A DNA stretch of 62,174 nucleotides, counting the filler, from Hausera hauseri (taxonomy: Eukaryota), in the NCBI GenBank assembly GCA_046269625.1. It is 11 parts of 11 records of this genome, joined end to end, with 100 filler letters (N's around TTAATTAATTAA, not from the genome) between each part and the next. Parts side by side here need not be neighbours in the genome. Positions count along the whole stretch, not along the records: positions 35,753 to 44,209 come from JBJURY010635441.1; 10 more parts are not named here. One strand, 5' to 3'. This document shows positions 1 through 62,174 of this stretch, in pieces. The notes under the pieces were generated by a model. That model did no database searches and was not told the DNA's origin. It worked only from the letters and a program-made list of their open reading frames with translations. Numbering within the stretch: position 1 is the stretch's first letter; the number at the start of each line of letters is the position of its first letter. The translations under genes and the position numbers were made by a program.

Positions 1-3000
1 TCGAATTCCTAATAGATTCAGGAGCTGCCTTTTCACTCCTTCCCTTGTCCTTCACTCCTACATCCAATATAATTTCCTGTCCTTCACTCTTCACTACCAG
101 TGGGCAACCGCTACACGTTTCAGGAACCACGGAACTAACTTTCACATTCGCCAACTTGCCAGATAGGTTTGTCTGGACATTCCACGTGGCCAATATTAAA
201 TCTCCCATAATGGGCTCAAATATTCTTGCCGCACATGATCTATTGGTCGATTACAAATACGGCTGTTTTCTGAGCAGGAACTCGATCGAAATGCCAAACG
301 TATGTCTCGCAGACAATCTAGCGAACATCTCAATGCACTCTTCTATAAATATACTGAATACCTCGTCAACTGCTAACGCGTATAACAATCTCAAACCAAT
401 TTTGAATACCTTGTCAAATGATAACAAGTATAACAATCACAAATCAATTTTAGAACAAAATCCATACTGAATATTGACAGTGGCAATGCCGATTGTTCTT
501 CATCAGTTACTGCAACTGTCTCGTCCGATGACATGCCTCATTCATTCTTATCTCTAGACTCCGATATTAAATTATACGTCACAACGTCTTGCATTCGCAC
601 AGTTAAAAGAGACGTCAGCTTCAAGCTTCAATCCATAATTTATCACCATATAGTAACAGAGCATCAGAGGCCTATTAATCAAAAGGTCAGACCTTTGTCG
701 CCACGCAGACGGAAAGCAGTGGAACAGGAATTTAATGAACTGGAAAAGTCTTGCATCGTTCGGAGATCGAATTCTCCATGGCCTCTCCTCTTTATGTAGT
801 GGTAAAGAAAGATGGTACCTACAGGCCATGTGGCGACTATCGCCAATTAAACAACCTAATTATTACAGATGCCTATCCACTACCACTCATTAAGGATATT
901 CTTCATAACTCAATAACACTAATACCTACTCTACCATTGATCTGCACAAGGTCTACCATCAAATTCAAGTTGCACCTGATGACGTTACAAAACTGCTGTC
1001 ACTACACCATTTGGCTTTTACGAATACATCTCAGACGTTTCAGCGCCATATTGACACCGTTCTATCAGGTCTTGACTTTGCTCACCCATACATAGATGAC
1101 ATATTAGTCGCTTCTACCTCGATTAGACAACATCATGAGCATCTTAGAATTATTTCCCACAAATTGCATCAAAACAACCTGAAAATCAATTTCGCCAAGT
1201 GCAATTTCTTTTAGAAACGCGTCAACGTCTTAGGCCACATAATCTCTCCAAAAGGTCATTCGCCTCAGCCTGATCGCTTACAGTAATTAAAAAATGTGAC
1301 GTTACCAACTACTACTACCGATATGAGGAGTTTTCTAGGGATATTGCATTTCGTACACAAATACGTCCCACACTGCTCAGAATTAACGGCACCTTTTGCA
1401 CACCTCTCATCTGAGAAGAAACAACAATTAATCCACTGCACTCCCGATTTAGTAAACCAATTTGATCGCCTTCGTGAAGGTATGAAAACCGTTGAAATCT
1501 TGGCTTTTCCAAAACCCAACGCGGAACTCATACTAACCACCGATGACTCTACCACAGCAACTGGTGCGATATTACACCAAATATACAATGGCGTCGATGA
1601 AGCATTAGAGTTCTATTCCCGAAAGCTCACACAACCAAAAAGCCGATACTCCACATTCGACCGTGAACTCTTGGCTGTGGTTCTAGAGGTAAAGCATTTC
1701 AAGCATTTGCTTCTATCACGTCAATTTACCATCCAAACCAACCAGATGCCTCTACTTCACATAATGACGTTAAAACAGCCATCGCCGAGACAAGAACGAC
1801 AGATATAATACCTGTCCACGTATAGTTTTTCCATGAAATATATTTCAGGCACCGAGGATTTAGTAGCAAACTTTTTTTCGCGGTCCGTCAACTCAATTAC
1901 AGTTCAGCCAATTTTCTCCTCTGAAATCCTGAGAAGTAATCAGCCATCATCTGATATTTGCCAAGCTTTTAAATCGGTTGAGATCATCGATGGCATCGCC
2001 TACGACACATCCAACTCGACTAATAAAAAATCATTCTTGCTCCATCGTTACAAAAGACAGCTTTCAACCACTTTCACTCTCTTCATCATCCGGGTTCAAA
2101 AGTCACATTCCGTACACTGCAACGCCATGTTGTATGGATGACTATACGTACAGATGTACAGATCTGGGTTAAGGGATGTGTAGCATGTCAACAATATAAG
2201 GTTCATAAACACCTCAAACCACCACTTTCTCACTTCCTTTGCATGTCTCGTTTTGACACCGTTCATTTGGACCTTGTGGGTCCTTTACCATCCGACAACG
2301 GCTATCAATACATCTTATCCATGATGGATCGCGCTTCTCGCTGGCCAAAAGCCGTTCCGCTTCGATCAACCAACACTGACTCAGTAGCAGATGCATTTAT
2401 GTAGATATGGGTCAGCCGTTTTGGTTCACTTTTATTGACGCAGTTTCCAAAACGGTCAATATAATTGTTAAATTTTAAAATACTATAAACATTTACTATA
2501 ATCGAGTTGGATAATAAAGAACCATTCTATAAAGGATTTGACATAACTTTAGGGTAAACAAATTAGTCAAGCTTTACAAATGTTAAAAAAATCAAGCATA
2601 AAATTATTTATTTGAATTACATAAACAAACAGCTGTCATCTGTTCAAAATCCACATAGTTGCCTATTCTGTGCACTATTGTGTGAATTTGGGAACCACAT
2701 TTACCACGTCACATAATAACGGACCAAGGTCCGCAATTTGAAGCTGATCTTTCTAAATCTCTGGTAAGGCACTTGGGGATATCCCATTTCTATACGACGC
2801 CGTACCATCCCCAAGCAAATGGTCTTCTTGAGAGATTTCACCGCACAATAAAGATTTCCTTGAAAATATTGGCAAATAACAATCGTAACTGTACCTCAAT
2901 TCTTCCTCCTGTCCTACTCGGTTGGCGCAACACGCCATCCACCACTACAGGCTGCACTCCAACTGAGGCTCTCTTTGGGACAGTAATTCGTGCCCTTTTT

Positions 3001-3808
3001 GAACTCTCCAACCTTGATAAAAACCCATCAGATGAAGTTATTCGTGCGGCACAGTCCCACTTTGCAGATGTCAACTCAAACGCATTTTGCCGCTTTATAA
3101 ATAAAGACAAATCATATATTCCAGAGGACTTATACTCAGCGAAGTTTGTATGGCTGAAGGTTCTGTCACCTTCTGGTTTTCGGCCTCAGTACGTTGGCCC
3201 TTATAAACTACTCAACATTTTCTTGCACACTGATACTATTTTACGTAATGACAGACCTCAAAATGTACACATTGCTAATCTTAAGTCAGCATTCTTCGTT
3301 GACGATGACCAGGATAACAGCGCTGTTTCAAATCCTAACGCTAACCTCTCTCTACTCAAGCTATCGTCTCATTTCCTCAATGATTTTGCTTCGTCGCAGC
3401 AATCAGTCTCACGTCACAATCAGTTTTCTTCACTGCCGTCATCGTCCATTGCTCCTTCATCACTCACTTCACCTTCATCGTACGTTTTACTTCCATCTCC
3501 AGCCTCGCCTACTTCGTTTGATCCACTTCACTCTTCAGTTTCTTCGCCATTTTTACCTCTTCATGAAGCATCCTCCTAAAACACCAAAAAATCCACGGCA
3601 TCTCTCCCTTGAACAACTCCACGAGCACCAGCAACTTCTAACAAGTCACGTTATGTGACATTTAGTACTTATAGCAGGGAGAAGTTCATAGATTGAATCC
3701 AATGTCTGACACATACGCAAACTGAATAGGTACCAGCTCTTACTCTTCTTATGATACTCATGTCTACTTCCTTCCTTATAATCTTTCATTTTGCCACGAG
3801 GAAGGTGA
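1..3808 (+). mobile_element. Degenerate Ty3/Gypsy LTR retrotransposon pol (PR-RT-RH-IN), CsRN1-like
   Basis: Protease FLIDSGA at nt 6-26. RT motifs SPLYVVVKKDG, CGDYRQLN and YIDD. RNase H motifs TTDDS and YSTFDRELLA. Integrase motifs HLDLVGPLP, TDQG, YHPQANGLLERFH and GPY. Many stops and frameshifts. Confidence 0.93.
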
Positions 3809-4054
3809 TGTAGTGCCTGAAGGGTGGTCGCGCTGGATGGGTTAACGAATCGGTTAACACACCAAAATGCTGGTCAATCTGTTATTACAAATTTCAAATC
3901 GATACAAAGGGACTTGGAATTGTTAATTCTTCAAATAAGTGTCACATTTGTCGTGCGATACATGCTCGTTTAAAATGTCAAATGTGAAACTAACTAAAGG
4001 ATTACATGTAACAACAAACACCGAATAATATTGCTAGTAAATACACCAATGAAT
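3809..4054 (+). repeat. Probable 3' LTR of the contig-1 Gypsy element (right end uncertain)
   Basis: A purine tract GAGGAAGGTGA (3798-3808) is followed directly by TGTAGTG. Confidence 0.55.
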
Positions 4055-4154
4055 NNNNNNNNNNNNNNNNNNNNNNNNNNNNNNNNNNNNNNNNNNNNTT
4101 AATTAATTAANNNNNNNNNNNNNNNNNNNNNNNNNNNNNNNNNNNNNNNNNNNN
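4055..4154. other. Artificial contig linker (N44-TTAATTAATTAA-N44). Identical linkers at 8278-8377, 13673-13772, 19991-20090, 24150-24249, 28682-28781, 35653-35752, 44210-44309, 50171-50270 and 55515-55614
   Basis: The same 100-bp spacer, with stops in all six frames, occurs ten times, and sequence character changes abruptly at each one. Confidence 0.98.
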
Positions 4155-6148
4155 TATGTTTGGATAAAGAACTTAAGTCGTTTAGTAAGTTCCCAAATAA
4201 CAAAAAAATGAGCATAGAATTGAAATCTCCTAAAGATGTTTTTTACATTTCAATGGAGAATCTGCTGTGGAGAAGTTAGAGGCGCATAAAATTTATTGCA
4301 ACAGCAACAATTGTATAAGAACTGAATTTCCTAAAGAGGACTATATAGAATTAAAAAACGTTGAAAAACAGCAGAAAGTACCAATTGTCGTTTATTGCGA
4401 CTTTGAGGCTATTCTCAGACCAGCACAGAGCTGCAATCTGAATCCACAACAAACTAGTTGACAGCATACCAAGATCATGAGCTTTCGTCATATTGCATGT
4501 ATGCAAAAGGACTGGACAGTGAACCATATTTATTCAGAGGTTCAGGTGCAGCAGCACATTTCATGAAGAGAGTTGAAGGCATGGCTCATAGGCTTGGAGA
4601 TATGTTGCAACAGCATAAGAATAATATGACCATATCGAAGAAACAAGAAGATGAATGGCGCAAGGCAACAGCATGTTACTTGTGTGACAAGTCCTTCACC
4701 AAGGAGAATTGGAAAGTCAGGGTTCACTGCCATTTTACAGGTGCCTATCGAGGTGCAGCATGCAACAATTGCAATCTATGTTGCAAAAGGGTGGCATATG
4801 TACCTGTAGTATTCCATAATCTCAGTGGCTATGATTCCCATTTCATAATCCGAGAATTATGCAGCATTGAAGGCAATATTGAAGTGATCCCTAATAATGA
4901 GGAAAAATACATCATATTCACTTAGCATGTGGGCAAAATCAGTCTCCGATTCATAGATAATTTCTGCTTTATGAGTTTATCTCTTGATATCCTCGTCAAC
5001 AACCTTCCTGTAGAAGAACTCAAGGAGACGAAGCGGTTCTTCCTTACTACATTTGACCAACAACAAGTAGATGACACATTATGACTCTTCCGATCAATCC
5101 TCGTATATCATATACCTGAATGCAAACAACTTGTATGGATGGTAAATGAGCGTCCCATTGTAATATGGTAACTTCAAATGGGTCGAGCATCCTGACAGCA
5201 CCCCTATACTGGATCCGGATCCTACTGGAGATAATGACTATATACTTGAGGTGGATATGGAATATCCGGCTTCCATCCACACAAGGCATGAACAGCTGCT
5301 TTTCCGGAGAACAAAAAGTCGCCGAATGGACATGTCGAAAAGTTACTATGCCATCTTGAAAATCGGAAAAGATATGTAGTCCATTACATAAATCTACAAC
5401 AGGCCATCAGAAATGGGTTCAGAGTCATCAAGATCCGTCGGGCCCTGCAGTTCAGTCAGTCCTTGTGGTTGCAGCCATACATCGACTTCAACAAAAAGTT
5501 GAGGGCCGAGGCTAAAAACGATTTTGAGAAGGATCAATTTAAGGTGTATAATAACAGCGTTTTTGGCAAGACGATGGAGAATATTCGTGACACAATCGAC
5601 ATTGAGTTTGTCTCTGACTGGAAGCGAACAAAGAAGCTCATTGCCATATCTAACTTCCACAGTAGCACCATATATTCAGAGAACTTGGTAGGTTTCCATA
5701 TGCTGAAAACAACATTATTATTCAATAAGCCCATATATATGGACATGACAACACTAGACCTGTCAAAGACCTTGATGTATGACTTCCACTAAGATATGGT
5801 CCCTAAGTTCAAGTTCATGCAACTGATGTACATGGATACTGATAGTTTCATATATCAGATCCATACGGATGACATTTATGAGGACTTTGCTCAATTGGCA
5901 CAGCACATGGATACCTCGGACTATCCTAAGGAGCATTCAAATTTCAATAGCCAATAAGAAGGTCCTTGGGAAATTCAAAGACGAGGTGAATGGAGCAATC
6001 ATCTCACGATTTATGGCTCTTATATCTAAAATGTATGCCCTAGATATATGTGGCCAGATCGTGTCTTATCAAACCACCTTAAATGAAATACCGGTTCTGC
6101 CTCGGTACCCCTGAGAGGCTGAGGGAGAACCGGCATTTCTCCACTACT
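4155..6148 (+). mobile_element. Polinton/Maverick (adintovirus-like) protein-primed DNA polymerase B pseudogene with element terminus
   Basis: Motifs VVYCDFEA, endonuclease-VII-like CYLC...HCHFTGAYRGAACNNCN, VFHNLSGYDSHFII, NSVFGKTMEN, YMDTDS and LGKFKDE. The segment ends in ACTACT (6143-6148), the Polinton AGTAGT-type terminus. Confidence 0.9.
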
Positions 6149-7189
6149 TAGAACGAAACAAGCCATAGTCCTCTGGTGCTATGTTAGGGCTATAGGAACG
6201 ATGTGGTTATACTTCAAATTGATCTAATTCTTTAATTTTTTGTTGGGTTAATTTAGCACGATGTGGTAGAGCATTGTCGTGTTGCAAAAGAGCACGTTTT
6301 CGGTTCGATAAGACAGGATATTTTTCTTTCAAAATGTTGGAAACACGATCCATCTGTTGGCAGTAAACAGCATCATTGATGGCTTTACCACCTGGAAGAA
6401 ACTCGAAATACAAAACACCTTCAAATTCCACCAAACAATGATTATCATCTTACCAAAGCGGTCTTGCCGAACAACCGATCCTGTTTATTCCCCACACTTT
6501 TCCCACTGCTTCCTTCGATTGTTGTTTACCAAAAATATCCACTTTTCATCACGAGTTACTATGCACTTCCAAAATCTGTCATCTAATGGATTATTTAGCA
6601 ATTTCTGACATATTTCATCATGTCGTCTGGCCTACGCATTTGTGAAGTCATACGGATCAAGATGATGACTTTTAAGAATGTAAGCAAGTTGTTTCAAATG
6701 GTTGTGAATTGTTTGCTAACATGTAACCAGAGCTGATGCCAAATCGCTTGTGCTTGAGTGAGGTTGTTCCTGTAGCACATCACACAACTCTTGCTTGTTT
6801 ACTGCACATGGCCTTGCTGGCTTAGGTTTGTCTTTGAGGCTGACATCACCTTCGTTAAAACGTTGAAACCATTCTGCAGCAGTAGATTTGCTTACTTTCC
6901 CTTCACCTTCAATACTGCAAATTTCCTTGACAGCGTCTCTAGTAAACAAACCTTTCTTCCAGTAATATCGTAACAATACTCTAATTGCAATTTTTTCATC
7001 TGACATTTCCCTGATATCTGAAATTTGACGTTTTATTATATGGCACAGTACCAAATCTTTTAATGCCAACCAATCAGAAACAATTATCACTACTGCGCTG
7101 AAAAATTCAACAGATCAATTTTTTGTAAATAAAACGTTTTTGGAAGTGTCGAAATTTTAGTGTCAGGAAACTTTTTGGACGACCTAGTA
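6149..7189 (-). mobile_element. Mariner (DD34D) transposon, degenerate, cut at its 3' end
   Basis: N-terminal HTH ORF at 6716-7090. Motifs VTRDEKWI, LLQHDNALPH and YSPNIAPEDY. The 5' TIR reads TA-CTAGGTCGTCCAAAAAGTTTCC on the minus strand at about 7166-7189. Confidence 0.9.
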
Positions 7190-8487
7190 ACTGGATAACA
7201 TAAATGCTTTTCTCAAAGTGCCCCCAAGGAATCTAATTACCTCTAATTTGACTCATCCTGTAAGAATCATAACTATTTTACAGTTAGTTTTCTGTTTACG
7301 CGACTAATTTGTTCCTAAAAACTCGCGTAAACCGAAAAACGCGTAAATAGAGAACTATATAAAAAGGAGAAATCGTATTATAGTTCGTAAATTAATTAGA
7401 GAAACTAATTGTTGTTTCAATACATTCGTTTTGCTATTGTAATGCATCTGCCATTTAAACTCAAAACTAGTAAAAATGCTAAAAATAAACAAAACAAAAA
7501 TCCTTATTAACCCACTAAGTATTTGTAGTGACAAATATGTAATCATAATTTCCGTCTAACTGTTCAATCCACACAAATTACTTTGCGAGAGACTTCACTT
7601 TGAATGTTAATTAATAGTGAGAACAAATTTACGTATATCTTTACTTGGATGCAGTGAATGGGTTGGCAGAGATATAGTGGTTACTGTCTTACCTACTTAT
7701 TAGCAAGTGATGTGTTGGATCAGTATCTTTTTTAATAGTTATTTACTATTGTTTACTCTCCTATACCTTTACTTCATATTACTTGGGCGGTTGTCAGGTA
7801 GGGTTAACCTGGTAGACCAATTATACCAGTTACTTATAAGTTATTTATATTACTTAGTTACTTACTCGACGACAATTAACTAAGTTCAATGAATATAATT
7901 GTTATCCAAAAATAAGTAGAACTAATACAACTACGAATTCTTACAGGAAGTCATACATAAGTCTTCGAATAAATTCTCAGTTTCTGTCTTAACGTAAAAT
8001 TTTGCAGACTTATATACTAGTCTATATTACAAGCTATATTCCCGTTAATTCATAATTAGACTGACAAAATTTCATAAACCAGCATAATAATAATCTAACA
8101 TACGAAATAATGCGACAATGTACAAGATAGAGTATTAAATAATGATAATCACTGTGACGATAACATTACAATTTAAAATACGTAATACATAAAATGTAAA
8201 GTGCAAAATGAAATACACCGTATTCAAATTATTACAAGTTCACATAGAAATTTCACAACGTTCACAATCGAAGAGGGNNNNNNNNNNNNNNNNNNNNNNN
8301 NNNNNNNNNNNNNNNNNNNNNTTAATTAATTAANNNNNNNNNNNNNNNNNNNNNNNNNNNNNNNNNNNNNNNNNNNNTTCATTATTGATTTGTGCATGTC
8401 TGTGTGTATGTGTGTGTGATAGATAAAACACATGACATGAAATGAACAGAGGTAACGACACATAAACAAAGAAACAAAATGCTTACC

Positions 8488-9464
8488 TGTCAACATACTC
8501 TCATTAACAATACAATTACCGGCAACCAACGCAGCATCACATTGCATAATACAACCTGTACGCGGTATTTCTATAATATCACCAGGCACCAATTGTCTGG
8601 CATCAATGCATACAAATGACAATTCTGCAACAACAACAACAAAAACAATAATATTCATCATTCAATAACATTTATTACTTTTCCCTTCACGACACACAAA
8701 TGCTTCTCCATGACTGACAACTGTGTCTCTTAGCGTTTTTTCATTCTGAATTTTACTTCTTGTTCATTTCATTAATGAATAATTCATATTGACAAAAATT
8801 TAAATTATTTATTATTTAACTAAATTATTATTCATGCATTTAAACAAACAAATACATAAAACAAAAATCCACACATACTCACCTTCCTTATTTCATACAA
8901 TTGAACTGCCAACGAAATTGCCGACATAATCAAAATGCAAGCTGCATAAATATAATAATTATCCAAAAACCACAAAGTGCAACTGCATATTTGAAATACG
9001 TAAAACGGATTCAATCCCTGCCAATTAAACAAATTCAATGAGACAAAAATTTATCAAAAATAAACCAAACTTCTTTGACAAGCAACACAAGAATCGGCGT
9101 AACTCGCACAACAATCTCGTTATGACCAAATAATGCCGTACGAGACAACAATTCCCCATCAGACAACGGCTGCGATAAATAAAATTGACTGCACGGTTGT
9201 CCATCTAATCCTCTGACTGATTCAAATGACAAATATTTCCAATTCCAGACGTATTTCAATTTCTTATGGATAAAATATCTGATTGGCCTTTGGATTTCTT
9301 GTCCAATGAATAAAAATATACAAAATGGCCATTACCCATGAGAATATCGAACTGAATGTACAAAATATTTCCGATATTGATCCTATAGCCATGGTTACGT
9401 AATAAAATCCAATAATCAATAAAATGCAATTTACCTTACAAAGAACTAAATCAGCATCACGCAA
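8488..9464 (-). CDS. P5B-type ATPase (ATP13A family), 5' exons, partial
   Basis: Exons encode [42 protein letters not shown] and [36 protein letters not shown]. They are separated by short GT-AG introns. Confidence 0.9.
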
Positions 9465-9608
9465 GGAACATCGACAATACGCAACACAGTGATAATTAAT
9501 TTAACGAAATAACTGGACAATCATATGATAATTTATACAAAATATTTACTAACTACTTAAATAAATATCAGTAGTAAATAAACTGTAATTTTTACGAATG
9601 CCGATTTT

Positions 9609-10037
9609 CTACTTACTACTGATTAATTTTTTAGTAGTAAATAAAATTGAATGGAATATTTTTGCTTTTATTATGAGCATCGCAGCAACGAAAACAACTT
9701 CAATGTAAAACGTGTATGTCTGCCAAATAAGAAACCAAACGCAGCCGACAATAACGGGCAACGTCATAAAGAATGAAACTACAACATAACTGATTTGCTC
9801 TGTCAAATTTCCCTTCATTCCGCAGAGAATTCGAATATACTCCATGCCAGTTAACGACAACAGCAGCAGAACTTCTCTGCTCAGTGCAGTCGGGTCGTAA
9901 ATCATCGACTGGCCTTTGATGATCAAGATGAGTGATTCGAAAATGTAAAATAACGCCGAAAAATATTGCTGTAGATACAGGCACATTTGATAAGGCGCCA
10001 ACGATCTAGACGTGACGTAATAATTTAATTCCGACAT
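9609..10037 (-). CDS. TMEM216: TMEM216/TMEM80/TMEM17-family ciliary transition-zone membrane protein
   Basis: 142 aa with four hydrophobic segments and the family motif EYIRILCGMKGNLTE. Confidence 0.75.
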   Translation of the reverse strand: MSELNYYVTSRSLAPYQMCLYLQQYFSALFYIFESLILIIKGQSMIYDPTALSREVLLLLSLTGMEYIRILCGMKGNLTEQISYVVVSFFMTLPVIVGCVWFLIWQTYTFYIEVVFVAAMLIIKAKIFHSILFTTKKLISSK

Positions 10038-10800
10038 GTCTGGAATGAGATAATTGTCAATAGATCATTAATAATTTTCAATCATCCAGTCGAAAAAAAT
10101 TCCTCACTATGCAATTGACAAAAATGCAGAAACAGTAAAATTCACTAGATTTGAATTTACACGGTTGTTGTCAATGGATACGTTTAAACACAAATTTGGA
10201 TAATTAAAATAACTTTTAATCGGGTAAATCGGCTAATATCACATTTCTTTCGAATAATTATCATCAGCTTCAAAGTTGGAATGACATTGCAACTTCTAAG
10301 TGTCCAAATTATCAAAAATTATAAGTTATGATGTAAAATAAAAATCACTTTAAAATATATTTGCTCCAAAGTTTTGAAATATTAAAAATTAATAACAAAA
10401 ATTGCATAGTCGCAGACGACTGGTGTAGTTTTTTAATGTAATATTATTAGATTTAGGTTGATGGAAATATTTTATCTATACAATGAATAATTCGATTCGC
10501 CAAAGTCTTTCTATGAATCAAAATCTCCATACAGAATAATTGAATACTATTTACAAGAATACTATATAACAAATTTGGTGAATTATACAAATTTTGTTGC
10601 ATAATGCACAAGTACCAAAATGGTCAAAAATACAACTCTATTACAAAAAATACTACTATATTGACCCAATTATAATTCACTGCAAACTTTATGGTTATTT
10701 CAGCTAAAATTTATTTACAAAAACTTATTTTCCATTTTAAGTGTGATTTCTAAACTTTATTTATTGTACTTTCTGAGTTATAATAAGAAATTTTTTCCAG

Positions 10801-11982
10801 AGTCGTACACTATCGATCGTTTCCATTTTGAAATGGATGAAGGAATCAGTTCCACCATTGGATTTTACTAAATACAAAGGTCAAGCAGGGAAAATCTGCG
10901 TCATTGGTGGATCGAAAGAGTGAATTACATTCATAAAATGGATAATTGATATTATGGTAAAGGTACACTGGCGCACCGTATTTTTCTGCAATATCAGCAT
11001 TGCTATGTGTAATGGGAATGTCGTATTAGGTTATTACATTATTGTAGGGTGCCGATCTTGTCCACGTCATTTGTCCTGAGGAGACTGCGCCTATTATCAA
11101 AAGTTACAGTCCAGAGTTGATTGTCCATCCTTTGTTGTAAGTTTGTTGTGTTTTAATAATTGATCTTTGTGCGTATGCTACATTTATCGTTTGGCATGTG
11201 TGTAATTTAGTATGGTGTGTGTGTGTAATTACTGTTGTGTGTATTTTGTATTTTTTTACCTGATTCACACGTTAAATGCTGCCTAGGCATGAGGATCGCG
11301 TTGATGAATGCTGCAATTGGATCCGTCGGATGCACGCCATAGTGTTGGGACCTGGTCTTGGGCGTGACAATTGGTCGGCACCGGCGAAATTATTGCGATT
11401 TGTTCGCGAATGCGGCATCCCTATTGTCATTGATGCCGACGGGGTCCAGCTCGTTGCGCAACAACCGGCACTCATTGACGGATACACCCGTGTCATTCTT
11501 ACTCCAAACACCGTTGAGGCACGCATTTTATTTGAGCGTCTCGTATCGGATTGTGGCGAGTATGTGAATTGTGCCTCACGCATTGCAAAGGCTCTCAACG
11601 GCGTAACTGTTGTTCTGAAAGGACCACAGGACATCGTCTCTGACGGATCTGTTGGTAATTCGGTCATTTACGTAGGACTAATGCGGAAATTCGTGTAGAA
11701 GCAATTTGCGATATTGTAGGTGCGCCACGGCGATGTGGAGGACAAGGCGACTTGCTCAGTGGAACAATGGCTTTGTTTCTAGCATGGACGTTGAGTGGCA
11801 GTTCGTTTTCTACAGATGGGGATGCTGCTGGACTGCAGTGCATTACTTCGGCATGGGGGGCGTGTGCGTTGACGAGACGTTGCGCATTTCTGTCGTTTGC
11901 TGAGCGACATCGTGCGTCAACGACGACGGATTTAATTGGTAAAATTGGCATCGTGTTCCAGGAGCTCTTTGAAAAGGAGTAA
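10801..11982 (+). CDS. NAXD: ATP/ADP-dependent (S)-NAD(P)H-hydrate dehydratase, spliced
   Basis: Motifs [15 protein letters not shown]|[46 protein letters not shown] and [12 protein letters not shown]. Introns at 10920-10962, 11009-11047, 11137-11286 and about 11653-11700. Confidence 0.95.
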
Positions 11983-13229
11983 AACACGGGTTGTGTTTTT
12001 CTTGCCTCTCTCGTCCCCCTTCCATTAAAAAAAACTAATTTTTCCGCGTAATTTTACCAAATCTTGCAGGACTCCGAATAACGGTTAATTTATTTTGTGA
12101 GTACCCTCGAATCCATGGCAACTGTATGGATAGGGTGGTCAACTTATGACGTTTTTAGCTTTCAATTATTTACAGTGATGAAGGCAGTTCGGTGTCGTCG
12201 CCATTTTCAACTTGAGAGGAGCCAAATTTCGGAAAATTATCATAGTTGGGGGGGGGAGGATTCGGGCGGGTGAAATTTGCCCTCCTTACCGCAAATTGTG
12301 TGAGAAAAATCCGGTTTTAATGCAACTACATACGCATTTACCGTTAATGTCGCCCTTATAATAAATGGTATGCCTAGGACTATTTCCCCGAAAAATCAAA
12401 GTCGGAAATTGATACAATTGTCAAAGCGTTGTTTTTTGCTCTGGGCCATGAAAATTCAACACGGAAAAGTATTAAATCTAATTCTAACACAAGTTTAATA
12501 GTAACGAGTTTAGCTGTCAAAATTGATTGTGATGATTTCGCAAAGTTTCTAGAGTCAAACGTTCCTAGAAATGACTTGGAAGATTTATTTACGTTTAACA
12601 TACTTCCAAATTCAGTTAGGGATACTGGTATTCCCGCTCAAGCAGATTTTGGGGTAATAAAATATTGTTAGAGAAGCATGTTTCGATTTGCATAATAAAT
12701 AGAAGTCGTTTTGAGTGATAAATTTTCTATTTTTATGGATTGCCTTAGTTGCGTGCCCAGGATTTTTCCAAAAGGGGTTTACGTAATCGTTGTGCTAATG
12801 ATATTATATAATGCATGCTTCTTGCATTAGTGACTGATATGTAGCTTTTGTGATACAGTACTTCGTACATGTACTCTTCTCAATATGAAAATGTTCTCAA
12901 TATCAAGTTTAATTGTTCACAAAAAGTACGAAAATTTCAATTGTACCCAAAGAAAAAATACGTTGTGCGACAGAAAAAAATTTTGAAGTAAGATTCCATG
13001 GCGATGTTCTAACTCCTAAAACTCACCTTCGGCATGTCACTGGCTGTATTATATCTCCATTGTTTTTCATCCATCATCAGGAAATTGTGTTAAAACTAAA
13101 TGATTTCTTAATATACAAGTAACTTAAATTTAAACAACAGATCAACTGTCTTATTATTATATTGTTTAGCTTTTACGTTTCAGTTATAACAATATTTAAC
13201 GAAGAATAAATTTAGCCAATCGACCAATT

Positions 13230-13512
13230 TGCCGTCAATAGTTCAATTCCAACTGACAGACAGTTAGAAGCTATAGCAAGAGTTGTTGGAGATAATGATT
13301 ATAACAAATTGGCAACAAATTTGGGGATTTTGCAGTATGATGTTTCTCACCTTGAGTATCTTCACAAAGGAGATCGTGAAAAAATTGTACTCAGTATTTT
13401 GCGAGAATGGAAGCTGAAGGAGGGAAACAGAGCTTTTGGTAGTGTCTTAAAAAGAGCATTGTATTTAGCTGGGTTCAGTGGTATCGTGAATCAAATGGAA
13501 TTTGGACAATGA
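13230..13512 (+). CDS. Death-domain-encoding terminal exon
   Basis: QLEAIARVVG..YNKLATNLGI...ILREWKLKEG..A.GSVLKRALYLAG fits the death-domain helical pattern. Upstream exons were not resolved. Confidence 0.7.
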
Positions 13513-14299
13513 ATAATTACCAAACAATTGTCTCCTTCACTAATTAAATGATTCTTTTCATCCTTTTTTTGAATTTCCTGACTTTATATTGGCTCTTTAT
13601 TGATTTAACTTTGAATTAAATTTAAACATTAATATTCGTTTAAATTCCTCCTCACATCCCCCTCCTTTAAGANNNNNNNNNNNNNNNNNNNNNNNNNNNN
13701 NNNNNNNNNNNNNNNNTTAATTAATTAANNNNNNNNNNNNNNNNNNNNNNNNNNNNNNNNNNNNNNNNNNNNATGGATCGAGGTAAAATATTTTCTGTTT
13801 GTTCGATAATCCTTCGATTAAGTTGTTTTATAAATGGGATTTTTTGTTTCTTGTTTTTTGAGTTATTACAACTATTTGGGTTGTATAACATGTTGAATAT
13901 GGTAAAGTTTTGAGGTTGTTTTGGTATTCAACTTATTGATGTGAAAATCGGAGCTTTATTTGTGTTGTGGGCCCTATACAAGTCCCGACTATAACAATAA
14001 ATTACGTTCTATTTTTCGATAGTTTTTTGCAGGTGATGTTTTATCGTTCTGGATAAAACAGTTTATGCCTTATTTATCTTTAAGAAATTCAAATCGTAAA
14101 TGCAGGTATTGCTTGCTATATAAGTTATAGTGCATTTTAGAAACTTAGGGTAACTCTAATCACCTTTAAGAGGCGATGGAAACTATAGAATGAAGTTATT
14201 GAAATATGCAAAGTTTATTTAAATAAATACTTTTCGATACGTTTGGCGTTTTCAAAATCGCTGGACCTTGAACTGTTATATCACTTTCGCTTCTCAAAA

Positions 14300-17200
14300 T
14301 TGTTCTTTCCTTCTGGAATTAGGCTGAATTTGAACTACTCTGTTACATGTACCATCCGAATAACGCTTCTGCTCAGCCGCTTCGGTGCGACACAGGGCAT
14401 GTTGTTTTTGCATTATTCAATGTCCAAGTTTCAAGACATCCGCAACAATATTTGTGCCGATATGTTATCTAATCTGACATGGCCTTGTTTGATATTATCT
14501 CCACATACTGGGCAACTATTTTCTTCATCGATATCGTCTCTATCGAGATATATTCTGGGAATAATCTGTATCATCTCGAATAATAGACCATCGTGATCTT
14601 GATATAAATATCCATGGATCATCTTTCATTGTTTATCTATCGAGCTTTTGCGAGGATCGTAATTCACTGATACTAATGTCCAGTCTAAAATAATTTCTTT
14701 GTATAGTTTTGGGACTTTGCCCTCTTTTTGATACTTTTGATGTTGTTTCTTCAACATTATTTTGATTTGTGAGTCCACGTGTAATAACAATTTTCGTGTC
14801 CTTTTTGATTTGAATATTGAGGCTAGGTAATGTCCAATCTTCGTGTTCTTCACATATATGCTTCTTCTAGGGCGTCGCGTATTTTAACCGTTTTTGCGTA
14901 GAATACTGCTTCTTTAATCTTTTGATGACTGCAATATTCTGCCATTACTAACATTTTTATCAAGTCATCCTTAGCGGCATAATGGATATCTTCGTTCGAT
15001 TTTCTTTTCCGCAATATATTTACTTCGGTGAATATTTTCATAAAATCATCTCCTAAATTATTTGGTGGTTTTTCTTATTCTAGAATCTCCTTTAGTTTTT
15101 TTTTCTTTGTGATGTATTCGTTTTTGTTTGCTCTTCAGTATTCTTCGAACTGCTTTGAGGTTTTTCCTTTTGTGATCCTTCTAATTGTTTTGGTTTAGGA
15201 TTTTCTACTATGATTGGATCTGGAGTCCTTGGTTCCTTTTTCTCTAGTGTCTATTGCGTTTTGAAACGTTTCACCCCTTATCTTTTCTTTTGAATAGGTA
15301 ATTATATAGGATATCCATTTCTTTGACGGTCGTATCTCAATTTTCTGTCTACGGCGTATTTTTTGATTTGGAATTTCTGGTATCTTGAATTGAACTGGTG
15401 TTTTCGTGGTTATACCATTTGTTTTAGGTTCAGAACTGAATCCATAGCTAGTGATAGGGCTTTCTTCTATGCTTGGTTGCGTTGTATTGGATCCCTGAAT
15501 AGTTATTCGATAGTTATTTTGTCTTGTTGGTTTAACGATTCTATGTGCACATTATGACCGGTAGTGTTTCCTGTGTTTAGTACTCAACTTTTCTGTAAGT
15601 TCTGCCTTGAGTTTTCGGCATTCCACTCGCGGTCCCATTTTAAAGTCACAATTATATATCGCAACTAATGTGTCTGTTGGCTTGCGGATAGCACTCTATT
15701 AATTCTGACATGTCTGCTGCCCATTGGTTCGAGTATTAATTTGAAACATCATTCTGGAATTGTTTGGTAGCCGATTATTTCTTGTTAGGTTTTCCTGATT
15801 TGCTCTGTGACCATGGGATGTGTTTCCATCTCGCATTCATACGATACTTATGATGGGTAATTCTAATAACTGAACGAGTTCTCGGATTTGATATCCATAG
15901 AGGATACATCCATGTGTATAGTGATTTCGGCCTGAATCTGTTTGACATGTCTGCCATGCATGAGATGTTCCTTTTCGATTCCGTAGTACGTCTCGCACAC
16001 GTTTCGGTCCTATTTCTCGAATTGACACTTCAATCGGAATTCCATTATCCGTCATGTTCTCCACAATTAATTGCTATGATTCTTACATTTCTACTGTACT
16101 GGGACCAGTCTGTACGACTGTACATGTTCGTATTGTTCATTATCTGCGGGTTGTTGTCTAAAGCTTAACGGTGGCAGTTGGATATAAGGAGCGTCGTCGT
16201 ATGTGACCTCAATCATCAATTTTACAGGGAAAACGGCTACACTAAACTCTAATTCAGTTGTACACATGGAAAAGGTACTAAACCTATATTGACTTGCGTT
16301 CTATGGTTGATCTTTTAGCCGATAATATATTTCGCCGTCCGCTAAATGAATATATATATATATATGGTTTGGTGGTAGACTGGTTCGTAGGTGATTAGTT
16401 GTCTTAAAGCGTATGCTTTGACATATTTATCATTTCGCATGGCATACATGTAAATGACCTGATCCTCTTCGGTCATTCCTTTTAGGTTATTAGGAATTTC
16501 ACTCGTCTGATTGAATTTTACGTTTGTTTTTTCATGTAGCTCGTTATTCATCTGTCTATAGATTGACTTCGACTTGGGCTAAACACTAGCATGTTTCTGT
16601 AAGAATTCGTCGATACTGCGTCGCTCGTTTTGGACATTTTCAGTCTCCGTTGCCATCTGAAAAATAAACAGTACGGATTAATCCTAAAAACAAAGTATTG
16701 TTTTAAACCACAGGTTTCGTTTCGGGGCGTCATTACCCTTAATTTCCTTTCTTCGATTTTATGGCGCTTAAACCGGCAATATTTGGCAATTAACCAAAAA
16801 GTCGCAACTAACATTGAGAACGAACGTTTACAGTCCAATGATTGATAAAATTGGCAAGGTCGTTAATCCAGTCGATTTTTATGTAGTGATTGAAAGTAGT
16901 GGTTTCGTTGTCTGTATTTTCGCCTAGGTATGGTACTGCATGGATTTCGTCTAGAGTGCGTAAAGTGCATGTCTTGTTTATCTTTTTCGTATATTTGTAT
17001 TACATAATCCGACTGTGGTTTTTGTATGTTACATTGTATCTGATAACTGTTTTTAAATAATGTCACAATTTGGTTATTGTACAATGTTCGACAGCTTATT
17101 TGAATGTCGTAATATACTTTTTCCACGGAAAACACAATTTTATACTGTTAGGTCAAATATTTAATAGGTATACTTTCTAATTCTCCTTTAGGTATTTTAC

Positions 17201-18040
17201 TTGAAGTGGCGAATTCAGTGATAGTACTTACTTGGGTAATTGGTTTCTTTGTTACCTCAAGTGGAATTTTCCATATCCAGGCTTTCCGATAATAGCTTTT
17301 TAGATAAACACTTGGTTTATTGGGTCGGGTTCTGTATTGTTTTCTGAATTCGTTGCCCATCGGTATTTTACAACATGGATTGGCTCTATCTCGTTCGATG
17401 TAACAATAATTCGCTGAAGGGGTTGGCTTCTTTATTGGTATGAACAGCATGGAAATTTGTCTGTCGCCGATTAATTCTGTTTTGGTTTTTGTCTGGATAC
17501 ATCTATTTTTGATGTCCTAGAAGATCCCGACTATGTTATTATCCAAGATTCGCTTTTGTAGGTCAGTACTTTGGGTAATAATAATTTCCGCTTTGCTTGT
17601 TTTGTTCTGGTATGACCGTTTTGGCTTGCGGATTTACGTTCGCTTGAATTCCATAAAAGTGGTAGTAGTGCATAAGAAATATATTTGTATGTTCGTCCGA
17701 AGTCCAATTCACAACATTTCTGCACTATTCTTTATTGGGAAATCATCGTTATGTTGTTGATTTTGTCAACAGTATTTGAAATTTTACGTGGCCTTTAACG
17801 GATTTACTTGCCCTAAACCAGGCACATGGTTTACTCCAATGCCTATCGTAGACCTTTAACGACTAAGTTTACAATATCTCCATTTTTCTGCATGTTGTTT
17901 CTCGATTAGTTCTTATCGCTTTCCGCTTTGGCGGATTCCGTAGATATCTTCTATGGAGGAATCATCCCAAATCCATTGACTTTTGGTTTTTGGAAGATAA
18001 GCGATTAGTGATAGTGCTAAAACTATCTGGACGTATGATA
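14300..18040 (-). pseudogene. Decayed pol-fused accessory ORF: signal peptide, FN3-like repeats, TM, exonuclease-like domain, conserved unknown domain, RING
   Basis: Signal IVLALSLIAYLPKTKS. CCELDFGRTYKY and QKPQSDYVIQIYEKD resemble the 980-aa ORF. TM-like segment followed by CRFKRHK. Exonuclease-like pieces RIIAINC, GIPIEVSI, ETYYGIEKEHL and GCILYGYQI. C-terminal CPVC...TCPV. Confidence 0.7.
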
Positions 18041-19990
18041 TTAGTCTGGCGATTATAAAAGATTTTGTTCTTTTATCTTGATTTTGACCCCAGTTGTAGC
18101 GTTTGTTTGATCTTATTTCCGTCTTGATAACTTTTTGAATTGATACAACTTTACCGTTCTTATTAATATAGACTGTAGTCGGCGTGGTTTTGGTAATCTC
18201 GTACAGTCCTCTTCCGGTGCGAGTCGGATTTAATGACGTGCCTTTCTTGACTGCTGGGACATAAACCCAATTTCCTTGTTTCAAATTGTGTGGCTTCTCT
18301 TTCTTATAGTACTGTTTTTTAAATTGTTCTTGATATTCACGGATTAACTCTAGCAATTTCCCAACACTTCTGTAACCATGGCTGCAACACTTCCGCGAAA
18401 TTTTGTTTCAAATCTGCAGGATTAATCGTATATGGCGTCATTCCTAAATCTCGGTAATATGGCTTCTCGTTTATATATCATAAAAATGGTGTGAATCCGG
18501 TTGCAGGATGTGGTGTCGTATTTATAGCGAATTGAGTTCCCTCTAAGATTTCATTCAAATCCTTTTGGTCTTTTACGACTATTGTTGATAGAATACGTAT
18601 AACAGTTGCGTTCATACGTTCAACCATTCCATTACATTGGGGAAGGTATGTGGTCGTAGTTAGTCGTTCGATCTCTAATTTCCTCTATCGATCAAGTTCT
18701 AATCGGGAGGTCTGTGCCTGCAGACAACCTTTCTTACTACGGCTTCAGCTAAAGTCTCTACCTTTTGGTCGACTAGTGCTATTAACTCCGCGAAATGAGT
18801 TTGTGGATCAATACAGGTCAGAATATATTTATTTCTGTGGGTTGCAGGTAGTGGTCCTACAATATCCATCGACATAACTTTCATGGGTCTATCTGGTACG
18901 TTTATCGGTTTTAATTCAGATATATAATTTTTCACCCTTTTCTGGTTGCGCATACTTCACAAGCGCTTACCCAATTTTCACATCAGTAAATGCTTGGCCA
19001 ATATTTATTCAGTATTCTTTCCAGCGTCTTCTTCCAAGATGTGCCCAGCTAAATATGAATTGTGTTTTACCACCAGGACTTCCGTTCATAATCTTTTTGG
19101 AATGACTCACTTAATTCCTTTCTTAAGCAGACGATATATCGGTGCGTTTATTTTCGTGTTATCTAGCACAGGTGGCATAGTATCCACACAAACCTAACCT
19201 GTCTTAATTCTTTCTGGATTTGAGGTTCCATACAACCTGATATTTTCAGCAATGATTTATCTGGTCTCGATCCTCCTTCTCCAACTATATGTTCAAAGTA
19301 GGATATTGCATTTTGAGCCCATTTACACGTAAGGTTTAATTTCAATCCAGCTTGCTCTAATCGCATGGGTGTATCGTTAGTATCCTTCAAGCGCTCTTCG
19401 TTCTAGATGCTACCATTACATCGTCTAAGTAGACGAACGTATGATCAACTCCCATTAACATTCTATTCATTATGTGAAAATAACCGATCCAGTTGTTATA
19501 ACGAACGGCATGACATTAAATCCGTATATGTCATCGTGCGTTTTAAACGCCGTTTTATAATGGTTTTCGTCTTCAATTTCTACTTGCCAGAATCCGGACT
19601 GTAAATCCAGAGTGATAAAGCTTCACGGACGACAATGGAAAGGAGTCTTTAATCATGACAGTATTTAATGCTGTATAATCGATGCAAAATCGATGTTTTG
19701 TAGTACCCTTCTTTTTAACCGTAAGTATTGCTGAATATCAAGATCGATAACTCGGCCTAATTATATCTGCTTTAAGCATTCATTCAACTTTTTTATTTCG
19801 GGTCTTAGTGAGTGCGGTGGAGGATACCATTTCGGCATCTTCTGACCTTCAAGTTCAATTTCCTTATTTGAACCCGGTTTTTTAAGCCGAATTGTTAATC
19901 TTAGGGCTTTAACTCTACCAATATCTTCGTCTTGGGCAAAGAGTGATTTATAGCGGCATAACAAGTCATAAAAGCGACAGTAAGATTCAG
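18040..19990 (-). mobile_element. Degenerate Ty3/Gypsy pol (RT, RNase H deleted, IN), same family as the contig-11 element
   Basis: Motifs PPPHSLRPEIKK, RFCIDY, VMPF and LKPINVPDRPMKVMSMDIVGPLP. Colinear with 55760-58350 at both DNA and protein level. Confidence 0.9.
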
Positions 19991-20099
19991 NNNNNNNNNN
20001 NNNNNNNNNNNNNNNNNNNNNNNNNNNNNNNNNNTTAATTAATTAANNNNNNNNNNNNNNNNNNNNNNNNNNNNNNNNNNNNNNNNNNNNTTTTCTCCA

Positions 20100-20760
20100 T
20101 TCTGGGGGATCTCATCTTAGTGCACTGTGTTACAGAGAGTGAACCTGTTACACTGAGTAGATTGTTTCATATAAACCGGGATAGCTGCTTTAAGATATGC
20201 TTCTTTTCGACTTTCAACCTCCAATGGATTTGAATGTGTATAACAATGTACATGTTCGTCCGAACGCATTATCCAGAAGATATGTGAGAAAAAAATCTTA
20301 AGTTCTGCCTCTTGGATGTCTAGAGACCACTGAGCCCCTGATGTTAATGTAATTAACTATCTTCGAGTTTTCTTGCAGGAGCTGCTCCGTGTGTGTTTTA
20401 GTTTTTGTCGAATCTACTTTCAAGTTAGTCTCATTCGTCATTACGGCCTCCTCATCCAAAGTGCGTAGCTATCCGTTCTTCGTGTTATTTTCTCACTTTG
20501 GAAGTAAAGTTTCCATAATAATTGCTGCTTCTGATATTTTGTTTTGTTGTATCGCTCTGTCAAGCTTCGTATAAAATTCCTGATTATCTTCTTCACTGTT
20601 CTCAGAAGTTAATGCATAAATCTGTACGATGTTGAATATCGATAAGTTTGTCTTTCAGTGTGATCTACATTATTCTGTCTGATGTTGCCCTGTCTTTAAC
20701 TGTGTTAGCTGCTTCTTAACTGGGATCAATGCTAACCCCTTTCACATTCTTACTTCATCC
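20100..20760 (-). mobile_element. Non-LTR (RTE-type) APE endonuclease fragment, degenerate
   Basis: The minus strand reads SDRIM...NIVQIYALTSENSEEDNQEFYTKL, typical of RTE/BovB endonucleases. Confidence 0.65.
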
Positions 20761-21631
20761 AGAAACTCCCTCCACTAAGTTCCATCATTAAGGGGAGTCT
20801 GTTTTCCCAAACTAAAGCAATTTGACTTTTTATTATTATTAATATTATTATTATTATTTTATTTTTTAAATTGCTCAAAAACCTCTATTAAGAAATTATT
20901 TTTATTATTATTTTTCAATACCAAGAATTGAACTTGGTTTTTCCAAAATCTATTTATAGATGTGCTTTGTTAATCATTTCTTTATTTAATATTTTGTACT
21001 AATATCAAGTGTCTTTGTTTATTTGTATCAATAGGTGAATAATTAATTTATAAAATAATAAATAATTTTTAAATATAATTATATTACTTACTAATGTAAG
21101 TAGTATATTTAATAAGTAGTACTTATCTATTTTTAGATTTGAACAGAAGAAAAGTATATATGTAGAATGAGAATGAGCAACCAATAGAAATATAGTATAT
21201 AAATAGATATAATATGATTGGTTGCTCATTCTCAATCTATGTAAGAAATTGTTGAAAATCAATTGAATAACAAGGCAAGTGAGTAATTTGTCATTATTTT
21301 TATTCGATAATTTTTTGACATGTACAATTATATGAGAATTTGTATAAATATAATATATATATATGCACTTTCTCATATTAATAATAAATGTCACAATCAT
21401 CTTCCGAATTAATGAGTAAATCCGATTTCTGACACGTTAAAAGTTGATAATTGCTTTTCATAATTTTTTGGCACGTTCATTGAAAAAAGTTCGCCACCAA
21501 ACAATAATTTAAATCATTATATTTTGAGAAGTATCATATTAAAATTTTTTTAATTTTGTTAGTTAAAAAATTACTACATAGCAATTAAATAAAATGAGCA
21601 CCAAAAATATATTTAAATATTTAAACTATAT

Positions 21632-21929
21632 TTCTGATCTATTATTCTCATTGACTCACAAGCAACTCTTTCAAAGTAGATTTAAAAGATATAACTAATT
21701 TTCCTATTTTAACATTCTGGTAAGATGACGATTTGTCTCTCCAATGCATGAATGTTCGCATCAATGACAATTAAATTTATAAGCGAAATTTGACTTAACC
21801 AAGGCCCATTGACCAATGCCAAAATAGGAAAATTAAATGACATCTATCAGAATCGAAAATACAAAATTACAAACGTGTTACGTACTTTGAAAGAGTGCCA
21901 TATGAGTCAATGTGTATAAAAGATCAGAA
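21632..21929. repeat. Imperfect inverted-repeat (foldback/MITE-like) element
   Basis: TTCTGATC..CATTGACTCA..CTCTTTCAAAGTA..AATTTTCCTATTTT pairs with AAAATAGGAAAATT..TACTTTGAAAGAG..TGAGTCAATG..GATCAGAA. Confidence 0.7.
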
Positions 21930-22599
21930 TCCAAGTTTGTATGGTCAAATTGACAAACTGAACGTGCTTCAAAATTTTTAATATTTAAATTGATTACTGG
22001 TGTAGTAACCACTTCGCAATTTTCATTCGATTTTCGTTTGTGGCCTCAGTGATTTGCATGGCGAGGACTCAAGAAACCGAAACATATAGCAGATAAATAA
22101 ATGATCGAAAACGCAATATATCATTAATTTTGAAAGTCATATGCAGCGTATGGAAGATAAAGACGTGGCATATATATTCATATGTTTTGATGAATATTTT
22201 AGAATGATTTTTACGTTCGCGTTATACATTATTACCAAACAATTTTATTTGTGCACATTCTCTCTACGATTTCATTGTTTACAACTTCAACCGCATAAGA
22301 ACTAATTACGTCAAACCAGCATCCGCTAATCATTATCAAAATTATTTATCAAAAATTATAATAGACAGTCATCGACTTCCGTAGCAACCTCACGCATGAC
22401 TCAATTCTTTTGATTCATTTTACAACACCCTTTGTAATAATATTTAACTGTTTGACAAAATATTTTTTATTGAAACATACAAATTTATCGTAATCATAGA
22501 AATTGTCGGATTCATCTGTCATCTATTTCTAACTAGGAAAGAGATCTTGCAAGGACACTTAGGAATTGTGCCACGCCGAATTTAGTAAAATTTTGCTCG

Positions 22600-23200
22600 A
22601 AAGTTCCTAATGTTTACAAGGAACAGTACCTAGCTGTTAATCGGAGTTTTACATGTTTTACAAGTACAAAATTTTATGCTTATTAATAATATGAAAAAAA
22701 TTGCAAAAAATTGAAATTTCCTACAATTTTTGTTTCTTTTTTCAACCAATATTTGACTAATGTCGAATTTTCAGTTTGTCATTCATGTTATGTCATAGTA
22801 CAATGTATTCGTCTAATTATCAGTTACATCATTAATATTTCTTTCTTCCATGCAAATATTAGCTTTACACAATTGATGACGTTGTCAGTCAAATATTGGA
22901 CGGATATTTATTAGGTCGACAAAACATCAAGAAAACTGAATTAGTCAAATATTAATGGTGGAAAAATGGAAAAAATGGTTAATTCACAAAATTCTTCTGC
23001 ATAATAAGGGGAAAATTGACGAAGTACAAAATGATGTAACATTTAGAGGCCAATATAGCATGATATTATCTTTATTTGCAAAGATTTTGTTCATATTATT
23101 AATATGCACAAAATTTTGTCCTCGCAGAACCTGTACAACGTGTAAAATTCTGACTAGCAGTAGGGTGCTGTTCTTCGTTAGATAAAAATTCTGGAAAAAT
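22600..23200. repeat. Imperfect inverted-repeat (foldback/MITE-like) element
   Basis: ACAAAATTTT..ATTAATAATATGAA..AATATTTGACTAA pairs with TTAGTCAAATATT..TTCATATTATTAAT..AAAATTTTGT, and the flanks also pair. Confidence 0.6.
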
Positions 23201-24015
23201 CACGGTTGCAGTAACTTAAACATGTGCAAAAATTCAAATTAAAGAATGTAAAAAGTTCTAAAACAATCGATGTTTAAATCGAAACCTTGTTATAAATAAT
23301 TGGCAACATTGTTTCACTTTAACTTTGATTTCAATAAAAATCTAAATTTTTCAGTTTCCATAATCAATTAATATATTAAAATATAGATCGTTTTAGAACT
23401 TTTCAAATTTTTCTATTCCAATTTTTTCACAGATCAATAAATCGTAGCAACTAGAATTTTGCCAGATTTTAATTCTAAGCATTATGAACCTTCGACCAAA
23501 ATTTAATAATGTGAAAACAATTTCGGCAAAACTATGCTATAGATGCATTCAAAAATGGATGGGTTTCAGCACTGTCAATTTTCCATTAAAATGTCCAAAA
23601 CTTTTTCGACCAATTTTCTCCAACTATTGGATTTCTGTGCTGTTTGTAATTAGTCAAACTAAAAATAGTTATTTTATATTAGGTCGTAAGTGAATCATGG
23701 AATATGCCTTGTTTAAAAATATTTGCAGGTCATCTCTACTAAAGTACAAATGCTCAGCAAATCAAACAAATATATTGGACGAAAGTTAGACTAACGCAAG
23801 CAAACTACTTGAAATCATCTGATCTGTGTGTTGCATTGGATGTCTGAAGTAATCAATATCGATTTTAAACGTGTATTGATTACTTTCTTTGATTTCTTTT
23901 CGTATCATTTAATTTTGGAAAAATGTAAATTTCCTACAATAATTTTACATGTTTATTTCACTTGCTTTTAACTAACGAATGAATTGTTATGTAGTATTTT
24001 GTTTCACCACCTCAA

Positions 24016-24137
24016 ATGAAACTGATATGAATGAAACAGACAATACAAATGAACAAAAGGATGAAACTGATGTGAATGAAACAGACAATACAAATGAACA
24101 AAACGATGAAACTGATATGAATGAAACAAATGAAACT
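24016..24137 (+). repeat. About 45-bp tandem repeat (2.5 copies)
   Basis: ATGAAACTGATRTGAATGAAACAGACAATACAAATGAACAAAA is repeated. Confidence 0.85.
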
Positions 24138-25696
24138 CAACTCATAAGCNNNNNNNNNNNNNNNNNNNNNNNNNNNNNNNNNNNNNNNNNNNNTTAATTA
24201 ATTAANNNNNNNNNNNNNNNNNNNNNNNNNNNNNNNNNNNNNNNNNNNNTGGTGACATGAAGTCTTTGACCATCTCCCAACTGTAGGAACTTGAAAAGAA
24301 ATATGGTGTAGATAGACATGAGAACTCGTTAAACAACATGGAGATGAAACTGTTAGCGACCGCAGATATACTGAAAATGAAATTGGGGCACCTATGGACT
24401 TACTCCATGTTCAGCGACGTTAACCTGGCAACTGACCAGTAATTGCATTTATTTATAAACTGACAAGGTATCAGGTAAAGTGGTGCAGAGTTAGGGTAAT
24501 TCTGAGGCATTTGATTTACTAGGATGGAATATTCCCTCTAATTTTTTTTCATGCATGTGTGCATCAGCCATGTTCCTGGACAGAAGTTTTTGACAAATGC
24601 AAAGATCAAATGTCTGAGCACTTCTGTTCTGTGTAAGTTTGTAATGGGCATGCACCTTGGATGAAATTGATTTCAATCCCCTGGATGAAATAAGGCCTAT
24701 CTAATTTTTCTGTTGTGTAGTATCTTTTGTGTTGCATCACATCCATTCAGTCTGTTGAGTTCTGCATCTGTATATTTATCTTGTGGTATTAATATAAAAC
24801 AGAACTTTCAAAATCCTAGCGACATAAATGGTGTCATTTGGTATATAGTAACGAAAGTGCACAAGTTATGTCAAGATTTTCTTCGAAAAGTTTGTTTTGT
24901 GCAGTATTATTTACTGAGATGATTTTCAATTGCCTTTTGTTTCTAAACGCTGATATAGTTCTATAATTTCCCCATTAACGTTGGATACAGCTTTGCAATT
25001 CATATTCTGGGGTAAATGAAGGTGAGTAAATTCATTGAGAGGTTTGTTCCTGTGTTNNNNNNNNNNCCTAAATCAGTGCATCCCCCACATCCTTGCTGCT
25101 TAGCTCCAAGAGAAGACTGAAGAAATTGGCAGGAACGCAGACCCCCAGAGGACTGTTTTGTATGTTCTAAGCACTAACAGGACGAACGCTAAATCAGCTG
25201 TACCAAAATTAGCATTACTTGTAAAACTGCAGTGAAAATATATGCTTGTGAATCACAGATGCACTGTAGCCAATCTCAGCAGGTCTCATTCTGAAACACA
25301 TGTTAAACATAGTATTTATACCAATATAAACCTAAAATTAGCCAAAATTGAAACTGTGAAGTCTGTTCTTGATTGTAATAAACACACAGTATCTACAAAT
25401 TTTAATTCATTTTCATATTTTATAAAAGTTAAGTCGTTTCATTGGAACACTTTCAGCAATTTTATGTTAATGCAAACAAATCAAATATCAACAAATGAAA
25501 ATTTTCCTGAGTGGTTTCAAATCCCAGCATTAATTATTGCCCCGCATACTATTGGATGGATACTATTGCTTCTTACAGTAATTGGTGGAGCCAGAATATT
25601 CGGAAAGGTAAGTGAATGGATACTAGTAGAGTTCTCAGGATTTTTCCAAAAAGCGGGTTTACATAATAGTTATGTGAATGTTATTTCGTAATAATA

Positions 25697-26988
25697 CAGC
25701 TATGGCCAAATGTCTGGTAACTGTCAATAAAATGCATCTAATATCAAACATGGAAATAATAGCAATAATACAAACGTCAACTCAATTTTTTTGCTGTGCG
25801 GGTGTAAAAATACTTTGTGTTCTTTATTTACCAGCCTTAACCAATCAAAATTCCGTCAATTCTGACAGAGATTTCTTACATTATGCTTGTTAGTCTGTTA
25901 ACCTGCTATGGAGCTGTCTACTAGTTTAAGAAGCCAAGTCGTTGTGTTACATCAATCTGGTATGCTGCAAGTGCGTGTGGCTTAAATGCTTGGTCTCACT
26001 AAGCTTGTGGTATCATCTACACTGAAGAGGCACCGTGAAACGTGTGATGTTGCAATGCGGCCAAGGAGTGGCCGACCACATGTTACTACACCAACGACGG
26101 ACCGCATTATTCGACGCCGAAGCATTATCAACCCAACCACACCATCAAGGAAATTTGCTGCTGAATTCCAAGTCAGTTCTTATACCATTACACGCCGTCT
26201 ACATGACGAATTTTGACTGAAAAGTTATCGACCAGCAAACAAACCGATGCTCAGCGCCAAAAATATTCGCGATCGTCTTGCATTCTGCATGCTCACAGAC
26301 ACTGGACACCACAAATGTGGGAAACTGTGTTGTTCAGTGATAAGACGCAAATGTTACAGTTTGCTAACGATGGCCGGACATGGGTTAGATGTCCCGTTAG
26401 TGAGTGCTATGATGCTAAATACGTTGTTCCCACGGTAAAGCATTCTGCCAGTGTTATTATCTGGGGTAGTATTTTTGCTTCTGGTGGAGGTAATCTTTAT
26501 TTTCTACCAAAGAACACGACCATGAAAGCCACAAACTATTTCGAAATTCTTCAGGAGTATTTGCGGCCCATGATGACTTGTCGTAATGCTATTATCTTCA
26601 TGCACGACGGAGCTACGTGTCACAAAGCCAAGATGGTGAAAAAGTGGCTTGCGGATTCTGGGGTTGAAATATTGCCTCCGTGGCCTGGAATTTTTCCGGA
26701 CCTCAACCTCATTGAGAATCTGTGGCGCATTTTGGAAGTTAAAGTTGCTGCCCATCCAAGTAGCTTACAACATCTAATCGAAGTGATAAGAAAAGTATGG
26801 TGCAAGGAAGTGTCCATGGAAGTATGCCTAAAGTTGGTGCATGGCATGCCTAACAGAATCAACGAAGTAATAAAAAGGTTCATTTGTCATTTGCATGATC
26901 ACTGTTATATTGGTATGTTTGATATTAAATGCAATTTTTCATAAAATGCCTATTTTTTCACAAGTTACAAGACTTTTGGCCATAATTG
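25697..26988 (+). mobile_element. Full-length Tc1-like transposon (DD34E) with frameshifted transposase
   Basis: TIRs CAGCTATGGCCAAATGTCTGGTAACT and AGTTACAAGACTTTTGGCCATAATTG are flanked by TA. Motifs RSGRP, VLFSD, FMHDGA and PDLNLIENLW. Confidence 0.93.
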
Positions 26989-26999
26989 TATTAACTTTC

Positions 27000-28681
27000 C
27001 AGCACATTTGGTAATTGTCTCAATAAGTCACAACCTAATACTACATCGTTGGTTAATTGTTCCATTATTGCAAATTCGTAATGGAAGGATTGTCCCATAA
27101 TGTGAACTTCTGGATTCCATTTAAACATCGGTCTTGACATTTGTCCAACGGCTCCCATACTTCCGGGATCTTTTGTTGATAGCGGGTGCAGATGTCCTCA
27201 TAACGTTTGCGGAATTGAATCATTTTTGATATACGACGTTTCAGAACCCCTGTCGATTAGGGCGTAAACTTCCCAGTCTTCAGTAGTATCTTTGACAAAG
27301 GGCCTTCTTTCTATTACTGTTCCATAACAATTCGATGCGACTTTGGGTTGCTTAATCGTCGATATTTTATGGCCGCTGCTTCTAATATCTGGGGAATTAA
27401 TTACACTTTCGGTTAGCTGTTTCAATTCTCCATTTGGGTATAGTTCGCTGTTTGCGACGTTCATATCCTCTGCTTCATGGCTACTGATTAGTGGTTGTCG
27501 ATTATTAGCATGTGATTCTAGATTTCGAAACGTTTGCATTCTTTGAGATTTCCCGAGACTGTTGATCTGGTTTCTATATTTCCAGGTACTCTTGGAGAAT
27601 ATAATATTTTGTGATCATCCACTGACTGTCGGCGACAAGGTGCAGAGTTTTCTCTATACTCGTGCATTTTCCGTAAAACTCCATATTGTTTTGTTGCTTC
27701 ATAAGGGTCTTCAAAACTATATGGTCTTGTATAGATTTCTGTTCGATAGGATCTCATCAATTGTTTGTCACAATCTTCATAGATCGGCGCTGTTGGAGGC
27801 AGCACAGGTGGTGGTGACTTTACGACAGAATACGTTTTATGCCTATTTACTTTGGAGACGGCTACTTCTCCCTTAGGCTCGTCATCATTCGAATCGTTCC
27901 GCATTTTGGGTTGAGGAATTTTCGTCCATATAAGAATGTCTTCGTCTTCGATTATGATAGCCAACATGTCGTTTTCTACCCGTTTTCCTCGTAGGCCTTC
28001 ATAAATTTGCCGAATGGCGTTATAATTGCAGTTAAAATGTTACATGAGAATCTCGTCAACGTAGATAATTTGTATCCATTGGATTAGGGCTTTGATTAAT
28101 TATACTAAGAAATAGATCGCTAAAAATCCAGATGCGGCCTGTCCAAAAATGAAAAATCTTCCACAAATTTTGTATAGTATTTCGGTGTTACTCTGATAAT
28201 GGTCTGCACCAAGTAACGATTCCCATTAGATAGCGAGTATCATCTACCACTGCAAATATGGCCCAATTTAATTCGTGTGTACGTTGGCGCGGAAAAGTGA
28301 GAAACTGTCTAAAAGCTTCAACTTTTGTCTATAAATATCCTTCGTTTAGGCGTCCCGAAATTTGTCATCTGTTATTCCTTTTACGAGATTGGTTCCTGTT
28401 AGATTGTTGGTTGCGGCAGTTATGTATTTGCTTGGTAGGCTTACCCAATATGTTTGGCTACATCTGAACATTGGTTCTCCTAAGCTCGCTTTATATTCTT
28501 CTAAAATTGTTAGCTGAGTTGAGTTAGCTAACAGAAATCTAAGAAGACATAATAATTGTAATAATCGTGGTTTATTCTGGTATAAGACGGGTTCTTGTAT
28601 ACAACGTTTTTCTTCGACATTAATTTGTACATTTTTTCTCACATTCATAGGTTAACAGAACGTCGCCTGTGACTCGGCCAA
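27000..28681 (-). mobile_element. Fragment of the env-before-pol Gypsy family: glycoprotein C-terminus, PTAP linker, protease
   Basis: GRVTGDVLL, RCIQEPVLYQN, GIYRQK and FFIFGQAASGFLAIYFL, then PPTAP, then DWEVYALIDRGSETSYI. Colinear with 58800-60420. Confidence 0.88.
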
Positions 28682-28781
28682 NNNNNNNNNNNNNNNNNNN
28701 NNNNNNNNNNNNNNNNNNNNNNNNNTTAATTAATTAANNNNNNNNNNNNNNNNNNNNNNNNNNNNNNNNNNNNNNNNNNNN

Positions 28782-30121
28782 CCCAACAGTCGACTAATGA
28801 AATGGGCTATGTTGCTCCAACCGTATGACCTTAAGTTTGAATATAAAACGGGGAAAGCTAATGCAAATGCAGACTACATGTCCAGAATACCTGAAGACAT
28901 AGATCAAGAGGAAGAAATAACGGATAAACCAGGCGTTATAGCAGCCATTTGGAGTATTACAAAAGAAAAATCACTGTTACAAAAACAGCAAAATGACAAA
29001 CAGATAAAACAAATCAAAAAATTTCTACAAAAGAAAATGATATCCTGAGATACTAACCTTCATGTACATTTAGAAAAATTTGTTGAAAATTATGAAATAA
29101 AGAATAGTATTATGTACTACAACCACAAAGGAAAACTAGTTGTAGTTGTCCCACAAGACAAAGTTATTATTAATCCAGTATCACAACAGGGTGCTGGAAG
29201 GACATCAGCGATAAAGAACGTTAGGCAGATTAAAAAGAAAATCTTGGTACATGCCGAAGGATGCTCAGGAATGGTGTAAAAGCTGTCCAATCTGTACCAC
29301 AAGGAAGAATACAGTTTCAAAAATCAAAGTCCATCTCAAACCATTAGAATGGCCACCGGCTTCAATGGAATTTTCAGCAATGGACATTCTAGGACTATTA
29401 CCTATGACAGTAAATGGAAACAAATATGTTAGTGTTTGTAGACTTGTTATCCAGATGGCCAGTTGTAATTCCAATATCAGACCAGAAAGCTCAAACTATT
29501 GCTCAGGCATTTGTAGAAGAAATCATATTTAATTACGGAGCACTCTAAATTATTAACAGATCAAGCTCAAAATTTTACAGAAGTTATGGTAGAAAACTCA
29601 AAAATATTTCGGATATTACAGTTGAAAACAACTACCTATCATCCACAAACTAATGGAACAGTAGAAAGATTTAACGGAATTTTAACCAATATGTTGGATA
29701 CGATGGTTATTGAACGACAATATGATTGGGACGAATTCATAAAGCCTTGTCTATTTCAATCAGAAACACGATTCATCCTGCGACAAAAGAAACCTTATAT
29801 ACCAGTTGATTTAGGCGTCAAAAACACCGGTCTCATATTTAAATGATATGGAATACAAAAAATTGCTGGAAGAGAAACCGGGTTATGTATGGAATTTGGC
29901 AGCAAGACACATAAAGATCTGTCAAAAAGAATATAAAACTAGATATTATGAAAAACCCAAACTGCATAACTTCAAACCTGAAGACAAGATTATGTTGCAT
30001 ACGCCTCTGGGTAAGAAATGAAAACTCCAGAACTGGACAGACCAAACAAAGGTCCTTATATGATCCAAAAAGTAAATGAGATTAATATCTACTTAAATAA
30101 AAATAAAAAAATAAAATCGAC
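28782..30121 (+). mobile_element. Degenerate Ty3/Gypsy pol 3' part (end of RNase H, integrase)
   Basis: Motifs RLMKWAMLLQPYD..YKTGKANANADYMSR, WCKSCPIC, MDILGLLP, TDQ, YHPQTNGTVERFN and GPY at 30051. Several stops and frameshifts. Confidence 0.9.
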
Positions 30122-30202
30122 CCCATAAAAGTCCATGCAAATAGATGTAAGCCAGCACCAACGGATTCTAGGATCAGAAATGAAAACCTCGGTCTATTAC
30201 TA

Positions 30203-33145
30203 TTGACAACATTTGTAATATTAACTTTAGTGACCAGTATATCAGCCCAACCCTTGGATGTAAATTACAAAGCCGTACAAGTTGGAAAATACCCTTGCAT
30301 AAAAATTACGGCTAATCGAAATTTAACGACAGACGAATATATACATATATTCATATCGAAATTACCCGTAGTAGAGAAAGCAACACCAGAGAACTGTGAT
30401 TTGTATTATAATCATTCAATACACGTTTGTTGTGGACTCTCATTCGGAGAAACTTATAGGATCCAATACGCAATTGGAAAAAGTGATCACAGCTACAGAA
30501 CATATTTTTCATTTCCTGGCACTACCCATTATTTCCATCGACCTTATTTTCTTATTTCATTTTACACTAAGGTCATGAAAAATGGACCTTGTGTAACAGC
30601 GGAGCCCGATGTTTCAAACACGAGGTATGTTACATTTAAATACATAATATTTGATGGTATAAATAGCATTCACTGTAAACCAACTTATCAAAACCCGTAT
30701 ATATGTTGCCCTATTGTTTTCGATAAAGAGTATACAATATATTATTGGACAACGTATAATGTTTATACATGGTCAAAAACTTCGGATGGTCCAGAGATAA
30801 TAATACGACCTCCAGCCAAGAAAATTACAACTTCAACAAAGAAAACAACTACTTTGATAATACCATCCAGTATAGTAGCTAGTCTAATAATGGAACTCAA
30901 GAAAGTTGTTAAGGAATTAGATACAATTATCCAACCAACAACTCACTCATTAATTATTACAGTAACAGACTTAAAAACTACGAACGTAAAATTCGAATGT
31001 TATTTTAATCATAAAGTAGTCAGCGAAAGAGTGTTAACTCCGGATGAACCAACATCAGCCTGTGCGTCCTTAGAGGCCGATACTAATTATCAGATTATTA
31101 TAACAGAGCTAGACAAAGACGGACAAGTCCTACAAGTTTTCAAAAAGAAAGAGAAAACGTTGAAATTACCTATGATCGTTACAGAAAGAGTTACAAAAAT
31201 AACTACTATACAAATTCAAGAAGAAACTCCTAATAAATACCTTTGGATAATTAGTATATTATGTACTCTTCTAATATTACTAGTCATACTGTTACCCCTA
31301 ACGATATACTGTTTAAAAGTGAGACAGCGAAGACGTAAAATAAGAAAAATAATAAATCAGTTAAAACTTTTAAGAGAAGATTCTCAAAATATGTTAACAG
31401 GGAAAATAAGTGCACCCAAAGATGAAACTCCACGTACTCCCGAACGGCTAATTTGTCCGTCAATCCAAAAGCCATCGGTTAAAAAGCCGACTAATCCAAA
31501 ATGGCAAGATTGCCCATTAAGTCTCCCTAATGAAAACAATCAAACAAGTAAACGACAAGTTTGTCGATCAATAGACACGACCGTGTGTTACTGTACAAAG
31601 ATACAGAATGAAGTTACTAAATTTTTTGCGATCTACAAAAGCTATAAATTAAAAAAGAATACCTTTATTTCCATCTCTAAATCGTCTTGGTTAATATTTG
31701 TTTATTTCCTTTTAGTTCAAGAAGGATCCGAACTTGTGGACAGAACCAAATCTTTTTATTATAATATCATCAGCAATTTGAATGAAACTGACAACAAAGA
31801 TTATGTCTATTATGGTAAGGCAAACCTAATACCCAACAACTTAAAAGGCCATCTTCTCCATCAAAGATCCGGATTGATAATGAAATTGCCTAATACTTCT
31901 ACAAAACTTTCGGATTTAATTGACATTTCCAGCCAAACCACATCAGTCTTTGTGTCTACAGCAAAAGGCCATCTTCAGATAAAGAGTCGAGCACACCTGA
32001 ATGATTTTACTGACACTTTAGATGTCACGGCCTACACCACGATTCGTTTAGATAAGAAGTTTTATCGAAATGTGACCATCATCTTACGGACGTATGGAGG
32101 CCCATCCCCGATAATATACATCGAAGTTACACGAAGAGAGGTCCTCCCTCAGATCGAATATGAAAAACCGATATACCCTTCCAATCTACCTAATCGTGAC
32201 CAGCTCACAACTGGAATATCCTTTTCCAGATTACCGCTGAAATCAAAGGATCAGATAGTAATATTAGCGACAAATTTCGCTTTCCTCCTAACCCCTTTAC
32301 GTAATAAAGAAACAACTCTCGTGGAACTAACCATTATGGATATTGAAGGGGATATCATTTTGGACGAACTCGTTACTCCGCGAGACCGGATAGATAACTA
32401 CAACAGTCTGATTACTGGATTAAAAGAAGTGAATTTAATCGGACAGATAGATGCCTATCAAGTTAGATCATTCATTAGAAAAGAACTCAATGGAAAGATG
32501 ATAATTGGAATCGATATTTACAACACCAACTTACATCTCGATCTTTTTGATACTAACGCAATATTAGGAATTAGGGATCTTTTATATCATCCGGAAATAA
32601 ATCCCGATAAAGCATTGACCCATAAGCAAGTTTTAATGAAATTTAATAACATCGTATATCCTCAACGTACCAAGGAGAAGGCTGCAACAATATTAAAAAT
32701 ATACAATTCTATCGAAGAATATAAAATTGAGGAAGGAAATTTCCAGAAATTACCCATTCAATTTCAATCAAATCAATCAGAATCATCCGTAAATGAAATC
32801 TTATTAGATAATAAACAATTTATGACTCTGGCTTTGACAGATGATTCTAAACCTGAATTGATGGATATTAGTGACACTTTTGAAACATCTACCCTTAACC
32901 AACTAACTACTAACCAATCGCTCTCAACCACTACTTCTAACGAATCCATTACAATCGATCTGACCCAATCACAAAAAAAGAAGAGAACTACCCGTGAAAC
33001 AGTTACTCTTAAGAAAAAGATCCGGAAAGGAAATCAATGGCTGCGGATAGACTCCGACAATTACAGATATACCAATGGCACTCTTGTAACCTATCCGTTG
33101 AAGCTGGGGACAGCTTCGTCTAAGGAGGGAGAAGATGTTCAATAA
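30203..33145 (+). CDS. Intact 980-aa type I membrane protein in the env position: signal peptide, three FN3-like repeats, TM, cytoplasmic REX4/ISG20-like pseudo-exonuclease
   Basis: Hydrophobic N-terminus. FN3-like motifs GLSFGETYRIQY, IVFDKEYTIYY and LEADTNYQIIIT, with a Thr-rich linker. TM at about 31238-31316 followed by RQRRRK. DEDDh-like pattern at about 32250-32715 lacking the ExoI D/E. The frame is open upstream to the integrase motif VHANRCKP. The ORF ends over the PPT/LTR junction. Confidence 0.8.
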   Translation: MTTFVILTLVTSISAQPLDVNYKAVQVGKYPCIKITANRNLTTDEYIHIFISKLPVVEKATPENCDLYYNHSIHVCCGLSFGETYRIQYAIGKSDHSYRTYFSFPGTTHYFHRPYFLISFYTKVMKNGPCVTAEPDVSNTRYVTFKYIIFDGINSIHCKPTYQNPYICCPIVFDKEYTIYYWTTYNVYTWSKTSDGPEIIIRPPAKKITTSTKKTTTLIIPSSIVASLIMELKKVVKELDTIIQPTTHSLIITVTDLKTTNVKFECYFNHKVVSERVLTPDEPTSACASLEADTNYQIIITELDKDGQVLQVFKKKEKTLKLPMIVTERVTKITTIQIQEETPNKYLWIISILCTLLILLVILLPLTIYCLKVRQRRRKIRKIINQLKLLREDSQNMLTGKISAPKDETPRTPERLICPSIQKPSVKKPTNPKWQDCPLSLPNENNQTSKRQVCRSIDTTVCYCTKIQNEVTKFFAIYKSYKLKKNTFISISKSSWLIFVYFLLVQEGSELVDRTKSFYYNIISNLNETDNKDYVYYGKANLIPNNLKGHLLHQRSGLIMKLPNTSTKLSDLIDISSQTTSVFVSTAKGHLQIKSRAHLNDFTDTLDVTAYTTIRLDKKFYRNVTIILRTYGGPSPIIYIEVTRREVLPQIEYEKPIYPSNLPNRDQLTTGISFSRLPLKSKDQIVILATNFAFLLTPLRNKETTLVELTIMDIEGDIILDELVTPRDRIDNYNSLITGLKEVNLIGQIDAYQVRSFIRKELNGKMIIGIDIYNTNLHLDLFDTNAILGIRDLLYHPEINPDKALTHKQVLMKFNNIVYPQRTKEKAATILKIYNSIEEYKIEEGNFQKLPIQFQSNQSESSVNEILLDNKQFMTLALTDDSKPELMDISDTFETSTLNQLTTNQSLSTTTSNESITIDLTQSQKKKRTTRETVTLKKKIRKGNQWLRIDSDNYRYTNGTLVTYPLKLGTASSKEGEDVQ

Positions 33146-34087
33146 TCGGCCTGAATTGGTAAATAATCCAATGAAATACAAAATAAACAATTGAATTTTG
33201 AATGTCAGTGATTTTTATTTGTATTTCATTTAAATTAAATGGATTTTTATTTTCCTGTTATTTTACATAATGAAATGTAAATTTTTCTTGTGATTATATT
33301 TGTATTAGTTGGGTATAAATATCGTAATTTTTATGACTGAAACATAATGCAATTTTCTGGTGACAACGAACGACAATTCGTACCTACCTTTATGATGATT
33401 TACTACAATACTTGTAAGCTTTTTCTTTAATTTTTGTACATTTTTTGGTTATAGATTGTAAATTATATATTTTTAATACATATTAACCTTGATTTTAGTT
33501 CCGTTGTAAAGTATAATATTTAGTAGTAAGGATTAATTAATATTAAAATATTAACCCGTTTTGGTATTCCGGCCCTGTAATCTGCCGGATGTATAAATTC
33601 TAATAAGTAAGGGGTAAACCGTCAGTGTTCCTCCTGAACGGTCCTCACACTAAGGTCAAATAAAACTTGAAGGCAACCCCACAGGTTGCTCCTAAGAATA
33701 ATTAATTTCTGGTCTAGGGGGAAGGAGAAACCCCAGACTATATTTAGTCCTAAGTAAAGAGTATAAGTTTAAGGTCGTAAGACTAATAAATCTTAGACTA
33801 TAAACTTATCAACTAGCTACCGTATTTATATAGCTGATGACAACAATTTTCTGGAAGAGAATTTTTCGTTTAATTCTGTTCGAATTTGTATCAATTAATT
33901 CTTATTTGCCAGATTATTTAACCAATTCTCCACAAATGGCCATGCAATTTTAGTATATTTTCTGTGCAATAAATTTTTAAAGATTTCGATTATAATCCAA
34001 CTTAATTCGGTTTCGATTTCGTATTTAGAATTCTTTCGTTTTCGGTTATTTACATTTGTACATACTTCTTTGTGAACTTTTATAACA
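33136..34087. repeat. Probable LTR sequence (TGTT...AACA) with an inward-facing polypurine tract on each side
   Basis: On the + strand, PPT AAGGAGGGAGAAGA (33122-33135) is followed by TGTT. On the - strand, PPT AGGGAAGAAAAA (34088-34099) is followed by TGTTAT. Contains a TATA box, poly(A) signals and a hairpin cluster. Confidence 0.55.
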
Positions 34088-34099
34088 TTTTTCTTCCCT

Positions 34100-35470
34100 G
34101 AACGGCACTCTCGGATGTGCTCATTGCGTCAGAGGAGGTGCCGCTCAGTCGGTTCATTCTTCTACGTAAGTCCGTTTCCAAATCCGATTAGTCTCTTGGC
34201 GATTGTAAGTCAAAGTTGTAGGATGTAGTGGGTTTTTGGGGCAATATTTCTACTACCTCTTTATTTTCTCCACTGACATAGTACTTCAGTCTGGTAGCTT
34301 CGGCTGTACATACAGGACAAATCGTTTTCCCCTTTTTCAGTGTTCACGTTTCTGAACAGTATCTACAGTACTTGTGAGTACAGTCTTTATTGTCCAATAC
34401 CACGAATTCTTGGTAGAGATTAGCGTCGCAAACTGGGCATTCTTCCTTTTCATCTCCATCTATGTCTACGAGGTTTTCATCAACTTCTATTTATTCGAAT
34501 ACTAGTCCTTTTTTATCTTGATATAAGTATCCATATAAGCGTTTTTGTTTAGGGTCTATAGAACTTTTTTAGGGTCGTCTGATACTGTGACCAAAGTCCA
34601 CTCGACTACCTCTTGTTTATCTAAATCAGGTATTCCAGTTTTCTTGTATTGCCTTTTTAGTTGAATTCGAACTTGAGTATCCACAGGAATTGTCAATCGG
34701 TTAGTACCGTTCATTGATTGGAATATCGGGGTTAGATATCTGCCAACAGTGGTATATTCTCTTGTGTATCCGTTTCCACTTACTATTCTCCTGGGAACGG
34801 TGGATATATGGAATATCGCTTCCTTAATTTTACCCTTGCTATAATATTCGGTCATGACAAGCATTCAGTGGTATTCTTTTACTTGACCAAATTCCGTGAC
34901 TATGATTGGGACATCTTCTTCCCAATTCTTCCAAAGGACGTTTACTTCTGTCTTGAGGGAATTGGATTTAATAGTTTTCCATTGGCCTTCGTTGTTTTCT
35001 TTCGTTTCTTAACTGATCGGTATTTCGGTCTGATCGTCTATCCGTTCATTTGGTGTGGGTCTGTTTGATGCTGATTTGATTTCTTTCGTTTTCTCTTACT
35101 GGTTTTGCTTCCTTTTTGCTAATATATTCTAGGAAGAAGGTTTTTGTCTTTGTCCTCTCGAATTTTCATCTTGAGCTCTACTGGTTAACGGTTTTTGTCT
35201 ACTGTTTGATGTTTCTGCTGAACTATTGTGTATAGTTTCTCGAAATCGATTATATTTTTGAGGTTTGATTTGCCTATAAACTCTTTTTGGAATTTTTATA
35301 TCAAGACTTTCGGATTGTTGTCGGATATCACATTCTATACGGGACTTCTAGGTTTCTACTCATGTTCCCGTCGTAATGAGGCATAGATGTCTTTTAGAAA
35401 CCTTGTTCTTTGACTTGCTGACATCCGTTTAGGAAATTTGAATTCTCCGCCATTCATGGCCTCTAACATA
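34100..35470 (-). pseudogene. 3' part of a second accessory-ORF copy: exonuclease tail, basic region, conserved domain, RING finger
   Basis: MLVMTEYYSKGKIKEAIF...EWTLVTVSDDPKK..YGYLYQD matches MLVMAEYCSHQKIKEAVF...DWTLVSVNYDPRK..HGYLYQD at 14431-15041. RING: CPVC...CTHKYCRYC...CPVC. Confidence 0.8.
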
Positions 35471-35576
35471 ATCTTAAATTGTGATTCACGCGACGCTGAC
35501 GGAAGCAGACACCCTCTTTTCCTCATTATATTATTTTCAACTTGACTTACAACTGCTGGATTCAGACCCAGTTCAC

Positions 35577-35652
35577 GGATGGCATGCCATTATTGTTGAC
35601 GGACATGACGTACGGCAACTCATTGCAGCATTTGAAGAGGCAGCCAATCACA
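35577..35652 (+). pseudogene. TKT: Transketolase fragment at the contig end
   Basis: GWHAIIVDGHDVRQLIAAF matches the animal transketolase motif GWHAIIVDGH. Only about 25 codons are visible. Confidence 0.6.
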
Positions 35653-36383
35653 NNNNNNNNNNNNNNNNNNNNNNNNNNNNNNNNNNNNNNNNNNNNTTAA
35701 TTAATTAANNNNNNNNNNNNNNNNNNNNNNNNNNNNNNNNNNNNNNNNNNNNGTAATTGTTATATTAATAAATATTTTATACAGACTTCTTTGTCTTCTG
35801 TTTTGTCTTAGTGTAAATTATTTTGTTGTGACAATGACATTAACTTTACATTACAAAAGGGTGGGAATAGTGAAACCACGACTGCCCCAAAATTAAAACA
35901 AAAGTGGGGTGGTAATAGTGAAATCCAACAGCGGCCAGAAAATGCTTTGTTCACAACCAAAATTTAAACAAAAAAATTTCTTGGCGCGAAATTCAAATTT
36001 TTAAGTCCGCCTACAATCCTGGCAGTACGCTTGCTTCTGTGTTTCACTTTCATATTAGGATCGATTGATTATTGACAATATTGAATTGATTGATTATTGA
36101 CAATATTGACCCATTGATTAACATTGTGTTAGGATCGATTGATTATTGACAATGCTGAATTGATTAGTTGTTGACGATATTTACCCCTTTCTTGTATATA
36201 TATTGTCGAGCCTCTATGATAGGCGTTTTTACTATACTGTCAATTGTAAAGTTACTTGTGAACCCTACCTTACAATTGCAACCACCATAAAATATAATTA
36301 GTTTGAAAATTTAAATTATTTATTTTGCTTCGTTTTGCCAATTTTAAAAAAGAAAAAATCATTTCACAAATCGTCAATGAATC

Positions 36384-36526
36384 ATTGAATTTTAATTTTT
36401 GAAAAGTCCATGAACTTAATTGTATGAATCACTGGTTTTTCAAAATCAACAGATTGAATTTTAATTTTTGAAAAGTCCATGAACTTAATTGTATGCATCA
36501 CCGGTTTTTCAAAATCAACAGATTGA
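36384..36526. repeat. 69-bp tandem duplication. Other local duplications at about 36056-36180, 36822-36877, 42072-42116 and 42193-42355
   Basis: Direct repeats are visible in the sequence. Confidence 0.85.
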
Positions 36527-39011
36527 GCTTCAAATTCAGAATTGACGTCATTAGTATGAACCTTGAATTTAAAATTGACGTCACTAGCATGGACTTCGAA
36601 TTTGAAAATAAAAATTATAAACAAACCCACACATAAATAGTCGAGGCATTCACGAACAAAAACACACACAAAATTCTACTATCAAACCTAAAGATTTTAT
36701 TATTAGTTGACGTACCAAATTTCCAGGAGAACTTGTAGGTAAGTTCCTCATATTTTATGACTGAAACATATAAATTTAAGAAATACTAAGGCGACAAAGA
36801 CTAGCACAGAGAATTATTTGAAGAAATTGTATATCCGACTATTGACGAAAGAAATTGTATATCCGACTATTGACGAATAATCCTAATAAATTCTACATTG
36901 AGCTTACCTTTGACGATTTGAACAATAAATTGATAAATGGCTGAAGCAAATTCTTTTGATAATGGTGAGTTGTCAATTGTTTTATTTTATTATGTTACCG
37001 ATGTAAAGTATTGTGTTAAAATACAATTTTGATATATTAAATATTTGCGGAATACAAAGATGGATATGGATCGTGAAAGAGTATACGAAAACAAAGACAT
37101 GAACCGCTGTGGAACTTCGAAGCTGGAGTGGTAAAGCAAAACAACGTTAATCAGTGTGTCTAGCAAAACAACTATGGATGTCAAAATGGCTAAATTCGTG
37201 ATATATGTGATACCCTACGTAACGATAGATTATGACAGGAGCACCGATACACCAGAGCATTGAATATAATCGATGATGGATTCACCTGAGAGCTCTACAG
37301 AGAACCTGAACCGGAGACCGAATATACTAAGGAATCATAATTCTCCGAGGACGAGTATAGAGGTCACAAGTACGCCGGATATTCTCTCAGTTCGATAGAC
37401 AAACGGAGTTGTAAAATAATTGTGGTATTAGTAAATTGTTGGTATAGCTGGGGATGGGAGTGTGAAGGTAGCGTGTTGGTACCCCGTCTTGATGATTATT
37501 GAATGGAATTATTAATTCATATAAAATTGATGAACATTTCCTATAATTGTATGTCTTATGATTTAATGATATTTACCTTAATAAGAGTTGAATAATAGCG
37601 TGTTGAAAGTGTTAATGGCGGGTTTATATATATTAATATTGTTCCTAGCGACGTTAATGGTATCTATGTAATAATTCCGGGTAGTATATGTTAGATGGTA
37701 CCATAGTTATTATGATAGTTAACAGAAATTTGGAATTTTTACGAGAATAAAAATAAAAATAATGAGTTATTATGTTCTATGGGGTTACTAGGTTAAAGTA
37801 TTGTAACGGAGAATATCATAGTACAAATAATGAGTATAATGGATGCGAGTCCCTTTCATATAGATAATATTATAATTTTGCATCAGATGATGATAAGGTT
37901 ATGATTTGTGAAAAAGAATATTTGCCAGTAATCGTGACGGAGGCATAACATATGACCATACGGTACCTACTAATCTATAAACTAACGTAATTGTGTAAGG
38001 ATGAATATATCTTGAGATTGTATAAAATAAAGTACGTCTATTCAATTCGATGTAGAATCATAAAAAGTTTATGCCTAAATATACGTCAGAATATAAAACG
38101 AATGTACGATGAACCATGAGATGAAATGTTCGTTTAGACAATAGAAGCTTGCAAAATACCGGTTAACTACCTTTCGTATATTTCGATATGATATGTAGTA
38201 CTTAGGTGATAGAATAAATGTGTGACGATAGTAATAATAACAAACCTATTTCAGTGATTAGTAACTATCCACATAATACAAAGGATTTAAAGGAGATAAA
38301 ATATTACTTTTAGGTTAGATGGCTGTATTTTTCGACTAGAGGCAATTTGTTTCTCATTCATTCAATTTAACGAAAAATCTGAAATTTTTATTATCGATAT
38401 TTTATCTTATTGTATTGCATCTATTCTTATGTATTAGTGTGTTTTCTATTCACCCAACAGTAAACCCAATAGTTTTAGTTGATGAATGAAAGTGAGTTCG
38501 ATTTGGGAATTCTATAAAGGAATGGATCTCCGTTATTGACGTGAAGTGTAAGTTCTTGAAGAGTGTAAAGGATTGTCTATTGTCAAAAGTCTTCACGTCC
38601 TTTTGTCTGTAACACCTAACACTCTATAATTGTTGTAATGTGGTTAGAGAATCTTCAAATCCCATTTTGATAATAATTGACGAACGTGAAAAAATCAACT
38701 TTGAGGAAGTATGATATACAAGGAACATGATACCCCCACAACCTAGATTATTGAGACTCTCTATATATCGACATGAATCGAGAGTATAGGAGGGACGCTA
38801 TATCGATAATAGAAGAAATTTGAATATCGAACTTTTGGATAATAGATCGGCATGCGGATATCTATCCCTAGTCAGAATTAAAAGTGTACTATACTATTCT
38901 TGAAAATAACATGTTTAACTCTTTTGATGATATGGAAAGAGGAAAATTGATATATATATATATACATATAATAGGTAGACATAATCGCGGGAACCCAGAA
39001 AGCTGTTTGTA

Positions 39012-39036
39012 ATGCCCTTGGTAAATAAAGGCGCAG
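39012..39036 (+). CDS. Putative leader exon, unit 1 (MPLVNKGA + G, phase-1 donor CAG|GTATTT)
   Basis: ATG at 39012. The donor context AAAGGCGCAG|GTATTT is conserved in unit 2. A TA-rich tract lies at about 38950. Confidence 0.5.
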
Positions 39037-39092
39037 GTATTTTATATACCGAACCGCCATCGGACTTCCCCTTCAGATTCAAATAAAATTTA

Positions 39093-39181
39093 TTTATATG
39101 TTACTATGAAACCTTATGGAACCTCAAAATGTCCCAATATTTCAACTACCTTGAATTCGGTACAAAATAGTAACATATAAA
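39093..39181. repeat. Perfect 15-bp inverted repeat around a 59-nt loop (unit 1), LTR-end-like TGTTACTAT...ATAGTAACA
   Basis: TTTATATGTTACTAT (39093-39107) and ATAGTAACATATAAA (39167-39181). Confidence 0.9.
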
Positions 39182-39182
39182 C

Positions 39183-39200
39183 TGGTGCCCCGAGTGAGGA
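39183..39200 (+). promoter_or_regulatory. tRNA primer-binding site, elongator tRNA-Met-like (unit 1)
   Basis: TGGTGCCCCGAGTGAGGA differs by one base from the complement of the animal elongator tRNA-Met 3' end as recalled (TGGTGCCCCGTGTGAGGA). It lies 7 nt after ...TAACA. Confidence 0.75.
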
Positions 39201-39281
39201 CACCTTTGGACTATAAGAAAAAATTGCGATTAAAATAATAATCGATAATTTTAGGAGAAATTTTATTTATTTGAAATTCAG

Positions 39282-39592
39282 ATAGCAAATACGGACCAGT
39301 AAAGTGCGAAATCTGTTTCGGATTACTGGGACGACATTATGCACTTTTTCGGTGCACGCACATAATGTGCGTTAAATGTGCAGATCGCTGGCTATCGAAG
39401 AGCCAGACGTGTCCCTTTTGCCGGAGGAAGATAAGTTCCTACCAGTGTCGAGGAGCCACAGTAGTGGTCATCCCAGACGATAAAGAAGACGAAGAAGGAA
39501 ATGAAATAGAGGAGGACGATAATGCAGTACCAGAGGACCAGCATGACCTATACGTATATGGACCCAATGGACTTGTGTACATGGCAATATAG
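39282..39592 (+). CDS. RING-finger (C3HC4) exon A1 with acidic tail
   Basis: CEIC...CTHIMCVKC...CPFCRR. Acceptor TTCAG in phase 1. AATAAA at 39596. Confidence 0.8.
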
Positions 39593-39765
39593 TGAAATAA
39601 AATATTTTTGGCCTTGATGAAGAATAATAATAGATTATGGGCGGCCCAACGGGATTGATAATGGTTGATAAAGAGATAATAACTTGATTGTAGTAGTAAT
39701 AGTAGTATGAAGTCTATCTTAGAGAAGAATAAATTAAAGAATTAAATGAATTACATTGATTTCAG

Positions 39766-40001
39766 GTTGTGCTATCTGCAAGAAATTTTCGGAAACTCGG
39801 GACGAAGAGGAGATTCTCTGCCCCCTATGTTATTTGGTAGAAAGATTGAAACAATCAGAAGATTCATTTGAGTGTGGACATTGCAAGGAGGAAACTAATT
39901 TGGGCTTAATGACCATGGACAAAGACTGTTTCTTACTATGTCCTATTTGTGCCCTATCATGGAATGACCTGGAAGAAATTGATAAATTGACTAATTTGTG
40001 A
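39766..40001 (+). CDS. Zinc-finger exon B1 (four CxxC)
   Basis: CAIC, CPLC, CGHC and CPIC. Acceptor TTTCAG in phase 1. Frame conserved in unit 2. Confidence 0.72.
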
Positions 40002-40196
40002 AATATGTAACAAGAGTAAATTGATTATAGTACTTCGCGAAATTTGGTTTTGCACCCCATATGTGCCCTGATAGGTGGAATTGCGGATTTGTGAGTGATC
40101 ATAATATGATAAGTTTTAATAAATAGAAGTCGTTTTATTAGAAGAATTTATTATTATTAGCAAATGAATACTTGGAATAAACTATTACCATTTAAG

Positions 40197-40648
40197 GAAA
40201 CGGATACAGAAATGGAAGTGAAAACAGAATGGAACCCGAAAAATGTCCCATCTGCCTTGAGGAAATGATGGAGGAAAGAACCACACTCCCATGTAAACAT
40301 AGCTACTGCAGTCCCTGCATTAACATTTGGTTGGGGGAGCACAGCAATTGTCCTTGTTGCCGAAGAGATTGTACCTTCTGTTGGGTATGTTCCAAATTAG
40401 TAGCCGAGGACTTGGCCACCCTATCGTGCAGACATGTATTTTGTCAGTCGTGTATCCTCGAATATTTAGCGTGCTGCCAATTGTGCCCCTACTGCTTAGA
40501 AACAGTGGATTTTTATATCACAGAGGGGGTGATTACCTATTTGAATTTTAATGGACAATCCTCTATAATGCTAGTGATTGACGAAGATGATGGCAGTTGG
40601 CCAGAAGCGTGGAGAAATCCACAACCATATATATTAGACATAAACTAA
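40197..40648 (+). CDS. Tandem double-RING exon C1
   Basis: CPIC...CKHSYCSPC...CPCCRR, then CWVC...CRHVFCQSC...CPYC. Acceptor TTTAAG in phase 1. AATAAA at 40661. Confidence 0.85.
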
Positions 40649-40706
40649 AATTAATTTATTAATAAAATTAATTATAGTGAATCGCTTATTTTCTTTACTA
40701 TTTAAG

Positions 40707-40930
40707 GTTATTTCCCCGACTTGAATTCGGTGCCTGTTTTATCACACGGATTCCAACAGAAAGTAGATCACCATTATTCCGTTTATAATCCAAATGGAAC
40801 TTTCACCACAATAGGGAAGGAATGCACCATTTGCCTCAGCAATTATTCCACCAAGCCAGTGGAGTTAATCTCATGCAAGCACCAGTTTTGTCGCTGCTGC
40901 ATAAGGGAGTGGTTCTCCAAAAATAGGTAA
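40707..40930 (+). CDS. RING exon D1 (last CxxC missing; possibly spliced at AG|GTAAAA, or truncated)
   Basis: CTIC...CKHQFCRCCIREW. Acceptor TTTAAG in phase 1. Confidence 0.65.
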
Positions 40931-42440
40931 AAGTCTTTTATTAGTTTATTTGTTGTATTATCATTTTATCTTGGTTGACTTGTACATTTTGTATTATTGA
41001 ATAAATCTTTAAAATTTAAATTTATACAACGACGATAAAAGAGATCGTAGGAAAGAAGGAGGAGCTGTTCAGTAGAATGCCAAGAAATGAATTGGAGAAT
41101 CAGACGGTCATGTTTTGGCAAAGCAATTAATGATTAATTGTTGTGGTCAAAGGAAAACTTTGAGACGCTCGATTATGGACAATTCTTCTTCTCGTTCAAG
41201 GTATGTGGTGTTAGAAAAAGCGTGATTAACAGGATGAAATCCTTCCCTTCGAAAAGCATAAAAGAAGACCTGAGTCTGTGTCTATTATATCTGCGACTTC
41301 GGTTTCATATCGGAACGATAGTGGCCATCGAATTGCGTCAGATAATCTAATTATGTCGAGGAATTGGGATATCTTGAATGGTCATTAATTTTATCAGAAG
41401 TTCGAGAGTTATTATATAAATATATGATTGTCATGTGGAATGTGGTGGGCGAATCTAAATATTTTAGATTAATAATTGTAAATTTTATGATCCGAAAACA
41501 TAAAATAGACGTGATAATTCATTGCTGTACGTCATAGGAGATTATTGTTTAAAATTCTTGTTTGTAATGTCATCGTTGTTAGATGTTACTGCGGAGTTGT
41601 GTTATATTGTTGTGTATAGGGTGCATCCTTAGGTTGTGATGGATCAAAATGAGTAACTTATGAGAAGGAGACATTCCTCGAAAGGTATGTAAATAGTCTG
41701 ACGTGGCGATCAGCAATGATTAAAGTCACGATGGGCCTTACAGAATGATTACAGTACTGTATTGTTACACAATCAATAAATTGAATTTTATTAATGTAAA
41801 ATGCAAAGGGTATTAAAGGCACGATGACTCAACACAAGACGAATAACCATAGACATGAATAACTGAACGATATGAAGAAAAGAGAAAGCACAATAATAAG
41901 AAATAAAAATATCCAAAATCCCAAAGCCAATAACGTTATATCACTATACTAGCCGTTAGAGTTCTCGTGCTTGAAATATGATGACCATAGTGATCAGGAC
42001 TATTAAAAGGGCTTTATTCAAGATGTTTAAATAATTGTGAATATTCGGAGAACGGCCACGTTAAAATTTCATTCTTAGCACGGTTTACGACCACATTCTT
42101 AACACGGTTTACGACCAGGAAAGATAAAAGTTGAATATTCTGGATATAACCCGACGAGTGAATGTATGTACTTGGCTAGGTTTGAAATATGTAAACATAC
42201 ATTATTCTGAAATTACTGCATATTTGATTTCTTTTAAAATACAGAAACATATAAACATACATTATTCTGGAAGTACTGCATATTTGATTTCTTTTAAAAT
42301 ACAGAAACGTAAAAATATACGTTATTCTGAAACTTGCGTATTTGATTTGTTTTAAATCCCGAGATGAGGAGGTTTAGTACGCATGTATGTACACGGGCAT
42401 GTATAATCATGAAGACACGTCGCTATTAGTTATACTTCTG

Positions 42441-42456
42441 ATGATCAAAGGCGCAG
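42441..42456 (+). CDS. Putative leader exon, unit 2 (MIKGA + G, phase-1 donor; frame open back to 42387)
   Basis: ATGATCAAAGGCGCAG|GTATTT, the same donor context as unit 1. Confidence 0.5.
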
Positions 42457-42510
42457 GTATTTTACATACCAAACCGCCCTTGAACTCCCCTTTAGATATA
42501 ATGATGAACA

Positions 42511-42605
42511 TTTATATGTTACTATACCAAGGAGGAATACACATAACATATAATCACCGATCGATACTAATCACTGATGCAATACACGAAATAGTAACAT
42601 ATAAA
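42511..42605. repeat. The same 15-bp inverted repeat around an unrelated 65-nt loop (unit 2)
   Basis: TTTATATGTTACTAT (42511-42525) and ATAGTAACATATAAA (42591-42605). Confidence 0.9.
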
Positions 42606-42606
42606 C

Positions 42607-42624
42607 TGGTGCCCCGAGTGAGGA
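42607..42624 (+). promoter_or_regulatory. tRNA primer-binding site, elongator tRNA-Met-like (unit 2)
   Basis: TGGTGCCCCGAGTGAGGA is identical to unit 1, while the sequence downstream of it diverges. Confidence 0.75.
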
Positions 42625-42761
42625 GCACAATAGTTGGAAGGATAAGAAGAATCTAGATTTGGAGAACAAAGCATTAAGATAAACTTTCAATTTGTGAATC
42701 GTCACTTTATTGCAAAATATATTTAGAACTGTGGTAAATTTTTAGTTTCTGATAATTTTAG

Positions 42762-43057
42762 GAGATCGAAATGGAACAACACCCTGTGACATATGTTTCG
42801 GACCCCTCGGAAGAAGATATGCCTTATTGAGATGCACTCACATAATGTGCACTCATTGCGCAGACAAATGGTTGATGAAGAAGCAGTCATGCCCGTTTTG
42901 CAGGCGAAAAACCACATCCTATCAGTGTTGGGGAACCACTGTGGTGGTGATCCCGGACGAAGAAGAAAGTGAAACAGAGGACGAGGATGCAATACCAGAA
43001 GATCAGCATGATCTGTACGTATTTGGACCTAATGGAATTGTATACATGCCAATTTAA
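42762..43057 (+). CDS. RING-finger exon A2
   Basis: CDIC...CTHIMCTHC...CPFCRR, paralog of A1. Acceptor TTTTAG in phase 1. AATAAA at 43061. Confidence 0.8.
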
Positions 43058-43234
43058 TGCAATAAAACATTCATTTTTGGCCTTGATAAGAAATAATAAT
43101 AGAGCATAGGCGGTCTAATGGAATCAGTAATAGCCGATAGGAAACAATAAATTGATTATAGTAGCAATAGAAGCGTGAAGTATATCTTAGAAAAGAATAA
43201 ATTAAAGAATTAAATGAATTAACATTGATTTTAG

Positions 43235-43470
43235 GATGCGTCATATGCGGAAAACCGCCCGAGGTTAACAATGAAAGAAAAAACTCATGTGCATTATGTT
43301 ACCTCGTCGAAAGGATGAAGCATCGGGAAGATCTGTTTGAGTGCGCATACTGTGGGGAGGAGGCCAATATAAGTATTATGATCATGGACTCAAACTGTTT
43401 TCTGGTATGTCCTATCTGCTCCCTATCGTGGAATGACTTGGAAGAGATTGACAAATTGACTAATTTGTGA
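43235..43470 (+). CDS. Zinc-finger exon B2
   Basis: CVIC, CALC, CAYC and CPIC, paralog of B1. Phase-1 acceptor. Confidence 0.72.
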
Positions 43471-43671
43471 AATATGTAATGAAAGTAAATTGATTATTGT
43501 ACTTCGCGAAATTTGGTTTTGCATCCCATATGTGCCCTGACAGGCATAATCGCGGATTTGTAAATGATCATAATATGATAAGTTTTAACAAATAGAAGTC
43601 GTTTTATTAGAATTTATTATTATTAGTAAATGAATATGGAAAATATTTAAAATAAACTATTACCATTTAAG

Positions 43672-44132
43672 GACACGGACACAGAAATGGAAGTGAAAAC
43701 AGAATGGAACCCGAAAAATGTCCCATCTGCCTTGAAGAAATAATGGAGGAAAGAACCACACTCCCATGCAGGCATAGCTACTGCAGTTCCTGTATTAACA
43801 TCTTGTTGGGGGAACACAACAATTGCCCCTGTTGCAGAAGAGATTGTACATTCTGTTGGGTATGCTCCAAACTAGTAGCCGAAGACTTGGCCACCCTATC
43901 GTGTAGACATGTATTTTGTCGGTCATGTATTCTCGAATATCTGGCGTGTTGTCAAATGTGCCCTTATTGCCTGGAAACAGTAGACTTCTACGTCATGGAA
44001 GGAATTATTACATACTTGAATGTTGACAACCGCCCATCCATAATGCTAATGATTGATGAGGACGACGGCAGTTGGCCAGAGGCATGGAGAAACCCGCAGC
44101 CCTATGCAATATTAGACATAGATTGGAATTAA
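43672..44132 (+). CDS. Tandem double-RING exon C2 (exon D2 begins at 44187 and is cut by the contig end)
   Basis: Paralog of C1 with many synonymous differences. Phase-1 acceptor and AATAAA after the stop. Confidence 0.85.
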
Positions 44133-44309
44133 ATTATTATTAATAAAAATTAATTGTTGTAAATTGTTTATTTTTATTATATTAAGGTTATTTTCCCGAT
44201 TTGAACTCTNNNNNNNNNNNNNNNNNNNNNNNNNNNNNNNNNNNNNNNNNNNNTTAATTAATTAANNNNNNNNNNNNNNNNNNNNNNNNNNNNNNNNNNN
44301 NNNNNNNNN

Positions 44310-46176
44310 ACAATGATTTCAACCAACTATTTCAGAACATTTAAAGGAAACGTAAACAAAGCATGCTATTACAAATATCAAACATGGACATGCACAGTAA
44401 TAACATTAAATGAATTTGCAACCGCTGTAGAAACAATATTAGTTTGCCTCTTTCATTATCTTTCTCCCTTTTTTTTTTCTTTTTTTTTTTTTATGCTAAG
44501 ACAACCTGAACTGATGAGTCTTAATTCACTGCACGACTGCACTGTTCCAAATTGATGCCTTTTTCACCCGAAATGTACCACTGCAGTTCGGATGTCCTAC
44601 TGTTGTGAAAACAAGTAAGGCGCGAAACCTTACGGGCTCCCGTCGTCGAAGCATGGCGTGCAGGGCTCCCACAGCTCGGTTGCTAACAGGCGACGTTTTC
44701 ACTATAACTGCTCCCAAGGGTGTTTCGTCTGGTGCAGAATAAAGCCACGCTCCAACTGATGTTTTACCAGCCTTTAATCTTCTTTTTTGGCCGCAAACAA
44801 CGTGAAAACTAACAAATACAGATTAAATACATGTTAGCAGATTAACATTCACAACCACATTAACGCTTACAAAAAAAATAAATAAAATAAATGTATAACA
44901 TACCGTGTGCGCCTTCTGACCAAACGTTTAGGAGATGTTATTGTCCATATCTTCCGTCTTAAGTAAACTCCGACGTAACTTATTGTCTGAGCGTCTTTAG
45001 CATCTTCTAGAAGCTTAGGTCTGCTATCGGTCACGTGATCAGAGCTTAACCATGTATTGGTGCAATACACTTTTTCACCAACAGGTGTCAGTAATACAAC
45101 ATATTAAATTAAATTCTCGTATTTACAAAGGAAATTAAACCACAAATAAACAAACAAACACCTTTTCTTTCTGCGACAGCTACACTGCCACCAAAATTAC
45201 AAAAGATTTGTATTCACCATATCAAACAAAATACAATCTTGTAATTGTCCATAAATTAACAATCAACCATCAAATTAAGTTACAAATAAAATTATTGAAT
45301 TACAGTCTTAAGGATCACATATTTGTGTTTTGAGTTATCATTTGTACTCTTTTACAATAGTTTAGGAGTCATTTTCAACCAATACCACTATTTTCTGAAC
45401 TGGTCTCTCAAGAAAAGATAGTTTTTTCAAACGTTCACCGTTCCTTCCCAAATCTGTTTGTCCGACTTGGATCTTAACCTTTCGCACCAAACCATCATCG
45501 TCTTTACTTGTTTCAACTACCTTTGCCAATTTCCATTCATTTCTAGGAATATTGTCCTCCTTTACAATGACTATATCCCCCACCTGTACATTTCTTTTAG
45601 GTGTATGCCACTGTTGTCTTAAGCTGATGTTGGTTAAGTATTCTTTGCGCCATCTGCTCCAAAACTGCTCCGTCAAATATTGCACTTTCCGCCACCTCTT
45701 CCTGGTGTACAAATCCTCTCTGATGAATCTACCAGGAGGCGGGAGTGCCACTGACTCCTTCATAGTGAGCAAATGATTAGGCGTTAAAGGTTCAACACTT
45801 TTTGGATCAATGATTGTATCTGTAGTGAGTGGACGATGGTTCACAATGGACATGGCCTCATAAAAGAAAGTTCTCAATGAGTTGTCATCCAATCTTCCTG
45901 TGGCTTGTGCCAAGACTGAACTCATGACATTCCTAACTGTCCGGATTTGACGTTCCCAAACACCTCCCCGGTGACTAGCTTCAGGAATGTTCATTTGGAA
46001 GTCGCATTGATTTTTAGCCAGATAGGTAGAGATTCTGTCTTTATCCAACTCCTGTAAACTCCTTTCAAACTCGTTCTTAGCTCCAACAAAGTTTGTGCCT
46101 TGGTCAGAACGAATCTGTCTCACTGCACCTCTGATTGCAATGAAACATCTCAACGCATTTATAAATGCATCAGTGG
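44310..46176 (-). mobile_element. BEL/Pao LTR retrotransposon 3' fragment: integrase ORF 45362-46153, PPT, 3' LTR from 45184 downward
   Basis: Motifs IRSDQGTNFVGA, ASHRGGVWERQIR, PLTPNHLL, FWSRWRKEYL and ERPVQKIVVL. On the - strand TTTTGGTGGCAG is followed by TGTA at 45184. Confidence 0.93.
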
Positions 46177-46208
46177 TTTAAATATTTGTCATTTTCTCTG
46201 CACTCAGG

Positions 46209-46932
46209 GAGGAGTGATTGGAGTCTTCATCAACTGGGATTGCAATCTTGATTTGGACCCTTCGCACTGTAAACCAACGTACTCCTTCCGTCGTCTTGAT
46301 CTCCGAAAGGATCTGAGTAACACTGGTTATTATTACAGGTCAGCACCAAAAACTCTCCAGGTTCTCAGCTATAACCATCAGTTTGTTAAAGAATGATTTA
46401 AGTTGTTTCACTTTGTTTTTCATTTCTTCACTGACCTACATTTGAGAAAATGTTTTTGCATTTCACTTTTTTGGGCAGATGATAATCGACAACATCAACT
46501 GGCCTAAAGATGAAGACATAGATGAGGACATAGTCTCTTTGGAAGATCACTGTCTGATCATGAGTTTCCTCCGCAGATTCATAGAATGTGGTAAGCAATG
46601 TTTTAAAAATACATTCGGAGTGAGTTTTTCAAAAGTGAATTATGAAGAATTTTTTTGCTGATGTATTGATAACATTAACTCTTAACATAAAGTGTAAATT
46701 TGTGTGCATTAAAGGGACATCAGACATCCTTCGGAATCTACTAACTTTTTGGACCGGCTGGGGTCTGGTCAGCTCCAATCTGGAGGTAGAAGTTGTTGAC
46801 TGCCATCTCCCGCAGTCATCCACTTGCTTCCTGACGTTGAAGTTGTCCAAAAATCACAAAACCTATGCAGACTTCCACCAACACCTTATGGCCAGCATGT
46901 CTTCAAGCTACTCGGGTTTTGGCCTACTTTGA
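46209..46932 (+). pseudogene. 3' exons of a G2E3-like HECT-domain gene
   Basis: The last exon reads LLTFWTG...LPQSSTCFLTLKLS...F...L...SGFGLL, a HECT C-lobe pattern that includes the TC motif. Confidence 0.7.
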
Positions 46933-47609
46933 ACCAGGCCATTTCAACGTGTTACAAGTTTATGCACTTAGAAATGCACTATGTAATTATTTCAAAGTTA
47001 CAAATTTCAAATGTTTTGTAATTGTTATGAAATAGTGTGTAGTGCACTTGTTAATTACTCGAGTTTGACAGACCTTTACATTCTTGTTTCAAATATAACT
47101 GTTTCATGTTGTTGTAGAACATATTTTGAAGCTTCTACTTGCAGCTATAAATTGTTTACCCAGTTAACACATTCATTAGCTGTATCACAGACAATTTTAA
47201 GAAATATTAGACCATCATAGTAATTAATTTCGTATCTAGAAATTGCTTACACACAAAATGTTAAAGCTGATATGGTTGAATTTGTAATGAAAATTACAAT
47301 GGTTTAATAATGGTGACTTTATTACGTAAACATGTAATTAGCACATGTAAACACTGAATATTGTTAAATTAAAAAAGTTTACATCCAATTTATTTTCTTT
47401 TCCAATATCGAATGTAACTTGAATACCACTGTGTAATATTATGTGATCAGTATTAATACATAGCTAGTTGGCTCTGTTATAACGATGTAGATTTCAGAAC
47501 CTTTCAGCAAAAAAATGCGACACACACATTTTGATAATACATTACACCCACCAAAAAAGGATGTTTATGTATCAAGGAAAAAAGTTGTACCAAATTATGA
47601 AGGAAATGT

Positions 47610-49313
47610 CTTTTGTAGCTTTAATTTACATATTTCCAAAGATTCCAGTGAGAATATCAACTGTCTGGCGATAAACATTTATCACATTAGAAAACAAGGA
47701 CGTTGGATGTGGTAGTGTTTCAATTTCCACCCGAGTCAAAGGCCTTGGAAGCTCTACCTCTGGCACAGTCACGCCATCATGATGGCGACCATATTGGCTC
47801 TCCCCATCAATACCATACTGGTTGTCAACCTGTCAAAGATTTAAGAAAACATAAGTAACATCCAGATTACACACACTGGTGTTTTTTTAAACAACCAAAG
47901 CAAATTTACAATAGCACTTTGTCAAATGACATAAATAAACAAACCTGTGCAGGGTCGTGATCTGCACGTTGGTTTTGATACCACAACAGTAGTGGTGACT
48001 GGTTCTGTTCTGTGCGTAGTCTGTGGTTGTTCCAGCCATCCATGAAGAATTGCAGATGTCTGTTGATTTGAGGTAGAAAGGTCCAGTGTAATGCGTATAA
48101 GTGCACCTTGTTGTCTGTTGGCAGTAGGCCCTCGGTCTCCAGGTAGCAGAAAGTTGTATAAAACAGATCCAACACTGCCCCAAATACATCTCTCCATAAC
48201 CTTTCAATCCTGGATGGAAAATACATTGTAGAGTGAAAAAGGAGCAAAACAAGGTTGTCATAATACACTTATATAAAGACCAACAACTTAAAATAAAACT
48301 TACAATTTCTCAATCAATGTTAGTCATTTTATGCAACTGTTTGTAGCCATTAGACAAATTTATTGCTTAATTCAATATCTTCTTATACAATAGCTCAGAG
48401 AAACGCTGTAAGAACAGTCTATGAACGTCGTTAAAATTTAGCCAATTCAGTCATCTGTACTTCAAAAATTTGAAGACACGGACAAATTTACAAAGCCTTG
48501 GACTGCTATGTCAGTTAGAGCAGTTGAATCTTCCATCAGCCCAGGCCCATGGAGACACCGGAGAAGACGTGAGAGAAAACGAAAGCGAGGATGTCATGGA
48601 CTTTCAGCTAAGCTAAAAGCTAACCCTTTCTGAGTGATCCCTTGAAAGCAAGTTGAACTATGTAAAGCTGGATTTAACCACCAAAAGGGAAACAAGAAAA
48701 GGATGCATTCTATTTTTCTGTGAGACATGGCTAAACTCATCTGTTCCTGATAATGCCATCAGCCTGGAGGGAGGGGCTAACAACTTTTAGAGCTGACAGG
48801 AGCCATACACTTACAGGTAAATCCAGGGGAGGTAGTGTTTGGATTTACATTAACAACATCTGGTGTAACAACGCCACCCTGGTCTCCAGTTATTGGTCTG
48901 TGGACACTGAGTTCATGATTGTGAGATCCAGACCTTTCTACATACCCTGGGAATTCACAACGGTTATTTTTCATACTATTTTGAGAAATGTAGCAACTTC
49001 CATTGAAGTAGTCAGTCTGAAAACATGGAGAATGGAGGATAAATCAAGACGTTCATTTAAATACCTCTGGTTATGTGTGCTTCTTCCTGTTATGTGAGAA
49101 TTTCTGTTTTGGCCTCTGGTTGAGACCATGAAGTGTGCCACTAGTACGTTCTCCCCTCCTTTGTCAGAACGAACACGAGATGGCACTCCATATGTATTCA
49201 CAGCTTCAAGAAAGCTGTCAAGAACTGTTGTGGCACGATTGTTTGTAGCAGCAGTCAGGTAAACAATGAGGCGACTAAAGCCGTCAATGCCCCCATGAAC
49301 AACGATTCGCCAT
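47610..49313 (-). mobile_element. Spliced DDE transposase (integrase-core, IS3EU-like); exons 49313-49065, 48209-47945 and 47829-about 47650
   Basis: [43 protein letters not shown]|IERLWRDV and WNNHRLRTE, joined across GT-AG introns. Confidence 0.8.
48420..48970 (+). mobile_element. Rex1/Babar-type LINE endonuclease fragment inside the transposase intron
   Basis: ETWLNSSVPDNAI, FRADR..TGKSRGG and RPFYIPWEFT. Confidence 0.75.
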
Positions 49314-49939
49314 CTATATAGACAACAAAAACATTTTTGATTAGCATGGTATCAGGAACTTTCTTTTGTTTGTTGAATGCAGGCCATGAATTCACAGAGA
49401 AGGAAAATCATAACTGCAGTGCTCTTATTCAGCAGAGTAAATGTTTACGTTAAAACACAGAGCAGTTCCATTAAAAGTACATTTCTTACTTATGCAAAGA
49501 CGAGTTAAAAAACTTTAATGTCATTGTGTTTGTTGGTCTCTGTGTGAAAAGTTTCTTAATGAAAGTAATCTGTGTAATCATCATCACTTGAGGTCCTTCC
49601 TTATTCACTACTTTTAAAGAGTACATGTATTTGCAATGTCAACTTAATTCCTCTTTTTTAAACATTACATTAACATGGGACCATGAGCAGTCAAAACATT
49701 TCTATGAATAAATTTTTCCTTTAATGATCACACTTATATGCTTTTCATTATGTGAATGTAATAAAGCAGCTACAGAACTTTTACAAACATGAAAAAAAAG
49801 ATTTTTTTCTTAATAGGTTTATAGGCTTCGTAATAGATGTGACCCGTAAGAAACAGAATGATTTAAATTAAGTTATCAAAACCATTTCAAAATAGATGGT
49901 AACTGAAGAAGAGGGAACATTTTTTATGCTTCCCAGTCC

Positions 49940-50170
49940 AGGGGCCTTTATGGGTGGAGTTTGCATGTTCTCTCCGTGCATGTGTGGGTTTCCTCCGGGT
50001 ACTCCAGTTTCCTCCCACAGACCAAAAACATGCATGTTAGACTGATTGGTAACTCTAAATTGTCTCTAGGTGTGAGTGAGAGAGTGAATGGTTGTTTGTC
50101 TCTATGTGTCCCTGTGATGGACTGGAGACCTGTCCAGGGTGTACCCCGCCCCTCGCACTGTGACAGCTGG
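49940..50170 (+). mobile_element. V-SINE (HE1/DANA/mermaid-like) fragment typical of fish
   Basis: GTGGAGTTTGCATGTTCTC..GTGGGTTTCCTCCGGGTACTCCAGTTTCCTCCCACAG..GACCTGTCCAGGGTGTACCCCGCC. Confidence 0.88.
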
Positions 50171-52973
50171 NNNNNNNNNNNNNNNNNNNNNNNNNNNNNN
50201 NNNNNNNNNNNNNNTTAATTAATTAANNNNNNNNNNNNNNNNNNNNNNNNNNNNNNNNNNNNNNNNNNNNGGTCAGTACTTGATCCCATGTTTCATTCGC
50301 ACATAACTGCTGTGCAATGCAATGGGCCAGACCCCTAAGGGGGACTTCCTTGACCTGCCTAATACTTTGAGAAACCACACATCATGGGGTGGACCTGTCC
50401 AAAAGTAGAGAAGGAGAGCATCATATACTTCGTTTATTAAATTTCAGCTGTATTTCTAAACAAGGTATTTTAAAATTTTTTTAAAATTAAGCATAGATTT
50501 CAAATATGGCATTAATTAAATAATAACTTTTAATATTGGGTCAACAAATTCTTATTTCTCTGTGAAGGAATCGAGAGATTCAAAAACCTTTTGCAATTCA
50601 GATTCGAGAAAATGTAGGATTCATCCCATCTCTTGTCATAACCAAGCCATCCACATTGCTTACTGGTATTGCAAATGAGCAGACAAATCATGCTTATGGG
50701 ATAGAAATTCAACTCAGTTTGCCTTCTGTTAAAATACTTGCTTGAACTGTATGGGAATATATGGGTATGTGTGTACATTAAACTGGAGTGATTGACTCAA
50801 AAATTGTATCTCTTACAAATTGTAACGTGTAAAAACTGTACTTTTGAACGTATCCATGATTGACACTTACAGTGTCTTTGACATCAACAGGGTGGGTGGT
50901 TGCGATTAGCTTCTTTTCATCCCAGTGGGTATCCTCAATCCCATGGGGTTGTGCAAGGCATGGTGAGCACTGTAACACTAATCGCTGGGGAGCATTTTAT
51001 TTTCACTTGCTAGCTCCAAATTGCTTCTGCTTGTGTGTCATTGATTTCTCCCCTTCCCACTGTTAGCTGTGCCACATTCCAATATCCATTGACTCAATGG
51101 GGCTAATGTTGTACAGTCCCCACAACCCAATGACAGATGTTTTCTGGATATTACTGTCCTTGGCAGTTATTCTGAGCATTCATGTGTTCAGTCAGAGGGT
51201 TGGTCACGTCATCCATTCTGGTGACTTCATTAAGAGCGCTGTTAAGATTGTTGTGCAGTCTTGCTATCTCAAACTCGTTGGAAACCACTAAAGGGACGTG
51301 CAAGGGGGTTCTTAAGAGAAAGAGTGAAAGAGACATGTATTTGTTGACAGTGAAGAATTCACTTCAGGGAGAGTGAGGGTGTAATTGATGAGGCACATAA
51401 TGTATACCACATGCTGGTGAGTTCTGCATACTGCATTGTAAGGGGGACCACCAGTTATACTGCTGGATACTCGGTCACCCCCAAAGCCAACTCTGCAGAA
51501 ACACGGGCACCTCGTGTAGTTGTGGCTTTGGACACAGTAATGCAGAAGAAGCTGCTTGAAAGCTCACAGTGTATACACTGGTGCCACGACAGCCACTACA
51601 TCTGGTGATGAGATGCTATGGTAATCACGTCATCACCTTCTTGGGGAGTCCAGACATGTCTAGACTCCACCACCCCCACACTTACCTACTATTTACCAAA
51701 AAGTTAATATAGCTGTCTGACTTGTACACATTAGGGAAGACAGACTAAATTCAGATGTAAATACTTTTGTTTTTAAATCCACACTTGTATACTTTTCTGA
51801 CTTACAAGTTTTAGAAGCAATGCAAACATAAGCTGGAAGTTTAACTAACTAGATCTCTTATGTACTTTTCTATACAGGTTCTAAAGATCCAACGAATGGT
51901 AAGATAGAAAGCAATTGTCTGTACTGACTTTACTGTTACCGTTATTCTGGTGTCTCATTAGCAAAGAAGGAGACACATCAAATTTAATGGAGGAGTCATT
52001 TATATTTGGCATATTATTTGTATGTTACATAATTTGGCAATATACTATATTTAGCCATAAGCAGATCTAGTTTTAACATTCTGTTTGCCAGAGTTTCTAT
52101 ATCTGAAATAAATGTGCTTAGAATTCGCATTATTACTAAAAATCAGTGAGAGTTAAGTTTGGGCTGTGGAGGCATAGTTACCTCCAGACACGCCTATATA
52201 TTTAACACTTCATAATTTCCATTAAAACACGTTATTATATCCTCCAGTCTAGAGTTTCCACAGAGAATCGGGCTTTGCACTGATAATCTCTTGGCTTGGT
52301 TCCACTCTAGTCCTTGATCTTTGATAGCTCGTTCAATATTTCTTGTTCAGCCTCATTTTGATCTATCGCTGTATCAAACTCCATGATGTTTTCTTGGCAG
52401 CCGTTTGGTAATCATTCTTCACACGAAGCCAAACTACCTCAGCTGGTGGTCTAATTGATGGGAGACTGCAATGCTTGTACATCGAGCCCCATACCTATTG
52501 TCTGGTTTTATATCTTACCCTTTCTGGTTTTTCTTTGTGTCTTTCCTCAATTTCTTATTTCAGAGTGTGTTGAGGTTAATCTTCAGAATTTGTATCCATA
52601 CGTTACAACAGGGACACACATATGTAGAAAGACCATTTTAGAAATTAACACCTGCTTCTTCTTTCCTGAGAAATGCTGGGTTAATTGCTTAACAAAGTCT
52701 TTCAATCTTCGCTTAAACATAGTACATATGGCATCATACTATCCCTTACATGAAGGTCATATAAAGGTCAGAATCTGCCTTACTCTTATCTCTTTACTGG
52801 TTTTTAATATCATGCAATAGATGTGTTCTTAAACATCTTCTGACCACACACACACACAGACAGACAGATAGTGTAAACATTATAGTGAAACAGAGAAAAT
52901 CACCAAAAAAATGTCAATGTACAAAATGAATAGACCATTTACTCTGCAAACCTTTCTTTGCATTGACTGTAGA

Positions 52974-53640
52974 CATCATCATCATCAGACGCATGCTGCA
53001 AACTTTAGGCTGTCATGAATCTCCATTTCTCGCGATTCCTGGTGTCCCCACTCATCTCTGCTGTTGACCTACTTCCGAGCCATTCTTGCAAAACATCCAG
53101 AAACTTCATTCTTTGCCATCCACTGCTTCTATTTCCTGGTATTTTGCCTTTGGTGACCAAGTTCTCCAGACCTTCTCTACTTAAAATATGGCCAATCATA
53201 GATGTTTGTCTCTTTCTGATCTTACTGATTAGCATTCTTTCTGCATCTGCTTCTTGTAAAACATCTTAATTTGTTCTCTTTTCTGTCCAAGGGATTTTCA
53301 ACATTCTTCTGAGAAACCACATCGCTGCTCCTTTTAAAGAATGTTCCAATTTTTACTCAGTGTCCAAGATTCGCAGCCATACATTAGTATGGGTTCGATA
53401 TAACACCGCAGAACTCTTTTTCTCAATGGTAATGACATATTTGTCGTACATAAAATGCTTTTCATTTTCTGAAATGCTGTTTGTGCCTGTGCATTTCAAT
53501 TTTTTATTTTCGTGTCACATCTGCCATCTGATGTTAAAGATTTCCAAGATATTTGACTTTCTGCACTTGCTTTACTTTTGTCAATTTTATCATTACTTTG
53601 CACACTGGTGGCATTTTTTTCTTAGAGACTGTCATCATTA
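52974..53640 (-). mobile_element. RTE-type LINE 3' fragment with (GAT)n tail
   Basis: WFLRRMLKIPWTEKRTN, IRKRQ..IGHILSREGLE and GKIPGNRSSG, ending in a GAT microsatellite. Confidence 0.8.
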
Positions 53641-53773
53641 CTGTTTTTTTTTTTTTTGGCGTTTAAGCTGAGTCAGTTCTCTCCACTTTCAGTTATTACT
53701 GTGCAGTGTAGTTAAAAAACAAAAGTGCGGAAAATAGACATCATCATTCTTTGAATAAATGTGTGTATTTCAG

Positions 53774-54040
53774 TCCCAGACTACTCCTTACTATGTGCAT
53801 CGTACAGATGGGCAGATGGCATACACCCTAATCCACACGACTGCTCCAATTATGTCAGCTGCACTTCCAGCCTGACAACCATAGTGAACTGCGCATTGGG
53901 CGAGTCTTATGACCCGGTGACTCGGAAATGTACAGACAAGGCTTCTGCTCACCCATGTAATGACCAGAATTACTTTGGACCAACGCTGCCACCAGTAAAC
54001 TTTGTGACAGCAGCAACCACTAGAGGCCCAGTACAAGTTG
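53774..54040 (+). CDS. Chitin-binding type-2 (peritrophin-A) domain exon
   Basis: C..WADGIHPNPHDCSNYVSC......NCALGESYDPVTRKC.......C, with acceptor TTTCAG and donor GTATGT. Confidence 0.85.
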
Positions 54041-55759
54041 GTATGTTCATAAGCTAACTTTATCATATATTTCCATGAATAAATGTCATTTCAGGAACTG
54101 AAAGATTTGTTTTGGAGTTTGGAAGGAAACAGTCACGCCTTAGTAAAGTGATTATTTTTACAAATTCATTTCTGGGAACATTTGCTACGAGTGAGCACTT
54201 TTCCGGGGACATTTCCAGGGACAACATTCAGAAGTAAAATTGTACATATGTACGCACTCATGCACACATATTTAACTATGTACTTAACATTTTGTTGTTG
54301 CAAGATCTGAATTAAGCTACAGGGAAAATTAATGTATTTAGTGATGACAATAAAACTTGATGCATGAAAGCTGGCATAAAAAAATGTTGTATCCTTGTCT
54401 GGCCTAACGCATAACTAACAGATCTAATAAAGTAAATTTAAGGACAGTTTTCAGTGGTTCCAAACAAAAATAGATGGTCCTACTCCCAAGTTTAGATGTA
54501 GTAGTCAAAGAACTTCTGTGTTTCTTTATCTCAGTGTGTTATTTTGAAAGCATTTTTGCAATTAAACACTGCACAAGACAAACTTTTCATTTCTCAATAA
54601 TTAAATAACAAACACGGCTTATCAAATCATATAACTTGCGCTACAACAGAATAAATGAAAGCAACTGAACACAAAGCTGACAGCGATGCAAAGAATGTCT
54701 ATTTTCCGCACTTCTGTTTTTCAACTACACTTTTAACTAATGGCATCTATTGGCCACTTTTCCCCAGGACTGCAGAGTCGGACCAAAAATCTCAGACTCG
54801 GATTCCAACACCTTTATATCTGGTGCCTCCAGCACAGATGCCTTTTGTATATATCGATATAACTGAAAATAAATTATAAATGTACTTATTATATTTTTCT
54901 TATGTCAATTGGACACACGTAGTGTGTAAGATAAGGACATTAACAATGGACTCAGAGGGCAAATTTTCAAAAATAAAAAAACTGTAAAATGCATGTTAAA
55001 AAAATAGGGCATCCCATGATCAAAATATCAGATGTTTGTACAATCTACAATGGCACAAATTTAGAAAAAAACCGATGTAAAATATTAAACCATTTTTCCC
55101 ATGCTGTCTTCATGTAACTTTTTAATCTGCTTCATGACCTATTGTTTTTTTTTCTCATGCTTACATTTGTGCAACAAGTACTAAATTAAAATGAATGATG
55201 TGGAGATTCACCAGCAGTGAAAAAGGAAGAACTTGCATTTCATCAACTTGTGACCATTTTGAAAGCATTGCCTCCATTTTATCAAGAAAAGAAACAAATA
55301 AGGCTGTTGCTGCCAAAGCAGCTCTGCAGATGTGAAAACGTTCATTTCTACAGAGAGAAGAGTTGGAATTCATTGTGATCTTGGTTTGGTCTAGTAGTAA
55401 GCAGTTAGCTTAAGGTAGAAATGACAATACATACAATGCAGATGAATTAAATCACTGCATTCCTGCAAATCTAGACATTACTGGAAGCTACAAAAAATGA
55501 TTTTACCAAAGAATNNNNNNNNNNNNNNNNNNNNNNNNNNNNNNNNNNNNNNNNNNNNTTAATTAATTAANNNNNNNNNNNNNNNNNNNNNNNNNNNNNN
55601 NNNNNNNNNNNNNNCAGCAGACATACCAGAGGGCGGGTATTTTAAAACCCTACCCCGGCTGGGCGGTGATGTGGACGGTGTGGATGCGCACTCAGCCAAC
55701 ACGGTCGTCTGCCTGTATGGGTCAATTTTAATGATGTGTATTTAATGGCTACTGGATAG

Positions 55760-58700
55760 TGTACATAAACCCAATTTCATGGTTCCAAATTATGTGGTTT
55801 CGCTTTCCTATCATATAGCTTTTTAAACTGCTCTTGATCTTCTTGAGATAACGCTTTAGCGATTTCCCAACACTTTTGCAATCGCATCTGTAATACTTCC
55901 GCAAAATTTTGTCCTAAATCTTCGGGATTGACCGTGTATAGCGTCATTCCTAAATCCGTGGGTAACACGGCTTCACGTCCATACATTGCGAAAAACGCCG
56001 TAAACACTGTTGCTGGGTGTTGAGTAGTATTAATAGCGAACTGAGTTCCTTCTAAAAATTCGTCCCAAGCTTTTTGGTCCTTTGCTACTACGGTTGATAG
56101 TATGCGTTTGACGATAGCATTCATCCGTTCGACCATTCCATTACACTGAGGGTGATATGTGGTAATTGTTAATCGTTCGATTCGAATATCTTGGTGATCT
56201 TCTCGAATAGTTCACTTGTGACATTTCTTCCTCGATATGTGAGTATCTGATCTGGGGGCTCGTATCGGCAAATAATTCTTCTTACTATGGCTTCTGCCAA
56301 GGTCTCTGCCTTTTGATCAATTAATGCTACCAACTCGACAAAGTGAGTTAATCAATCAATACAAGTTAAGATATACTTATTGTTTTTGTGGGTCGTAGAA
56401 AGAGGTCCTACGATATCCATAGACATGACTTACATAGGTCTATCGGGTACATTAATTGGTTTTAATTGGGCCATGTAGTTTTTCGTCTTCTTTTGTTTAG
56501 TTGCACATACTTCGCAGGCATTTACCCAATTCTTCACATCAATATAGATACTGGGCCAAATGTATTTATTCACTATTCTTTGTAATGTTTTCTTCCAACA
56601 CATGTGTCCGGCTAAATATGAATTCTGTTCCGACGTTAGCGCTTCAGTTCGTAAACTTTTCGAAATAACTATCAATTTCCTTGCTTTCCGTTCGTAATAT
56701 AAAATATCCTCATTGCTCTTGTCATTTAAGACGTAGTATTTATGTCCATGTCTGTGTAAATGTTTCTTTAACTGTTGTCCCTTCGGCATGATATCTTTCT
56801 TAGCAAATTCTATAATCTGTTGAATAACTTTATCCCTTCTTTGCTGTGAGGACATTTTAATTGCTTTATCCAGCGCTAAGGCACGTTGGCGATCTACTAT
56901 TGCTTCGAGTTGGCATTTCTTCATTACCGTGATTGCGCTTGTTGTAGTCTTTAATCTCGATAGTGCATCTGCATCTATATGTTTATTTCCTGGCTTATAC
57001 TGGAATTCGATATTGTATCTCGATATTTTTTCGATCCATCTGTTAAGTCTGCATGTCGGGTTATTTGCTCGGACTTTTAATGTCGTAACTGCCTTGTGAT
57101 CAGTGACAATTATAATTTTCTGCCCGTATACGTAAACGTTGAAGTGTCGAAGTGCTTCTTTTACAGCTAGAGTCTCTAGTTCGGTAACAGAATAGTTTTT
57201 CTCAGCTTTTTTCAAGGAACGTCCTCCATGAGCAATCGGGTGTTCTAATTCTTTATCTTCTCTTTTCTGCGCTAATTCATATCCAATGCCTTCTTTACTG
57301 GCGTCTGTCTTGATTATGAAGGGTAAGTTAAAATCTGGATATCGTAAAACAGGCTCACTTGTTAATATCTTCATCTCGTCGAAGGCTTTCTGTTTGACGT
57401 CTGTCCATTTCCATTTAATTCCTTTTTTGAGCACGCGGTATAGGGGTGCATTAATTTTTGAATTATCTAGTACATAGGTTGCGTAGTATCCACAGAGTCC
57501 TAACCAGTGTCTTAATTACTTCTGATTTTGTGGTTCCATGCAATCTGATATTTTGTTTAATAACGATTTATCTGGTTTCGATCCTCCTTCTCCAACTATA
57601 TGGCCCATGTAATATACTGCGTTTTGAGCCCATTTGAATTTCTTCGGATTCAACTTTAATCCGGCTTGTTCCAATCTCATCAGTGTGTGTTCAATAACCC
57701 TTTAAGTATTCCTCTTTTGTCCTCGATGCTATCATTACATCGTCTAAGTACGCAAAAGCATGATCCAATCCCATTAGCATTTTACTCATCATTCTCGTAA
57801 ATATGGCTGGTCCAGTAGTAATACCGAACGGCATGACATTAAATTCATAAACGCCATCATGTGTTTTAAATGCCGTTTTAGCGGTTTTCGTCCTCAATAT
57901 CTACTTGCCAATATTCGGATTGTAAGTCCAGAGTGGTGAATTATTTCGCTTTTGAGAGTCGGTCTAAAGCCTCTTTCACTGACGGTAGTGGAAAGGAATC
58001 TTCCATCGTAAGATTATTCAATGCCCTGTAGTCAATACAAAATCGAGGCTTCGTTGTACCTTTCTTTTTAACCATAAGGATAGGTAAGTACCAGGATCTG
58101 TAATTGGGCTTAATTATATCGGCCTTAAGCATTTGTTTAACTTTTTTCGTTATCTCGGGCCTTGACGAATGTGGTGGAGGATATCATTTTGGCATCTTCT
58201 GATCCTCCAAATCTATTTCTTCGTTTGAACTGGGCTTTTTCTTGAGCGGAATAGTCATCTTTAGCGCTTTTGCTCTACCGATATCTTCTTCGTCTTTAGC
58301 AGGAATCGATTTATATCGGCATAATAATTCATACAATCGACAGTAAGATTCAGCAGAGAATTTAGTTTCGACATGAGGTGGAAATTCAGCATTTTTATAA
58401 GGCTTCTCTTCAATAGTTATCGACGATACTCTACGTATCTCCTAAAGTAGTGTAAGCATGAAGCTTGACGGGGGTCTGTGCATTATTAGTTATCCTGATC
58501 GGCACTCGACCGGAATGCACCTTTGTTAGTATGTTACTAAGTGTTATATTCGGATCTAACGTATCTTTTGGTTCAAAATACACCGGCTGATCGTCATCTT
58601 GTTGTATTGGCATAAATTATCACTTCTGTTCTTGGCGGGATTTTCTCGTCTACGGGTATCCAGACCTCTCCAAATTTTCTATCCTTAGAGTTTTTCACGC

Positions 58701-59680
58701 CTTTATTTGGTCTAATTTCTATTAACTTCCCTGTTTGCAAGTCAATCGCTATGTTGGGCAATCTTTTTAGCAGGTCACATCCTAGTACTACGTCATCAGT
58801 AAATTGCTCCATAACTGCAAATTTGTGATGGAAAAACTGTCCAACTATTTGAACTTCTGGGTTTCATTTAAACATTGGTTTTGACATTTGATCAAAAGCT
58901 CCTGTACTTTCTGGATCCTTCGTAGACGGTGGGTATAACTGTCCTCTCAGTGTTTGAGGTATTGAATCATTTTTGATATATGACATCTCCGAACCTGTGT
59001 CAATTAAGGCGTAAACTTCCCAATCCTTAATAATGATTTTGGCGAAGGGTCTTCCTTCTATTACCGTTTCGAAACAATTTGATATATTCTTTGAACGTTT
59101 TACCGCCAATATTTTGTGCCCATTGATTCGGATTTCGGGGGAGGATACAACTGTCTTAATTCTTCGTTCGGATATAACCCGTTGTTTTCTATGTTCAATT
59201 CTTCCGCTTCATGCGTACTAATTAATGATTCTCGATTGTTACTGTGTAATTCAGTATTCTGGAAGGTTTTTAGCCTTGAATTATCCCAAACCGTCGATCT
59301 AGTTTCTATATTCTTAGGTTCTCTTCGCGAGTACAACATCCTGGGATCCTCTGTGGATTGTCGGTAGCACATTTTCCGTAGAATTCCGTAGCGTTTTGTT
59401 CTCTCATAAGTATCCTCTACATTAAATGTTCTCTTATAGATTTCCGTCTGATATGAACTCATGGTTCGTTTATCACAGTCTTCATAAAAGGAGCGGTAGG
59501 AAGTAACATGGGTAATGGCGTTTTAACGACAGAGTACATCTTATGTCTATTTATTCCTGAAAGTACTTCTCCTCCCTTAGGTTCGTCATCATCTAAATTA
59601 TTTCTTCGTATAATAGGTTTTGTAAATTTTCTCTTCCGTAGGAATATGGTTTCCTTTCCGTTTACGATTATAGCCGACAT
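55760..59680 (-). mobile_element. Degenerate Ty3/Gypsy pol: PTAP linker, protease, RT, RNase H, integrase
   Basis: Motifs ALIDTGS, RFCIDYRALN, VMPFG, YLDD, KTDAS, YSVTELETLA, DALSR, the HHCC region, MDIVGPL and YHPQCNGMVER. Confidence 0.95.
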
Positions 59681-59699
59681 GGCGTTCTACGTCCGATTT

Positions 59700-61583
59700 T
59701 CATCTATTTTCTTCGTACGCTTTTAAGAATTTCCCAAAAAGCGTTATGATTGCAGTCAGTATTTTTGAAGAAAATCCATTTAATGTAAATATTTCATACC
59801 TATTTATTACGGCTTGGATAACTGCCTTGATCATTTGTATCAGAAAATATATCGCTAAGAATCCATATGCAGCTTGTCCGAATATCAGAAATCTTTCCCA
59901 CATTTTGTAAAGTATTTCGGTTGTTATTTGCTCATAATGGTTTACGCCAAGTAATGATTTCCATTTAGCCTGATATCGTATATCATCTACTACAGAAGCC
60001 ATAGCTCGATTTAACTCATGTGTTCGTTGTCATGGAAAGGCAAGGAATTATCTAAAAGCCTCAATTTCTTTTGTCCGGTATATACCTTTCGATGAGATGT
60101 CTTGAAATTTATTGTCCGTGATTCCTTTCGCAAGATTTGTTCCGGTTAATTTATTTGGATCAACAATAATACCTCCATTTGGCAAGCTGACCCAGTCTGT
60201 TCCACCACGTTTAAACATAGGTTCTCCTAAGCTTGCCTTACAATTGTTAAGGATGGTTGGTTGGGTGGCGTTATTTAATAACACTCTCGTTAATGGTGTA
60301 GCTAATCTCGGAATATTTTGGTAAATAACAGGAAGTTCTTGAATGCAACGTTTTTTTTCAACGTTGATGGGTACATCTCTCTTTTCACATTCGTAGGTTA
60401 GTAGTACTTCGCCTGTTACCCGACCGAAAATTCCGTCTCATAGGAATTATTGGAGAGGCCAATTCCGGATTTGCATATATAAGAGCCATTTTAGTTCTCA
60501 TAATTTCGGTATCCAATTTGTAATCATTATCATTTTATGATATAATTCCGTTATTCCGACTTGTCCTTTATAGTAAAAGTAATCGTCTTTATTCTTCAGG
60601 TAATCTTCGATGCGGACATCCTGCGTTTCTAGCTTATAAGTTTTTGCGCTTATTTCTCTTTCTGAAGTGAAAAACGCCTCGTAGTTCGTAGCAAACATCA
60701 CTACATCACACCGAGAAATAATCTCTTTTTTAATAAATTTCAATCCATGTTGATCCGAAATTAATATAGTAGGTGTAGAGTGTTCTGATACATCCTCACG
60801 TGTCCTCGAGTTGGTTTTTGATTTGTCCACATTTTTTTCCTGTAGTCTCATTGAACTTTAGTTCTTTAATCTTAATAAAATTACAATTTCTCCCAGGAGG
60901 TTTCCATATTATAACCGAGCTTTTAAAAACGCAGGTTCCGTCTTGTAAATGGCAATTTTGATTCTCAGTATATAACTTAGTGACACTGGAACATTACCTT
61001 CTGTGATCGCATTTTTGATTCGTAGAAATCCACAACCACCACGTTTGATTCTAATCCTTTTCCGGTGTCGCATTCGGCTCCATTACAATATCCACTATGC
61101 GTATCTAATCTTTTGGCCACTACTTTGTATGCCCTGATTATTTTTTGTGGCTGCATCTCCAATTGCATACTATTCCATTGTATTCTCCCAGTTTCCTTGG
61201 CTTGCTTGCAGTGTTGACGTTCTAAGTTCATTGGAATTAATGCGGTTGTTGGTTTGATTATAGATGAGTGTCCATGAACCAACCCACAGTGAAAAATGCT
61301 ACGTGATCGTCTGAACATGCATTCTATTCCATCTAGCGATATCAATTCTTGCTGCTGATACAGGAAATAATTTTTCTCGTTTGTCTCCAACTTGTGTGGT
61401 CTAGCATCTTCGCATACTTCCAGATCCATTAGGGAATATCTCTCCTAGCTTAAACTTATCGCAGTCGTAGACAGTTACAGCGCCTATATTCTTTATTAGC
61501 ATCATCAAGGTGAGTAGGCTAATTAGCCAATTCGATTCATTCTTCCGGCATCCAACGTTCGCCGTTGTCAAATTACGTAGCAT
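59700..61583 (-). pseudogene. Chuvirus-G/herpes-gB-like (class III) envelope glycoprotein, frameshifted, upstream of pol
   Basis: Signal WLISLLTLMMLIKNIGA followed by YDC. Motifs C...RSIFHCG..H.S, C....TG, FGRVTGEVLLTYEC, RCIQELPV and GIY..EIEAFR. C-terminal hydrophobic segment FLIFGQAAYGFLAIYFLIQM. Confidence 0.82.
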
Positions 61584-62174
61584 ATCGTCTCGTTTATTAC
61601 TATTTCGTTTGTCTTCTTCCTTGTCAAATAGTCTTGACTAATTTACTTCGCAGAGCAATCTTCTTTTTGCCTTTCGTGCCAAGCCTACAGCTCTATTGAT
61701 TTTATTAACTCGATTAGGATTTATTTTGATAGCTAAGTATAGTAATACTTTTCTCAGTTCTTTATTGGTGTTTTCTACCATGATTTTATCAATTACTGTT
61801 TCATCAGTTAAGCTACTTTTTTATGGTTTAAAACGTGAACTTCTCATCATTTTGGCTGCCTCGAAAATTACTTTTTCTTTATCATTTAATATATTACCTC
61901 GAAGGCTTGAATAATTTACAATTCGTATCAGATTCTTCATTAGCTCGTTTAATTCTTTATTATCTCTGCTAAAAGTCGGAATCGACATTTATCTTAATTC
62001 TCTAATCAATTCTCCGTTGTAGTCTACTTCTTCTCGCGTTTTCTTGGGCCTACCTACTGGACGTTTCGGCTTTTGGCCTTTAGTGGTTATTTCACTCAGT
62101 GGTACTAAATTTATATCATATTGTTCCTTATCTTCATCTGTTTGTAAATACTCGAAATACATTGCAGCATCTCG
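61584..62174 (-). pseudogene. Gag-like region with AT-hook, in frame with the glycoprotein signal peptide
   Basis: One frame from 62174 to 61583 with three isolated stops. Contains KRPVGRPKK. DETVIDKIMVENTNKELRKVLL...RAVGLAR resembles a Gypsy capsid C-terminus. Confidence 0.5.

Follow-up and report, generated by a model that had tools for sequence, protein, structure and literature searches.

The usual picture of an invertebrate LTR element has the order gag-pol-env, with Burro regarded as an oddity. Elements that place a gB-type gene before pol are already known, in Burro (PMC6431247) and in the GAG-ENV-POL errantiviruses (PMC13524379). As set out in the passages that describe them, Burro/GYPSM1 are giant gypsy-like elements of planarians whose env lies in one frame between gag and pol, within a polyprotein of ~4,900 aa, with MATH, BIR, BCL2 and ankyrin domains before env and a dUTPase-like domain between protease (PR) and reverse transcriptase (RT) (PMC6431247). 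The likeness to the elements described here lies in an env that matches mononegavirus fusion glycoproteins and stands between gag and pol, and in RING, MATH/TRAF and apoptosis-related cargo with accessory ORFs; by contrast, the named cargo of Burro precedes env within the polyprotein or is encoded by an ORF further upstream, and the same passages make no mention of a post-integrase signal-ectodomain-transmembrane (TM) unit or of a 3' AlkB-fold/DEDDh gene, both of which are present here (PMC6431247). The HSV/gB-type GAG-ENV-POL errantiviruses of Nematoda, Bryozoa and Platyhelminthes are alike in their Ty3/gypsy pol and in the gB-type env upstream of it; the initial prefilter of that survey limited regions to 10 kb, and its main text is without the words 'exonuclease', 'fibronectin', 'RING' and 'accessory' (Chary and Hayashi, PMC13524379). 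Juno and Vesta of bdelloid rotifers have a 3' accessory DnaQ-like exonuclease ORF and small TM ORFs in the env position, but their ORF3 is RNase D-like DEDDy (PMC5408684), whereas the family here is ISG20-like DEDDh and fused to a predicted AlkB-type fold. An orchid Ty3/gypsy element is, in the passages on it, likewise large and equipped with an extra AlkB-fold ORF, an m6A demethylase that is active in vitro and closely related to those of plants (PMC9289625); the fold predicted here is remote (5-12% identity), displays no conserved metal triad, and is fused to an exonuclease. Human ISG20 and ISG20L2 are alike in DEDDh fold and sequence, whereas here the domain is element-encoded, has a second domain fused to it, and has lost its catalytic residues in some family members. 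We found no published description of a post-integrase cassette of this kind.

The window that we analysed is a stretch of 62,174 nt made of 11 joined contigs of Hausera hauseri (GCA_046269625.1). Contigs 4, 6, 7 and 11 (c4, c6, c7 and c11; Table 1), of which c4 is record JBJURY010124317.1 (positions 13,773 to 19,990), are separate decayed copies of Ty3/gypsy LTR elements of a large, retrovirus-like lineage in an animal genome. The element pieces are real, and the gene order within each contig is read directly; the linkage between pieces is a reconstruction. Every pol in the window is broken by frameshifts or stops, and none offers the intact, full-length, multicopy ORFs of the HSV/gB-type errantiviruses. 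In c11, RVP, RT, PF17917 and PF17921 follow one another in the PR-RT-RNase H (RH)-integrase (IN) order of Ty3/gypsy (Metaviridae). The order in c4 is RT then IN (RVT_1, E 8.9e-6; rve, E 5e-5), with the contig edge inside the start of RT and with 11 frameshifts and 8 stops across 494 aligned codons. The first-pass annotation had called these two pols closely colinear; the 16-mer it cited is found at 19975 and 58338, LKPINVPDRPM is present in both copies, and blastn aligns two DNA blocks, one of 944 nt at 73.1% and one of 970 nt at 70.5%, but the colinearity is interrupted in c4, which is without a counterpart of c11 56671-57411 (~740 nt, RNase H included). The identity is too low for c4 and c11 to be overlapping parts of one copy, an arrangement that is therefore ruled out. 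A search with the c11 pol among entries of 633-2000 aa returned 39 matches, at full-coverage identities of 33% or less and with PF24664 listed in none. As a separate observation, pol has a far greater summed read depth than the cassette, a figure that does not measure copy number and that we do not treat as evidence.

Table 1. Element features in the window (positions along the whole stretch).
Contig	Feature	Position	Strand	Remarks
c4	possible purine tract / LTR start, weak	14272..14295	-	TG at 14283, 10/12 nt match to c7 junction
c4	conserved block and RING remnant	14391..14954	-	32-64% aa (5 segments) to c7 - strand copy, tblastx E 1.6e-27
c4	acceptor-like site, decayed predicted AlkB-fold domain, faint exonuclease remnant	15776..16680	-	
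c4	TM remnant over two frames, then basic stretch	16788..16870	-	KD windows 2.38, 2.11
c4	decayed Cys-rich ectodomain	17037..17900	-	weakly homologous to c7 aa 48-219
c4	integrase C-terminal tail and signal-peptide-like segment, one frame	17913..18407	-	ORF list
c4	decayed Ty3/gypsy pol (RT, mostly deleted RNase H, integrase)	18203..19990	-	blastn vs c11
c6	second gB-PTAP-protease copy	27003..28681	-	67.6% DNA identity to c11
c7	decayed RNase H-integrase, more distant copy	28782..30106	+	35-40% aa to c4/c11
c7	unbroken 1012-aa ORF	30107..33145	+	integrase tail, membrane unit, predicted AlkB-fold and ISG20-like domains
c7	3' end of second, convergent copy	34087..35652	-	c4-shared block, RING PF13923 E 3.4e-5, purine tract then TG at 34087
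c11	PTAP tail, protease, RT, RNase H, integrase	55701..59522	-	
c11	broken Monjiviricetes/gB-type fusion glycoprotein	59700..61526	-	PF24664, TM at 59873
c11	cytosolic-looking region with AT-hook-like motif	61452..62174	-	runs into gB signal-like segment

Upstream of the c11 protease, where a gB-type gene had been annotated, PF24664 (Monjiviricetes_fusion) does match, at E 8.7e-36, with a signal-like hydrophobic segment at 61526 (KD 1.92) and a PTAP motif at 59500, between the fusion gene and the protease. Both c11 and c6 thus place ahead of pol a gB-type env that has a signal and a TM, as HSV/gB-type errantiviruses do; the c4 contig ends in RT, short of the gB position. The order agrees with that given for Burro in the passages on it, with the c11 frames broken and its 5' end missing. 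The Gag that had been drawn ahead of gB was not recovered, since a Pfam search of the 241 aa between gB and the contig end was without match; one short patch there (E 0.015) resembles the Gag of the metagenomic locus L006. For the extra domains of Burro type, these 241 aa and positions 58300-58900 also gave no Pfam match, at a sensitivity below that of HHpred-type searches.

Behind the integrase, the annotation had the c4 pol running without a stop into a signal peptide; this holds for the integrase tail (MLVIN_C match weak, E 0.08), which is in frame with a hydrophobic segment at 18059-18003 (KD 2.19) where the ORF stops shortly after, but the rest of the c4 pol is broken. The c7 ORF has a signal-like segment at aa 28-46, then the ectodomain and a TM at aa 378-396, and the two copies agree in order and spacing (signal, ~350-380 codons, TM, basic stretch, acceptor, AlkB fold). 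The hydrophobic segments of c11, c4 and c7 lie at the expected places by hydropathy, and the post-integrase product is likely a type I membrane protein, with signal and TM assigned on that basis. In a frameshift-aware comparison, the c4 and c7 ectodomains score 64 against 42.4 +/- 5.2 for shuffles (z 4.2; maximum 57, with 0/40 reaching the real score), and the sub-blocks reach z 1.1-3.9 each and tblastn E 0.8-2.5. Of the decayed FN3 and TM homologs proposed for c4, the ectodomain is weakly similar yet stands above shuffles, but the TM is spread over two frames and exceeds the hydropathy threshold in no single one. It could be argued from the weak sub-blocks and the divided TM that the similarity behind the integrase is mostly chance or a later insertion, and that c4 carries exonuclease/RING cargo without a true second glycoprotein; we find this very improbable in view of the shared order and spacing, the score of the whole ectodomain, and the metagenomic loci L007 and L019, which independently show an ORF with two hydrophobic segments ahead of the exonuclease gene.

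The fold of the ectodomain is a lead, suggested but unproven, towards FN3. A Pfam search for FN3 was without match; in the Atlas, fn3 accounts for 10/10 best matches (score 0.84), and the single-sequence model has a pLDDT of 44.6, its top Foldseek matches being FN3 arrays (E ~2e-4, TM-score ~0.2) and its VIA Z reaching up to 7.3, with C2 domains tied. A phmmer search with the c7 ORF against 1.84 billion representatives gave 43 matches, none with its best stretch in the ectodomain; a word-index search with the same ORF gave no match, and scans of viral-contig and genome-contig collections found no relatives.

The second part of the cassette opens, in c4, with a T-rich splice-acceptor-like site (acceptor at 16657) directly 5' of ATG 16656; the corresponding c7 acceptor lies near 31715. 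Because this site and ATG begin the exonuclease gene, the FN3-TM-exo-RING series looks like at least two genes, not one polyprotein. A model of c7 aa 540-880, built on a 48-sequence alignment (pLDDT 88.6), matches ISG20 (Z 17.2, rmsd 2.5, 155 aligned) and, with its residues 1-138, ALKBH6 (Z 12.5, rmsd 2.9, 136 aligned), Ofd2 (Z 12.0) and ALKBH7 (Z 11.8), the AlkB matches being at 5-12% identity. The N-domain is predicted to adopt an AlkB/2OG-Fe(II) dioxygenase-type double-stranded beta-helix fold; the Atlas gave no usable match for it. AlkB and other 2OG-Fe(II) dioxygenases have an HxD...H metal triad and a 2OG-binding Arg. A column census of the AlkB-fold part of the family alignment found no conserved HxD...H, and one column each of His (36/40, Ser in c7), Arg (30/39) and an acidic residue (43/44) is conserved. 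The family profile matches ISG20L2 at E 3e-31 (E values of 3e-31 and 1.4e-19 across ISG20/ISG20L2), and by predicted fold and by sequence the c7 ORF and its family resemble ISG20/REX4-like DEDDh exonucleases. The catalytic D-E-D/E-H-D is kept in 33 of the 46 covered family rows and lost in 13/46, c7 among these, where the positions read A-N-T-Q-K and all five catalytic residues are missing. In c4 the family profile finds a domain at E 1.1e-4; against shuffles, the N-domain reaches z 9.8 and the whole z 10.5, but the exonuclease core alone z 2.0, which is not significant.

The state of c7 raises the question of whether its ORF still belongs to the element. Measured against P0054, the 1326 nt of the c7 pol contain 5 frameshifts and 3 stops (two other references give 3 breaks each), and the 3036 nt that follow have none; at 4 breaks per 990 nt, ~12 would be expected there (P ~5e-6). 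With its catalytic residues lost as well, this unbroken ORF behind a dead pol is a candidate co-opted gene: a receptor-like gene kept by the host, whose tail contains two dead enzyme domains, c4 being a fossil relative. We regard this as unlikely, as the ORF has no in-frame Met before its signal-like segment, the break rate varies with the reference used, and recent recombination with a younger copy would give the same pattern; moreover, co-option of the c7 ORF is compatible with an ancestral element that had both genes.

As for the RING that had been placed after the exonuclease, c4 retains a remnant (a half-RING near 14400-14530, PF00097 E 0.0017), but the c7 RING belongs to a second copy that runs along the other strand, which rules it out as part of the plus-strand ORF; that intact ORF is without a RING. 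The family profile detected no exonuclease in the minus-strand copy (z -0.4). No LTR pair was found within c4 or c7, and past 12 nt the similarity between their possible LTR starts (44) is no better than that of shuffles (46.8 +/- 7).

The AlkB/exonuclease gene is a member of an unnamed family that occupies the 3' end of LTR elements from metagenomes, and TRAF and RING cargo is present in some of these elements. Across loci L001-L019, with 1-3 of the first ATGs tested per ORF, a strict acceptor lies 0-8 nt 5' of an early ATG in 13 of 19 exonuclease ORFs, against 42/1295 ATGs overall; these are not 19 independent cases, because two metagenome assemblies supplied all the loci and some of the loci are near-duplicates. 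The order in L007 (signal-ectodomain-TM, then exonuclease) is that of the cassette, yet its membrane protein and that of c7 share layout only, as sequence similarity was undetected (best E 3.8). L006 reads exonuclease, LTR-like region, PBS-like motif and Gag (PF03732 and CCHC), and L003 has RINGs and one TRAF ahead of the exonuclease; the cargo differs among L003, L007 and L019. Neither gB nor RT was found in any of the 19 loci. In one family cluster, 12 of the 15 listed members (of 24) are on contigs of 15.6-17.0 kb. Contigs 14-25 kb long, probably complete elements, code for the members P0002 (naturally intact), P0003, P0012, P0036, P0045, P0046 and P0090.

Did one element carry both membrane proteins? 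The two genes occur together in no contig, metagenomic locus or read piece examined, as the first-pass annotation had itself said of the contigs, and the pieces assembled from 2 sequencing runs are short, none spanning the c4 stretch or linking it to gB. The integrase tree (227 columns, 38 rows) groups c4 with c11 (support 100) and these with c7 (support 99), the supports being read from an unrooted tree of broken copies with outgroups chosen by similarity to c11; the database rows P0069, P0076, P0078, P0087 and P0088 were left out for low coverage. The cassette-bearing c4 and c7 plus-strand elements thus bracket the gB-bearing c11. Since the cassette is present in c4 and c7, it was present in the ancestry of c11, and both genes in one element is the simplest history. 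Based on these comparisons, we infer that the full-length form of a single lineage probably carried a gB-type gene before pol and a membrane-protein cassette after the integrase. The parts covered (c11 55701-62174 and c4 14283-18203) sum to ~10.4 kb without LTRs, in keeping with the element of more than 10 kb proposed earlier, a proposal that is partly supported.

The identity of c4 and c11, being below 80%, makes a gain of gB or a loss of the cassette possible in between. c11 and c6 could accordingly be a sister family that acquired gB and is without the cassette, having lost it or never kept it, with c4 and c7 using the FN3-like TM protein as env, the two never together. Env usually occupies the position after the integrase, where the cassette sits; cargo is modular among the relatives; and c11 departs from c4 inside the integrase tail, at 55701. 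That departure, however, interrupts the integrase tail itself at a distance of 86 nt from the edge of the contig, and therefore has the look of a truncation or a foreign insertion rather than a natural end. This history also requires two events on the short c11 branch, one gain and one loss, where a single lineage needs one gain. We therefore hold it to be a real but improbable alternative.

If a single lineage did carry both, the product of its long ORF would pass through the ER membrane in two rounds: gB would enter the lumen by an internal signal segment, and the gB TM would bring the chain back, so that the PTAP tail and PR-RT-RH-IN lie in the cytosol, where PTAP could recruit ESCRT for budding; a second internal signal, right after the integrase, would export the FN3-like ectodomain, which a second TM would anchor; and signal peptidase and the element's own protease would release the parts. 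The accessory gene, which ends in a RING in c4 and in the second c7 copy, would be expressed from a subgenomic RNA, likely spliced, through the acceptor ahead of its ATG; the likely role of its product would be RNA binding or trimming that lets the element evade RNA sensing or silencing by the host. For the second membrane protein, a role in host signalling or cell contact is more likely than one in attachment. It is a tentative and, on balance, doubtful extension that these copies belong to an undescribed invertebrate lineage of complex Ty3/gypsy elements of ~15-17 kb, with two particle glycoproteins (a class III fusogen and an FN3-like protein) from one membrane-threading polyprotein and a spliced accessory bank (AlkB-fold/ISG20-like nuclease, RING, TRAF) countering host defence, as in complex vertebrate viruses. 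If true, the existence of a wider lineage that has both acceptor-led accessory genes and a second surface protein would mean that complex-virus organisation arose in Ty3/gypsy, and the accessory genes would name the opposed host pathways, RNA sensing or decay and ubiquitin/TRAF signalling. The fusion of the predicted AlkB fold to the ISG20-like domain can be tested now, because intact natural members exist.

Taken together, the contig remnants represent a real, cargo-rich Ty3/gypsy lineage in which, judged from sequence, a two-glycoprotein element is likely to have existed. The first-pass annotation had described the pol of contig 4 as closely colinear with that of contig 11. DNA comparison confirms this over two blocks, 19108-19990 against 57412-58353 (73.1% identity) and 18203-19107 against 55701-56670 (70.5%), and both motifs quoted, including LKPINVPDRPM, are present in the two pols; these are nevertheless separate copies, about 740 nt of contig 11, RNase H included, being missing from contig 4. 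When the pols are aligned with the database protein P0054, the 494 codons of contig 4 contain 11 frameshifts and 8 stops, whereas the 845 of contig 11 contain 3 and 6. Over 141 common integrase columns, contigs 4 and 11 are 72% identical, and contig 7 is 35% identical to the former and 40% to the latter. The window as a whole consists of 11 contigs separated by N spacers; eukaryotic genes and transposons are present in the contigs adjacent to these, so the host is probably an animal.

Coordinates of the contigs, the gB-side features of contig 11 and the C-run sites
Feature	Position	Strand	Basis
Contig 4	13773-19990		contig bounds
Contig 6	24250-28681		contig bounds
Contig 7	28782-35652		contig bounds
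Contig 11	55615-62174		contig bounds
Contig 11, hydrophobic segment before gB	61526	-	hydropathy
Contig 11, Monjiviricetes fusion glycoprotein		-	PF24664, E 8.7e-36
Contig 11, TM of fusion glycoprotein	59873	-	hydropathy
Contig 11, PTAP	59500	-	between TM and protease
C-run sites (metagenome loci)	L003:6882-6925; L004:3015; L005:4812; L006:3003; L007:5540

On its minus strand, contig 11 encodes 241 aa, a hydrophobic segment, the gB-type fusion glycoprotein, a TM, PTAP, protease, RT, RNase H and integrase, and contig 6 holds a second gB-PTAP-protease copy, 67.6% identical to it. The Gag that had been proposed ahead of gB was detected neither by Pfam, which gave zero matches for the 241 aa, nor by comparison with the Gag of metagenome locus L006, which gave one short patch of similarity (E 0.015). 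A Tc1/mariner DDE transposase (26207-26944) lies where the contig 6 element stops after the protease. gB-type env genes in GAG-ENV-POL elements are already known from three phyla (PMC13524379); in Burro, env sits in the same frame as gag and pol, with gag before it and pol after it, and the cargo comprises RING, TRAF, BIR and BCL2 (PMC6431247).

The second membrane protein is best preserved in contig 7, where an unbroken 1012-aa ORF (30107-33145) opens on the integrase tail and hydropathy marks two hydrophobic segments, at aa 28 and aa 378. Its ectodomain had been called FN3, a fold that our data only suggest: an Atlas score of 0.84, FN3 arrays as top Foldseek matches and VIA Z values of up to 7.3 lean this way, but the model has a pLDDT of 44.6, C2 domains tied in VIA, and the ectodomain gave no Pfam match and no homolog in a word-index search or in phmmer over 1.84 billion representatives. 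Past the TM, phmmer returned 43 protein matches (160-662 aa), and a predicted model built on 48 sequences (pLDDT 88.6) has two domains, of which one is AlkB-type (best match ALKBH6, Z 12.5, rmsd 2.9, 136 aligned) and the other ISG20-like DEDDh (Z 17.2, rmsd 2.5, 155 aligned); further comparisons were concordant. The exonuclease catalytic residues are kept in 33 of the 46 rows (out of 48) that cover those columns, all five are gone from contig 7, and no conserved HxD motif was found in the AlkB-type columns of the family alignment; from their sequences, both enzyme-like domains of contig 7 look inactive. Between 3 and 8 breaks interrupt the pol of contig 7, according to which reference is used (with P0054, 8 over 1326 nt), and the 3036 nt downstream have none, which argues for selection on the ORF or recent recombination, so that it is possibly a co-opted gene or a recent recombinant. 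No in-frame Met is present upstream of its signal-like segment.

Contig 4 keeps the same order in decayed form, as had been claimed, although not every block is equally clear. Its integrase tail leads into a hydrophobic segment at 18059, followed by an ectodomain (z 4.2 against contig 7), a TM in two halves, around 16850 and 16820, and an AlkB-type domain (z 9.8); the exonuclease alone reaches only z 2.0 (with the AlkB-type domain z 10.5, end at 15776), two negative controls for these last scores being flat. A T-tract and CAG, acceptor-like, stand immediately upstream of ATG 16656. The proposed RING after the exonuclease is present as a remnant within a block at 14391-14954. This block resembles the second copy with which contig 7 ends, convergent to the first, rather than the plus-strand ORF. 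Two 268-nt pieces identical to contig 4 (15773-16040 and 17149-17416) occur in a second public run under another organism label.

Did the gB gene and this cassette share one element? As stated earlier, no single contig has the whole: contig 4 starts within RT and its similarity to contig 11 stops at 55701, within the integrase tail and 86 nt off the edge of contig 11, so neither can show the other's flank. Nor was a physical link found in the window contigs, metagenome loci or sequencing-run pieces. In an integrase tree (IQ-TREE, 227 columns, 38 rows), contigs 4 and 11 group with support of 100, and with contig 7 at 99. As the cassette is present in contigs 4 and 7, which bracket contig 11, it would be ancestral to contig 11; gain of gB at any point then gives an element with both, whereas their never having met needs a gain and a loss. 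The covered parts total about 10.4 kb, LTRs excluded. Co-occurrence is weakened by the identity of contigs 4 and 11 (below 80%), the modular cargo of relatives and the few outgroups in the tree, and we favor it by a modest margin.

Best supported among the new results is the accessory gene family, modeled as AlkB-fold/exonuclease, with acceptor-led starts. A metagenome scan reduced 253 candidate stretches to 19 loci, none with gB or RT. In locus L007 the exonuclease gene comes after a signal-ectodomain-TM ORF and a pair of short ORFs, of which one is coiled-coil-like. In L003 it is preceded, in order, by a pair of RING ORFs, one more ORF, an ORF for a C3HC4 RING, a full TRAF (MATH E 1.9e-27) and additional short ORFs; L019 has a protease fused to a TM ORF upstream of it; and in L006 it is followed by an LTR-like stretch of about 1.6 kb, then a PBS-like motif (presumably of tRNA-Lys type) and Gag with CCHC. 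These orders place the exonuclease gene at the 3' end of LTR elements whose cargo varies. In 13/19 exonuclease ORFs a strict acceptor is found 0-8 nt upstream of an early ATG, against 42/1295 ATGs overall, with 1-3 ATGs tested per ORF and the loci partly redundant, from two assemblies; among the six L003 starts examined, four satisfy the strict rule, and in every one a YAG occurs no more than 4 nt away. Twelve of the 15 listed members of the P0036 protein cluster are on 15.6-17.0 kb contigs, which suggests a unit length.

Several features of these loci deserve mention. L003:1-6730 is the 3' region of an LTR element, its TRAF having RING, zinc finger, coiled coil and MATH, and in most of its ORFs an acceptor-like YAG closely precedes the ATG. 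In L019:3-1679 the aspartic protease is in frame with a two-hydrophobic-segment membrane protein, RT/IN being absent between them; this is probably a non-autonomous derivative retaining cargo. L006:2843-6784 resembles head-to-tail tandem elements with one LTR in common. Five loci have a C run at the expected polypurine tract site before the putative 3' LTR (GAGGAC...TTT..AAACCCCC.GAGATATGT), unlike L001, which has a purine tract.

PTAP connects to ESCRT in budding, and the motif could serve this purpose here. A single long ORF would thread the ER membrane twice, yielding gB as well as another type I protein, for which attachment is a candidate role. Accessory genes might be expressed from subgenomic RNAs that arise at their acceptors, either through cis-splicing or through the addition of a spliced leader, and the AlkB-fold/DEDDh protein would likely bind and trim RNA, dampening host sensing. 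Rotifer elements have a DEDDy ORF3 (PMC5408684), orchid gypsy elements an AlkB ORF (PMC9289625), and accessory DnaQ-like domains are already known (PMC6338049). Searches of largely open-access literature yielded no description of an FN3-like TM protein downstream of integrase, nor of an AlkB-fold/ISG20-like fusion in retroelements; the supplements of PMC13524379 may list such elements.

In contig 9 (45362-50170), a BEL/Pao-type integrase end (DUF5641) occurs together with a repeat-derived peptide of a kind that we take to be typical of teleosts, which raises the possibility that more than one organism is represented in the window. The contig 2 ORFs (4458-5792), with zero Pfam matches at E 1e-6, look by eye like fragments of a Polinton-type element, from its endonuclease VII and its protein-primed PolB. 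Contig 8 (39275-44208) contains a 1.45-kb tandem duplication (78%) whose single- and double-RING ORFs lack introns and may have been carried as cargo by a similar element.

Follow-up and report, generated by a model that had tools for sequence, protein, structure and literature searches.

An open frame behind the integrase of a decayed LTR element joins a predicted receptor-like membrane protein to DSBH and ISG20-like folds

The window, meaning the whole stretch of DNA analysed (62 kb), consists of contigs joined by N linkers, and the locus described here is confined to contig 28782-35652. This contig is the 3' 6.9 kb of an element whose 5' part lies off contig. From its sequence, the element appears to be a multi-copy (high-copy) Ty3/gypsy-type LTR retrotransposon, likely of an invertebrate genome. 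Its features and those of its relatives in the window are as follows, with the basis of each in brackets.

28782-30106, + strand: decayed pol with RNase H end, integrase zinc finger, core and GPY part (Pfam, reading frames)
30107-33145, + strand: cargo frame P0001, 1012 codons stop to stop (ORF translation)
30122-30157, + strand: integrase C-terminal motif PIKVHANRCKP, in the cargo frame (sequence)
30182-30247, + strand: signal-peptide-like stretch, aa 26-47, with the end SISA|QP (hydropathy 2.2; cleavage site by eye)
30248-31171, + strand: three Cys-containing beta repeats, likely FN3-like (weak but concordant sequence evidence)
31238-31312, + strand: transmembrane (TM) helix, aa 378-402, then a basic stop-transfer (hydropathy 2.9)
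31313-31729, + strand: linker, aa 403-541, a cytoplasmic tail and an AT-rich stretch read in frame (open-frame chance)
31689-31715, + strand: splice-acceptor-like site (pyrimidine tract and TAG) at the module join (ranking of YAG sites)
31730-32140, + strand: double-stranded beta-helix (DSBH) of AlkB/2OG-oxygenase type, aa 542-678 (AlphaFold2, fold match)
32252-32743, + strand: ISG20/REX4-like DEDDh pseudo-exonuclease, aa 716-879 (fold and sequence match)
32744-33142, + strand: Ser/Thr-rich tail, probably disordered, with a basic patch (26% S+T)
33122-33145, + strand: polypurine tract (PPT), then TGT at 33136, the likely 3' LTR start (scan)
13773-19990, - strand: decayed paralogous element (family profile, repeat matches)
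34087-35652, - strand: 3' end of a second decayed element, tail to tail with the first (tblastx)

The decayed pol runs in the order RNase H to integrase, with the RNase H end motif read by eye and the integrase pieces identified by Pfam. Integrase_H2C2 (E-value: 2.5e-4), rve (E-value: 5.2e-4) and rve_3 (E-value: 9.4e-4) are each matched below the curated cut-offs, and the three lie in different frames. This pol is 33-46% identical to the integrase of window contig 55615-62174, and its closest integrase within the window is that of a PR-RT-RH-IN element. The motif PIKVHANRCKP, which we take to be the end of the integrase GPY/F module, has no profile match in Pfam. As the initial annotation had stated, the cargo frame is open upstream to this motif and ends over the PPT (translation and PPT scan). 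The ORF had been given as 980 aa; it is indeed open, includes the motif and has its stop codon at 33143-33145, but it measures 1012 codons stop to stop, 980 being the count from TTG 30203. It had also been called a fusion to the integrase tail. The GPY and VHANR halves of that tail are in different frames here, and pol falls into at least 6 open pieces across 441 codons, so that this copy in its present state has no translatable integrase fusion protein.

The purine tract and TGT at 33122-33136 are the sole + strand candidate found by the scan on contig 28782-35652, and the cargo stop codon falls inside the first 10 bases of the likely 3' LTR. At a related locus (L001), a PPT and TGT likewise lie about 100 bases behind the exonuclease ORF. 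Another (L008) reads exonuclease, LTR, PBS, gag, and the DSBH-DEDDh family described below is therefore LTR cargo. Run contigs align over contig 28782-35652 at 80-99% identity (X1, n=6854; X2, n=872), and X1 contigs are present in 30/30 of its bins. No RNA run is among those listed as containing the sequence. The integrase pieces upstream, the PPT and TGT at the stop and the multi-copy state bear out the original assignment of the ORF to the element, and support a cargo ORF that is part of the LTR element and not of an adjoining host gene.

The membrane half of the frame has two hydrophobic stretches, at about aa 26-50 and aa 375-407. The signal-like stretch and the one clear TM with its basic stop-transfer (net charge +8 behind it) agree with the first description. 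The signal stretch shares its frame with the integrase tail both here and in the window paralog (17916-18407), and also, judged by a similar motif, at L003. The first in-frame ATG of the cargo frame is codon 157, and none precedes the signal stretch. Three FN3-like repeats had been proposed for the ectodomain. The Cys repeats are there (about aa 48-140, 145-235 and 270-355), with a Leu-x-Pro-x-Thr-x-Tyr-like stretch in 3/3, but FN3 is only suggested: by Atlas (0.90, 151 features), by weak fibronectin matches as the best PDB profile matches (E-value: 0.11-0.15) and by a weak Pfam match to Fn3_Dep-1_3rd (E-value: 0.036). A single-sequence AlphaFold2 model of the whole ORF has pLDDT 33 with the TM helix as its sole confident part, and fold searches with this low-confidence model gave no usable match. 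PDB sequence searches with this ectodomain and that of L003 gave only E-values of 0.17 and above, and PHROGs gave nothing usable. No homolog was found for aa 1-430 in a word-based search among shorter proteins or for aa 1-541 in an exhaustive search, and no relative in viral contigs searched with two queries. The membrane protein of L003 has no similarity to this one detectable by BLASTP (best E-value: 1.6). By sequence, the repeats are likely to be FN3.

No fusogen family is found in the cargo ORF by Pfam at E-values up to 10, as the initial annotation had noted of fusogen signatures; the same library does detect the gB-type Env pieces of a sister element. The sole RX[KR]R of the ORF is located behind the TM, and the ectodomain thus has no furin site. 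These results support a receptor-like protein without a fusogen signature. Its placement in an "env slot" is not supported: the sister element on contig 55615-62174 carries a gB-type fusion protein (PF24664; three pieces above cut-off) between gag and pol, before the protease. The pol of this sister element is 70-73% identical to that of the paralog. Because the sister element has a gB-type fusogen upstream of pol, the post-integrase gene is probably accessory and not an env replacement.

The cytoplasmic half contains two folds. AlphaFold2 models the DSBH-DEDDh part with pLDDT 86.6 from 28 aligned rows. The first domain, a DSBH that the initial annotation had overlooked, superimposes as modelled on ALKBH6 (Z 12.0, rmsd 3.0, 134 aligned). 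Its best fold matches are ALKBH6, Ofd2 and ALKBH1 (Z 11-12); because cupins are matched as well, an origin from AlkB is not established. A viral library search with the DSBH returns replicase matches, presumably the AlkB domains of plant RNA virus replicases, and its profile has no match among PDB sequences. The domain has no conserved HxD/E of an HxD/E...H metal triad (any such triplet occurs in 4/28 rows), and the 2OG-binding terminal Arg was not found in it. A His conserved in the family (23/28 rows) is Ser here.

The second domain had been recognised as a REX4/ISG20-like pattern with its ExoI acids replaced, and this is upheld. The pattern matches ISG20L2 by sequence (E-value: 1.2e-4), by family profile (E-value: 5e-29) and by Foldseek (E-value: 2e-9), and the modelled domain matches ISG20 (Z 17.6, rmsd 2.5, 159 aligned). 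The fold lies at aa 716-879, where a DEDDh structure had been expected at about aa 685-840. It is the DnaQ-like fold of DEDDh exonucleases without the catalytic D-E-D-H-D set: these columns read A-N-D-Q-K, with 4/5 replaced, the last two (H, D) being alignment-dependent. The tails of relatives are similar and unaligned.

The domain pair defines an unnamed DSBH-DEDDh family in which the catalytic residues are all kept in 17/28 aligned rows and 11/28 are pseudo forms. Dead DEDDh forms thus seem to persist in several lineages. In a tree, P0002 adjoins the present protein (98/96) on long branches, and the dead forms may make up one clade or several. The DSBH-DEDDh protein is a separate ORF in 15/15 related loci and carries its own ATG; in the longer loci its gene is last in a cassette with RING, TRAF and coiled coils. 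In related loci, 21/32 ORF starts follow a YAG at a distance of 0-4 bases (loci from two data sets, not independent), compared with 29/1020 other ATGs. The decayed paralog (family profile iE-value: 1.9e-6; repeat matches at shuffle p <= 0.005) has the order pol, signal stretch in frame with the integrase tail, Cys repeats, DSBH-exonuclease gene and RING gene. It keeps the membrane gene and the DSBH-exonuclease gene apart, the latter with its own acceptor and ATG at 16656, the same place as the join in the present frame. A fused relative is absent from 43 matches of 160-662 aa, 10 matches of 322-668 aa and the 15 loci, and a word-based homolog search with the whole ORF found no match. A single protein, as first described, is not supported as the design of the family, since every relative seen has one gene for the membrane part and another for the nuclease part.

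Homology to the stand-alone family begins at aa 542, and the acceptor at 31715 ranks first among the 72 YAG sites within the ORF. By its sequence this acceptor, at the join of the two modules, may be a relict. The next in-frame ATG after it, at 31880 (aa 592), already falls within the DSBH domain, which leaves the nuclease half without a separate start codon. A start via a flatworm spliced leader ending in AUG was rejected, the 31715 acceptor being out of phase with the frame. The chance of an open frame is 0.0003 for aa 430-545, 0.02 for aa 500-545 and 0.14 for aa 512-537. A weak third hydrophobic stretch (aa 519-537), absent from the first account, is also present; as a second TM it could place the nuclease fold outside.

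The modules may still be expressed separately, which we consider possible: the Pol frame would give the membrane protein, and a message spliced at 31715, with its start codon in an upstream exon, would give the DSBH-pseudo-nuclease. The single frame would then be incidental, a stop lost in this copy or lineage. The rank and position of the acceptor, the YAG-led starts of related loci and the matching acceptor and ATG of the paralog all favour this, as does one X1 contig that omits aa 542-1000 in frame (24-base side, weak). However, relatives bring their own ATG, which is missing here, and both the frame match and the open junction would have to arise by chance.

The 1012-codon frame is not itself due to chance, since the runner-up within 62 kb has only 361 codons. 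It has 0 breaks in 1012 codons, compared with at least 5 in the 441 codons of adjacent pol. The paralog's cargo (contig 13773-19990) has at least 14 breaks in 800 codons, and the neighbouring minus-strand element at least 11, if wholly coding. The neighbour has a RING-finger gene, a purine tract at 34099-34088 (read by eye, not flagged by the PPT scan) and TGT at 34087, and matches contig 13773-19990 (tblastx E-value: 1e-27). A second exonuclease tail opening this neighbour was weak by profile (iE-value: 0.4-0.9) and is not relied on. Calculated post hoc, the probability that none of 4 to 7 breaks would fall in the ORF is 0.009 to 0.0002, and among the best-supported 12 of 52 indels between copies, 0 lie inside the ORF. 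An intact frame between two broken flanks hints at selection. The element may be dead at this locus and its cargo frame retained by the host, domesticated into a receptor-like gene whose translation begins in an upstream host exon or at a non-AUG codon. The break counts fit this idea. At many of the ORF positions listed, this copy also differs from most aligned contigs and is therefore no majority collapse. Domestication is nevertheless unlikely: a start codon or strong acceptor is missing ahead of the signal, and the ORF is multi-copy.

More improbable still is a chimeric contig, put together from copies that differ in age (an assembly or template-switch recombinant), so that the contrast of dead pol and intact cargo, or the fusion, would not have one natural history. 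The repeat is high-copy, contigs are short, none of the aligned X1/X2 contigs spans the whole stretch and the best run has only 0.55 of the words. Against this stand exact X1 matches at low depth on both flanks (465 and 240 bases, 0 differences), ungapped X2 pieces 95-96% identical in the nuclease and tail part, and a gene order that agrees with the paralog. An ordinary host receptor or exonuclease gene merely adjoining the element is highly improbable and already largely refuted: host genes often contain FN3 and REX4/ISG20 folds, but this frame has no introns, is shared with the integrase tail, ends on a PPT and is multi-copy, and its nearest relatives lie in LTR cargo cassettes.

The explanation that we tentatively prefer is a 3' accessory cargo in which two genes, separate in relatives, one for a predicted single-pass surface protein and one for the DSBH-DEDDh protein, form one frame that would likely encode a membrane-anchored RNA-binding adaptor. 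It builds on the observed frame, its placement between integrase and PPT, the two cytoplasmic folds, the catalytic loss and the finding that relatives keep the genes apart. Working copies would translate the frame as a C-terminal extension of Pol. The internal signal would direct the repeats into the ER lumen, signal peptidase would release them from integrase, and the TM would halt transfer, so that the repeats face outward while the pseudo-nuclease stays cytosolic. In the cytosol, the two dead folds, DEDDh and DSBH, may hold RNA ends without cutting, which would tether the element's RNA or particle at membranes and protect it there. Fusion itself would fall to a separate gB-type Env, encoded upstream of pol in the sister element, and the repeats may serve attachment or as a receptor decoy, which together with RNA-binding counter-defence are the candidate functions put forward in the initial annotation. 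Several findings count against this adaptor: there are 0 fused relatives; the present copy lacks a Pol fusion and an in-frame ATG before the signal; the join acceptor is still the best in the ORF; the last 26-46 linker codons are open by chance at 0.02-0.14; aa 519-537 is a possible second TM; and an upstream env is seen in the sister element only. A bolder and rather doubtful reading is that these are enveloped invertebrate retroelements built like complex viruses, with a spliced accessory cassette behind integrase (FN3-like receptor mimic, TRAF, RING ligases, AlkB-fold/ISG20-like nuclease). Two of its genes would have been welded into a new receptor, with FN3 outside and a doubly dead RNA enzyme inside, kept by selection after the death of pol and possibly now a host gene.

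The accessory genes carried by LTR elements of invertebrates have been charted little, and additional TM-bearing ORFs are usually filed as env; the post-integrase membrane protein here is not a fusogen. The unnamed family of AlkB-type DSBH and ISG20-like nuclease, with active and dead members, is LTR cargo. Its members offer candidate means by which these elements could process or protect their RNA and disturb immune signalling of the host. A frame that stays intact although its element is dead is likewise a candidate case of a gene born through fusion and domestication.

Compared with known systems, the pseudo-exonuclease shares fold and profile with ISG20, ISG20L2 and REX4 but differs from them in its 4/5 replaced catalytic positions, its extra DSBH domain and its membrane anchor. 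The DSBH fold is shared with AlkB-family Fe/2OG dioxygenases, whose HxD...H triad and terminal Arg are missing here. Poxviruses encode soluble or membrane cytokine-receptor decoys with FN3 domains. The cargo is alike in setting a short FN3-like ectodomain on a mobile element; there is no sequence match, and this is an analogy only.

A literature search gave no match for the cargo. The initial annotation had not recognised it in described elements, which stands for the DEDDh type, the DSBH domain and the FN3-like membrane protein, none of which was found in print; exonuclease ORF3s (PMC5408684) and, in the relevant passages of PMC6431247, RING/TRAF cargo are known. Those passages (Arkhipova and Yushenova 2019) describe Burro/GYPSM1, a giant planarian gypsy element of >30 kb with accessory RING, MATH/TRAF and coiled-coil cargo, which may alternatively be parts of its 5,000-aa polyprotein, and env in frame between gag and pol; they name no exonuclease or fibronectin domain for it. 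Similar RING, MATH/TRAF and coiled-coil cargo is found in L004 and L007, and env between gag and pol in contig 55615-62174. As described there, Burro cargo lies inside ORF1 or upstream, whereas here acceptor-led genes lie behind integrase. GAG-ENV-POL errantiviruses with an HSV/gB-type Env occur in Nematoda, Bryozoa and Platyhelminthes according to the main text of PMC13524379 (eLife 2026), from which the words fibronectin, exonuclease and accessory are absent. Their gene order and Env type are those of the sister element of contig 55615-62174, and the likeness concerns that element only, the Env of the present family not being on the contig. A parallel in position is that of the bdelloid rotifer LTR elements Juno and Vesta, in which ORF3, a DnaQ-like 3'-5' exonuclease, lies behind pol in the usual env slot (Rodriguez et al. 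2017, PMC5408684, which also lists small ORF3s bearing a TM). The exonuclease lies behind pol in both cases, but the rotifer protein is DEDDy/RNase D-like, keeps its catalytic residues and has no TM or coiled coil (PMC5408684), whereas the cargo described here is DEDDh/ISG20-like, has an AlkB-type DSBH ahead, is catalytically dead and is joined to a membrane protein.

The window is made of contigs with N linkers between them, and the cargo frame (30107-33145, + strand) is in contig 28782-35652. It is open for 1012 codons, the second-longest open frame anywhere in the window being 361 codons. The 980 aa given in the initial annotation were counted from a TTG; the open frame itself is real, and its earliest in-frame ATG is codon 157. 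Hydrophobic stretches are found at aa 26-50 and 375-407 (the latter followed by a charge of +8), with a weak one at aa 519-537 (numbering from 30107). Upstream integrase pieces are spread over three frames, and the GPY and PIKVHANRCKP parts of the integrase tail are not in one frame in this copy. The cargo frame ends with a purine tract and TGT at 33136, the only + strand site of this kind in contig 28782-35652. Past it, another element, decayed and carrying a RING gene, lies tail to tail with the first.

The ORF is similar to ISG20L2 (phmmer E-value: 1.2e-4). Among 1.84 billion representatives, searched exhaustively, 43 matches of 160-662 aa were found, each inside aa 542-948; the ectodomain had none. 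Residues 542-888 were aligned with 27 of the 43 matches, picked for length and family likeness, and the AlphaFold2 model from this 28-row alignment has a pLDDT of 86.6 and a pTM of 0.83. In the predicted structure the C-terminal domain resembles ISG20 (Z 17.6, rmsd 2.5, 159 aligned), and the catalytic columns of the alignment read A-N-D-Q-K, in agreement with the pseudo-exonuclease of REX4/ISG20 type proposed initially. All five DEDDh catalytic columns are kept in 17 of the 28 rows. The region at aa 542-678, previously left unnamed, is a double-stranded beta-helix (DSBH) nearest to oxygenases of the AlkB type (ALKBH6: Z 12.0, rmsd 3.0, 134 aligned); cupins match it as well. No conserved metal triad is found in the DSBH among the 28 aligned rows, and the single conserved His of the family is Ser here. 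Because of these substitutions and the missing triad, neither domain is likely to be catalytic in this copy.

The ectodomain contains three Cys repeats with a common motif resembling the C-terminal strand of FN3. FN3 clusters are top-ranked for it in the Atlas (0.90, 151 features), fibronectin is the top PDB match of a five-row repeat profile (E-value: 0.11) and Pfam returns Fn3_Dep-1_3rd (E-value: 0.036). Plain PDB sequence searches gave nothing significant; structure prediction gave no usable model, and fold searches from it were uninformative. The FN3-like assignment made earlier is thus backed by weak but concordant profiles and not by fold or plain PDB searches, and the repeats are likely FN3 as judged from sequence.

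With 14 aligned family members that keep their catalytic residues as the query, a locus search recovered 15 loci (metagenome contigs, two data sets). In all 15 the DSBH-DEDDh gene forms a separate ORF without an in-frame TM, and the longer loci have a cassette of RING, MATH-bearing TRAF and coiled-coil genes that ends with it. Loci L003-L008 encode a RING-H2 protein, a full TRAF (RING, zinc finger, MATH), a C3HC4_3 RING protein and several coiled-coil ORFs, with the DSBH-DEDDh gene last. In L001, a PPT and TGT lie approximately 100 bases past the stop. In L008, the exonuclease gene is followed by an LTR, PBS and gag; this LTR (3033-4640, approximately 1.6 kb) has short terminal inverted repeats, the tract ahead of it is rich in C, not purines, and the PBS is presumably of the tRNA-Lys type. 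A YAG acceptor lies 0-4 bases ahead of 21/32 ORF starts versus 29/1020 other ATGs (as these loci share ancestry, the Fisher value overstates the enrichment). In L003, an integrase-tail-like motif opens a protein with a signal and a TM, encoded three ORFs ahead of the exonuclease gene. This protein (1-1512, 504 aa) has its own Met ahead of the signal, no match in Pfam and no BLASTP similarity to the cargo ORF. A weak DSBH-profile search for longer proteins (8000 candidates scored) gave 10 matches of 322-668 aa and no fusions.

A decayed paralog (contig 13773-19990) is arranged in the same way: pol is followed by a signal stretch that reads in frame with the integrase tail, then by Cys repeats, the DSBH gene and the RING gene. 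Its Cys repeats match repeat 1 of the cargo ORF (shuffle p <= 0.005), and its DSBH gene, recognized by the family profile (iE 1.9e-6), starts with an acceptor and ATG at 16656. The top acceptor of 72 inside the cargo ORF, 31715, is at the equivalent position, and the first in-frame ATG past it is only at aa 592. Because the acceptor is kept without the ATG, the cargo ORF is, on this comparison, a join of two genes once separate. The weak stretch at aa 519-537 is the pyrimidine tract of the 31715 acceptor read in frame. N-terminal hydrophobic stretches of two family proteins (P0002 and P0025) likewise resemble in-frame acceptor pyrimidine tracts, and such stretches may fool TM predictors.

Other features of the window, which appears to be repetitive DNA from a single animal genome, are as follows.
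55615-62174 (-): decayed GAG-ENV-POL element, gB-type fusion protein (PF24664) ahead of the protease
26990-28681 (-): 68% identical to the preceding element over 1.7 kb
39275-39592, 40196-40645 and 43671-44129 (+): RING-finger ORFs, which may be similar cargo, within a duplicated unit of 3.5 kb (identity 78% over 1.4 kb)
4458-5789, 26207-26944, 45365-46177 and 1-3655: other mobile-element remains, which we take, by their motifs, to be Polinton-like polymerase B, Tc1 transposase, BEL/Pao integrase and another gypsy pol

Between the paralog and the GAG-ENV-POL element, pol identity is 70-73%. As the integrase upstream of the cargo ORF is only 33-46% identical to that of the same element, we infer rather than demonstrate an upstream env in its own family. 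The gene order of the GAG-ENV-POL element would suggest a flatworm, nematode or bryozoan as host (PMC13524379).

No breaks occur in the 1012 ORF codons, whereas pol has at least 5 in 441 codons, the paralog cargo at least 14 in 800 and the neighbouring element, if wholly coding, at least 11. The chance of 4 to 7 breaks all sparing the ORF is 0.009 to 0.0002 (post hoc). The best-supported 12 of 52 indels between copies include none in the ORF, 5 in pol and 7 past the stop; the listed substitutions set this copy apart from the majority form. This integrity counts in favour of the join being used. Counted against it are the final 26-46 linker codons, whose chance of staying open is 0.02-0.14, the absence of a fused relative among the family matches and 15 loci, and the lack of an evident start codon in this copy. 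Expression of the two modules as separate genes is rather unlikely, though the strongest of the alternatives.

The proposed model, held tentatively, is that the product could be a membrane-anchored RNA-binding adaptor. All of its functional steps, which we infer, would be as follows. In working copies the cargo frame would be translated as a Pol extension and cleaved at the internal signal. The repeats would lie outside and the dead nuclease inside, and the adaptor would aid spread alongside a separate Env.

Two public runs, neither recorded as RNA, contain 0.55 and 0.15 of the words of this stretch. At 80% likeness it is covered by 6854 contigs of one run (X1) and 872 of the other (X2), the majority at <95% identity, and it is therefore a high-copy repeat family. 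Host domestication of the intact frame is improbable, and a chimeric contig is more doubtful still. An ordinary host gene is extremely improbable. One X1 contig, weakly supported, drops 1371 bases in frame (31732-33104), nearly exactly the DSBH-nuclease-tail module.

Burro elements carry accessory cargo, with env in frame between gag and pol (available portion of PMC6431247), and GAG-ENV-POL elements have been described (PMC13524379, whose main text, in the portion available, mentions neither fibronectin nor exonuclease). The available portions of PMC6338049 and PMC10680173 contain nothing nearer. FN3 or AlkB-DEDDh cargo of LTR elements was not found in the open-access main texts searched; such elements may be described in Repbase, in supplements, in subscription papers or in the first Burro paper. 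Rotifer LTR elements carry DEDDy ORF3s without TM (PMC5408684), whereas the present ORF is of the DEDDh type and includes a TM. The feature is real, and the initial view that its cargo is undescribed holds in part: exonuclease and TRAF/RING cargo are already known, but no description was found of the DSBH-DEDDh family, the integrase-framed FN3-like membrane protein or their fusion as an intact frame in a dead element.

Follow-up and report, generated by a model that had tools for sequence, protein, structure and literature searches.

Two stretches of one Hausera hauseri scaffold each carry a short ATG exon followed by four cysteine-rich exons, and the question is whether they form a host gene family resembling lola and mod(mdg4) or the accessory region of a mobile element. 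The window (the whole stretch of DNA analysed, 62,174 nucleotides from assembly GCA_046269625.1) consists of small scaffolds joined by spacers and may contain more than one organism. The cassette region is a single scaffold of 8457 bp (35753-44209) bearing two units, each made up of an ATG leader exon, a hairpin, a primer-binding site and four zinc-finger exons; the scaffold end at 44209 cuts unit 2 after 7 codons of exon 4. The units are old sister subfamilies (dS of at least 0.85) joined at an apparent break near 40924, not the result of a recent duplication. Elsewhere in the window, there are scaffolds with Gypsy relics whose ORFs end in decayed RINGs, and elements with env before pol. The features of the two units are as follows.

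39012..39036, + strand: unit 1 ATG leader exon, 25 nt, phase 1, probably within the R/U5 part of an LTR
39093..39181, + strand: unit 1 hairpin, a perfect 15-bp inverted repeat (arms 39093-39107 and 39167-39181)
39171-39175, + strand: unit 1 LTR-type end TAACA, within the right hairpin arm
39183..39200, + strand: unit 1 tRNA-Met primer-binding site (18-mer match)
39282..39592, + strand: unit 1 exon 1, C3HC4 RING, acidic stretch and conserved tail; predicted product 111 aa
39766..40001, + strand: unit 1 exon 2, zinc finger of non-RING type with four CxxC pairs; predicted product 86 aa
40061..40090, + strand: candidate second ATG mini-exon, 10 codons, phase-0 donor, weak; unit 2 counterpart at 43530-43559
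40197..40648, + strand: unit 1 exon 3, a tandem pair of C3HC4 RINGs with a conserved IDEDDGSWPEAWRNP tail; its own Met is codon 11
40707..40930, + strand: unit 1 exon 4, RING broken before the last CxxC pair, junction near 40924
40924..42440, + strand: non-coding region 5' of unit 2, containing tandem repeats of 60 bp (42184-42361); probably the U3/promoter part of an LTR
42441..42456, + strand: unit 2 ATG leader exon, 16 nt, phase 1
42511..42605, + strand: unit 2 hairpin, 15-bp arms as in unit 1; TAACA at 42595-42599
42607..42624, + strand: unit 2 tRNA-Met primer-binding site, identical to that of unit 1
42762..43057, + strand: unit 2 exon 1 (RING)
43235..43470, + strand: unit 2 exon 2 (non-RING zinc finger)
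43672..44132, + strand: unit 2 exon 3 (double RING)
44187..44209, + strand: unit 2 exon 4, first 7 codons, then scaffold end

Leader, splice sites and reading phase

Both donors (39036 and 42456) and each of the eight acceptors lie where the sequence-only reading had placed them, and the exons open in phase 1 as it proposed: seven of the eight acceptors lead into a long Cys-rich frame of 73-152 aa, with 0-34 aa in phases 0 and 2, and at the eighth (unit 2 exon 4) the phase-1 frame is open for 7 codons up to the scaffold end. Every claimed acceptor is the top-scoring of the 8-12 AGs in its upstream scan, by an ad hoc score devised after the sequence had been seen. The GTATTT donor is weak. Each unit does have an ATG leader mini-exon with a phase-1 donor, but the two ATGs are at non-homologous positions; phase-1 ATGs are found at 39012 in unit 1 and at 42441, 42387 and 42399 in unit 2, where out-of-phase ATGs (42383 and 42409) also precede the donor. 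The predicted constant part contributed by the leader is 5-8 codons.

It had also been claimed that three of the four exon types have no ATG ahead of their first CxxC, and this is the case (the first Met comes later in exons 1 and 2, and there is none in exon 4), so that splicing is nearly required. In exon 4, which has no Met, conservation begins at codon 1; an in-frame TAA lies within the acceptor of exons 3 and 4 in both units. Phase-1 splicing to alternative terminal exons is thus a prediction with strong sequence support, selection beginning at the acceptors and extending to each stop. Constitutive splicing into one long protein was rejected in view of the conservation of the exon tails up to each stop, which indicates that these are last exons. 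The AATAAA signals said to follow the stops are close in both units for exons 1 and 3 (3-12 nt; in unit 1, 3 nt past the stop of exon 1 and 12 nt past that of exon 3, with a chance of such proximity of about 5% each), but are 69-180 nt off for exons 2 and 4.

Selection and zinc-finger content of the exons

The many synonymous changes reported between the paralogs were borne out by a substitution test between the units, with pS exceeding pN in exon 1 (0.63/0.20), exon 2 (0.83/0.22) and exon 3 (0.51/0.06), and purifying selection on all three (Fisher p from 2e-10 to 9e-22); in the first 7 codons of exon 4 there are four synonymous and no replacement changes. The description of all four as RING/zinc-finger exons needs to be narrowed: whole RINGs, with eight zinc ligands at C3HC4 spacing, are found in exons 1 and 3 only, exon 2 has four CxxC pairs without the RING His, and exon 4 is broken in unit 1, where the stop precedes the last CxxC pair. 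Pfam RING matches above the cut-off were obtained for exons 1, 3 and 4. Exon 2 had no Pfam match in unit 1 and one in unit 2 at E 0.046, below passing, and no PHROG family match; its structure model has a pLDDT of 61 and a best fold match of Z 3.5. The model predicted for exon 3 superposes on the RINGs of RNF8 and RNF165 (~1 A over 45 residues). Trp and Arg after the last Cys, which have a role in E2-dependent ubiquitin transfer, are present in exon 1 and in the first RING of unit 1 exon 3. The products of exons 1 and 3 are predicted to be small RING ubiquitin ligases, and the proposed repertoire of E3 ligases would extend to these two exons and not to exons 2 and 4.

Relatives of these proteins are scarce. 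A profile search of 1.84 billion proteins gave 14,150 matches, among the best 150 of which the tail was covered only by P0001, the one full-length relative, a single-member cluster on a 756-nt contig; the tail motif was found in one of 270 proteins retrieved, and an Atlas search returned generic RING clusters. No relatives of exon 3 were found in viral contigs or metagenome contigs, and a search of proteins of comparable length gave no relative of exon 1.

The primer-binding site and the origin of the cassette

The supposed first intron of both units contains an invariant 36-nt block, comprising an LTR-type end (TAACA) and, after a gap of 7 nt, an 18-nt tRNA-Met primer-binding site. It is the longest exact block common to the units 5' of exon 1, followed by one of 18 nt at the donor (39027-39044 in unit 1) and one of 16 nt at the left hairpin arm. 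The primer-site 18-mer is present at two places in the window, where 0.01 would be expected, and agrees at 16 of 18 bases with the tRNA-Met site in Table 2 of PMC1084362; no tRNA and no Rfam match was found within the window. The 15-bp hairpin ahead of the primer site (z of -3.4 in unit 1 and -3.3 in unit 2) has arms that are invariant between units and a loop that cannot be aligned. A primer site is recopied from the tRNA in every cycle and would remain invariant, which fits the identity of the two sites. Similarity in the 300 nt ahead of the two donors is no higher than in shuffles, and the upstream regions of the units are unalike past ~170 nt. The scaffold, on which both units end within exon 4, has no gag, pol or matching LTR pair; its three purine runs include two inside exon 3 and none before a plausible LTR start. 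The hairpin arms could likewise be accounted for as those of a 77-83-nt mini-LTR or MITE with a TATA duplication, a reading that was set aside given that no polypurine tract precedes the left arm and that the hairpin flanks are homologous between both units.

The same 18-mer was found at 58 metagenome loci. TAACA lies 0-8 nt ahead of it in 47 of these (background 1.6%), 46 of the 47 being from one sample, and the gap is 1-3 nt in 46 of the 47, shorter than on the scaffold. None of the 58 loci has a tRNA gene, so the matches are not tRNA genes. A gag start or CCHC motif was found at 9 primer-site loci, and the downstream ORFs tested (3/3) have CCHC knuckles and a weak Retrotrans_gag match. No hairpin longer than 9 bp was present at any TAACA-linked locus having enough upstream DNA, no sequence outside the primer-site surroundings is common to these loci and the scaffold, and the primer-site patterns were not found in viral contigs or prokaryote genomes.

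In two read sets the cassette is covered far deeper than its flanks; the median summed depth in run X1, a sum over contigs that does not equal copy number, is 949 for the cassette (222-3908), 33 upstream and 42 between the units. This depth and the many variant contigs point to a multicopy family. The 32 listed exon positions that differ between reads and window comprise 15 synonymous and 17 non-synonymous differences, so both window copies may have undergone some decay. Of 75 joints, the 15 listed include none between a donor and an acceptor, a result with no bearing on splicing, as the contigs (library type unrecorded) cross introns.

Taken with the primer site behind an LTR-type end in both first introns, the depth identifies spliced viral accessory genes as the right one of the two analogies that had been offered, and leaves the other, a host locus of the lola or mod(mdg4) type, unsupported. 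Each unit probably represents the 5' portion of a Gypsy-like LTR retroelement present in many copies, with an LTR-borne leader spliced singly to exons that give predicted RING ligases (probability about 0.58). Transcription would begin in the LTR, and a splice donor within the LTR, upstream of the primer site, would feed the alternative last exons, one exon being joined to the leader per message. Spliced messages would thereby lack the primer site and hairpin, and reverse transcription would be limited to unspliced RNA, so that introns are kept. The poly(A) signals after exons 1 and 3 would terminate short messages and be read through in genomic RNA. Most speculatively, the RING products might recruit host E2 enzymes, and the conserved tails might mark host silencing or restriction proteins for degradation. 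Only tentatively can the fuller proposal be put forward, of an LTR element family, possibly without its own gag-pol, in which one leader serves a row of alternative last exons, each a different mini zinc-finger/RING ligase, as a multicopy, selected arsenal against host defence.

A rather unlikely variant keeps the retroelement and its spliced exons but has exons 3 and 4, or every exon separately, depend on different donors or on a promoter inside the conserved spacer ahead of exon 3; several features nevertheless speak for it. Identity between the units reaches 91% in the spacer separating exon 2 from exon 3, even at a pS of 0.5-0.8, and in both units this spacer contains an ATG mini-exon whose donor fits the consensus. 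Exon 3 possesses a Met of its own and begins with a short conserved phase-0 frame whose stop position is kept. At 36937-36964 there is also a third ATG mini-exon in phase 1, and its donor is strong. The spacer mini-exon is in phase 0, so it cannot open exon 4, and it is overlapped by a segment missing from other copies (deletion joint 40081-40163 in both read sets); no further phase-1 donor with an ATG is conserved in both units. Exon 3 may nonetheless use another donor or its own Met. Descent from a host gene family, whether lola/mod(mdg4)-like or immune-type, is unlikely; in that case an old LTR would have supplied the promoter and first exon, the copies would have arisen through duplication of DNA, and the primer site would be a relic. 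Introns, internal poly(A) signals, strong purifying selection and the lack of gag or pol on the scaffold would all suit such a family, but a relic primer site and LTR-type end should not remain invariant over a dS near 1, there is no constant protein domain, full-length relatives number one among the best matches, and the flanks do not share the read depth of the cassette.

A leader with alternative last exons and poly(A) sites is the typical adenovirus arrangement, and the cassette would resemble the early or accessory genes of a DNA virus or Polinton/adintovirus that had integrated and is spliced in the adenovirus manner. Small viral RING proteins, including adintovirus Oncoid (rank 28), match the fold, and a stretch read as a Polinton-like relic, with Endonuclease_7 as its only Pfam match, lies on another scaffold (4458-5792). 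This origin is nevertheless improbable: DNA viruses have no need of a tRNA primer site, the fold matches are generic RING, viral contigs hold no relatives, and polB, integrase, capsid genes and terminal inverted repeats are absent from the 8.5-kb scaffold, which is itself shorter than such an element. Very improbable is that the exons are separate operon genes resolved by spliced-leader trans-splicing. In favour of this are an operon-like spacer of 54-58 nt that separates exon 3 from exon 4 and contains stop, AATAAA and acceptor, and the standing of the host as a divergent invertebrate. The NAXD fragment of the window shows no more than 38-48% identity to the matches listed, and TMEM216 gave no information on the host. 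The frames require an AUG in phase 1, whereas the spliced leaders known have no AUG or (in flatworms) a terminal phase-0 AUG, and at unit 1 exon 4 and the six acceptors that can be seen in full the phase-0 frames span 5-27 aa.

Comparison with known systems

Few accessory genes have been described in LTR retrotransposons; most occur singly, and their function is seldom known. No description of such a spliced four-exon cassette was found in the open-access literature listings searched. If the retroelement reading is true, an invertebrate retroelement has independently attained the regulatory complexity of complex retroviruses, via a four-exon spliced ligase cassette directly behind the primer site, and offers small, testable proteins whose substrates should identify transposon-restraining host factors in a little-studied animal lineage.

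In lola, common 5' exons are joined to one of many variable 3' exons, and the constant part of lola and mod(mdg4) is large and contains a BTB domain. The cassette layout likewise combines a constant 5' exon with variable 3' exons, but its constant part is 5-8 codons, with no N-terminal BTB domain and no long ORF upstream on the scaffold, and it has a primer site. For mod(mdg4), PMC13490949 describes common 5' exons, one of many variable 3' exons, and trans-splicing from independent promoters. According to PMC11952523, Drosophila MDG1/412 elements carry two small accessory ORFs (sORF1 and sORF2) ahead of gag that are under purifying selection, and a short transcript of theirs ends at an internal poly(A) site; unlike the predicted cassette messages, their transcripts are unspliced, neither ORF is a RING, and gag-pol follows. 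The planarian giant Gypsy elements Burro/GYPSM1 have ubiquitination- and apoptosis-related domains and upstream accessory ORFs, the domains lying mostly within one giant polyprotein, and section 7 of the source describes no leader-plus-alternative-exon cassette (PMC6431247, in part). The C. elegans Cer1 CERV and bdelloid ORF3s are extra LTR-element genes with spliced messages, but are single and located after pol, and the term RING is absent from the main texts (PMC10309623, PMC5408684, both in part).

The placement of the donor has a counterpart in foamy viruses, where the major splice donor lies in R, 5' of the primer site, and serves several messages (PMC3694450, in part). Foamy and other complex retroviruses have vertebrate hosts. 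The cassette differs also in that its leader would supply its own ATG. The accessory proteins of complex retroviruses recruit host ligases and are not known to be RING ligases themselves. Among C3HC4 RING E3 ligases (RNF8, RNF165/Ark2C, RNF4), likeness is suggested by the modelled fold of exon 3 and the RING Pfam matches, but the predicted cassette products differ in being 80-160 aa with family-specific tails.

Exon layout, selection and products

The cassette is a real feature on the scaffold at 35753-44209, and runs up to the scaffold edge in a window of small scaffolds strung together with N-TTAATTAATTAA-N spacers. Two donors and eight acceptors had been placed by the sequence-only reading, and all were located there:

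39036: donor of the unit 1 leader; acceptors of exons 1 to 4 at 39282, 39766, 40197 and 40707
42456: donor of the unit 2 leader; acceptors of exons 1 to 4 at 42762, 43235, 43672 and 44187

The phase 1 claimed for all eight acceptors was recovered for the seven that are fully readable, where it gives a long Cys-rich frame. When the 8-12 AGs near each acceptor were scored by a simple scheme, the acceptor itself ranked highest; the scheme was devised after the sequence was seen and is therefore a consistency check only. Selection, as judged from the sequences, is a stronger test of the exon layout. The many synonymous changes reported between paralogs are evident in pS/pN values of 0.63/0.20 (exon 1), 0.83/0.22 (exon 2) and 0.51/0.06 (exon 3) between units. 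The last 16 codons of exon 2 carry no replacements, and a tail motif of exon 3 has 10 synonymous changes and no replacements over 17 codons; since the tails are conserved up to the stop, these are last exons, and a reading in which they join into one long protein is rejected. In exons 1 and 2 the first Met does not come until 27-48 codons into the exon, past the first CxxC, and exon 4 has none, in agreement with the claim that three exon types lack an ATG before that motif. Exon 4 has an in-frame TAA within its acceptor, followed by seven codons that are protein-identical between units with four synonymous changes. Thus, translation of exon 4 must enter at the acceptor, which would be hard to explain without phase-1 splicing.

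The leader ATGs of the two units are non-homologous. The 91% conserved spacer ahead of exon 3 contains an ATG mini-exon in phase 0, and exon 3 itself retains another short frame over its first codons; a separate route for this exon is therefore possible. An AT-rich stretch of ~20 nt, noted by eye and possibly due to chance, is common to this spacer (40115-40137) and a host scaffold (~12690-12715).

A single C3HC4 RING is encoded by exon 1 and a pair by exon 3, whose model (pLDDT 64) superposes on the RINGs of RNF8 and RNF165 at ~1 A over 45 residues. Among the exons described as RING/zinc-finger exons, these two encode whole RINGs, but exon 2 is not a RING (neither family nor clear fold was found) and unit 1 exon 4 has a stop before its last CxxC pair. 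AATAAA closely follows the stops of exons 1 and 3, but not those of exons 2 and 4. One full-length relative of exon 3 (P0001; 127 aa, 45% identical, on a 756-nt contig) carries both RINGs as well as the tail motif; no other protein among the best 150 matches (1.84 billion proteins searched) covers the tail, and no relatives were found in viral, metagenome or prokaryote collections. The cassette family is narrow and undescribed in the databases searched.

A primer-binding site within the supposed first intron

Three long exact blocks upstream of exon 1 are common to both units: one of 18 nt at the donor, one of 16 nt and one of 36 nt. The 16-nt block is an arm that pairs with the start of the 36-nt block in a perfect 15-bp hairpin (z about -3.3), whose loop could not be aligned. 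The 36-nt block terminates in TGGTGCCCCGAGTGAGGA, present twice in the window versus 0.01 expected, which agrees at 16 of 18 bases with the tRNA-Met primer-binding site listed in Table 2 of PMC1084362. An exact metagenome search for it returned 58 loci (48 from one sample), none of them tRNA genes. TAACA lies at most 8 nt upstream in 47 of the 58, versus a background of 1.6%, and also precedes the window's site, with a gap of 7 nt versus mostly 1-3 in the metagenome loci. Three downstream ORFs tested at these loci have CCHC knuckles and weak Retrotrans_gag matches. The loci have no other sequence in common with the scaffold and no long hairpin, and thus are other element families. This sequence evidence marks an LTR/primer-site junction within the leader-to-exon 1 interval, the supposed first intron.

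At one metagenome locus (L055, 1028-3400, -), the same site lies where an ORF begins; this ORF combines a partial RING with a ubiquitin-like domain and DUF7041 and precedes a protease-like ORF, placing RING and ubiquitin cargo in the gag position. An ORF of 150-230 aa, apparently within the LTR, starts ~800-1300 nt upstream of the site in 31 of the 58 loci (39 have at least 1 kb upstream); a Pfam search with one of these ORFs gave no match.

Copies and genomic surroundings

On the cassette scaffold, 5749 contigs of read run X1 and 652 of X2 were mapped, most 90-99% alike. In X1, possibly the source sample, summed depth has a median of 949 over the cassette against 33 upstream of it and 42 from one unit to the other; these values are not copy numbers. 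The X2 profile has the same shape. This depth is most simply read as a large diverged family, and a loose end at 40571 in both runs, directly before the conserved tail motif, indicates further paralogs. The 32 listed exon read differences from the window comprise 15 synonymous and 17 that are not, and partial decay of the copies in the window is possible. A 1499-nt X1 contig matches the window from 40924 onward only, after 179 other letters; together with the early stop in exon 4, this indicates that unit 1 is broken there. Two units are present as reported, but their tandem may be a deletion, a recombination or an assembly join of two old subfamilies.

Other scaffolds of the window carry animal genes with ~40-nt introns (TMEM216, NAXD) and many transposon relics, and the host is a divergent invertebrate. 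Further features were noted:

35753-36034: extremely high-copy repeat (X1 summed depth ~110,000), conserved motifs flanking a variable core, then an E2F-like site at 35981
36937-36964: third ATG mini-exon, of 9 codons in phase 1 with a strong GTGAGT donor; 69-bp tandem repeats lie upstream
44310-50170 and 50271-55514: scaffolds apparently unlike the short-intron host, with a chitin-binding exon amid long introns and, near 49907-50170, a fish-like repeat; given these, the assembly may mix organisms
30107-33145 (+): intact 1012-aa ORF directly after a Gypsy integrase relic, read here as having likely signal and transmembrane segments plus a stretch resembling an exonuclease; no Pfam match under E 0.03
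~34300-34440 and ~14380-14520 (-): decayed, mutually related RING fingers ending Gypsy-associated ORFs on two other scaffolds
55615-62174 and 24250-28681 (-): decayed Gypsy elements in which relics of a Monjiviricetes-type fusion glycoprotein precede protease-RT-RNase H-integrase; planarian Burro is described with this env-before-pol order (PMC6431247)

Element class and proposed mechanism

The sequence-only reading likened the one leader and its alternative RING exons to loci such as lola and mod(mdg4), and also to spliced viral accessory genes. The LTR/primer-site junction in the supposed first intron argues against a lola-like host locus, and the cassette is best filed under LTR-retroelement accessory genes, although its scaffold (35753-44209) contains no gag, pol, paired LTR or polypurine tract. 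Ty3/Gypsy membership is likely on sequence features that comprise the primer site and LTR end only. The full model of a spliced LTR-retroelement cassette, no description of which was found in searches of an open-access library, is given a probability of about 0.58. Under this model, transcription would begin in the LTR, and the donor upstream of the primer site would join a leader of 5-8 codons to one of four acceptors, with predicted products of ~83-158 aa. Spliced messages would lose the primer site, and introns would persist because only unspliced RNA would be copied. Internal poly(A) sites would terminate short messages. The RING products may act as small E3 ligases on host defence proteins, a step for which viral RING proteins and Burro cargo provide the analogy.

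Some of these steps have parallels in known systems: foamy viruses likewise place a donor ahead of the primer site (PMC3694450), an internal poly(A) site separates sORF1 from sORF2 in MDG1/412 elements (PMC11952523), and Burro elements carry ubiquitin-related cargo (PMC6431247), a parallel to the predicted RING ligases.

Follow-up and report, generated by a model that had tools for sequence, protein, structure and literature searches.

Pairing of the primer tRNA beyond the primer binding site (PBS) is well studied in retroviruses and in yeast Ty elements, and RSV has a U5-IR stem. In HIV-1 an 18-nt PBS lies in a segment with a primer activation signal (PAS), a sequence upstream of the PBS that complements the primer's T arm (PMC11181671), and retroviral leaders have a stem-loop just 5' of the PBS which also bears the integrase attachment site; the U5-IR stem of RSV is named in PMC3601003. 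In Ty1 and Ty3 the primer tRNA is bound by two separate tracts of the element RNA, the second PBS segment of Ty3 lying in U3 (PMC5371799), and Drosophila Gypsy also has two tRNA sites (PMC1635307). The major splice donor of foamy viruses is in R of the LTR, upstream of the PBS and within a hairpin (PMC5035957). The planarian giant gypsy element Burro/GYPSM1 has an accessory ORF upstream, carries env between gag and pol, and encodes accessory domains related to ubiquitin and apoptosis, RING among them (PMC6431247). Among non-autonomous LTR elements of animals, the ta-TRIMs of taeniid tapeworms (PMC4558846) and Helenus/Ajax (PMC10886601) have the PBS a few bases from the LTR end, and have PBS and LTR ends in common with a helper. 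Cargo uptake via template switching is known in animals (PMC5131818).

The locus studied here has features of each of these systems, and differs from each. Compared with the retroviral PAS, its second tRNA-complementary tract, as computed, is about 20 nt long and runs from the T loop into the anticodon arm, the stem is a perfect 15 bp with a free loop of 59-65 nt, and the element is likely gypsy-type, of an invertebrate. Ty1, Ty3 and Gypsy are primed by initiator tRNA-Met or tRNA-Lys at a 5' PBS that is short (11 nt in Gypsy), and the second site of Ty3 and Gypsy lies close to the RNA 3' end, whereas here it lies 100 nt upstream of a full 18-nt elongator PBS. Unlike the foamy virus donor, the donor here is predicted to join a short coding exon to alternative RING exons behind the PBS, and there are no foamy-like genes. 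The domains of Burro are mostly in one polyprotein, while here they are on separate exons, spliced by prediction; the env-PR-RT family on other contigs of the stretch analysed has the env position and env type of Burro. The ta-TRIMs and Helenus/Ajax have two matching LTRs (~198 bp in ta-TRIMs), a polypurine tract (PPT) and target duplications, none of which was found for the 77-83-bp unit at this locus, and they lack long ORFs, whereas the unit here has coding exons under selection. The gap from CA to the PBS is 7 nt here and 4 nt in ta-TRIMs.

The stem-loop, its copies and its loop

The window, by which we mean the whole stretch of DNA analysed (62,174 nt), consists of 11 contigs joined with N/stop spacers. 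The stem-loop and PBS are within the contig at 35753-44209, and their features are collected in Table 1; the other contigs hold gypsy-type pol pieces, a Monjiviricetes fusion-type env before a protease, DNA transposon remnants and host-like gene pieces. Two public runs, neither recorded as RNA, contain the stretch: X1 (0.61 of sampled words) and X2 (0.16).

Table 1. Positions of features of the two units along the window
Feature	Position	Strand	Evidence or remark
Unit 1 predicted first coding exon, ATG to donor, 25 nt, ends in phase 1	39012..39036	+	inferred; nearest open ATG
Predicted small hairpin with splice donor (GT at 39037)	39030..39058	+	same fold in both units
Second tRNA-Met-complementary, PAS-like tract, unit 1	39060..39079	+	19/20 positions pair (17 Watson-Crick, 2 G-U)
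Unit 1 left arm of 15-bp stem	39093..39107	+	exact copies and fold prediction; 4/8 listed X1 contigs end exactly at 39107
Loop 1, 59 nt, likely neutral spacer	39108..39166	+	relatives with 4, 8, 11 and 13 substitutions, no gaps
Unit 1 right arm	39167..39181	+	holds likely LTR end ACA (39173-39175) and 6/7 nt of the gap from LTR end to PBS
18-nt PBS, elongator tRNA-Met, unit 1	39183..39200	+	complementarity ends after 18 nt
RING exon 1, acidic tail, phase-1 acceptor, own stop	39282..39592	+	Pfam zf-C3HC4/RING
Cys-rich exon 2, four CxxC pairs, phase-1 acceptor	39766..40001	+	no Pfam match; 64% aa identity to unit-2 copy, silent sites saturated
Double-RING exon 3, phase-1 acceptor	40197..40648	+	two RING stretches; dN/dS 0.06
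RING exon 4 without last CxxC	40707..40927	+	Pfam match ends at profile position 32/40; likely breakpoint near 40924
Candidate PPT and TGTTCA, possible long-LTR start of unit 2	41049..41071	+	LTR ~1.53 kb to 42599; weak, pattern at 10 window places
Three 58-60-nt tandem repeats upstream of unit-2 exon 1, U3-like	42184..42361	+	depth higher in both X1 and X2
Unit 2 predicted first exon, donor hairpin and tRNA-pairing tract	42441..42499	+	ATG 42441, donor GT 42457 in phase 1, hairpin 42450-42478, tract from 42480
Unit 2 stem-loop	42511..42605	+	arms 42511-42525 and 42591-42605, loop 65 nt
PBS, unit 2	42607..42624	+	exact copy
Unit 2 cassette	42762..44209	+	exons 42762-43057, 43235-43470, 43672-44132 and first bases of exon 4, cut by contig end

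As originally predicted, the left arm (15 of 15 positions) and the right arm, single C and PBS (34 of 34) are identical between the units, and the two loops do not align, shuffled sequences doing as well or better in 1336 of 2000 global and 1733 of 2000 local alignments. Exact copies of the arms and PBS were observed only twice within the window. The stem was also described as invariant; this is true of the two copies in the window, but one loose-end match in X1 (4 contigs) has two substitutions in the left arm. In folds of the whole leader, the predicted pair probability is at least 0.88 for 13 of the 15 stem pairs in each unit, and the z-score of the whole hairpin is -2.3 and -2.5 on the + strand. 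A 15-bp repeat alone is not unique, as the AT-rich window has 12 perfect inverted repeats of at least 12 bp within 200 nt, four of which reach 15 bp; that these arms occur twice, each time one base 5' of an identical PBS, is not a chance event. An AT-rich contig (20091-24149, 29% GC) which ends in a 45-nt tandem repeat also has several nested inverted repeats with 12-18 bp of perfect match. An Rfam covariance-model search gave a single chance-level match (E 2.8) elsewhere in the contig, and ARAGORN found no tRNA gene in the window.

Complementarity to the tRNA starts from TGG and ends after 18 nt, as would be expected of a primer site and not of a tRNA-derived repeat. Next to the LTR end, TGG precedes 15 nt that match the gene-encoded part of tRNA-Met, the tRNAs compared being those of other eukaryotes and not the host's. 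Searching metagenome contigs with the PBS complement and a generic T-loop pattern gave 47 loci, at which ARAGORN called tRNA-Met(CAT) in 36, Leu in 4 and SeC in 1; five of the six loci with no call there are Met-type sequences cut or altered at the 5' end. Some tRNA-like loci (L009, L014, L021 and L036) have a Met-type 3' end with a different 5' half, and are tRNA-Leu(taa) according to ARAGORN. The human elongator tRNA-Met printed in PMC8216282 has one mismatch to the PBS, and the initiator printed there does not match. The right arm agrees at 6 of 7 positions with the integrase motif YNYAACA (PMC3601003), 7 nt before the PBS, as expected of an LTR end. Together with the 18-nt match to the 3' end of tRNA-Met, this upholds the prediction of an LTR-element end followed by a tRNA-Met PBS. 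A fuzzy search at up to four mismatches gave no further PBS in the window, and the arm-plus-PBS patterns had no match in viral contigs and none in metagenome contigs.

That more than two copies exist was confirmed in the public runs. In X1, 465 contigs match the 240 nt examined, with several distinct variants, and the family is present in X2 too, so that it is multicopy. In X1 the RING units reach a summed depth of 470-4,050 and most flank bins 24-58, and X2 shows this pattern as well; on a finer scale the depth is 3,500-9,000 over the upstream block, 190-320 over loop 1, 28,000-40,000 over the right arm and PBS, and below 450 beyond 39210, values which are not copy numbers, as overlapping contigs inflate short conserved islands. 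This profile nevertheless shows a family. The high depth starts at ~39170, indicating that the bulk of PBS contigs include the right arm. Arm and PBS are deeper than either the block or the RING exons, which fits a larger family having the same site, without naming that family. Upstream of unit 1, an extremely deep repeat with a duplicated motif and many short-range joints (35753-36034; summed depth 116,708 in X1 and 2,671 in X2) is followed by low-copy DNA with three short tandem repeat sets of 25/74, 69 and ~36 nt (36030-36600).

The loop had been regarded as specially hypervariable, a view which the neighbouring coding DNA does not favour: silent sites of the RING exons are near saturation (pooled dS 1.7), and the loops in the window are as distant as this predicts. 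When loops were simulated at d=1.7, 35-58% of 1000 runs aligned as badly as observed, and at d=1.0 the figure was 3.5-14%. Identity between the units is 0.46 in the loop and 0.47 in the preceding spacer. Eight pieces are listed from the matching X1 contigs; four extend from the block across a gapped spacer and end precisely where the left arm ends, and the other four are the loop-1 relatives of Table 1. For the most diverged of these, depth arithmetic would place all 13 of 13 differences in the 59-nt loop and none in the 50 nt of arms and PBS (Fisher p 0.0002), variants near contig ends being absent from those listed. Transitions make up 13 of the 20 listed loop variants. The best match of a loop elsewhere in the window is 14 nt; the one between loop 1 and a pol gene (19219-19232) cannot be extended and was dismissed as chance. 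The loop is thus likely ordinary neutral sequence between fixed arms, judging from its pattern of substitution, and the exotic claim of a diversity-generating loop becomes unnecessary.

A slower yardstick is given by the non-coding stretches between RING exons (39593-39765, 40002-40196 and their unit-2 counterparts), which are 80-86% identical despite near-saturated silent sites. At the corresponding d=0.2, none of 1000 simulated loops was as diverged as observed; the inter-exon stretches must therefore be constrained, more recently exchanged or otherwise of another history. A form with an 81-nt deletion between RING exons (40081 to 40163) was seen in both X1 and X2.

The upstream block and the RING exons

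A third conserved island, overlooked in the original prediction, lies upstream of the stem: 39027-39073 and 42447-42493 are identical at 40 of 47 positions, and this block contains both a second tRNA-pairing tract and a splice donor. The DNA upstream of the two blocks cannot be aligned between units, which argues that the units are not the two ends of one young element.

The tract lies in the 3' half of the conserved block. In unit 1 it is complementary to tRNA positions 58-49 and 46-37, and in that register 13 of its first 14 positions also pair in unit 2. Against tRNA positions 34-58 the unit-1 tract ranks first of 60,866 windows on both strands, at -22.3 kcal/mol compared to a mean of -7.7, as computed with tRNA of other eukaryotes and not of the host; the unit-2 tract ranks ninth among collapsed window matches. 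Shuffled sequences were as good as the tracts in 50 and 48 of 5000 cases (~1%). When 54 distinct tRNA calls were compared with the tract, two long intron-bearing calls came out on top, followed by Met types; Met types with other anticodon stems were weaker (-15 to -20 kcal/mol), tRNA-Pro was close (-20.9/-21.2), and the portion of the tract that matches the T loop is shared by many tRNAs. Pairing is kept or improved in six of the eight family variants listed for the tract, as against 13 of 60 possible changes (binomial p 0.002, a value partly inflated because G-U-tolerant changes are transitions), and those keeping it include both transversions at the one mismatch. The U-G to C-G changes of the HIV-1 signal (PMC11181671) parallel these variants.

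At the level of sequence, the T arm of the primer tRNA is thus matched by a second tract, as in a PAS or a bipartite site. Closure of the stem would shorten the path between tract and PBS from 103-107 to 12-14 nt. Co-folding did not show the tract paired, the two contacts crossing each other so that both cannot be modelled at once. Read on the minus strand as a Pol III B-box, the tract was rejected, since the T at tRNA position 55 is altered in unit 1 and neither unit has C61 of the B-box consensus. Judged by titles and the beginnings of abstracts, the literature search found no report of a PAS in an animal gypsy element.

The same block is predicted to end a short coding exon. The + strand of the contig has CAG-GTA at two places only, one in each unit; counted from the nearest ATG, the donor is in phase 1 in both units, at 25 and 16 nt. 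Downstream, the top-scoring acceptor is in phase 1 for seven of seven zinc-finger exons, compared to 31 among all 78 AGs; the scoring of acceptors was fixed with the sites already known, and the seven exons represent four independent types (~0.4^4 = 0.03). For the first RING exon of unit 1 the top acceptor runs into a stop, and the second, also in phase 1, is open. Exons 1-3 have their own stops followed by AT-rich polyA-like signals; a 19-nt motif led by AATAAA is common to 12694, 40118 and 43587. From the donor and acceptor phases and the exons' own stops it follows that the stem and PBS likely lie in an intron, with the exons as likely alternative last exons. A spliced-leader RNA was considered and rejected, as the acceptors are all in one phase and the exon lacks the terminal ATG of flatworm spliced leaders.

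The cassette had been named for its RING exons, a description which is correct for exons 1, 3 and 4 and fails for the Cys-rich exon 2, which has no Pfam RING match. Between units, dS of the three full exons is 1.8, saturated and 1.0, and dN is 0.23, 0.25 and 0.06; pooled, dN is 0.15 at the dS of 1.7 given above, and a dN/dS of ~0.09 indicates purifying selection. The double RING of exon 3 has one homologue (P0001, 45% identical), no longer fused form of it was found among 131 candidates, which is weak evidence, and no homologue candidates were found for the RING of exon 1. Look-alikes of the RINGs in the atlas are generic RINGs, mostly from large DNA viruses, and serve as a lead only; the single-sequence fold of the double RING (pLDDT 36) is unusable. 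That these proteins may have E3 activity is suggested by membership of the RING family alone.

Element boundaries and alternative readings

Both units are cut ~1.6-1.7 kb after the PBS, unit 2 by the contig end and unit 1 at a likely breakpoint near 40924, and the absence of gag and pol after the PBS is therefore uninformative. An X1 contig matches 40924-42243 without a difference, while its first 179 letters do not match there; the join of unit 1 to unit 2 may be a recombination or an assembly chimera. A physical link of the RING cassette to pol was not found in the window, where both units are cut in this way, and neither was a matched LTR pair or a target duplication, both units being incomplete. 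The PBS of the env-before-pol family is not in the window, its env-pol contigs being without 5' ends.

As to a long LTR, the TGTTCA of the candidate start in unit 2 also follows a purine tract at 33122-33141, where a long ORF ends. Candidate LTR heads at 33110, 41040, 13672 and 35840 were tried and rejected, as they do not align beyond the first bases. The long ORF (30107-33145, +) is intact over 1012 codons and comes right after an integrase remnant, with no Pfam or usable atlas match; its stop overlaps the purine tract, and the TGTTCA that follows is the likely start of a 3' LTR. Elsewhere in the window, two broken gypsy-type copies (55615-62174 and 24250-28681, both -) have a Monjiviricetes-type fusion gene upstream of protease and RT, and related broken reading frames of 42-48% identity are found on two retroelement contigs (14389-15074 and 34389-34951, both -), opposite to pol of one. 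At 8378-13672 there is a purine tract with TG at 13668 (minus strand), then host-like gene pieces (NAD(P)H-hydrate dehydratase, TMEM17 and a P-type ATPase).

Three options had been offered for the stem-loop, and of these a U5 hairpin is the best fit. An ultra-short LTR of about 80 bp is disfavoured, and we regard it as unlikely even in its most developed form, in which a cargo element arrayed in tandem would have a 77-83-bp LTR (TGT...ACA), the 3' end of the preceding unit would be formed by the upstream block, the tract would link the two ends of the RNA in the manner of Ty3, and transcription would continue from one unit into the next. The integrase motif is matched at both ends, with a symmetric 6-nt outer extension as at unprocessed cDNA ends, the two units stand in tandem, and a second tRNA site near the 3' end is known from Ty3 and Drosophila Gypsy. 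The tests for a PPT and a twin LTR failed, however: no purine tract directly precedes either left arm, the 25 nt before both TGT being AT-rich and not polypurine, and there is no near-identical twin, since the two loops are unrelated and neither has a second copy in the window. Moreover, block, arm, loop and PBS are linked in the same X1 contigs, so that loop-1 relatives have the upstream spacer and the PBS together, and the tandem join is itself doubtful. In place of the short non-coding interior of a TRIM there are at least 1.7 kb with exons at the dN/dS given above; an LTR of 77-83 bp would put the first exon outside the element, and in a lone element the RING exons would lack a first exon despite purifying selection.

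In a second alternative, which we hold to be quite improbable, a long LTR would give a genomic RNA starting inside the loop. In that case tract and left arm would belong to U3, at the 3' end of the RNA, and would pair with the tRNA and with the right arm at the 5' end, circularising the RNA for strand transfer, and the RING mRNA would come from a second, upstream start. The sequence constraints are equal to those of the U5 reading, the second PBS segment of Ty3 is in U3, and unit 1 has AATAAA at 39082; unit 2, however, has no AATAAA there, the loops are without a common initiator or polyA motif, and two promoters would be required.

We give no more credence to domestication, in which an old LTR end would now be promoter and first exon of a host family of tandem RING genes that has lost retrotransposition. 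Intact frames, splice signals, purifying selection and tandem copies are all consistent with it, but an intronic PBS with 18 of 18 nt matching the tRNA, together with 49 of 49 identical arm and PBS sites at silent-site saturation, would be hard to keep without reverse transcription, and arm plus PBS are far deeper than the RING exons.

Capture of a small insert, the last of the three options, is very improbable: in its fuller form (a miniature solo LTR or MITE in a palindromic AT target, TATA-TGT...ACA-TATA marking a 4-bp target duplication, with loops acquired independently) it would account for the identical 4 nt outside TGT and ACA on both sides and for the sharp end of conservation at 39107 in four contigs, but TATA is self-complementary, so that any perfect stem looks alike, no empty site is found among the joints listed (the sole joint keeps AACA), the rise in depth at ~39170 leaves most PBS contigs with the right arm, the loop-1 relatives form a graded, gap-free series that aligns as ordinary diverged sequence in the independent run X1, and no match of a loop elsewhere in the window is longer than 14 nt.

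A predicted leader within an intron

The reading we favour is that the stem-loop and PBS are probably the R/U5 end of a long 5' LTR with its priming site, in a multicopy family of gypsy type, and that they likely serve as a retrovirus-like scaffold, inside an intron, for reverse transcription primed by the tRNA. The RNA would start upstream of the first exon, and tRNA-Met would be gripped by both tracts, as with the retroviral primer activation signal, the stem acting as a spacer. The right arm would be kept fixed by integrase recognition as well as by pairing and the left arm by pairing, the PBS would be re-copied from the tRNA in each cycle, and the loop would be free to drift. Unspliced RNA would retain the module of stem and PBS and be copied. 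If the LTR donor were instead spliced to one of the four phase-1 exons, each an alternative last exon, the module would be removed and the RNA would encode small RING/zinc-finger proteins, which would likely be ubiquitin ligases acting on host factors.

A wider proposal is possible, and is put forward far more tentatively. It is that a gypsy lineage of invertebrates, or else a satellite of its enveloped members that has no gag or pol, may have a leader of retroviral grade, in which a split 38-nt grip on elongator tRNA-Met is folded around the integrase end and placed within an intron, with a splice switch between the genome and four selected RING/zinc-finger effectors that would retune host ubiquitination. 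Judged by titles and the beginnings of abstracts, no match was found in the literature for an LTR-internal donor selecting RING exons. The many diverged copies of the family are natural variants in which primer pairing can be tested, and the first variants fit. A donor inside the LTR that takes out the priming module and chooses among RING exons would give a transposon a compact switch between genome and mRNA, and a supply of selected E3-like accessory genes.

Follow-up and report, generated by a model that had tools for sequence, protein, structure and literature searches.

A decayed, many-copy Ty3/gypsy element with a predicted gB-like envelope gene upstream of the protease in Hausera hauseri

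The window analysed, a 62,174-nucleotide stretch of the Hausera hauseri genome (GenBank assembly GCA_046269625.1), consists of 11 contigs joined via N spacers. The single contig at positions 55615-62174 carries on its minus strand a spacer, a signal-peptide-like stretch, an envelope (env) glycoprotein with a transmembrane segment (TM), a stop, a linker and then regions for the protease (PR), the reverse transcriptase (RT), the RNase H (RH) and the integrase (IN). This arrangement is best explained by a decayed, many-copy Ty3/gypsy element, likely of the Burro-like GAG-ENV-POL type, the ancestor of which likely made a Gag-spacer-Env polyprotein and expressed Pol from a second frame (probability about 0.5). 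The family assignment itself is made with high confidence. The element was seen over ~6.5 kb, with both ends cut by contig or window ends, and the following features were assigned to it and to two further copies:

61584..62174 (-), spacer ahead of env, truncated where the window ends, with a basic GRP motif (62066-62040) and a signal-peptide frame interrupted by three stops
61434..61583 (-), putative signal peptide followed by the beginning of the mature glycoprotein (YDC motif), placed by alignment to the hydrophobic stretch of relatives plus YDC, best E 2e-6
59700..61538 (-), env glycoprotein of the Monjiviricetes/chuvirus-G type, predicted class III (gB-like), split into five pieces by frame breaks, with the TM beginning at 59873 and the stop at 59702-59700
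59200..59680 (-), pre-protease linker, likely coding, starting at ATG 59680; no LTR found
58606..59199 (-), aspartic protease; DTG near 59000, Pfam RVP at E 8e-4 (just under the cut-off), tblastn to P0007, P0024 and P0026
58425..58613 (-), PR-RT spacer common to relatives; profile of 8 relatives, E 3e-5; the slot called dUTPase-like in Burro
57516..58339 (-), reverse transcriptase, broken; YLDD near 57750, RVT_1 E 4e-12
57015..57407 (-), RNase H; RT_RNaseH E 2e-31, best PDB match Ty3 Gag-Pol, E 4e-30
55702..56663 (-), integrase, broken, with zinc-binding, core and C-terminal parts; Integrase_H2C2 E 8e-14, rve weak, tblastn; contig end at 55615
27027..28681 (-), copy 2, on another contig, with the C-terminal half of env, TM, stop, linker and PR; blastn 67.6% over 1706 columns (27027-28679), E 5e-163; env profile E 1e-19
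17913..19990 (-), copy 3, on another contig, with RT-RH-IN and a hydrophobic stretch past IN; blastn 70-73% over 18203-19990

The PR-RT-RH-IN order of Ty3/gypsy elements (Metaviridae) is present, with RVP, RVT_1, RT_RNaseH and Integrase_H2C2 found by Pfam in that order after the env TM and rve matching below the cut-off only. Together with the env profile on the same contig and strand, this bears out the position of env upstream of the protease that had been proposed in the preliminary description. Among seven PDB matches to the RH-IN region, Ty3 Gag-Pol (E 4e-30) was placed far ahead of retroviral RT (E 1e-6). The RT core piece shares 47-54% identity with nine relatives, and the nearest relatives retrieved are distant, at ~30% identity in env and 32-38% in RH-IN. 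In an RH-IN tree of 12 rows the element fell on a long unsupported branch, and the tree was not used. No match for a dUTPase likeness of the PR-RT spacer was found by phmmer.

A profile made from the env of 13 relatives matched over positions 5-636 (of 645), divided among five successive pieces running from 61538 to 59697 (best E 2e-85 and 1e-28), and three of the env pieces were matched in profile order by Pfam Monjiviricetes_fusion (PF24664; E 3e-12, 1e-10 and 4e-14). The TM was located by hydropathy, and an HSV/gB-type ectodomain is present between it and the predicted signal peptide, as indicated by PF24664 on the window and by the fold of a relative. The model of that relative's env (P0003) gave herpes gB (E 2e-13) and chuvirus-type G (E 4e-39) as its best fold matches in Foldseek, with low TM-scores (~0.2 against the PDB) and a pTM of 0.48. 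These matches, with the Ty3-like pol, support the earlier proposal of a Gypsy element bearing a predicted gB/chuvirus-type fusogen, and the class III comparison suggested for it gave a positive result on the relative's model.

The main copy contains 12 stops and at least 10 frame changes and is dead. In run X1, 25,827 contigs spread over all 30 bins fell on the element, which is a many-copy family. The recurrence of the glycoprotein-linker-protease order in a diverged copy at 27000-28681, also described previously, was confirmed by blastn; this copy 2 stops at its contig end within env and holds no information on Gag. Copy 3 (18203-19990) was absent from the earlier list of features, and a separate, true BEL/Pao piece with a DUF5641 match lies elsewhere in the window.

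In the main copy and copy 2 the stop occupies the same codon position behind KAYEEN[R/G], followed by an ATG 19 and 8 nt further on, as had been reported, and in each copy the linker is in a different frame from env. Between the two linkers, third-position differences are in excess (26 against 18 and 15; 36 against 17 and 21) and three indels of 3 nt occur, and the linker is likely coding. In the env tail third-position differences number 44 of 92, against 20 and 9. As the differences are mostly at third positions, it is likely that the copies diverged while active. In the junction region, one aligner separates the copies by no more than one frameshifting indel; over ~1.65 kb as a whole they differ by 10 such indels, among them a further one of 11 nt within env. 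The best local alignment leaves the two stop codons unpaired, and the junction alignment is ambiguous. For this reason a first reading, in which the stops were non-homologous and hence a product of decay, was dropped as too strong. Among the 40 of 1664 X1 substitutions listed, none is at the env stop. A genuine break between Env and Pol is accordingly plausible for this lineage, although both copies are decayed.

The region 61584-62174 had been described as Gag-like. It gave no Pfam Gag match, no CCHC and no match to a Gag profile built from 8 relatives and, judged on these searches, is neither capsid nor nucleocapsid. It does contain a basic GRP motif, which we take to be AT-hook-like, that resembles the spacer of relatives and shares its frame with the signal peptide. 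The Bcl-2-fold domain of relatives showed a weak likeness to this region, equalled in score by 14 and 30 of 1000 shuffles, and searches of the main copy ahead of env with profiles for Gag, CCHC and Bcl-2 gave no firm match. The GGW motif is absent from its pre-env stretch. The earlier statement that the upstream stretch is in frame with the signal peptide stands as far as the shared frame is concerned, but stops interrupt that frame at 61991, 61823 and 61640. The signal peptide itself is placed by alignment to relatives, although it falls below a 15-residue hydropathy threshold. The ATG at 61583 precedes the hydrophobic stretch and could start env alone. As 61584-62174 contains no capsid or zinc knuckle, the Gag-Env fusion proposed earlier is drawn from relatives only; on that comparison it is very probable for the active ancestor.

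Among the 33 relatives' proteins examined, 11 combine env with an upstream CCHC knuckle in a single chain, and six relatives (L003, P0012, P0021, P0026, P0029 and P0030) have CCHC, env, PR, RT, RH and IN in a single frame, which in L003 is 2693 aa long. Proteins reaching the TM run in frame into the protease in 15 of 18 cases, a count from searches that favoured long proteins and in which some rows are near-duplicates. A separate Pol, claimed previously for the element, is plausible for this lineage but, on this count, is not a family rule. Ubiquitin-like, Bcl-2-fold and ankyrin modules are carried by relatives, the Bcl-2 fold being seen with VIA (Z 14.1, rmsd 3.2, 137 aligned) and in a profile match to Bcl-xL at E 7e-4. 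All eight relatives that extend beyond the integrase encode a second membrane protein, with two hydrophobic segments around an ectodomain, and no mention of such a protein was found in the literature passages searched. A homolog search with a single fragment found nothing among 34 candidates, viral contigs yielded nothing related to pol and, for env, a single weak match of 20 residues (L001), and no relative was found in GTDB contigs. None of 10 window ORFs was present as such in the protein collection, and an Atlas search with 30107-33142 gave no match.

A possible though less probable explanation is that the ancestor belonged to the same family but had a continuous gag-env-pro-pol frame like that of Burro, and that both post-TM stops reflect decay. 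The open passage into PR in most TM-reaching proteins, the single frames of L003 and Burro, the many breaks in both copies and the unpaired stops in the best local alignment are all consistent with this, but it requires each copy to have acquired its own frameshift in a short stretch, where one aligner finds a single frameshifting indel, and the stops are at the same codon number with the ATG conserved. It is improbable that env was instead an unfused, stand-alone frame from ATG 61583 with a separate gag frame upstream. Such a frame would accord with the three stops that interrupt the frame of the signal peptide, of which the last is at 61640, with the ATG before the hydrophobic stretch and with relative L002, in which one stop lies directly before the env signal peptide. 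However, P0013, with a pre-env region resembling that of L002, is open across the stop site, stops are common throughout the main copy, the GRP motif lies in the signal-peptide frame as in the spacers of relatives, and CCHC and env share one chain in the 11 proteins noted above.

A chance chimera, in which an endogenous chuvirus glycoprotein or other env came to lie beside an ordinary gypsy pol by nested insertion or misassembly, is very improbable and largely refuted. The env family does extend to glycoproteins of true RNA viruses (P0016, Wenzhou crab virus 2), and endogenous chuvirus-type glycoproteins are known next to LTR fragments (PMC10084718). However, the same junction is found again in a copy of 68% identity, the linker divergence is of the coding type, and the same long relatives match env and pol of the main copy in the same order. 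An LTR between glycoprotein and protease had been named as evidence against the original interpretation; none was found, and contig 55615-62174 contains no direct repeat of at least 20 nt. The view that this is not a one-off nested insertion is supported by the second copy and the relatives.

Under the preferred reading of a Gag-spacer-Env polyprotein with Pol from a second frame, Gag and spacer would be made in the cytosol, and the internal signal peptide would route the gB-like ectodomain to the ER, to be released there by signal peptidase and anchored by the TM. In most relatives the chain would then re-enter the cytosol and continue through PR-RT-RH-IN. In the present lineage the frame of env probably closed behind the TM, and Pol may have come from a second frame by re-initiation at the conserved ATG, frameshift or splicing. 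Env would give particles access to neighbouring cells or to cells of the germline. If Pol is truly split off, the element would illustrate a way for an endogenous retrovirus built as one polyprotein to make less enzyme relative to structural protein. A more speculative and rather unlikely extension, by analogy with the eight relatives above, is a distinct gag-env-pol lineage with Pol split from the Gag-Env polyprotein and a terminal second membrane protein as a possible attachment partner of the fusogen. That protein would matter if it were the receptor-binding partner, as partner and gB-type fusogen would provide a retrotransposon with an entry machinery of two parts.

The order itself is not new, as it has been published in flatworms, nematodes and bryozoans (PMC6431247, PMC13524379), and what the locus mainly adds is a divergent lineage. 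The novelty claimed for it in the preliminary description is thus lost, and the accompanying premise, which puts such env genes downstream of pol, has been overtaken. Among class III fusogens, Chuviridae/Jingchuvirales G and herpesvirus gB are linked to the window env by PF24664 and by the best fold matches of the P0003 model, at sequence identities of only 10-22% in those matches, and the fusogen role is predicted. Anakin BEL/Pao elements likewise bear a chuvirus glycoprotein in an LTR retrotransposon (PMC7642597, in part), whereas the pol here is Ty3-like by its RH-IN PDB match and Integrase_H2C2 and not of the BEL/Pao type. Troyka, as far as the relevant passages of PMC12440569 go, has no bearing on env/pol order, and neither have the Atlas virus papers, judged by their listed entries. 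Non-canonical nematode endogenous retroviruses with ENV and POL flipped (Sacco et al. 2022, doi 10.1099/jgv.0.001739) are cited in PMC13524379.

Passages of Arkhipova and Yushenova 2019 (PMC6431247) describe Burro/GYPSM1 as giant gypsy-like planarian elements of ~25-30 kb, with env, which matches fusion glycoproteins of mononegaviruses, lying in frame between gag and PR/pol, a BCL2-like domain just before env and a dUTPase-like one between PR and RT. In Burro, gag, env and pol make up a single frame, and there are thousands of copies, decaying ones included. Env before PR, the PR-RT-RH-IN order and many copies are shared with the window element, and the ubiquitin-like, Bcl-2 and ankyrin modules are shared with the relatives found here. 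In contrast, env of the window copy is followed by a stop and a change of frame, the linker is short and gave no ankyrin match, and any Bcl-2 trace is faint, the likeness being judged without direct alignment to Burro. The single Burro frame is seen in the six relatives listed above, whereas the main copy and copy 2, both decayed, break after env. The nematode elements of Sacco and colleagues reportedly also consist of one continuous gag-env-pro-pol frame.

A likeness in order is also seen to the GAG-ENV-POL Ty3/gypsy errantiviruses with HSV/gB-type ENV reported from Nematoda, Bryozoa and Platyhelminthes in the sections used of Chary and Hayashi 2026 (PMC13524379), in which gaps of up to 2000 nt were allowed. 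Those elements are intact, whereas the window copy is decayed, but the Ty3/gypsy pol, the gB-type env and its position upstream of pol are the same. In a by-eye comparison, six Schmidtea C1a env sequences from that study have the motifs and cysteine spacing common to the relatives and the window env.

The focal element, a decayed Ty3/gypsy copy on the minus strand, lies on the last of the 11 contigs of the window (55615-62174), which are joined by identical N-spacer blocks, and is truncated by the window end. A Pfam scan of 28 pieces identified a fusion glycoprotein in three pieces, arranged in profile order:

60980-61444, minus strand, Monjiviricetes_fusion piece
60051-60437, minus strand, Monjiviricetes_fusion piece
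59703-60029, minus strand, Monjiviricetes_fusion piece

RVP, RVT_1, RT_RNaseH and Integrase_H2C2 were found downstream of these in the same scan, with the RVP and rve scores under their cut-offs. A 645-position profile of 13 related envelopes was matched from position 5 to position 636 by five pieces lying between 61538 and 59697, indicating that a complete glycoprotein is present in this copy, and the env TM starts at 59873. The hydropathy threshold for a signal peptide was not reached in the focal env; the putative signal-peptide stretch aligns with the matching stretch in relatives. The order of env before PR on a single strand, reported in a preliminary description, was borne out by both Pfam and the env profile; env before pol is a real feature of this element, and the architecture is one already known.

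The env of a relative, P0003, was modelled using AlphaFold (28 sequences; pLDDT 73, pTM 0.48), standing in for the broken env of the window. Every PDB match listed was herpesvirus gB (best E 2e-13), and chuvirus-type and other negative-strand virus glycoproteins were matched in BFVD (best E 4e-39). The model supports assignment of the env to the gB/chuvirus-G fold class, and implies no specific conformation because TM-scores were low (~0.2 for PDB, at most 0.33 for BFVD).

The stretch upstream of env (61584-62174) had been described as Gag-like. This was not confirmed: neither a Pfam Gag domain nor a CCHC knuckle was found there, and a Gag profile built on 8 relatives had no hit. Judged from its sequence, this stretch is neither capsid nor nucleocapsid, and we therefore only infer a fusion of Gag to Env in the focal element. 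The signal-peptide frame of this stretch contains a basic GRP motif that resembles the pre-env spacer of several relatives, and the frame is interrupted by three stops. An LTR-like repeat was looked for on the focal contig and none was found.

Relatives were collected by phmmer with one env piece (23 proteins), extended to 32 by a cluster look-up and two alignment searches, and a metagenome scan added loci L002 and L003. Among the 33 proteins examined (the 32 and the L003 frame), a set that contains near-duplicates and comes from searches favouring long proteins, the env TM was reached in 18, 15 of which stay in the same frame as far as a protease motif, the others being P0003, P0023 and P0016 (an RNA-virus glycoprotein); 11 of the 33 carry a CCHC knuckle upstream of env, and six, such as L003 (2693 aa), have CCHC, env, PR, RT, RH and IN in a single frame. 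The relatives are distant from the focal element at the sequence level, with ~30% identity for env and 32-38% for RH-IN. The tree gave no information on the placement of the focal element, and the best PDB match of its RH-IN was Ty3.

Ubiquitin-like, Bcl-2 and ankyrin modules are present in the relatives. A helical domain directly upstream of the env signal peptide was assigned a Bcl-2-like fold, by profile and model, in eight (P0001, P0003, P0013, P0026, P0028, P0030, P0032 and L002:2569-3030). The best of five models (pLDDT 82) gave Z 14.1 in VIA (rmsd 3.2, 137 aligned), where the top 37 rows were, by title, Bcl-2-family or poxviral Bcl-2-like and unrelated rows began at Z 4.9. The domain profile matched Bcl-xL (E 7e-4), and Foldseek with the model returned no match below E 0.001. 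The window's pre-env stretch scored weakly against the relatives' Bcl-2 profile, equalled by 14 and 30 of 1000 shuffles. Tandem aspartic-protease-like domains, several to a polyprotein, were seen in P0004, P0013, P0024, P0027 and P0029, with up to 7 in P0024, some after integrase. P0012, recorded as a hypothetical protein in a Flavobacteriaceae MAG, encodes a complete env-pro-pol element, and its likely origin is animal DNA that ended up in a bacterial bin. A lone stop at L002:3058-3060, representing either decay or readthrough, separates the Gag-spacer frame from the env signal peptide; the frame is otherwise open.

Two diverged copies of the focal element were found on other contigs. Copy 2 (27027-28679; 67.6% identity) repeats the env C-half, linker and PR, in agreement with the preliminary description, and copy 3 (18203-19990) repeats RT-RH-IN. 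As also described, the env frames of the focal copy and copy 2 both end right after KAYEEN[R/G], with an ATG 19 and 8 nt downstream, respectively. The two stops occupy the same codon position, and the linker does not share the frame of env in either copy. Differences between the two linkers favour third positions and the first three indels all measure 3 nt, hence the linker looks coding on sequence comparison. We put the probability of a genuine env/Pol frame break in the focal lineage at roughly 0.6. An ancestral frame continuous from env into protease would require independent frameshifts in both copies within a short stretch; yet 10 of the 18 indels between them over ~1.65 kb are frameshifting, among them another 11-nt one inside env, the two stops are not paired in the best local alignment, and the frame is unbroken in the relatives. 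If the frame break is real, re-initiation, frameshift and splicing are candidates for the production of Pol.

From general knowledge of membrane insertion, an internal signal peptide would open translocation, signal peptidase would cut between the Gag-spacer on the cytosolic side and the ectodomain in the lumen, and the env TM would bring the chain back to the cytosol. By analogy with Drosophila errantiviruses, as treated in PMC13524379, Env may serve cell-to-cell or soma-to-germline entry.

In X1, a single sequencing run that is possibly the window's own source, 25,827 contigs matched the focal element; these were spread over all 30 bins and mostly <95% alike, pointing to a family both large and diverged. 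The focal copy itself is dead, since its segments aligned to P0026 contain 12 stops and it has at least 10 frame changes. X1 contigs vary in length at several of these sites.

A tail with two hydrophobic segments was found in all eight relatives extending past integrase (P0007, P0012, P0024, P0026, P0027, P0029, P0030 and L003); P0021 terminates inside IN. These tails resemble each other weakly, and each reads as a predicted second membrane protein, no mention of which was found in the literature searched, though supplements and other papers may cover it. In copy 3, IN is followed by a single, weaker hydrophobic stretch, and the focal contig stops too early to reveal a tail. Another gypsy-like element (28785-33145, plus strand) has a broken RH-IN followed by a 1012-aa open frame, the start of which overlaps the relatives' IN C-terminus. 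Three hydrophobic segments and a Thr-rich stretch lie within this frame, in which a tail like those of the relatives is followed by an ISG20L2/ISG20-like exonuclease match (residues 732-833, E 1e-4); Pfam and Atlas gave no match.

Other contigs carry animal-type genes and transposons:

1-3579, ordinary gypsy pol fragment
9609-10064, minus strand, Transmemb_17 membrane protein, host gene
26207-26944, DDE_3 transposase, Tc1/mariner-type, adjoining the end of copy 2
40196-40648 and 43671-44132, plus strand, two near-identical double-RING frames on the same contig
45362-46177, BEL/Pao integrase with DUF5641
53755-54057, plus strand, CBM_14 chitin-binding peritrophin-A domain, host gene

An Endonuclease VII match was also seen at 4458-5792 (plus strand), beside a frame that by eye is like protein-primed DNA polymerase B; we presume that this region may be Polinton-like.

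The env-upstream-of-pol order, first taken to be novel, has already been published in PMC6431247 and PMC13524379. According to the former, the planarian element Burro/GYPSM1 encodes, in one frame, Gag with CCHC knuckles, a ubiquitin/SUMO-like motif, BCL2 and an env matching mononegavirus fusion glycoproteins, followed by PR, a dUTPase-like motif, RT, RH, IN and ankyrin repeats. The latter describes GAG-ENV-POL Ty3/gypsy elements, their ENV being of the gB type, from Nematoda, Bryozoa and Platyhelminthes; it lists 10 from bryozoans and 9 from flatworms, and credits the nematode ones to Sacco 2022. Its Schmidtea env sequences resemble, by eye, the window env. The ubiquitin, BCL2 and ankyrin modules of Burro/GYPSM1 have counterparts in the relatives found here, and Burro, like eight of these, is reported to have a Bcl-2-type domain before env.
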